Shown here: piece by piece, positions 1 through 33,778 of the stretch
Numbering within the stretch: position 1 is the first letter of the stretch
Layout: each line of letters starts with the position of its first letter
From: Chiloscyllium plagiosum
Taxonomy: Eukaryota
Length of the DNA stretch: 33,778 nucleotides
Assembly (NCBI RefSeq): GCF_004010195.1
Contig: NC_057752.1
Location: forward strand, 9,596,377 to 9,630,154
Direction: 5' to 3'
Notes under the pieces: model-generated
What the model was told of the DNA's origin: nothing
The model's database searches: none
Seen by the model: the letters and a program-made list of their open reading frames with translations, nothing else
Translations under genes and position numbers: made by a program

Positions 1-460
1 AAGCAGCTTGTGGGGGGGCAGGGGAGGTTTAAGAGATTGTCACACATCTCCTCCTTGAATGTTCCTGTGTAAAGGAAGTCTGTAAAAAGATGCAGTGGTT
101 TTTGTCGAGATTCATCCTGAGCAACTCTGTGATGTGAGACTCTGTGCTCTTTGGTCTGTTCCCCGAGATGCACACAACATCAATTGCGCCTGGAGGACCA
201 TCAATTTGATGAAAGATGCTCTTTAGTCTTCCAATTTTGAGCAGACCAACAATAACAAGGAGTTGGCCCTAACTGAGTGACACATTCTAAGGTCCAGGAT
301 TATGTGCTGAGGAACACACTAAAGCTTGGGGCAGCTGTCACCAAGGCACAGTGGAGAAAGACCACTGTCTGAGGTCTTTCTGCTGAAGGTAAATAGGAGT
401 TAATTCAGCTATCGGACCTTTCTGATGCCTCAAATGCATGTAAATATGGTCTTAAGTAAG
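1..460 (+). mobile_element. Degenerate 3' end of an L1/Tx1-clade non-LTR retrotransposon (ORF2 C-terminal zinc-knuckle region plus 3' UTR)
   Basis: Broken reading frames give EIVTHLLLEC..KEV..KMQWFLSRFI, NINCAWRTIN.MKDAL and HSKVQDYVLRNTLKLGAAVTKAQWRKTTV*. These match the C-terminus of Tx1-type ORF2. Stops and frameshifts are present. Confidence 0.75.
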
Positions 461-699
461 AGGTGTCTTTGGTTTGTTTGGATAGAGTCAAATTCCAATG
501 TTTGTTTGTTTGTTTCCTTGATATGCTACTGTACTGAACTGCGTTTGTGACTATGTGTTAAGATATCTTTTAGAAATATAGTTTTGAAGTTTAAAACAAA
601 ATTACTCTGCTTTCTCCAAAGATGCTGCGAGACCTGCTGCGTTTCTCCAAAACTTTCTGGTTTGATTTCAGCAAAGCCAACCTTGCTTTCACAGCCTGG

Positions 700-1310
700 C
701 TGCTCGCTGAAGGGTGTTGAGGCCTCATTCGTTGCCTCCAACGCCGCTTTGTTCTGAGCTGATGGGTCTAGTGGAGGCGTTACCTCCAAATCCAGCCCGG
801 GACCAGGTGAACGCGGTTCAACTTGTTAAATAAACGGCGCCATCGATGGCCTCGGAGTTTAGGCTTGACCCCCTGAGGTTCGACCCGCATTTCCAACAAG
901 GCGGGTCTGCGTCCCAACCTCGACTTTCGCCGGGCCCGAAGGCCACAATTCTCGCTATCGCTTCCCCAGCACAGGATCAACCGCCAGACGCTGCTTTTGC
1001 CGCCTGAACGCAGAGAAAGTCGGTTTCCAAAGCCGAACTTTCCCCCAAATCACTAACTCACCGAGTCTCTGTCTCCGTGCTTCTCCGGCTCGAGCGGCGA
1101 CCGTCGAGGACACAGGTCAAAGGTTACAGACCCTAACACCCGCTCTCCTTGCTGCTGTATATTTTAATTTTTAGATTCGAGGCGGCTCACCGTCGTTTTC
1201 TCGACGGTAAGAAACACTGGACCGAGCCAGCGACACACACCTCCTGCAAATCAAGTTTTTAAAAAAATTCGTACGTCAGCAGCCGGATTGGCAAGTTTTT
1301 ATAGAGCCCA
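700..1310. promoter_or_regulatory. CpG island / promoter of a neighbouring gene (first exon(s) probably non-coding, minus strand, possibly bidirectional)
   Basis: CpG density rises sharply against a CpG-depleted background. Motifs: CRE-like TACGTCA (~1272), ATTGG/CCAAT box (~1287), TATAAAAA on minus (~1296-1303). Minus-strand donor consensus sites: G|GTGAG at ~1190, G|GTGAGT at ~1061, G|GTAAC at ~783. Confidence 0.7.
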
Positions 1311-1424
1311 GGACCCAATCTAGATAAATTCGAAAAGGACGGAATAACAAGACCGATGTTAGATTGAAGGCGCTGACTGGTAGATATATTTTTAAATCAA
1401 TATGTTCAGGCATACTTCTGGATC

Positions 1425-1980
1425 AGATGCTACTTGAACCTGGGTCACCTAGCTCAGACGCCATATTGGGAGTACCATGTATAATTCTGGTCGCCCTGTT
1501 ATAACAGCATGTTATTAAACTGGAAAGGATGTAAAAAGATTTAGCAGGATGTACTGGAGGTTTTGAGTAATAAGGAGAGGCTGGGACTTTTTTTCCCTGG
1601 AATGTAGGAAGCTCGGGGATGATCTTATAGAGGTTTATAAAATAATGACCGGTATAAATAAGATGAATAGCCAAGGCCTTTTCCTCAGGATAGAGGAGTC
1701 CAGAACTAGAGGGCATAGGTTTAAGGTGAAAGTGGAAAGATTTAAAAGGGACCTAAGGGGCAACTTCTTTCACACAGAGGGTGGTGCCGTGTATGGAATG
1801 AGCTGACAGAGGAAGTAGAAGCAAATACAATTACAACATTTAAAACATATTTGGACAGGTACATGAAAGGAAGGGTTTAGAGGGATATGGGCCAAATGTA
1901 GGCAAATAGGACTAGTTCAGTTTAGGAAACCTGGTCAGCATGGATGAGTTCGGCCAAAGGTCTGTTTCCATGCTGTATGA
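1425..1980 (+). mobile_element. CR1-clade LINE (HER1-like) 3' fragment
   Basis: Decayed RT C-terminus (..LEY..QFWSP..; SRTRGHRFKVK..RFKRDLRGNFF). It ends in the shark CR1 tail GGCCAAAGGTCTGTTTCCATGCTGTATGA. Confidence 0.85.
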
Positions 1981-2081
1981 ATCCAGAAACGCTACCACTG
2001 CACCATTCCATTTTAATGGAGTTGGTTGAAATAGGGGCTGAAGGGAGATTTATGTGGATCTGAAATGCTACTGTAGATGTG

Positions 2082-2165
2082 ACAGATGCTGCCACACCTG
2101 CTGAGTTTCTCCAGCAACTTCAGGTTTGTTTCAGATTTTCAGCATCTATGGTTCTTTGTTTTATA
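2082..2165 (+). repeat. Remnant of a short PLE-terminus-derived element (similar remnant at ~605-672)
   Basis: CAGATGCTGCC..ACCTGCTGAGTTTCTCCAGCA..TTTCAGATTTTCAGCATCT is shared with the short elements at 16207-16330, 16445-16589 and 26241-26390. Confidence 0.6.
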
Positions 2166-2366
2166 ATTAATAAAGAGATAATAACTGGTGGCTTGAAACA
2201 TTTTATTGCATTAAAAATCATTTTTCTTTATCTTCAGTGATGTCAAAGCAAACTACTAAATGTAATCATCCCAAACTGTAGTTTCATGATGCTGAAAAAT
2301 TAATTGTGGAAAAAGTAGATTTTAAACACTTTTAAATCAACTCATGTCCCATACTGATGTTCAGAA

Positions 2367-2653
2367 ATGATTAGATTACCTTACAGTGTGGAAACAGGCC
2401 CTTCGACAAGTTCACACCGACCCGCCGAAGTGCAACCCACCCATACCCCTACATTAACCCCTTACCTAACACTCGGGCTATTTTGCCTGGCCAATTCACC
2501 TTACCTGCACATCTTTGGACTGTGGGAGGAAACCGGAGCACCCGGAGGAAACCCACGCAGACACAGGGAGAACGTGCAAACTCCACACAGTCAGTCGCCT
2601 GAGGCGGGAATTGAACCTCTGGCACTGTGAGGCAGCAGTGCCACCATGCCGCC
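2367..2653 (-). mobile_element. HE1-type tRNA-derived V-SINE
   Basis: The reverse complement has a GGCGGCA start, a GGTTCAATTCCC B box, the V-domain GTGTGGAGTTTGCACGTTCTCCC..GGGTTTCCTCCGGGTGCTCCGG and a CR1-like tail. It is homologous to 19221-19536. Confidence 0.9.
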
Positions 2654-3419
2654 TATGCTTATACATAGTTTTTCGATTTGCCCAGGTCTGTCATCAGTCA
2701 TGGTTCAAAGGATTCCTCTGCACTGCTGCCAATGACGGACTAGTCCAGCTTTGGCCAAATTCATCAGGAGATCATTAGGGTTCGACCAACATATCATGGG
2801 TAAGGATCCATGAAGGATGGAAATGCTGCACAGACTGAGGGCTTGAAATGAATTCGTTCAGTGAGAAGAAATGGAAGTAGCAATGATCTTGAAGAAAAAC
2901 AGGAGAATCAACTCACCTCAAAGCCCCCTTTCTGTACAGGATTCAATTTGAAGTGCACACATCCTGTGTTCCAGAGTGTAGTTGTCACGTCCAATCGCAA
3001 AAATAAGGCTCCTAATGGGCTTGAAAACTATTTAATAGTAAACTGGTGGCTAACACAAACAAAACTGCTTTGCACATCCACTCAGCAATCAGTAGAGAAC
3101 AGGCCAGGGTCCTGAGAAATATATAGGAGAGGTTGTGGTTTTATTCAAGATGACAGAGCACGAGGCTCATCAACCACCATTTATATTTGCTCAATTAGTT
3201 TGCAGAAGATATTTATTGAATTTTCATACTACTTTCATGACGAAGCTGGAATCTGAGAACATATGACAAAATCATAGATTTTATCTTAGACGTGTATGCC
3301 ATTTCTGTGCAGAGATGGAGTCACCAAGTGTTGTCGACTGACATGCATCTTAACCCAATGTGCCATGTTTCTCCCATAAAATAACATTCAAAATGTTGAG
3401 TCTTAGATTTCTCTTGTTC

Positions 3420-6400
3420 CTCAGTATAATGTGACTTTATTGAACTCACAATATATTCTACAGTTGCACTTGCATTACAACACCCGTCACAGCATGATTC
3501 AGAGAGGTCCTCTCGTTTAAAAGCTTTTTAGAAAGGTTGTTGGTCCTAAAAATATATAGAAACGAATGAACTTTCAGTCACAAAAAAAAACTGTACATTA
3601 TAAAACAGTTCTCAACGGCAAAGGTGGTCATATAAAAGGGTGTTCCTTTACGTAAAAGGAATAAGGAATGGGTTCTTCCATATGCGGACCAGTTAGGTTT
3701 GTGTGACTGATCCTCGTGACTTAATTTCCACGTTGACTCAAATTATTGTTTTTGAATATTGTTTTTTGATGGGTTTTGTCTGTGTGGGTTGGTAGTGTTT
3801 GATAATGGGATATTCTGTCCCTTTTGCCCCTCCCACTTTGTTTCATCAGTGTCGTGTACACCAGAGGTGAAACAAAAGCTGCTGCTGGGTGTAATTGTGT
3901 AATAGACATAATGTGGAAGGCTATGTGCATGAGAACAGGTGACTGTACTTGTGTATGTGCATGTGTGAGTATGAGAGAGAGATAGTGGATGGGTGTGTGT
4001 GTGAGAAAGTGTGTGGAATGGGTGGGGGGGGTATGTGTATATATGTCCGTATGTATGTATGTGCGGTATATTTCTATTTCTAAAAACACTGGGATCCGTT
4101 CAGTCCTTGACTAAAGTGTTCACATATGTTGACAAGTTCATCTGGGGCCCCAATTCACCTCTGCCATATTCACCAGCACCCTCAAGGAGAGAGTTAATGC
4201 TTCTTGAATATTACCTGATATTTATTACATGTTCAACTTTCATCATACCTGCACATATGGGAGCGAGAGGCAAAGAAAACATTTCTCGTACTCTTGTTAA
4301 AATTAGAGACACAGTTTCCTGCATACACTCTCTCAGTCTACGATACCTAGTGTAGAGTGGGATGGGACTTTAAATAAAGCTTCCATTGCAACTGAGCATG
4401 TTACAACATGCTTTGTGAGGTTTAACATCTCAGATTATTTTGGCTTTTCCAGGGCTGTATCATACTGGTTAAAGTTCCCTCATCTACAAATAATTCATAA
4501 ATTCTAAGTATTGTTTGTAACCACACTTGTTTTAGGTGAAATTTGTGCTCATCAATTTGATAGTTTGAGAAAATGGAAAAATTTGCACCAATTTGTTTCA
4601 TTCCGACCTCACAGAGAAAGAAAGAAAGAAAGAATTATATCTTACAGTGTGTCTAAAAATGCATCCCTTCCTCAGTACCACACAGAAGTTTCAATAACCT
4701 CTGTCCATCTCTCTCAATCTATTGCCAACCCTAACTGAGTTCACTGGGACATGTGGCAAGTTTCCAGTGAGATTCCCAATTTAGGAACTTGCTGGTGTGA
4801 ATTACAAGCTAAATGGCACTTGAAATATCCCAATAATTGGAACCACCACAGATTTCAGTTGAGATCAGGACCATTGATTGATAATTGTTTGAAATCAGAA
4901 CAGAGGGAAAGGAGCCTGTAACGAGACATGATCCATTCATCAGGGCTACCTCAAAGCTGTTACAGATATTTTCTGTGATTGATCACCCCTCCCTTTGGCA
5001 CCTCTGGAAAGAAGAGGTAAGCAGATGGGAGGGAAATTTTCTGGAGACATGAGTCTCATTTCTGTTGGCATTCAATGGGTGGAGGGAGTGAAGTCCTAGA
5101 CGGGATAGTGAGGTGACAGTCCCAAAAGAATATTGCATTATTATTCCACTGAGAGCCTGCTAGATTTCCAACTGGAACATGGAAGAGAGTCTCAACCAAT
5201 ACATTTTAGCCTAACCTCAGAAGCATATCCCTTACACCAGGAGAATCTTTCACATGAACTAAGTGGATCCTCCCAGTAAGATTGCCAATTCTGTGCCGTG
5301 GGCCTATGTCTGTTGGAAACTTAATTGAATCATTTCTTTTGGACCTTATCAACAAGTATGTTTGGGGTGGATTTGCACATTAATCATGAGAGGTGAAAAG
5401 CTAAAAGTTGATCACGCTGCATCCCTCCTTTAATCAGATCTATTTCTGTTAGAGAGACTTGATCTTTGATCTTAGCTATCAGATTGACTTGGCATTTTAA
5501 ACATTTTCAGCTGCAATCCAGCCATGTACGAACACAAACATGATTGTTTTCCTTGTCTCCATCTTAAACCAATGCAACGTCCAATCACCACAATCATCTG
5601 TTGTTGTGTGTGTGTCAGACACAAGCATATTTCAGGTAGAATCTTAGAATTGTTCACTAAAACACACCTACTCAAAAGCAGCAAGCGCAATCACATCTAT
5701 TTTGTAATGTAAGCCAGACTATGTTTAGCCATCCACCTGGAGCAGTCTGAAAAAACCTGCATGAAATTTACTGCACACATGCACTCTTCCTTTTATTAAA
5801 TCTATTTACCTTCCCAACAATCTGTCAGTCACACGAGATTTGACGTGAATGCTGTGTTTGGAATGTAGCCACACTTTGTACTTTACTGTGACCTGTACTC
5901 TGAGGAGCACAAGAGGGCCCGAATTTGTAAGTTTGGGGTGAGGGGGAACATTGTAGTGAAAGTCAATAATATTGAGGCATTGAGGGGGCATTGGACATTG
6001 TAGTGAAAGACAAGAACGTGAATTTCAATGGACTCTATATTTCCAACTTGGAGCAAGAGCTATGACATTCATATTCATCCTTGGGGGGAAAAAAAATTAT
6101 TGCTATATTGCTGCAGATGATGCTTTGTAAATCTTTAACTACGCTTCAGGAATGGTTACAGTTGGCCCAAGATTTCTAGAACTGGAATTACTAAATGGCA
6201 TTGTGCTGTCTGGACTGGGAACTTATCACTCCAGATTTCACCTTCGCCGCTGCCCCCCGCCTCCCAAACAAAAGTTCTGGAGCTCAGTGCAAAATTTAAA
6301 AAAACAATATAAATAATATTATTTACTAAATGTCACAAATATAAATAGATATTAGTGAAATCTGGACGTGATGGGTAATTTCGTCCCTTACAGCTCGTTG

Positions 6401-7333
6401 TACTGGTTATGTCACTTGTGTGTGATGTTGTCTGCCTCATTGCTGAGGGAGGTTGATGCAGGGAGAGAGGGTCAGAACAGAAGAAAAACTCACAAAATGT
6501 TTGGAATGCTGTTTTTAAGATGAACATTTCTGTGGCTGCTCCTTTTCATAGAGGTGGAATGCTGCTTTTGTGACCTTGGGCAACATAAGAGCTAAACTCT
6601 GTGTATGGCACCTCACCGTTGGCTGTCACTGTATTGTTCATCTGATTTGTCACCTCTATCAGCCCCTACGTTTACTTAAAGGAGAAAGCTTTGTCCTGGC
6701 CAATTCAAAAGCTCATACAGTTCAGACCAGATGAGTGCTGACCTGCAACATTCCTAAAACAGACACGTCATTGCCATGAGTCAGCACAGTAAACATTTCA
6801 ATGGGGAAATAAATAATTCTCTGGGCTGAGTACTGAAACAATTTAGTGAAAGCTCAGGTGTCACTGTAAGAGCATGAGAATGCAGGTTTAAGTCCCACTC
6901 TGTGTTAGTTGATGAACATGTAACATAATTAACCTGTGCCTTTCCCAGTTTGAAATAGCTTTACTCCAATTGTTCTCACCCCTCTTGAAATGAATGATGA
7001 AGTGCAGTAACTGGCAGCAAAGTCTAATGGTATCAAGCAGTCTATTGAGCACCCCTTGTTGTGATGTCCATTCCCCACATATTCAACCTCGGCATCTAAA
7101 AGCTAAGACTGACACATTAAGGATAGGGTTTATTTTTAAATACTGTGGATTAATTTCCACCATTGAGCCATATGAAACTGTCAAAACCTATTTCATTTCC
7201 AGTCCTGAGCAGCCAACAGCCAGAGATGGCTTTTGACAATTCACACCAAGCTCATATTTTACACAGAGCTTCGGAGGAGCAATGTTTCTGGGCCTTATCT
7301 TGAACTCCATTGCCCCAATTTTCTGATGACTGT
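3420..7333 (-). other. BAZ2A: Probable long 3' UTR of BAZ2A, with candidate poly(A) signal AATAAA at 3441-3436
   Basis: Follows the stop codon. It is almost free of young transposons, unlike the introns. A U-rich tract and TGTACAG lie near the distal end, then AATAAA on minus. The true 3' end needs RNA data. Confidence 0.5.
3950..4070. repeat. Degenerate (GT)n/(GA)n low-complexity tract
   Basis: Interrupted GTGT, GAGA and GTAT runs are seen directly. Confidence 0.7.
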
Positions 7334-7487
7334 CTAGCTTGAATGGTAAAACTCGGCCCATCGACTCTCAAAGAATTTCCTCATTATGTATCCTGCTCGT
7401 CCGACTTCCGAGTCATCCTCATTAAAGGTCATACAGTTATCAAACACCAGCGTAGTGTCTTCAGCAAACTCCTCACAAGTCAAGTAT
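7334..7487 (-). CDS. BAZ2A: BAZ2A terminal coding exon: second half of bromodomain, stop TAG
   Basis: Acceptor tttctctgaacAG. Translates (K)YLTCEEFAEDTTLVFDNCMTFNEDDSEVGRAGYIMRKFFESRWAEFYHSS*. The acetyl-lysine-binding Asn (TFN) is conserved. EEFA, SEVG and FFESRW.EFY are BAZ2A-like rather than BAZ2B-like. Not listed in the ORF track. Confidence 0.96.
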
Positions 7488-8148
7488 CTGTTCAGAGAAA
7501 TCATTTCAAAATATTTAGTGACTTTGAAAAATATCTCTCAGCAAACTCCACTGTTCTCATTATTCTACTTGTCAGTGCTGTGTATTTCACAGTTCAGTAT
7601 GCAAATCCACTATGCAGTGTGCTACAGTGCCACACAAACCAGAAAAGTGCTGCTTCAATCTCTGGTCAAAAGGTCAGTTAGCTACATCTTGAGAAACCAA
7701 CTGGCTTCAGTGTCACTAAACCAGGGAGGGAGGGAGAATGAGGGTTCTACCAATGGTCCCTGCTGAAATTTGGCTGTGTGCACACACCATGCACATGGAG
7801 TCACTGATATGGACCTAACAGTGAGCAGATGAGTAGTCGGCCATAACAGCATGGCACCAAACATAACCATGTCCTCATCAGATGTCTACAAGCAAGCAAT
7901 TTGGAGAGAGCCAGTTGCATAGTGATCTAGAGTGAGAACAGTGACCTTTTGAGACGTGTGTGTTGTTAAGTCCCATATTAAACTCTGAATTAGACAGCAA
8001 TCTGTAGACTCCAAGACAGTTTACTCATATTTAATGTAATAAGTGCTGGTCACATCTGGTGAACAATAAAATAAAATCTTCTAGTGTGATTTGGAGTGAT
8101 TCAGGCCACATGTGTCCCACTTGATAGGCCCCTGTCTCTAACGGACAT

Positions 8149-8843
8149 TAAAAAAAGAAAGATCTACATTTATAAAGAGCTTTTCATGACCACCTGATAT
8201 CTCAAAGCACTTAACAGCCAATGAAATAAAAACAAAAAACTGCGGATGCTGGATGAAGGGTTTTGATGAATGGTCACTGGACATGAAATGTGCACAGGAA
8301 CACACAAAATGGACAAATGGAAGTTGGCTCCCCTGTCCCGGTACAGGCCCCCCACACCCAATGTCAATGCACAGAGAACGCGATGGTGCCATTAGCACAG
8401 GCATAGTTGCTCCCTGAGACCTGTCTTGTTGTGGCCAGTTGACATCATGGGCTGCATTTGTGCAATGCAGTGGCAATTTTGGTGTAATGGATAATGACTG
8501 CACATTTTAAACTATTGTAAAGTAGGAAGAGTGGAAGTCAAATTTTCACAGACAACCATATAGTCATGGCCAGATAGTCAGTTTTTGTCATGTTGATTGT
8601 GGGATAAATATTGATCAGGAGGCCATGGAGAACTTATCTGCTTTTCTTTGAAATGGTGCCATAGGATGTAATATTCACCTGAGCAAGTAAATGGGCCTTA
8701 ATTTAACATCTGTTGAAAGATAGGACTTACATCAAGTGCAACACTGCCACAGGACTGGATTTTTGGTGCTCAAGTCCTCGAATGAGACTTGAACCTAGAG
8801 CTTTGTGACTCAGAAGCAAGTGTGCAAACAACTGAGCCAAGGC
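8149..8843 (-). mobile_element. DeuSINE (SacSINE1-like), interrupted by a ~280 bp insertion at ~8226-8505
   Basis: tRNA-like head (GGTTCAAGTC on minus at ~8790). Deu-domain motifs GGGATAAATATTG and GGTGCCATAGGAT..TTCACCTGAG. 3' end CAAAGCACTTAACAGCCAATGAA with an A-rich tail. Homologous to the copies at 16123 and 17850/20486. Confidence 0.75.
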
Positions 8844-9106
8844 ACATTTGAGAAGTGCATTAAAGCATTCCATATGTTCATTAAGAAAGGTCCATGCCAT
8901 TAGTGGTCATTAAAGCAGGAAATCCTCCTCTTCCCTGATCATAATGATCTGGTCCAGTGCCAGTGCATTCTGCTCAATTCCCACCCACAAACACAGATGA
9001 CATAAAGCATGAGTTTTCTTCCTCTTAAAACCTTCTGCCTTGACTCCTTTATATTTGACTGTTCCTCTCTTTAACTGTCAACAATCATTGCGATAATGAT
9101 ACTTAC

Positions 9107-9250
9107 TTCCCACTAATCAACTTTCTCCTGATGGTGGAAAAGTCCATGGGCCTTTTGATGATTTTCCTATAGCCAGGCACCAGCCTTGGGTTCACAGGAT
9201 GCAGGAAGGGCCAGGCATCCTCGTGGGCTTCCATTTCCATGAGGATAACC
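9107..9250 (-). CDS. BAZ2A: BAZ2A exon: first half of bromodomain
   Basis: AG/GTAAGT sites, phase 2-2. Translates (E)VILMEMEAHEDAWPFLHPVNPRLVPGYRKIIKRPMDFSTIRRKLISG(K), with WPF shelf and PMDF motif. Confidence 0.97.
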
Positions 9251-9478
9251 CTGTAGAGTACAATTCCCAACATTAGACTTGAATCATGTCAGAGATTTGA
9301 TGCAGCATTTAATGCAGCATTGTCACATGTGACAATGAGGGGTGGGTTGGAAATTCCCATCTGTCAGCTTAGGATCTTGGAATTGAGGGCATGTCAGTCA
9401 GGAAGGACTCTCCATCTCCATCTCTTAACCCAAAGCCAGACAGAAAGTCACACCATGCCTCAGTCACACATACAACAG

Positions 9479-9682
9479 GGTGGAAGTGGGCACTGCAGAT
9501 TAGAGTCAAGATTCGAGTGGTGCTGGAAAAGCTCAACAGGTCAGGCAGCATCCGAGGAGCAGGAAAATCAACGTTTCAGGCAAAAGCCTCATGAAGGGTT
9601 TTTGCCTGAAACGTCAATTGTCCTGCTCCTTGGATGCTGCCTGACCTGCTGTGCTTTTCCAGCACCACTCTAATCTTGACTC
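9479..9682. mobile_element. Short palindromic non-autonomous element made of two inverted PLE termini
   Basis: 9503-9682 is an inverted repeat (GAGTCAAGATT.GAGTGGTGCTGGAAAAG ... CTTTTCCAGCACCACTCTAATCTTGACTC) centred on TCATGA. The arms match the Neptune-type PLE terminus at 20371-20455. Flanked by ACAACAG at 9472-9478 and 9685-9691. Confidence 0.85.
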
Positions 9683-9769
9683 ACACAACAGTCAATTATA
9701 GAAAGCTAGTGATTGTTAATTCATGGTTTTGGTAGACTCTTGACGAAGTTCACCATTTGAAATTATCAA

Positions 9770-9960
9770 AATAATCCTGATTTGTGCTGAATACTGATCA
9801 CAAATAATCACAGATACAGCTGGCCTCGGTGTTAGGAGGGGATGTATAAATATCAGCCAGGGTTCCAAGTGCTGACTGATGGAAACTTGATGATGATGCC
9901 TTTTATAGTTCAATAGGCACTTGTTGTCTATATTCATGCATGAAGAATAACCACTAAAGT
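9770..9960 (+). repeat. Old, diverged SINE-like dispersed repeat (related copies ~7690-7900, ~10800-11010, ~15145-15300)
   Basis: Degenerate blocks recur between these loci: TGGCCTCRGTG, TCAGCCAGGGTTCC, GTCAAATAGCC..CACTCACTGT..ATGAAGAAT.GCCACT. The family was not identified by name. Confidence 0.45.
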
Positions 9961-10145
9961 GAAACAGTAGAAGGTGTCTATTGTTGGGGAGTTGTAGGCC
10001 AACAAGACATCTTTAAGAGAGGATAAAACTGGAAGAGGAAAATCAACATTCTTTCACTGACATCCTGGAACAGAAAAATGGAATTAGTAAAAGCCAGCAC
10101 AAAGTAAACAGCCTTGTTCAGGGAACACACACTACTGGCTCTTAC

Positions 10146-10375
10146 TCGCATAACATGAGGTCACTGGATTGGTCTCGGTTTGATATTTTCTTCCTCTTGG
10201 CAGCTGGAGATCCCCCTCGCATTGAACACTTTCTTCTGCGTTTCTTCATATATTTTCTAGGACAATGTGGGTCAAAATACTCAAAGTCATTGGCTTTGTT
10301 TGTGAAATGCCTCCTGTTTCTTCTCTGTTTGCTTTCTCTCTGGGATGCCCCACTCCTGACAGACTGGTTACTTGC
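10146..10375 (-). CDS. BAZ2A: BAZ2A exon: basic PHD-bromodomain linker
   Basis: Acceptor ttctttttttccAG, donor GTAAG, phase 0-2. Translates ASNQSVRSG...SPAAKRKKISNRDQSSDLMLC(E). It ends in the SDL..C start of bromodomain helix Z. Confidence 0.93.
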
Positions 10376-11225
10376 CTGGAAAAAAGAAACAAAGTTGGTC
10401 ACAGTGCTCCCACAGCCCAGCTCCAGTGAGCAGCTGCAGAGATAATTGTGCACATACCTGAACGTGTTACCTGATGGATCGTGTAGAGATGAGAATGGGA
10501 CTGGTTATCCTGGCTGTTCACACTTTATCTTTAAGTGCTCACAATATTAAAAGGTGTCTGAATGCCTTCTTGATCTGCGTTTCGTCTCATGGGGAGAAAA
10601 ATATCAAGTAGTTTCCCACAAAAAATGTAACCCAGTGGGAAGGCTCAAGAGCTGGGCGCAAACTGAAGGCAGTCTCATCAAAAGTCAACTGAGTTCTTGT
10701 TAGTCTAAGTGAGGGTTTGCCTCAACAGTACCATTTGTTTCAGTTCTCCAACTGCAAATATTTGAAAACATTGGTGTGGTAGCTGAGAGGTGTGGGAAGC
10801 TTGGAGTGAATTAACTGGAAGACAATTGTAAGGAAGAGCAATCATTATTCATCTCTTGTCTAATGGTTCTTATTGGAAAATTTGCATGTGATGCTTTGGG
10901 CAAGGTCAGGCCTGATATGGATTTTCTCTGGGGTCAAATAGCCAGTGACCCTCACTGTTCAGGTTCCTGACTGAAGAATGGGCACTTGACCAACGGACTG
11001 GAGATGACTGTTAGGAGGTGGGAGGATGACAAGAAATTAATTCTTGCTGGGTAGGGGAGCAAATTGCATTCTCTGGGCTAGGTGTGTGTACTATGTTAGA
11101 TACAACAGCAATAAGTGAGTATTGTAATGTTAGGTGTTTATTTCAGAAAGAATTTACTAAATGACAGTATCTGACCCTGAGAACCAGTTCAGAATCGCAA
11201 TCCTGTCAAACCGTAAGCTCCTTAC

Positions 11226-11372
11226 CATGGCAATGCAGATCGGACAGAACCAGTCTCCCTCTGGAATCTCAACAATCTTGGGCTTGAGGCAGTAGGTGTG
11301 ACATCCCTGATCACAATTGTCGCACAGCAGCAAAAACTCATCTTTGTCCCCCTTTCCACAGATCTGACATGA
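11226..11372 (-). CDS. BAZ2A: BAZ2A exon: PHD finger
   Basis: Translates SCQICGKGDKDEFLLLCDNCDQGCHTYCLKPKIVEIPEGDWFCPICIAM, a complete C4HC3 finger. AG/GTAAG sites, phase 0-0. Confidence 0.98.
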
Positions 11373-11559
11373 CTGTAGAATAAATTCATGAAGTGACACT
11401 GTTTAAATCCAGGTGTGAGTGTAAAATGAACAGAAGGCATCTGATTGGCTGGAGGCAGGGTCAGAAGCAGTTTTAATACTCCACCCCACTGCTCCATCCG
11501 GTCAGAATCAGCACTCTATCCAAAGTCAGAAGTCACACACAATTATGGGTGCAGCGAAG

Positions 11560-11660
11560 ACTGAAAACAAAAAATGCTGGAAATCACAGTGGGTCAAGCA
11601 GCATCCATGGAAAGAGAGCAAGCTAATGTTTCGAGTCTAAATGACCTTTTCATCAGAGCT
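11560..11660 (-). mobile_element. Short PLE-terminus-derived element with hammerhead motif
   Basis: Minus strand 11660-11621 reads AGCT CTGATGA AAAGGTCATTTAGACTC GAAA CATT AGCT (4-bp stem I, imperfect stem II). It is followed by GGATGCTGCTTGACCC..TTTCCAGCA. Confidence 0.75.
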
Positions 11661-12439
11661 AGTTCAACGAAAGTGTACTCCCACAGCAGAAGCAGCAACA
11701 GTAAATTCTGACTAAACGTACCCATTCCAACAGCATAATGTTAGAATCCATTTCCTGCACCAGTCACTTAGGTGACCAGGTGGAGAACATGGATTCACTG
11801 TCCTTGGACAGTGATGGTACTCAGGCTAGCCATACGTGCCTAGTGTAGTGGGTCTCAGACTAAAGTGGATATCAATTGGAGGTTTTTCGCCTGAAGTGTG
11901 GCAGAGTTAGCAAGGAAATACATGTGATTTGTTGTTGGCATAGGCTTGGAAAGAGGTTGCCACAGTGTGTGAATAAAAGGTGCAAGTTAGAGGAACGGTG
12001 ATGGAGAGAATGCCGGAAGGGTCAGATAATATTGGTGAGGTTAGTGGACAACAGAGTAAATCACAGACACAGATGACAGAGGAATAGACAGATGGTGAGA
12101 CACATGCCATTAAATGTCATTATATGGATCTGTGGTTTTCGACTGATGTGTCATGAGAACTGGCCAAGTGTGCTGTGAAATTTTATATAAAGGTATTGAA
12201 AATCAACGTAAAACAATGCCACCAGATTAAGGGCCACAAATAGTCTGAAAGAGTTGAGTAGATTTTAAAAACGTGTCTGTGCTCACAATTGAAGAGTTTA
12301 TTTTGCCAGTGGATTTGAAACATTAATGCTTTTGATCCTTCTTTATCTTGTTGTATCTTGTTTTATGTTGTAAACCTCTCTCATAAGGCTGTAACCATAC
12401 ATGCAAGTAAGCGTGATGTTTAAGAGCAATCAATTCAGC

Positions 12440-12516
12440 TGAAAACAGTGGGCGTGCCATGGAATTGTCTGTCTCTGTGAAGTAAACTGTGTTACTAAAA
12501 AGGTTGGGAACCACTG
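12440..12516. mobile_element. Possible hAT (Charlie-like) DNA transposon end
   Basis: AAAAAGGTTGGGAACCACTG (12497-12516) is the reverse complement of a typical hAT-Charlie terminal repeat, CAGTGGTTCCCAACC. Only weak partner ends were seen (~11846, ~12307) and no 8-bp TSD. Confidence 0.4.
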
Positions 12517-12567
12517 AGATACATATTACAAGTTACATTAATTCCAAGAGTGAAATATCTTGCTTAC

Positions 12568-12703
12568 CACTTTCATGATAGATTTCTCCCAGGCAATGGC
12601 CCTCTCGAGTTGTTGAATGCACATGAATACCTGAGCAGCATTTGTGCATTTCAGTAAGGTTTCTCGCCACACACTTAAGCCAGGAGAGATGTGACCTTCA
12701 TTG
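12568..12703 (-). CDS. BAZ2A: BAZ2A exon preceding the PHD finger
   Basis: Translates (S)NEGHISPGLSVWRETLLKCTNAAQVFMCIQQLERAIAWEKSIMKV. The IAWEKS motif is typical of BAZ2 proteins. Phase 2-0. Confidence 0.96.
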
Positions 12704-13106
12704 CTGTGTGAAAGAAACAAAGAAAGCCATTCAGTTTGTTGTTCACTGGATGCCTCCACTGCCACAGAACAGGTGAATGATCTCCCCTGCTAAGGCATGG
12801 AACATTCTTATGCAACCTTCGCACGTCTTTAATAATAACACCATATGGAAGTCAAGCTCTGGATCTCCCCTGGGAAGATGGAGTGAAGATCAGGCCAAAA
12901 ATCGAGCAAGTTTCCTGAAAGATCCATGCTGCTGAAAAGCCCTGAAATGTTAGCTTACATTTCAGACGTGAGGAACTTTTGGGTGGGCTCCTGTGATTGT
13001 CCCAAACACACTGGCAGCACAGAGGGGCCCAAACTGCCAACAGGTACTCATGAAATTTAGGCCAGAATGTTAGCAACATATTGCAAATATTTACAATGTA
13101 AATTAC

Positions 13107-13396
13107 CTGTACTGCTTAGCATCATTGACACCCTCTGCAGAAGCAGAACTCATTGTCCCTGTGTTCTCCACTTTCCCTGAAACTGGTTGACACAGTGGTT
13201 CTTTCAGATATCGCCGCTCTACGTTTAACTCTAACGTTGCCAAGCGGGTTACAGCCAAGTCCAGAGGGTTGTTATTTCGTCGCATTAACTCCATCTCCTC
13301 CTCATCTTTCATTTTCCCATCACCTGAGGTGAGCCATTGCTGATCGAAATACACCAGGTCATCTCGAGTGGAGTCGGTGTCTGGACTGGTCCAGCC
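13107..13396 (-). CDS. BAZ2A: BAZ2A exon
   Basis: Translates GWTSPDTDSTRDDLVYF...NNPLDLAVTRLATLELNVERRYLKEPL...KQY. AG/GTAAT sites, phase 0-2. Confidence 0.95.
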
Positions 13397-13859
13397 CTAT
13401 GCAAATCAAACGCATTGCTCACTGCTCATGTAGAAATATGAGGCAGATCAGTGAAGGTGTTGTGGGAGATAGTGCAATCTGATAACACTGAGTCCTACAA
13501 GATCCAAGCTTGAGATGTTCACAGGACCTGACCCATGGCATCATGGCTCAGTTACATACATATTGCAGTAAGTGGGTAAGGAATTAATGGTGGAAACCTC
13601 TGTCATTTAAGTCCATGTAGTGTGGAAAAACATTGTTCTTCTTGGGTCTCATAACATGCCCTTCCATGTTTTTCTACCCACTCCACTTCTTCATGTCAAA
13701 TGAGTGACTAACTCAGAGTTCATCAATCATCAGCAATCCTCCTACTCCAACTAATTCACACATGCTGTCTAAACTGTGGAACACTTCACCTTTCTGTGTT
13801 CTCTACAATCACAGGGTCTTAACTGATTCCCTTATAAATTTTATCTTCTGTTTTATCAC

Positions 13860-14730
13860 TGCAGGCCTTGATCCCTCAACTGTGGCACCAGGGCCCTTGA
13901 TTTTTCAATGATGACAGCAAGGCCCTGTCCCTTCAGCAGGATTTATCATCAACAAATTACTGCTGCTTACCTTCACTGTACACAATCACCTGGTGGACAT
14001 ACTTGAACTCAAATGTCTTGCAACTCAGCATTATCACGATTGAAGTCATCTTGCTCAAGCACTACCAGAAATTCCACACCTCAACCCTCAATTCTATCAC
14101 TTTTCTGTGATGCCCACTCAAGGCCAATCTAACGGTGCACAATGTCTGTTTAACCATGAGCCGAGCCAGGTCTTCTGCATCATCAATATTGTTGGCGTCT
14201 GAAACAATGGCCACGTTTTCTCAATCTCACTGTCACTGTTCATTCACGCCATTGTGTCCATCAAACGGATAGCCCTCGCCCTCTGTCCTCCAACCTATTC
14301 TAATCAACTCATGCAGAACACCATCAAATCCACTCCTTCCTGCACCAAGCTTGACTGCCCTGATCATTGCTGCTTTTCATTCTCCAGTACATCAACTTCA
14401 ATCCCCTCAGCCTCATCTACAATTCCTTCCTCATTTCCTCTCCACATTGTGCAAGGTCTTGCAGTTCTCTCTGCTCACAAACACTGTGTAATCTCCCCCT
14501 CAGGACAGATTCTTCTGCCACAGTTCCTTCTGGAACTCAAAACCCCCCAAATCCAAACTTATCCACATCAGTACATCTCTAACTCGCTTTCAAAATCCTT
14601 GTTAAAATCTTCCTGCAATGATTCTGTTCGTCATCTCCCTCAGTTCTCCATTTTAAAAGCTGCTGGGGTCTGACTCCAAAGGACTACAGGACGTTTTGCT
14701 CTCCTAAAAAGTTCAAATTAAATGTTGTTG
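13860..14730 (+). mobile_element. Very old L2-clade LINE 3' fragment
   Basis: C/T-rich decayed coding relics (FIHAIV, QLMQN, WNS, FKILVK), ending in a ..TAAATGTTGTTG L2-like tail. Confidence 0.5.
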
Positions 14731-14939
14731 ATATGTGTGGAACATGTAACTTTTAAACTGGAATAAAAAATTCTGAATTAGTAACAGTTTAATTATTGCT
14801 ATATCCTCATGCAGCAACAAGTCTTTGATTTTCTACATTGAGAGACATGGTAGGGCAGTGTCAGTTAGTGTATGATTGTTCAGTTTATCCAGGGCATAGT
14901 GTAATCATTTGAGATTAGTGTCTGATGGGACTTTCCTAC

Positions 14940-15097
14940 CTTCACCTGCAGACTTGCAGATATTACTCTCTGCTCCAGGGCCTCAAGGTAGCGCAGAGCT
15001 GCAAGATCGACTGGAAATGCCCACTTCTCTGGCTTCCACTTCTCCACCATTTCCTTCGTTACGGAATGCTCCTTGTCATTATTGCTAAAGATGGAAT
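14940..15097 (-). CDS. BAZ2A: BAZ2A exon
   Basis: Translates (D)SIFSNNDKEHSVTKEMVEKWKPEKWAFPVDLAALRYLEALEQRVISASLQVK, joining GW in the next exon. Phase 1-0. Not listed in the ORF track. Confidence 0.95.
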
Positions 15098-15368
15098 CTG
15101 AGAAAGGAGAGAAATCAGGGAATTAAATATGGAGTTAAATAGATCTGGGCTGCTATTGGACTCAATACCCATGCGTTATTGATTAGGAAAAATACTTCAG
15201 AGTTTAGTGTCTGATTGCTGTCCAGGAATCCCTCCCTAGTCAAACCATTTACTGACACTCAGTGGCCAGATTTTCATATGAATAATGTCAACTAGGTTAG
15301 ATATGTGGCAACTAGGGAACTGTAGCCCACAATAGCCAGCACCTTTGGAAAATAAGATAATAAAAGAT

Positions 15369-15540
15369 CAATTGCAACATTTAAGAGGCATTTGGATGGA
15401 TATATGAACAGGAAGGGTTTGGAGGGATATGGGCTGGGTGCTGGCAGGTGGGACTAGATTGGGTTGGGATATCTGGTCGGCATGGATGGGTTGGACCGAA
15501 GGGTCTGTTTCCATGCTGTACATCTCTATGACTCTCTGAC
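15369..15540 (+). mobile_element. CR1 (HER1-like) short 3' fragment
   Basis: TFKRHLDGYMNRKGLEGYG plus tail GGACCGAAGGGTCTGTTTCCATGCTGTACATCTCTATGACTCT. Near-identical to 29095-29290 and the end of 20676-21240. Confidence 0.9.
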
Positions 15541-15710
15541 TGCACAGCGAGCTCACAAACATTATAGATACATTGGCTGGCCAAATACAAAAAGGTAAAA
15601 TATACTCTGAAGAAAATAGTATCCACTATCATCACAGTAAACCTCTGTTTTGCAGGAGTATCAATCATAACAGGATCACTGCAATATTATGTAGCAATAA
15701 GAGCCCTAAC

Positions 15711-15866
15711 CTTTCTTCTCTCTCATACAAGCTTGACTGACATAGTCCATATGTTTGAGGAGTTGTTTCTGTAAAGCCTTTTCCCGTAGCCCCCGCGGAT
15801 GAAGGGCTTTAAGGAGGCAATTTAGCTGCTCCAGGTTGTCAATGTGCCACCAGCCTTTCTGCATCT
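15711..15866 (-). CDS. BAZ2A: BAZ2A exon: WHIM3 motif
   Basis: Translates (E)MQKGWWHIDNLEQLNCLLKALHPRGLREKALQKQLLKHMDYVSQACMREKK. Phase 1-1. Confidence 0.97.
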
Positions 15867-16206
15867 CTACAAAAGAAAGAAAATACAATTAGTGAATCAC
15901 TGGAACTGCAGATCCGAGCTCCTCGAATAGTGGGAACAATATTGAAAGTTGCTCTTCAATCCTAATGCTTCCGCATAAACAAATATGGCAGTATTGTTAG
16001 CTTTCCAAACGTAACGTATCTGAAGTTAAAGCAGCTTCTATAATATCGATATGGCTGGCAGGCTTGTTCATGTACCTGACAACTTTAGAAAATGGTGGAA
16101 AGTGTTAACCCATGTACAGATTAAAAAAATGAATTCCTACAGGGCCTTACACAACTTCTCAGGATGTTCCAAAGCACTTTACAGCCAATTAAATATATTG
16201 GATATA

Positions 16207-16330
16207 AACCAAAAGAACTGCAGATGCTGTAAATCAGAAACAGAGATTGCTGGAAATGCTCAGCAGGTCTGGCAGCATCCGAGAAGAGAAATCAGAGTTA
16301 ACATTTCAGGTCCGGTGACCCTTCCTCAGA
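16207..16330 (-). mobile_element. Short PLE-terminus-derived element with hammerhead motif
   Basis: Minus strand reads TT CTGAGGA AGGGTCACCGGACCT GAAA TGTT AA, then GATGCTGCCAGACCTGCTGAGCATTTCCAGCA. Flanked by ATATA at 16202-16206 and 16331-16335. Confidence 0.75.
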
Positions 16331-16444
16331 ATATAGTCACTGTTGTAGTAAACATGGCAGCCAATTTGGGCACAACAAGCATCACAAACAGCAATGTGAG
16401 AATGAGCTGATAATCTGTTTATGTGATGTTAATCCTGGGATAAA

Positions 16445-16589
16445 GAAACACACAAATTTCCTCTAATTTCAAGCTTTTAAGAACAGTCATACTGGACTCC
16501 CTCTCCACAGTTATGCCAGACTGGCCAGGTTTCTCCAGCATTCTCTGCACTTGTTTCAGATTTCCAGCATCCCGCAGTATTTTTGCCTT
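16445..16589 (+). mobile_element. Degenerate short PLE-terminus-derived element
   Basis: Ends TTTCTCCAGCA..TTTCAGATTTCCAGCATC..CAGTATTTTTGC. Flanked by an 18-nt duplication: TGTTAATCCTGGGATAAA (16427-16444) and TGTTAACCTAGGGATAAA (16590-16607). Confidence 0.7.
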
Positions 16590-16990
16590 TGTTAACCTAG
16601 GGATAAATATTGGCCAGACCTTTAGGGATAACTCCCCTGAAATAGTACCACAGGATCTTTTAGTTCCACCTGACGGGATAGATGGGTCTTGTTTTAATAC
16701 CTTATCCAAAACAACAACACTTCAACAGTGCAGCGTTCTCTCGGCACTGGAGAGGCAGCCTGGAGTTTTATGCTCAAGTTCTGGAGTGCTACCCACTGAG
16801 CAATGGCTGACACCTTTGAGGAATTGGTGGCTAGGTTGATTGATGGTTATCACAACTAAATAAAGATAGGAAGAGCACCTACTGAAATCCCATGTTGGCA
16901 CTCGATAGTATATTTTTATCATGGTATATTTGGTTACATGGAAAAACTGTATCTTGCTGCCTGACTGTGCAATTCTGGCAAAGGCAATTT

Positions 16991-17154
16991 TATTCTAGAT
17001 TAGAGTGGTGCAAGAAAAGCACAGCAGTTCAGACAGCATCCAAGGAGCAGGAAATCAACACTTCGGGCAAAAGCCCTTCATCTGAACTGCTATGCTTTTC
17101 CAGCACCACTCTAATCTAGAATCTGGTTTCCAGCATCTGCAGTCCTTGTTTTTA
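16991..17154. mobile_element. Short partly palindromic PLE-terminus element with a perfect 12-bp TSD
   Basis: Inverted ends ATTCTAGATTAGAGTGGTGC / GCACCACTCTAATCTAGAAT (16992-17122). Hammerhead stem II relic GGGCAAAAGCCCTTCATC. TSD CAAAGGCAATTT at 16979-16990 and 17155-17166. Confidence 0.85.
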
Positions 17155-18010
17155 CAAAGGCAATTTGATCTAAGAAATAGTCCTTTGGTCGCAGAATAGA
17201 TTGTCTTGCAGAGAATCACAAACAGCACAACACTGAGGAAGGCCATTCAGCCCACTGTGCCTGTGGTTGGTTCTTGAAATGAACTATCCAATTAGTTCCA
17301 CTCCTCCTGTCAAATTAGCCCCTTTAAATATTTATCCAATTCACTTTTGCAGTGTAGGCAGAGTTTCAGAGAGACTTTTAAAAAGACTTTTAATATTGAA
17401 GAAAAGCATGCTTTAAAAAGCTAAAGTGTAACAAATAGCTCAGTAATAAATTCACCAGGAGATACTGAACCCTACACACTAGTTTGATATTAAAGAGCTG
17501 TAATACTACTGCTGTCCAATAGAAAGCACTCTATCAATAAGAATGGACAGTGACTCCTGACCCAGGCTTTGCATAAAGCATTAAGCTTGCATACTGTTTC
17601 AGAATGAAAACCTTTCAAGCAAAGCAAGTTAAAGAAATAATACCATTTCATTCATTTCTTTCACAAAATTCTGCTCTGTCTGAAAATTTACACAGGTTCT
17701 GAAAAGTGGAGAAATAAAGTTCAAATACATATTTATGTAAATGTTCACAGTTTGTTATGTAATAGAGACAGTAGCCACAAGTGTGGAGGCAAGTGTGACA
17801 AAGGCATATGTATTAGTTATGGCTCTGTGGGTGAAGGTCCATTCTACAGTACAACATCCAGTACAGGGCTGAGAGAATGCTGCATTGTCAAGAGTACCAG
17901 TTTTCAAATGAGAGATTAAACAGCTGCCTTCCCCTACAGGTGAATGTGAAAGATTCTGTGCCTTGAAGTGTAACAAAGGTTTCATCAATGTCTTGAGACA
18001 ATATTAATCT

Positions 18011-18912
18011 TTGAGTGTGTGGTGCTGGAAAAGCACAGCAAGGTCAGGCAGCATCTGAGGAGCAGGTAACTCGACGTTTTGGGCAAAAACCCTTCAGCAG
18101 GAATGAGGCTGGGAGCCTCAGGGGTGGAGAGATAAGTGGGAGGGGAGGGTGGGAAGTTAACTGAGGGTGCAATAGGTGGATAGAGGTGGGGGTAAGGTGA
18201 CAGGTCAGAGGGGAGGGTGGAGCAGATAGGTGGGAAGGAAGATGGACAGGAAGGACAGGTCATGAGGCTGGCGCTGAGCTGGAAGGTTGGAACTGGGATA
18301 AGGTGGGGGGGAGGGGAAATGAGGAAACTGGTGAAGTCCACATTGATGCCGTGGGGTTGGAGGGTCCTAAGGCGAAAGGGGTTCTTCCTCCAGGCGTCGG
18401 GTGGTAAGTGAGTGGCAATGGAGGAGGCCCAGCACCTGCATGTCCTTGGCGGAGTGGGAGGGGGAGTTGAAGTGTTCAGCCATGGGACGGTGGGGTTGGT
18501 TGGTGCGGGTGTCCTGGAGATGTTCTCTGAAGTGCTCCATGAGGAGGCGTCCAATGTAGAGGAGACTACATCGGGAGCAACGGATAGAACCAAATTTATT
18601 GGTGGATGTGCAGGTGAAACTTTGATGGATGTGGAAGGCTCCTTTGGGGCCTTGGATGGAGATGAGGGGGGGGAGGTGTGAGCACAGGTTTTGCAATTCC
18701 TGCGGTGGCAGGGGACGGTGGGTTATTGGGGGTGGGGGACGTGGACCTGACGAGGTAGTCGCAGAGGGAACGGTCTTTACGGAAAGCAGATCGGGTGGGG
18801 AGGAAAATATATCTCTGGTGGTGGGGTCCATTTGTAGGTTGTGGAATGGCGGAGGATGATGCAGTATACGGAGGTTGGTGGGGTGGAAAGTGAGGACTGG
18901 GGGGGGTTCTGT
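18011..18912 (-). mobile_element. Penelope-like element (Neptune type) 3' fragment: GIY-YIG endonuclease region plus terminus
   Basis: ORF 18367-19110 contains FHIHQSFTCTSTN..IRCSRCSLLYIG..FREHL..MAEHFNSPSHS (GIY-YIG). The terminal hammerhead motif is mutated (CTGCTGA..AAAACGTC, ~18071-18100). Confidence 0.88.
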
Positions 18913-19220
18913 CCTCTCACCCACATCCTGCACCTCTGTCCTCGAACACCACCCCTCCAATTGCAAACAGTTCCACCACAGAACACACCAGATGGCCTCC
19001 TTCTTTAAAGACTGCAATTTCCCCTCCCACGAGGTTGATGATGCCCTCCAATGCATCTCATCTGCATCCCGCACCTCTGCCCTCAAACCCCACCCCTCCA
19101 ACCACAGCAAGGACAGAACGGAGCGGTGGGGTTGGTTGGTGCAGGTATCCTGGAGATGTTCTCTGAAGCGCTTTGCGAGTAGGCATCCTGCCTCGCCAAT
19201 ATAGAGGAGACCACATCGGT

Positions 19221-19536
19221 GGGCGGCACAGTGGCACAGTGGTTAGCACTGCTGCCTCACAGCGCCAGAGACCCGGGTTCATTTCCCGCCTCAGGCGACT
19301 GACTGTGTGGAGTTTGCACGTTCTCCCCGTGTCTGCGTGGGTTTCCTCCGGGTGCTCCAGTTTCCTCCCACAGTCCAAAGATGTGCAGGTCAGGTGAATT
19401 GGCCATGCTAAGTTGCCCGTAGTGTTAGGTAAGGGGTAAATGTAGGGGTATGGGTGGGTTACGCTCCGGCGGGTCAGTGTGGACTTGTTGGGCCGAAGGG
19501 CCTGTTTCCACACTGTAATGTAATGTAATCTAAAAA
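19221..19536 (+). mobile_element. HE1-type V-SINE, full length, nested in the PLE
   Basis: A box GTGGCACAGTGG, B box GGTTCATTTCCC, V-domain, and CR1-derived tail GGGCCGAAGGGCCTGTTTCCACACTGTAATGTAATGTAATCT. Confidence 0.93.
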
Positions 19537-20368
19537 CCCCCCGTTCCTCACCTTCCACCCCACCAACTACTGTACACATCGCATCATCCTCCGCCATTTC
19601 TGTCACCTACAAAAGGGCCCTACCACCAGAGATATATTTCTCTCCCCAAGCCTATCTGCTTTCCGCAAAGACCATTCCCTCCACGACTACCTGGTCAGGT
19701 CCACCCTAACAACCGACCCACCCTCCCCTCCCGGCACCTTCCCATGCCACCGCAGGAATTGCAAAACCTGGGCACACACCTTCCCCCTCACCTCTATCCA
19801 ATCCCCCAAAGGAGCCTTCCACATCTATCAGAGTTTTACCTGCACTTCCACACATATCATTTACTGTAACCGTTGCTCCCGATGCGGTCTCCTCTACATT
19901 GGGGAGGCAGGATGCCTACTCGCAAAGCACTTCAGAGAACATCTCCAGGATACCTGCACCAACCAACCCCACCGCCCCATGGCCGAACGCTTCAACTCCC
20001 CCTCCCATTCTGCTGAGGACATGCTGGTCCTGGGCCTCCTCCACCACCAGTCCCTCACCACCCAAGCCTGAAGAAAGAAAGCCTCATCTTCCATCTGGGA
20101 CCCTCCAATCCCACAGCGTCAATGTGGACTTCACCAGTTTCCTCATTTTCCCTCCCCCACTTAACCCCAGTTCCAAACTTCCAGCTCAGCACCATCCTCA
20201 TGACCTGTCCTACCTGTCCATCTTCCTTCCCACCTATCCGCCCCACCCTCCCCTCTGACCTATCACCTTTACCCCCACCTCCATCCACCTATTGCACTCT
20301 CAACTACCTTCCTCCCAGCCCCACTCCCCTCCCAGTTATCTCTCCACCCCCGAGGCTTCCAGCCTCAT

Positions 20369-20400
20369 TCCTGAAGAAGGGCTTTTCCCTGAAACGTCGA
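20369..20400 (+). ncRNA. Minimal type I hammerhead ribozyme motif in the Neptune PLE terminus
   Basis: Reads TC CTGAAGA AGGG-CTTTT-CCCT GAAA CG TC|GA. The core boxes are intact and stem II is perfect, with a GUC site. Stem I is only 2 bp next to the core. Confidence 0.65.
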
Positions 20401-20675
20401 TTTTCCTGCTCCTTGGATGCTGCCTGACCTGCTGTGCTTTTCCAGCACCACACTCTCAACCTAATCTCCGGTACTCACTTTCACCACAATATTAATTCTT
20501 CCAAGCTACCACTAAAGTAAGCTTAATAAACAGGTTTTTATCACATTGCCTAATGACAGTCTTTGCTGTGTACAATTGGCTGCCATGTTTCCTACATTAC
20601 AATACATTTCACAAGTATTTAATTAGCTGTAAAGTATATTGGGATGTACTGGCATCATGAAAGAACCAAACAAAC

Positions 20676-21240
20676 AGAGTCATAGAGATGTACAGCATGA
20701 AAACAGACCCTTCAGTCCAACCCGTCCATGCTGACCGGATATCCCAACCCAATCTAGTCCCACCTGCCAGCAGCCGGCCTATATCCCTCCAAACCCTTCC
20801 TATTCATATACCCATCCAAATGTCTTTTAAATGTTGTAATTATACCAGCGTCCACCACTTCCTCTGGCAGCTCATTCCATACATGTACCACCCTCTTTGT
20901 GAAAATGTTGCCCCTTAGATCTCTTTTATATCTTTCCCCCCTCACCCTAAACCTATGCCCGCTAGTTCTGGACTCCCCGACCCCAGGGAAAAGACTGTGT
21001 CTATTTATCCTATCCATGCCCCCTCATAATTTTGTAAACCTCTATAAGGTCACCCCTCACCTCAGCCTCTGACGCTCCAGGGAAAACAGCCCCAGCCTGT
21101 TCATCCTCTCCCTGTAGGTCAAACCCTCCAACCCTGGCAACATCCTTGTAAATCTTTTCTGAACCCTTTCAAGTTTCACAACATCTTTGCGAGGAAGGAG
21201 ACCAGAACTGCACGCAATATTCCAACAGTGGCCTAACCAG
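20676..21240 (-). mobile_element. CR1 (HER1-like) LINE 3' fragment
   Basis: ORF pieces KDVVKLERVQKRFTRMLPGLEGL and GHRFRVRGERYKRDLRGNIFTKRVVHVWNELP, with the canonical tail. Older CR1 debris continues to ~21570. Confidence 0.92.
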
Positions 21241-21577
21241 GAGGAGGAATAAGGCCTTTTGAGCACACTCCTTCAATCAATATGATCAGAGCTGATCAAT
21301 TACCTCCACGTCATCTTCCCACAGCATGACTATATCCCTCAATTCCCTTCATACCCAAAAATCTATCAATCTCTGTCAATCTTCTATACTCCAGGGAATA
21401 TTGGCCAATTCTCCTCACTCTGTCTTCAAAGGAGAATCACCCCAGTAATCAGTCCACTTTATGCATTTCCTCCAAGGCAACTATATCCTTCGGTTGGTAA
21501 GGAAATCAAAACTATACATGTTACTCCAGTTACCAAGGCCTTGTGTAAGGCTAGGAAGACTTTTTAAACTCTTATAA

Positions 21578-22398
21578 ACTGCAGAATTGGGCTGAGAGGT
21601 GGCAAATGGAGTTCAATGCAGCTAAATGTGAGGTGATGCACTTTGGGAAGAATAACAGGAAGGCAGAGTACTGGGCCAGTGGAAAGATCCTTGGGAGTGT
21701 GGATGTGCAGAGGGATCTTGGAGTCCATGTGCATAGGTTCCTGAAAGTTGCCACCCAGGTGGATAGTGCTGTTAAGAAGGCACACGGTGTGTTAGGTTTC
21801 ATTCGTAGAGGGATTGAGTTCCAGAGCCGTAATGTCATGCTGCAACTGTACAAAACGCTAGTGCGGCCGCACTTGGAATATTGTGTACAATTCTGGTCGC
21901 CCCATTACAGGAAGGATGTGGAAGCATTGGAAAAGCTGCAGAGGAGATTTACCAGGATGTTGCCTGGTCTGGAGGGTAGGTCTTATGAGGAAAGGCTGAG
22001 AGACTTGGGTCTGTTCTCATTGGAAAGAAGAAGGCTAAGAGGGATTTTGATAGAGACATACAAGATGATCAGAGGATTAGATAGGGTAGACAGTGAAAGT
22101 CTTTTTTGTAGGATGATGATGTCAGCTTGTACAAGGGGGCAAAACTACAAATTGAGGGGTGATAGATTTAAGACAGATGTCAGAGGCAGGTTCTTTATTC
22201 AGAGAGTGGTAAGGGCGTGGAATGCCTTACCTGCCAATGTAGTCAACTCAGCCACATGAGGGAGATTTAAACAATCCTTAGATAAGCAAATGGATGATGA
22301 TGGGACAGTGTAGGGGGACAAGCTGAGAATAGTTCACAGATCGGTGCAACATCGAGGGCCAAAGGGCCTATTTAGCACTGTATTGTTCTATGTTCTAT
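21578..22398 (+). mobile_element. CR1 LINE 3' fragment, relatively young, with a 217-aa open RT C-terminal frame
   Basis: ORF 21606-22259 reads MEFNAAKCEVMHFG..RDLGV..YKTLVRPHLEYCVQFWSPH..RVVRAWNALP. The tail is TATTGTTCTATGTTCTAT. Confidence 0.95.
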
Positions 22399-22414
22399 AT
22401 TGTTGTGTGTTGTG

Positions 22415-22635
22415 TTGCCATAGTTTTACCAGACCATAGAGGCTGCTCTTCCATTAGAGAGAGAAGCAACTGATGGTGATTTAACCTGAGGGCCACCAGT
22501 CCTCAGGTGAGGGAAGAGATTGAGAAGGAGAGTCCTTCATGGTAACCACAAACCAGTGATAGGAATTGAACCCATGCTGTTGGCATCACACTGCTCTTCA
22601 AACAAACCCTCCAGTCAACTGAGCTCAACTGATCC
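22415..22635 (-). mobile_element. tRNA-derived SINE (distinct from HE1 and DeuSINE)
   Basis: Minus strand has the A-box-like AGCTCAGTTGACTGG and B box GGGTTCAATTCC, then a ~150 bp body ending TGGTCTGGTAAAACTATGGC. Confidence 0.6.
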
Positions 22636-23254
22636 CACCCTTATATTAGACACCATAAAAATGTAGGTCTGTCTTTTAAAATGGAAAGCTACAGTAATTT
22701 TACAAGACCTAGCTCCCAGCCTGCAGCTTTGTCTGTGACAAGCCTAAGTGCTGATGACAGAATTGGCCCTATAGTGTTATTAGCCTCAGAATTAGCTTAA
22801 TAGCAGCATAATTCCCTTCTTAATTCCTGCTTACAAAAGTCAATTCAATGAAACCACAATGTATTTTAGTTAATGATGACGAGTGATTGGAAGTGAGTAA
22901 AAGGCCATAATGTAATGTCACATGTTTTCCACAAAGCAATCAATAATTGTTCAGAATAAGAATACTGTTCACAATAACTGGTTTAGGCACCAGTTAAACA
23001 CTGATGTTAATTTACTGCATAACTATTCTGCACACACAATTAGATGAACAGAGTGGATTGAGCTGAAGAATGAGGGTGTTGAAGTGTGGGGAAGCTGGTA
23101 ATATGGAGGTTTGCAAGAATGGATTTATACACAAACTAAATTTATCACCAATAGACTGGAAAATTGTGGAAATATGCAACATATAATATCTTGGGGTCAC
23201 CTGTAGGAGACACATTTGCTCATAAAATGCTGAGTTTTTAATCCAAATTTGCTA

Positions 23255-24092
23255 ATGTGCCAAAATTGGTCAGAGGGAATGTTGTGATGAGGACATAAAG
23301 AACCTGCATGGGGATAAACAGGATGAGTGACTGGCAGGTGGAGTCTAATATAGGAAAGTGAGAGGTTATGCATTTTGGTAGAATTAATCAAAAGGCAGAC
23401 TATCATTTAAATGGAGAGAGACTCCAAAAAAAAAGTGCAGCGGAGAGCGATCTGGGTATTCTTGTGCATGAAACACAAAACATTAGCATGCAGGTGCAGC
23501 AAGTCATTAAGACGGCAAATGAAATTTCGATTTTTATTGTCGGGGGTTGAATTTTAAAACTAGTTACAATTGTACAAGCGTTGGTGAGAATGGACCTGGA
23601 GTACTGTGTACAATTTTGGTCCCTGTATTTAAGAAACAATGTACTGGCATTGGAGGCAGTTCAAAAGAGTTTCACTCAGTTGATTCCTGGGATGAAGGGT
23701 TGACTTATCAGGTGAGGTCTTTATTCATTCGAGTGTAGAAGAATGAGGGGTGATCTTATTGAAATATACAAGATTCTGAGAGGACTTGATCAGGTAAATA
23801 TTGAAAGGTGTTTCCACTGGTGGGGTCACAGTTACAGAATAAAGGGGCATTCATTTTTTTAAAAAAGTGAAGAAATTACTTCTTGCTGACGGTAGTGAAT
23901 GTCTAGAATCCTCTACCCCAGAGAGTTGTGAAGACTAAATATTTAAAGAAAGGTAGATAGATTTTTGAAATGTTGAGAGCCGGCATGAAAGAGAAGTTGA
24001 GACCTGGGGCAGATCAGCCACAATCTTGTTAAATATTGAGACAGCCTTGAGGGGCTGAATGGCCTGATTCTGCTCCTATTTCTTAAGTTATT
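23255..24092 (+). mobile_element. Older CR1 LINE 3' fragment
   Basis: Decayed MHFGR..Y.LNGERLQ..DLGILVHETQ, LEYCVQFWS and DLIEIYKILRGLD segments. Tail GGGGCTGAATGGCCT..TCTGCTCCTATTTCTT. Confidence 0.88.
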
Positions 24093-24383
24093 ATGCAGCA
24101 TTTTCCAAGGTGGCCAATATTCGCCTTTTAGTTTTTTTTTGGTAGCTGATTTCAAAGATCAGTGTTAGAACAGGATCTTCAGAAATGGTGCTCCACATAA
24201 GCACCATTCCTTACTGGGAGCACTTGGTATGGGATTGAGTCTTTGAGGTTATTTAACAGCAATGTAACTTTGTGGCCTTAAAAGATTATAGCAAAATAGT
24301 CAACCCTTATGGCACTCTGTAACAATCTTAGTTCGCTTCCCCAACAAGACAAAGTGACATTTGACTTGGAGTGAGCATCTCAC

Positions 24384-24600
24384 CTTCTGGAATAGGTTTC
24401 AATTGCCGCTGACTCATCTCTTTCTGCAATTTTGATGGTCGTCCACGACGCCTAGGTGTCGGTGGCAAAAAGCATACACTCTGAGGAGCACTATCGCAAC
24501 GACGAGACTTGACCTTTGGTTTGGTCGCAGTGGAGCCAACTTCGACAGAAGTGCGGATCGGGGTCTCGCAAGGAGCAGCGGGGTCCATCAAGTCTGCAGA
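24384..24600 (-). CDS. BAZ2A: BAZ2A exon containing an AT-hook (RRRGRP)
   Basis: Translates SADLMDPAAPCETPI...PPTPRRRGRPSKLQKEMSQRQLKPIPE(E). Donor GTGAG, phase 1, joins MQKGWW. The acceptor at 24602-24601 is the only nearby AG giving the required phase 0. Confidence 0.88.
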
Positions 24601-24804
24601 CTGCCCATCAAATGGAACATCCAGGTGCAGCATCAGAGAAAGCAGAAGAGAATGAAGAGAGAGTGGTGAGCAGAGTCATGTACTGCTAAAAACCTAGGCT
24701 GCACCAGCACACAGGCCCCAAGAGGAGAGTTCATCAGAACACTTTAGATTTCATTTGAGAAACATTTAGAAACATAAAGCTTCCTCACATGGCAGTGTTG
24801 AGTT

Positions 24805-24906
24805 TTTTAAAATTCATTTGTAGGATGTGACTGGCCAGCATTTATTGCCCGTCCCTAGTTGCCCTTGAGAAGGTGGTGGTGAGCTGCTTTCTTGAACCGC
24901 TGCAGT
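24805..24906 (-). mobile_element. Short 3' fragment of the LINE also present at 26590-27600
   Basis: GGCCAGCATTTATTGCCCGTCCCTAGTTGCCCTTGAGAAGGTGGTGGTGAGCTGC matches the more diverged 26620-26680. Confidence 0.7.
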
Positions 24907-25802
24907 TCAGAGTGAAGGCACTATTGACACAAACTGGAGGGGCCCCTATGTTTGGTTTCCATTCTGAATTGAATTTCAGACATTTGAGGTCTTAATACTC
25001 TGCGCTGGGGAACCAAGAGATAACAGTCAGGGCAGTAACTCTTCACAGAAGCAACTGGTATGGTTCACAAAAGTAGCATTCGTTGGGAAACCAAAGATTG
25101 CTGGGCCTGACCAATAAAAACTGATTGTGGGCAAGATTGACCTTTTGGGGGAGAGAAGTACAAGACATTCCATGACTGTGAGTACAGCTATGTTGGGGTA
25201 AGGCTTGAGGACACATTGGCCAGACTGACATCTCAGGAATGGACACCTGGGTGCAGTAGTGGAGATCAGCGTGAGGAACCACCTGGCTGTGGTGTCGAGG
25301 ACAGCTCCTTCGACAGTGAGCCCACAATTTGCCAATCCCATTTTCAAGGTACTGATCATTTACCATGCTTTGGAAATCAGGCTTTTACTTCCTCAACACC
25401 CTTTTCTTGTTAATGTTCTCCCCTTCTTCTGCTGGAGGTGTTGCTGCATTCCTGCTCCACAGTTCCCTTCTCTACCTTCCTCATGGGCCAATGCCTCATT
25501 TGTGACTTTGTATATTAAAGTGTCAGCAATGCTGACAGCCTTGTAGCTACTAAGTCAGCTCATCGCATAATGGAGTAAATCGCTGTATCATTCTAAGATT
25601 TTATGATTGCCTGACATCACTCACTCCTTCCAGCAGAGGTTGCTAGATAGTCACTAGGAGTTACCTACACCTGCTGTTGAGACCAGTTCTCAACTTTCTT
25701 GGGATCTATTGCTCTGTATTCATTGCTTTAACCAGCTGGACCACTTGGAGAGGAATCAGTCTCACTAACAGAACAAAATTCCAAATGGCAGTGGTTGTTA
25801 CT

Positions 25803-26130
25803 GGGCAATATAGTGGCTCAGTGTTTAGCACTGCTGCCTCACAGTGCCAGGGGCCTAGGTCCAATTCCAGCCTCAGGTCACTGTCTGTGTAGAGTTTGCA
25901 CATTCTCCCCATGTCTGCATCAATTTCCTCCCACAGTCCAAAGACGTGCAGATTGGCCATGCTAAATTATCCATAATATGCAGGCTAGGTGGATTAGTAA
26001 CGGGAAATGTGGAGTTTGGAGTTTGGGGGTGGGGGGGGAAAGTGTTGGTTCCATATGGGCTGTTCCTCGTGAGCGGATCAGTGTGGACTCGATGGGCCGA
26101 ATAGCCTGTTTCCACTGTAGTGATTCTATG
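25803..26130 (+). mobile_element. HE1-type V-SINE, diverged
   Basis: Head GTGGCTCAGTGTTTAGCACTGCTGCCTCACAG, partial V-domain, tail GGGCCGAATAGCCTGTTTCC. Confidence 0.88.
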
Positions 26131-26240
26131 TCTTCAGGAGGATGTGCAACTGCCCTACGATCATACCGAAACTTAAACACGGCTGTTAACGTTTCCTTAT
26201 CAAAACACAGATTGGACCTCAAGAGGTATACTGTATCTAA

Positions 26241-26390
26241 TGTTCTGATAAAAAGTCACTAGACTCAAAATGTTCACTCTGTTTTCTCCCCACAGATGCT
26301 GCAAGACCTGCTGGATTTCTCCTCTGTTTTTATTGGGTAAATGCTCGGGTTTCTTGTTTTAATTCAGGTAAAAGGTGCTAGTCTTGGGTT
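26241..26390 (+). mobile_element. Degenerate short PLE-terminus element with decayed hammerhead motif
   Basis: Reads GTT CTGATAA AAAGTCACTAGACTC AAAA TGTT, then CAGATGCTGCAAGACCTGCTGGATTTCTCC. A possible TSD TATCTAA lies at 26234-26240 and 26392-26398. Confidence 0.6.
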
Positions 26391-26461
26391 ATATCTAACA
26401 CTTCACATTTTTTGTCTTCAGTGTCAGACACATGCCAAGATCAGGTATGAATCTCAGCTAT

Positions 26462-26582
26462 ATAAGACCATAAGAAAAAGGAGGAGGATTGGACCATTTG
26501 AGTTTGTTCGAACATTCAACACAATCATGGCTGATCTTTGGCCTCAACTTCTCTTTCCTGTCCACTCCCCATGTCCCTTGAA
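26462..26582 (-). mobile_element. CR1 3' tail fragment
   Basis: ATAAGACCATAAGA..GGACCATT..ATCATGGCTGATCT..CCTCAACT is the reverse complement of the tail type seen at 23990-24090. Confidence 0.7.
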
Positions 26583-26589
26583 TTTTCAT

Positions 26590-26923
26590 GTACTCATTCA
26601 CAGAATGTGGGTGTCGGTAGCTAGGCCAGACTTTATTACTCATTCCTAATATTCCTGAAGAAGGTGGCAATGTGCTGCCTACATCAACTGTTGCAATCCA
26701 TGTGGCGTAGGTACACCCACAGGGATTTTGACCCAGAAACAGTGACAAAACGGCAATATGGCTCCAAGTCATATAATTCCCCTCCCACCCAGTTATACAC
26801 TCTTTCACCCTCTTCTGTTGGGTAGGGGATGTATAAGTTTGAATACACATGTGAATAGATTCAAGAACAGCTTCATTGCTGCTATTATCAAAGTTCTGAA
26901 TGGACCTCTCAAATGTTAATTCT

Positions 26924-26959
<36 letters not shown>

Positions 26960-27600
26960 AACGTAACACTGTGTTCTGCTACTCTAATGCACTTTGTATG
27001 GTACGATCTGCCTGTATAGCCTGCAAAACACCACTTTTCACTGTATCGCGGTACATGTGACAACAATAAATCAATCAAGTCAGGATGGTATGTGGATGAG
27101 AGGGGAACTTGCAGGTGGTGGTGCTTCCTTGTATCTGCTGCCCTAGTCTTTCTAGGTGATAGAGGTTGCAAGTTGGGAAGGTGCTTTTGAAGGAGCCTTG
27201 GTGGTTACTACCATAATCTCGTGCTGCTGCCACTGTGCGTCAGCGGTGGAAGGAGTGACTGCTTCGGGTGTGAAAGGAGTACCAATCTAGTGGCCTGTTT
27301 TGCCCTGGATGGAACTGAGCTACATGAGTGTTGTTGGAACCACGCCCATCCAAGTAAGTGAAGAGTATTCCATCCTGACTAGTACCTGGACAGGCACCAG
27401 GGAGTCAAGAGATGAATTTACTCGCTGCAGGATTCCTCGCCTCTGATTTGCTCTCATAGCCACAATATTTATATGGTGAGTGCAGCTCAGTTGCTGGTGA
27501 ATGGTAGCCCTCCCTCAGGCTGTTGATAATGAGGATTCAGTGGTGGTAACACCATTGAATGTTAAGGGGAAATGTTTAGATTATTTTGTGTTGGAGGTTG
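26590..27600 (-). mobile_element. Non-LTR retrotransposon (CR1/L2 group) 3' fragment, interrupted by Rex1
   Basis: The sequence is continuous across the duplicated CAAGTCA and shares its terminal segment with 24805-24906. Decayed ORF2 relics are on minus. Confidence 0.65.
26772..27075 (+). mobile_element. Rex1/Babar-clade LINE 3' fragment with internal (CT)n
   Basis: Translates SHP.YTLFHPL..GR..SLNTHVNRFKNSFIAAIIKVLN, typical of the Rex1 C-terminus. It ends AATAAATCAAT. TSD CAAGTCA at 26765-26771 and 27076-27082. (CT)n at ~26926-26956. Confidence 0.8.
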
Positions 27601-27629
27601 TTTATTTACCCATATTATGCTTCTGTCTA

Positions 27630-27900
27630 TTAACCAATCCTCTATCCATGTTAATATATTATCCTGTAAACCTAATGAGCACATAGTTTGCATATTAACG
27701 TCTGATATGGCAACTTGTCAAAAGCCTTTTGGAAACCAAGTATACAACATTTGTTGGTTTCCCTTTATCTACACTCCCCCTACTAGTTACATCTTCAAAG
27801 AAACTCCAATTTTATCAGACATAATTTCTCTTGTATAAAAGCATACTGACTTTGTTTGAACATACTCTGGCTTTCTAAGTATATTGTTAAGGGTTCTTTA
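27630..27900 (-). mobile_element. Old CR1 RT fragment
   Basis: Minus strand GTTGTATACTTGG.TTTCCAAAAGGCTTTTGACAAG corresponds to the CR1 RT motif VVYLDFQKAFDK. Confidence 0.65.
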
Positions 27901-28242
27901 ATGTTCGAATAAAGCTACCTTTAGCTTTTTGACTCTGTCCAAAAAAATGTGCCATATTTCAAGAAAGATCCAGTATTGAACATTTTCCATTGCCTGCATG
28001 AGTCATCGTTCAGGCTTTTCTGAGTGAGGTTGATCATTAAATAATGTTTGAGTAATTATGTAAAGCCCACTAGGAGCTGGACTGAGACAACCCAAATGCA
28101 GTTAATGCCCTGGCAGTTATCAGTCCAGCCAAGATTCAGAGGTGAAAAGCTACCACTGACTCAGTCAATGTTTAAAAAAAAACCTCACTTCCATTCATAT
28201 CCTTCCTTCTCCCTCCACCATTCAAAACAGCAAACCAAATAC

Positions 28243-28859
28243 CTGTGATGATGTAAACTCAGGAGATGTAAGTGGCTTTAGTCCATCTTGGTTCAGCTGA
28301 CTTGTATCAGAATCCAGTCTCTGGGATTGATTCTGTTGTGAAGAAAATGGCAGATGGGTAATCGACGAGGAATCGCAGGGTGTTCTAGGTAAAAGGCTGA
28401 ACCACTGTCCGTGTTTCTCAGCACACTCTTTGACACTTTGCTCTGAGTTTGGGATGCTAAGATCAAACAGCTTCCGATTGCTGGCCAGCAGCACTTCTGG
28501 GGAGATAGTACTCGGGTTATCTTTGTTAGAGCTGCAGTGAGGTGTAGGAAGGGAAAGGTTTGACACAGAGTTCTGTAGGATGCTCAGCCAGGCTAAAAAA
28601 ACACCCGACTGGTCAATGTTTTGAGGAGTCTGACTGGTGGAATGGGAGTCTTGTATAGCATCACTGGAATGTTTGGCATATGCAGCATCTTGCAACTTTG
28701 GATTCTCTGGGTTGACCAGTTCGGCGTCACATATTCCCTGCTGGTTATCTGATGGCTGACCCAGAGTGGTTGGATTCTTGTCAGCTACCTCGCCTGCCTC
28801 CACTTTAATTGGGGCATTCTCCAAAAGCTTGCTCTTTTCTGCTTCCAACTCTTCAGTAC
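28243..28859 (-). CDS. BAZ2A: BAZ2A large, low-conservation exon
   Basis: Open 617-nt exon, acceptor ttcctttccatcAG, donor GTATTT, phase 1-0. It contains the BAZ2 motif GQWFSLLPRTPCD.SS and the FLAWL segment. Confidence 0.93.
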
Positions 28860-29094
28860 CTGATGGAAAGGAAGGTCAAGACTAAAATATGACATCTCCT
28901 CAACAAAAATACATTATGTAGATCACAATGCTGGCTATGCCCAATAAGTGTAGAGTTCAAACCCCAAATTTCCTCCCTCCCAAGCCTGCTGTTTATTCCT
29001 GTTCATTACACTTGTTTTCCTTTCTCTTTTAAAAGCAGTAATTCATGCCAGGGAACATTACGATGGGCAGAGTTTTTGGAAAGTATGTGTATGG

Positions 29095-29290
29095 AGAGTG
29101 CCAGAGGAAGTGGTGGAGGCTGGTACAATTGTAACATTTAAAAGGCATTTGGATGGGTATATGAATAGGAAGGGTTTGGAGGGACGTGGGCCAGGTGCTG
29201 GCAGGTGGGACTAGATTGGGTTGGGATATCTGGTCGGCATGGACGTGTTGGACCGAGGGGTCTGTTTCCATGCTGTACATCTCTATGATT
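29095..29290 (+). mobile_element. CR1 (HER1-like) short 3' fragment
   Basis: PEEVVEAGTIVTFKRHLDGYMNRKGLEG plus the canonical tail. Confidence 0.9.
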
Positions 29291-29500
29291 CATTCGGATG
29301 CCTCTCAGGCCACCGCTTACTATGCCTAGACCTGGCATGGCTTTGACAGGTTGAATGGCCCACTTCTGTGCCGTTAATTACTTTGTCATACAAGGTGAGG
29401 GGGCAGTGGGGTAAGGTATCAGAGGCCTGCTGGGACATCTGGAACCTTCGCCCAGTGCCTTTCGTTCAGGGGCTGAGTAGGGCAGAAGAAAGGAGAGAAT

Positions 29501-29996
29501 AGGTTAGGAGAATTGGCCATGCTAAATTGCTCATTGTGTAGGTTATTAGTCAGGGGTAAACATAGGGGAATGGGTCTGAATGGGTTACTCTTCGGAGAAT
29601 TGGTGTGGACTTCTTGGGCCAAAGGGCCTATTTCTACGCTGTCAGGATTCTAATTCTAATTCTAATTCTAATTCTTAGCTTTAGGGGCGGCACAGTGGCT
29701 AGCACTGCTGCCTCACAGCACCAGGGACCTGGATTCGATTCCAGCCTTCGGCGACCGTCTGTGTGGAGTTTTCACATTCTCCCTGTGCCAGCGTGGATTT
29801 CCTCCGGGTGCTCCGGTTTCCTCCCACAGTCCAAAATGTGCAGGTCAGGTGAATTGGCTGTGCTAAATTGCCCATAGTGTTAGGTGTATTAGTCAGAGGG
29901 AAATGGGTCTGGGTGGGTTACTCTTCGGAGGGTCGGTGTGGACTTGTTGGGCCAAAGGGCCTGTTTCAACACTGTTGGGAATCTAGTCTAAACTAA
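29501..29996 (+). mobile_element. Tandem HE1 V-SINEs: a 5'-truncated copy (29501-29676, (ATTCTA)n tail) followed by a full copy (29684-29996)
   Basis: The 3' halves GGGTTACTCTTCGGAG..GGTGTGGACTT.TTGGGCCAAAGGGCCT are duplicated. The second copy has the tRNA head and V-domain. Confidence 0.9.
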
Positions 29997-30109
29997 ATAT
30001 TAGGCAATAAATTATCAAATCATCAATTTTGGCAGAAAAATTACAGCATCAAATTCCCTGAAATGGAAACAGTATTTTACCACAGAACAGTTGGCATTGT
30101 CAGTCTTAC

Positions 30110-30254
30110 CTAGCGAACCCTCAGAGCCTTCCACAAACACCCCACAGAGGTGGGGAAAAACCCAGTAGCGTCGCCTGAAACGGTCCTGCCCCAATAACAA
30201 GGCACGTAGTGTCTGGGAGACTTGAAGCAGCTTCCGTGCAAAAAAACTTTGTCG
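30110..30254 (-). CDS. BAZ2A: BAZ2A exon: WHIM2/WSD motif (most 5' exon visible; the gene continues beyond the window)
   Basis: Translates RQSFFARKLLQVSQTLRALLLGQDRFRRRYWVFPHLCGVFVEGSEGSL(G). The GQDR.RRRYW motif has BAZ2A-like flanks. AG/GTAAG sites. Confidence 0.96.
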
Positions 30255-30959
30255 CTATGGATACAAGCAATCACGACATTGATTACCAAACAACAATGAC
30301 AGACACTTCTGCTGTGCTCTGGTATAAAGGAAACCAGCTCTGATCACTTTACAGGGAGAAGATGATGGACAATAAGCAAAGGAGATAAAAATCAACGTGT
30401 TTGTGTGTGGTGTATTTGTGCATCTATTTATGTGTTCATGTACAAGTGCTGAGAGGGTTTTTAAGGCTCTTGATAATGGCATATGGAATTAAGAGGAATT
30501 AGTTGCATGGATACCAAGATAGTCAGAGGCCAGAAAGCAAATTGTCAGGATAAAGGAGACTGCATCAGAAGTGATGAGCCGTGTCACGCAAGGTTTTATG
30601 TTAAGCCTGCTCTTATTCACTGTTTACATAAATCAGTGAGATTGAGAATTGAAGAAAACAAGGTCAAAATTTGCTAATAAAATCAAATTGACTTAGCAAA
30701 CTGTGATGATGCCGGTTATATATTGTTTTTCGAACTTGTTTATCGAGAAGATGTGGTGTATATTCAATAGGTCGTTGCCAATGATGGAGAAGTTACAATT
30801 GCAAGGAAAGACTCAAGAAGAAAGGGTTCTTTTTGTAAAGTAGCAGCTCATTGGAAGTTGAAAGATAACCCAATAATAAGGAGTTGGAGTAGGCCATTCA
30901 GTTCTTCAAGCCTGCTCTACCAATCAGTGTGGCCGATCCAATTACAGCCTTAGTCATGG

Positions 30960-31650
30960 TCCTCATGCATGAATTGTAAAAGGTTAGTTACGCAGGCACA
31001 GCAAGTAATTCGGACAGCTAAGGGATTCTATAATAATGTAAGTATCATTGATCACGAGGGGAACCGAATACAAACATCGAGAAGACGGGGCATTGGTGGG
31101 ACTGCATTTGGAGTGCCATGCACAGTACTGGTCTCCTTATTTAAGGACGGATGTAAATGCTTTGGGAAGCAGCTCAGAGAAGGTTTATGAGACTAATACC
31201 TGGAATGGAGCAGGCAGTGTTATTGTATAAGGAAAGGTTAGACAGCATAGGGCTTGCATCTGCTGGAGTTTAGAAAAGCAAGAGGTGACTTGATTGAAAA
31301 ATGAAAGGTGTTGAGGGATATTGACAAGAGGGGTTTGGAGATGATGTTTCCTCTGGTGGGAGAATCTAGAACTAGGGGGTCATGGTTTAAAGTTCAAGGG
31401 TCGACCAATTAAAACAGAGTTGAGGCAAAACATTCAGTGCGTTGAGTCCTTAGAGGTTTCTTCCTGAAAAGGTGGTGGAAACTGAATTTTTGACTATCTT
31501 TAAGGCAGACATACATAGATTCTGGTTAAACAAGGGGTTGAAAGGTTATCAGGGGAGGTGGGAATGCAGATTTGAGGCAATAATCAGATCAGCTCTGATC
31601 TTAGTGAATAGCAGAGTAGGCCCGAGCAGCTGAATGGCCTTCTAATTCAT
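30960..31650 (+). mobile_element. Diverged CR1 LINE 3' fragment (further CR1 debris at ~30450-30950 and ~31720-31860)
   Basis: Relics ALVG.HLEC.AQYWSPYLR.DVNAL, RGDLIE and FPLVGESRTRG, plus tail GCTGAATGGCCTTCT. Confidence 0.8.
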
Positions 31651-31872
31651 ATGGTCATGCTCATGTCACTCCCACTTTCCAGGTGCACTCCCCACGCCAC
31701 CACCACTATCACCTAACCCTGGACTCCAGTGTTATTTAAAATTTGGTCTGACTCAGCCACAAATATGTTCAATGACCCAGCCTCCATTGTTCTCTTGGGT
31801 AGAGAAATCCAAACAACAACAACCCTCCTTAAGTAAGGAGACCAAATTGTATGCAATAAAAGACTTCAAAAT

Positions 31873-33778
31873 TGTTGTGGTTCTGTTCGCTGAGCTGGAA
31901 ATTTGTGTTGCAGACGTTTCGTCCCCTGTCTAGGTGACGTCCTCAGTGCTTGGGAGCCTCCTGTGAAGCGCTTCTGTGATGTTTCCTCCGGCATTTGTAG
32001 TGGTTTGAATCTGCTGCTTCCGGTTGTCAGTTCCAGCTGTCCGCTACAGTGGCCGGTATATTGGGTCCAGGTTGATGTGTTTGTTGATAGAATCTGTGGA
32101 TGAGTGCCATGCCTCTAGGAATTCCCTGGCTGTTCTCTGTTTGGCTTGTCCTATAATAGTAGTGTTGTCCCAGTCAAACTGTCATCCGCGTATGTGTGGC
32201 TACTAAGGATAGCTGGTCGTGTCGTTTCGTGGCTAGTTGGTGTTCATGGATACGGATCGTTAGCTGTCTTCCTGTTTGTCTTATGTAGTGTTTTGTGCAG
32301 TCCTTGCATGGGATTTTGTACACTATGTTGGTTTTGCTCATGCTGGGTATCGGGTCCTTCGTTCTGGTGAGTTGTTGTCTGAAAGTGGCTGTTGGTTTGT
32401 GTGCTGTTATGAGTCCTAGTGGTCGTCTGGCTGTCAGTTCAGAAATGTTCTTGACGTATGGTAAAGTGGCTGGTCCTTTGGGTTGTGGCATGTCCTCATT
32501 CCGTTGTCTTTCCCTTAGGCATCTGTTGATGAAATTGCAGGGGTATCCGTTTTTGGTGAATACATTGTAGAGGTGTTCTTCTTCCTTTTTTTGCATTTCT
32601 GGTGGGCTGCAGTGTGTTGTGGCCCTTTTGAACAGTGTCTTGATGCAACTTCTTTTGTGTGTGTTGGGGTGGTTGCTTTCGTAGTTTAGGACTTGGTCTG
32701 TGTGTGTGGCTTTCCTGTATACCTTTGTGGTGAATTCTCCGTTAGGTGTTCTCTGTACCATCACGCCTAGGAATGGGAGTTGGTTGTCCTTTTCTTCCTA
32801 TCTAGTGAATCGGATTCCTGTGAGTGTGGCGTTGATGATCCGGTGTGTTTTCTATTTCTGTGTTTTTAATGATTACAAAGGTGTCATCCACATATCTGAC
32901 CCAGAGTTTGGGTTGAATTTGCGGTATGACTGTTTGTTCTAATCTTTGCATTACCGCTTCTGCTATGAGTCCAGAGATCGGTGAGCCCATGGGTGTGCCG
33001 TTGATTTGTTCATATCTTTGGTTGTTGAATGTGAAGTGTGTTGTGAGGCACAGGTCCGGTAGTTTGAGTATGCAGTCTTTGTTGATAGGTTCCCCGTCTT
33101 GTTGTCCGTTCTGTATGTCCAGCAGGTTGGCTATCGTTTCTCTGGCTAGGGTTTTGTCGATAGAGGTGAACAGTGCCGTTACATCGAATGAGACCATAGT
33201 TTCTTCCTTGTCTATGTGTATATTTCTGATGATGTCCAAGAATTCCTGTGTTGATTGTATAGAGTGTCTGGATCCGCTGATCAAGTGTTTCAGTTTCTGC
33301 TGTAGTTCTTTAGCCAGTTTGTGTGATGGTGTCCCTGGTAGTGATACGATGGGTCTGAGTGGGATATCTGGTTTGTGCACTTTAAGTAGTCCATAAAATC
33401 TGGGGGTGTTGTTGCTTTCAGGTTTCATTGTGCAGGTTCCTCAGTGTGTTGTTTATCTTATTGGTGAGCTGTGGGGTGGGGTCAAACTCCCCCTTTTGGT
33501 AGGTGTTAGTATCTGCAAGTAGTTGTTGCGCTTTCTGGATGTATTCTGCTTTGTCCAGGATGACCGTCATTCTGCCTTTGTCAGCTGGTAGTATGATTAT
33601 GTTCTTATCATTTCTTAGTGATTTTAGTGTTTCCCTCTCCTTGGTGTTGAGGTTAATGTGTTTGTCTTTTCCTTGTTATCAGCGGTACGATACTTTGTCT
33701 CACTGTTTGTTGTGTCTCTTCTGTCAGTCCATTGCTCCTGAGTGTGCATTCTAGTGCTGCTAGGAAATCTGCTGTCTT
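31873..33778 (-). mobile_element. Penelope-like element (Penelope/Poseidon type): RT plus GIY-YIG endonuclease, frameshifted, runs off the window end
   Basis: PLE-specific PADKG motif (~33575-33590). RT motifs VSFDVTALFTSI, QINGTPMGSP and RYVDD (ORF 32802-33428). Thumb VYRKATHT and endonuclease IVYKIPCKDC.KHYIRQT (ORF 32174-32764), where YIG has become YIR. Confidence 0.95.
31910..31949 (-). ncRNA. Minimal type I hammerhead ribozyme in the PLE terminal repeat
   Basis: Minus strand reads GCA CTGAGGA C GTC-A-CCT-AGAC-AGG-G-GAC GAAA CG TC|TGC. Stem I is GCA/UGC and stem II is GUC/GAC plus CCU/AGG. The CUGANGA and GAAA boxes are intact, with a GUC cleavage triplet. A palindromic ACGU replaces stem III. 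Confidence 0.85.

What the first reader, a model, noticed from the sequence alone, without database searches (positions are those of the whole stretch)
9479..26390. Family of short, non-coding, hammerhead-bearing elements built only from Penelope termini, several with a TSD
Seen: at least six 100-200 bp inserts (9479-9682, 11560-11660, 16207-16330, 16445-16589, 16991-17154, 26241-26390; remnants at ~605, ~2082, ~8230). They consist of a CTGANGA-stem-GAAA(C/T)GT(C/T)-like motif in varying states of decay plus the GATGCTGCC.GACCTGCTG..TTCCAGCA block, with no coding sequence. Several have target duplications: perfect 12-bp CAAAGGCAATTT, 15/18-nt TGTTAA..GGGATAAA, ACAACAG and ATATA. At least two stem II variants occur (GGGC-TTTT-GCCC and GGTC-ACCG-GACC types), which keep pairing despite different sequence. 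Inference: this may be a non-autonomous, ribozyme-processed retroelement class (retrozyme- or SINE-like, lacking Pol III boxes) mobilised by PLE RT/GIY-YIG, at high density in this genome. I do not know whether it is already catalogued.
Basis: partly seen in the sequence, partly recalled or inferred. Interest (0 to 1): 0.7.

Follow-up and report, generated by a model that had tools for sequence, protein, structure and literature searches.

The report
Stubby Penelope retroelement ends in shark
The short inserts are real, but they are best read as the cut-short end pieces of an already described kind of jumping gene (Penelope-like elements) rather than a new mobile RNA class; the one open point is why so many stop right in front of the small ribozyme motif.

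Summary
The inserts exist: the shared block occurs 9 times against 0.01 expected. They fall into two sequence types. That copy encodes the C-terminal part of a Neptune-type RT/GIY-YIG protein. Type-A arms run from about 45 nt to about 1.1 kb with a different junction each time, which is the published Penelope-like insertion pattern. Type B (16206-16331, 11558-11660, 26241-26335, 16445-16589) has no coding parent in the window. Its relatives mostly go on into unrelated sequence just upstream of the hammerhead core, so they are not a smooth truncation continuum; nor is that the ribozyme cut site. Only 2 of 6 named inserts keep both core boxes, none is tandem, covariation is not beyond shuffles. 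Best reading: dead-on-arrival Penelope-like insertions, many probably run-off copies of the element's mRNA leader (inferred). A separate self-propagating type-B family is not excluded (about 15%). This scan noted the same elements and 5' clustering before on other DNA of this genome.

The parts
9479..9682 (-). Type A short insertion: tailed arm 9479-9588 (minus strand, tail 9479-9502) joined head to head to a tail-less inverted arm 9597-9682; junction inside the hammerhead core
   Evidence: (I11: 86-nt arms, 91%); flanking repeat 9472-9478/9685-9691 (7 nt, weak)
16991..17154 (+). Type A short insertion: tail-less inverted arm 16991-17082 (reaches into the hammerhead core) plus short tailed arm 17082-17154 that begins inside the block
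   Evidence: perfect 12-bp TSD 16979-16990/17155-17166; edges also present in organism B contigs
18009..20485 (+). Long 5'-truncated Neptune-type PLE copy with the same ends: inverted tail-less arm 18009-18904, direct tailed arm about 18900-20485 interrupted at 19120-19528; hammerhead core 20371-20398; RT-thumb/linker/GIY-YIG coding remnants
   Evidence: TSD 17998-18008/20486-20496, 11 of 11; arms 82% over 929 columns; 75% protein identity to a shark protein, E 3.5e-77; CxxxxCxxC linker, YC..YIGE and CCHH residues; tblastn
16206..16331 (-). Type B single module: hammerhead core 16329-16300, block, tail 16238-16206; starts 2 nt upstream of the core; sits in an old host SINE copy
   Evidence: loose-end piles at 16331, 16238, 16206; host paralogues
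11558..11660 (-). Type B tail-less module with both core boxes (11656-11625); no clear TSD
26241..26335 (+). Type B module with two core substitutions; the stretch to 26390 does not align well and the 7-9 nt flanking repeat is uncertain
16445..16589 (+). Type B tailed module with a decayed, internally deleted hammerhead and about 30 nt of extra 5' sequence; 18-nt TSD
   Evidence: present in organism B (record 2)
8222..8295 (.). Type B remnant: tail on the minus strand joined to a decayed hammerhead on the plus strand
   Evidence: the same tail-to-hammerhead opposite-strand joint recurs in other copies (table 5)
2038..2165 (+). Decayed type B module (block and tail clear from 2085; hammerhead part doubtful)
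604..673 (+). Decayed type B remnant; its alignment begins about at the predicted ribozyme cut site
31866..33778 (-). Unrelated long PLE copy (RT coding) ending in a third minimal hammerhead, core 31946-31913; lacks the shared block
   Evidence: (RVT_1 E 3.9e-12)

Best explanation
The inserts are one-off insertion products of protein-coding, endonuclease-bearing Penelope-like elements (Neptune type for type A), not a family that copies itself. Steps: (1) the element's GIY-YIG domain nicks both strands of AT-rich DNA 5-18 nt apart, giving the TSD (TSDs shown; enzyme inferred from the family). (2) Reverse transcription starts inside the RNA at either of two sites about 32 nt apart downstream of the hammerhead, giving tailed and tail-less 3' ends (two ends shown; mechanism from the anole Poseidon work). 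(3) The second DNA end is often primed as well, and the two truncated copies are joined head to head, tail on one arm only (architecture shown, junction different in each copy; twin priming versus self-priming not resolved). (4) Copying stops anywhere from inside the block to more than 1 kb upstream, but very often at the upstream edge of the hammerhead. My preferred cause (inferred, about even odds): a PLE mRNA begins in the pseudo-LTR just before the hammerhead and so has a priming site near its own 5' end; priming there runs off the RNA end and yields a 100-130 nt stub, like strong-stop DNA. The hammerhead is carried uncut and then decays neutrally.
For: Long coding copy with the same ends, one-sided tail and 11-bp TSD; its terminal arms are 80-90% identical to the long arms of the short type-A copies. 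A predicted zebra-shark RT/endonuclease protein (P0004) runs into the same hammerhead sequence (aa 509-522 on 18100-18059). In a genomic run of the same species the coding body is also very high-copy: summed depth 1.7e5-2.4e6 in 8 of 8 bins 18101-18900 against 1.2e6 at its terminus and about 16 in unique DNA. Two 3'-end piles at 16206 and 16238 (751 and 1538 contigs in X4, 784 and 1578 in X11). 5' pile at 16331 (2157, 2171, 202 contigs) with heterogeneous onward sequence (agreement 0.37-0.38, median length 152-255), unlike element-internal loose ends (0.62-0.90, 11-53 nt). Three type-A copies have three different junctions. Core decay: 2 of 6 named inserts keep both boxes. Literature: inverted 5'-truncated copy plus 30-40 bp tail (PMC8557442, passages; PMC3846280, passages); solo and opposite-strand minimal hammerheads read as truncated PLEs (PMC4209133, parts 1-2 of 4); two internal RT starts, cleavage not needed for insertion (PMC11167929, parts 1-2 of 4); Penelope start site 46 nt before an intron (PMC2377424, passages) whose 3' end maps to helix I (PMC4209133).
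Against: No coding parent for type B was found: the window has none and no whole genome was available. The clustered 5' edge is not what random truncation predicts and is equally what a discrete family would give. The reference itself ends at 16331, so all copies must stop aligning there; only the low agreement argues that most do not continue, and several subfamilies or inverted arms would also lower it. Only 18 of about 5000 loose-end rows were shown, so fractions cannot be given. Depth is not a copy number by the tool's own warning; adding the 16991 terminus, type-A ends outnumber the body median about 6-fold. The remnant at 604-673 starts about at the cut site. No start site was mapped: the one raw RNA run laid gave 0 reads.
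Confidence: 0.75

Rival explanations
1. Type B is a discrete non-autonomous, SINE-like family: 100-130 nt hammerhead-block-tail units are themselves transcribed (read-through or an internal Pol II promoter) and re-mobilised in trans by PLE proteins.
For: Clustered 5' edge and two fixed 3' ends in three species' runs; rough abundance 5e4 depth-equivalents; no shared upstream sequence among seven type-B copies; no parent in the window; pLTR sequences suffice for trans-mobilisation in a rotifer (PMC3846280, passages); at least two stem II subtypes within B.
Against: The sister type A, with the same block and tail design, has a coding parent and variable arms; 16445-16589 starts about 30 nt further upstream; core positions decay; no ordered Pol III A-box/B-box pair; type-B copies also form head-to-head joints at several different positions (table 5).
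Confidence: 0.15
2. Plain random 5' truncation of full-length PLE transcripts; the apparent pile at the hammerhead is an artefact of where alignments can end or of the RT falling off after the hairpin.
For: Arm lengths in the window span about 45 nt to about 1.1 kb; coding body is high-copy; 16331 is the end of the reference.
Against: Onward sequence at 16331 agrees no better than unrelated flanks at the tail end (0.38 against 0.40) and is long, i.e. unique-like; in the window 7 of 12 arms start within about 10 nt of the core's first base (my reading).
Confidence: 0.07
3. Non-LTR retrozyme monomers: units released by hammerhead self-cleavage, circularised and reinserted.
For: Type I hammerhead motif, non-coding, TSDs larger than 4 bp, PLE-derived sequence; solo monomers of retrozyme families are described (10.64898/2026.07.22.740005, parts 1-3 of 5).
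Against: No tandem units (6 arrays, all period 12 or less); units shorter than the 150-450 bp given in PMC7229834 (passages); minimal, not canonical, hammerheads; ends are not at the cut site and not permuted; inserts do not fold better than shuffles (6 of 6 z between -0.53 and 1.07).
Confidence: 0.03

Closest known systems
Insertion units of EN+ Penelope-like elements: 5'-truncated copy, adjacent inverted truncated copy, 30-40 bp tail on one end, 8-10 bp TSD (Craig et al. 2021 PMC8557442; Arkhipova et al. 2013 PMC3846280; passages read)
   Same: Head-to-head arms, tail on one arm only, TSDs of 11-18 nt, C-terminal GIY-YIG with Neptune-type linker in the long copy
   Different: Many copies here are reduced to the last 100-200 nt, and the 5' ends pile just upstream of the hammerhead, which I did not see stated in the passages read
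Minimal hammerheads of metazoan PLE pseudo-LTRs (Cervera and De la Pena 2014, PMC4209133; parts 1-2 of 4 read)
   Same: No helix III, palindromic 15.2-16.2, extra base before stem II, short helix I, many solo copies, pairs on opposite strands 100-700 bp apart, several consensus families per genome
   Different: The parts read name fish, coelacanth, frog and reptiles, not sharks; supplements not seen
Anolis Poseidon (PAc) in vitro mechanism (Frangieh et al. 2024, PMC11167929; parts 1-2 of 4 read)
   Same: Two 3' ends separated by the tail, AT-rich targets, both strands used, hammerhead retained uncut
   Different: Different PLE clade; that work does not describe leader-length stubs in the parts read
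Non-LTR retrozymes (Cervera and De la Pena 2020 PMC7229834, passages; Li et al. 2026 bioRxiv 10.64898/2026.07.22.740005, parts 1-3 of 5)
   Same: Non-coding, type I hammerhead, related to PLE pseudo-LTRs, solo monomers exist, reported from one chondrichthyan
   Different: Retrozymes are defined by tandem units with a hammerhead in each and circular RNA; here there are no tandems, units are shorter and arms are inverted

Membership tests
EN+ Penelope-like element insertion (Neptune type), type A copies | Terminus shared with an element coding RT plus C-terminal GIY-YIG with CX2-5CxxC linker and CCHH | tested here: met
   18009-20485
EN+ Penelope-like element insertion (Neptune type), type A copies | Inverted truncated copy at the 5' side and 30-40 bp tail on one end | tested here: met
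   3 of 3 type-A insertions
EN+ Penelope-like element insertion, type B copies | Tail with two 3' ends, TSD, minimal hammerhead | tested here: met
   16206/16238 piles; 18-nt TSD checked against host paralogue; core at 16300-16329
EN+ Penelope-like element insertion, type B copies | ORF-linked parent with this terminus | not testable with these tools
   none in the window; no genome held; collection scans gave only chance hits
Minimal type I hammerhead | CUGANGA and GAAA boxes, stem II, NUH site | tested here: met
   met in 16300-16329 and 20371-20398 by descriptor (2 hits; 200 shuffles mean 0.105, 2 shuffles reach 2); broken in 4 of 6 named inserts
Minimal type I hammerhead | Covariation in stems I and II | tested here: inconclusive
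   8 copies, 7 pairs; 53/500 shuffles reach the score; better than all slid controls
Minimal type I hammerhead | Self-cleavage | not testable with these tools
   needs an assay; Rfam gave no hammerhead match at E up to 10
Non-LTR retrozyme | Tandem units each with a hammerhead | tested here: not met
   tested in this window only
Non-LTR retrozyme | Unit bounded by the ribozyme cut site | tested here: not met
   5' pile at 16331, cut site at 16300/16299; one remnant (604-673) is a possible exception
Non-LTR retrozyme | Circular RNA | not testable with these tools
   raw RNA run X22 laid 0 reads: no test
SINE (Pol III) | Ordered internal A and B boxes or tRNA head | tested here: not met
   control SINE at 19219 shows A then B at its head; among 6 inserts only 16991-17154 has loose one-mismatch A and B hits in order, in the antisense arm
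Discrete non-autonomous retroelement family | Short copies descend from short copies (own subfamilies, shared junctions) | tested here: inconclusive
   type A: three different junctions (against); type B: fixed ends but no tree possible

The most novel reading that the evidence does not exclude
Type B is a self-propagating, Pol III-independent SINE-like family of roughly 1e4-1e5 copies made only of the PLE hammerhead-block-tail module, whose fixed 5' edge marks its own transcription start and which is mobilised in trans by Neptune-type proteins; it would define the minimal cis signal for PLE retrotransposition in about 130 nt.
Probability: 0.15. Interest if true: 0.55.

Novelty: new member of a known kind. 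Interest (0 to 1): 0.24.

Why it matters
As an element type it is known. Its use is as a natural footprint of the poorly understood PLE mechanism: tens of thousands of stubs record two reverse-transcription starts, the joining of two arms and a preferred stop just before the hammerhead. If that stop is the mRNA 5' end, the stubs map PLE start sites and explain why genomes carry so many solo minimal hammerheads; they also show that the ribozyme is copied uncut.

Tried and rejected
No whole genome was held, so no genome-wide copy set, consensus or tree. Rfam: 8 matches at E up to 10, none a hammerhead; the microRNA-family matches reflect the 9503-9682 hairpin and are below gathering scores. Block pattern in metagenome contigs: 14 of 14 loci match only the 19-43 nt around the pattern and none has the hammerhead or tail; viral contigs 0. 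Pfam found no family in the 19532-20071 frame; the assignment rests. No RNA holder listed; raw RNA run X22 laid 0 reads, no test of expression or cleavage. Empty-site test: 4 of 4 insertions in 15901-18900 are also present in organism B, so no empty site; only this 3-kb part and 4 of 24 listed runs were laid. Folding of 6 single modules: none better than shuffles. Covariation inconclusive. Paper searches listed no paper describing these shark elements; Dfam and Repbase could not be searched, and bioRxiv supplements (the chondrichthyan retrozyme list of the 2026 preprint) are closed, so 'not catalogued' is not shown. Rejected: MITE of a DNA transposon (tail on one side only, arms derive from an RT element); chance repeats.
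Full report
Setting. The window lies in introns of a gene on the minus strand with a PHD-finger exon at 11157-11402 (the name BAZ2B is my recollection from the exon peptides, not a tool result). The best protein relatives of its retroelement coding remnant come from carpet sharks, so the genome is shark-like. No assembly was held.

Observation. All named inserts and remnants are present. The shared block matches 9 times with up to 3 mismatches against 0.01 expected. Read in one orientation each module is: minimal hammerhead, about 20 nt spacer, block, short T-rich or ACCAC stretch, and an optional tail of 25-35 nt. Two types differ in stem II and downstream: type A (short stem II with a T4 loop) and type B (longer stem II, itself with two subtypes). 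TSDs are firm for 16991-17154 (12 of 12) and 16445-16589 (15 of 18; the paralogous host repeat at 8591-8608 carries the stretch once), weak for 9479-9682 and 26241-26390 (7-mers, 20.5% in a wide null of 2000 pairs) and uninformative or absent for 16206-16331 and 11558-11660. Both catalytic boxes survive in 2 of the 6 named inserts, and both of these have lost the palindromic ACGT by changes of CpG type. Stem II pairing differs between subfamilies, but on 8 copies covariation did not exceed shuffles (53/500), although it beat all slid controls.

Type A has a coding parent in the window. 18009-20485 is flanked by an 11-bp TSD, consists of a tail-less inverted arm (18011-18904) and a tailed direct arm, 82% alike over 929 columns, and encodes the end of an RT, a CxxxxCxxC linker and a GIY-YIG domain with CCHH residues (75% identity, E 3.5e-77), the Neptune-type layout in PMC8557442 (passages). 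Its terminal arms are 80-90% identical to the long arms of 9479-9682 and 16991-17154. The two short copies repeat its architecture in miniature: head-to-head arms, tail on one arm only. The three junctions differ (inside the core; core joined to block; about 0.9-1.1 kb upstream), and within each copy the two arms share the same subfamily end, so each palindrome was most likely built at insertion. A predicted zebra-shark RT/endonuclease protein runs on into the same hammerhead sequence. Laying a same-species genomic run on 15901-18900 shows the coding body at summed depth 1.7e5-2.4e6 in all 8 bins, against 1.2e6 at its terminus, 2.3e6 at 16991-17154 and about 16 in unique DNA; depth is no true copy number, but long copies are clearly abundant.

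Type B is less settled. No parent lies in the window and seven copies share no upstream sequence. In one search, contigs of other copies leave the reference at three places: 16206 and 16238 (751 and 1538 contigs in X4; 784 and 1578 in X11), which are the tailed and tail-less 3' ends 32 nt apart, matching the two internal RT starts shown for anole Poseidon (PMC11167929; parts 1-2 of 4); and 16331 (2157, 2171 and 202 contigs in three species), 2 nt upstream of the core. The reference ends there, so the pile alone proves nothing; what counts is that onward sequence is long and heterogeneous (agreement 0.37-0.38, like tail-side flanks at 0.40) whereas loose ends inside elements agree at 0.62-0.90. 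Several subfamilies or inverted arms could also lower agreement, and only 18 of about 5000 rows were shown. In the window, by my reading, 7 of 12 arms start within about 10 nt of the first core base; the others start about 30 nt upstream (16445), about 0.8 and 1.1 kb upstream (long copy), inside the block (17082) or about at the cut site (604, decayed); the remnant at 2038-2165 was left out because its 5' end cannot be placed. So truncation is not smooth, but the preferred edge is about 30 nt upstream of the cut site: the ribozyme was copied uncut, as in the PAc work, where cleavage was not needed for insertion. Opposite-strand joints from tail or block to 16329-16331 recur (table 5) and match the remnant at 8222-8295. 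All 4 insertions in the laid stretch are shared with organism B, so they predate that split; no empty site was seen.

Mechanism. Shown: TSDs, two 3' ends, one-sided tail, variable inverted junctions, preferred 5' edge, decay of core positions. From family knowledge: GIY-YIG nicking of AT-rich DNA and internal priming. [quoted passage not shown] Because PLEs sit in partial tandems, an mRNA starting in the pseudo-LTR has the hammerhead-block-tail module near its 5' end as well as at its 3' end; priming at the first copy runs off after 100-130 nt. In Drosophila Penelope the start site lies 46 nt before a 75-nt intron (PMC2377424, passages) whose end maps to helix I (PMC4209133), which fits by analogy. 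The idea that the template begins at this edge came from earlier notes of this scan; I tested the clustering in part, not the start site. I give the overall reading 0.75 and this last step about even odds within it.

Rivals. A discrete non-autonomous type-B family (0.15) predicts the same fixed ends and can be told apart only with genome-wide trees. Pure random truncation (0.07) fits the heterogeneous onward sequence poorly. Retrozyme (0.03) fails on tandem units, unit bounds and folding; retrozymes are defined as tandem units in PMC7229834 (passages) and the 2026 preprint (parts 1-3 of 5; supplements closed). No Pol III head was found.

Novelty. Eight paper searches listed no description of these shark elements, but Dfam and Repbase were not searchable. 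The kind is known; this is a new member, with one modest open feature. Eight earlier notes of this scan on other pieces of the same genome describe such elements; they are unchecked and not independent support. Interest 0.24.

Noticed in passing
window 16427-16444, 17998-18008, 16199-16205, 8218-8222: Four PLE insertions sit in three copies of one old SINE-like host repeat (a Deu-type SINE by my recollection), and in pairs at nearly the same spots: the long copy and 16445-16589 within about 10 nt of the same ATAAATATT-like motif, 16206-16331 and 8222-8295 within about 15 nt of each other after CAGCCAAT. Suggests AT-rich target preference.
   Followed up: partly
window 19120-19528: The direct arm of the long copy is interrupted by a 100-nt inverted piece of itself (95% to 19879-19978, against 82% between the arms) followed by a tRNA-type SINE (HE1-like, name recalled): a template switch, conversion or later insertion.
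   Followed up: no
window 18106-18115 and 31951-31960 (minus strand): The type-A element and the unrelated PLE at the window end share the 10-mer GAGGCTCCCA a few bases upstream of their hammerheads (uncorrected p about 0.03 among 66 pairs); could be a promoter or splice-acceptor motif, or chance.
   Followed up: no
window 16273-16279 with 16222-16228; similar in 2085-2147, 16514-16571, 17082-17135: The start of the block is complementary to the start of the tail (GATGCTG / CAGCATC) around an inner TGCTG / CAGCA hairpin; the tail-less end falls between the two. Candidate RT-binding structure; invariant pairs, so untested.
   Followed up: no
window 31866-33778 minus strand: Third PLE family with RT coding, a minimal hammerhead with a longer bulged stem II and no shared block; runs off the window end.
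   Followed up: partly
window 11157-11402, 12538-12789, 13103-13396, 14880-15122 minus strand: Exons of the host gene (PHD finger by Pfam; BAZ2B-like by recollection); all inserts are intronic or flanking, on both strands.
   Followed up: no
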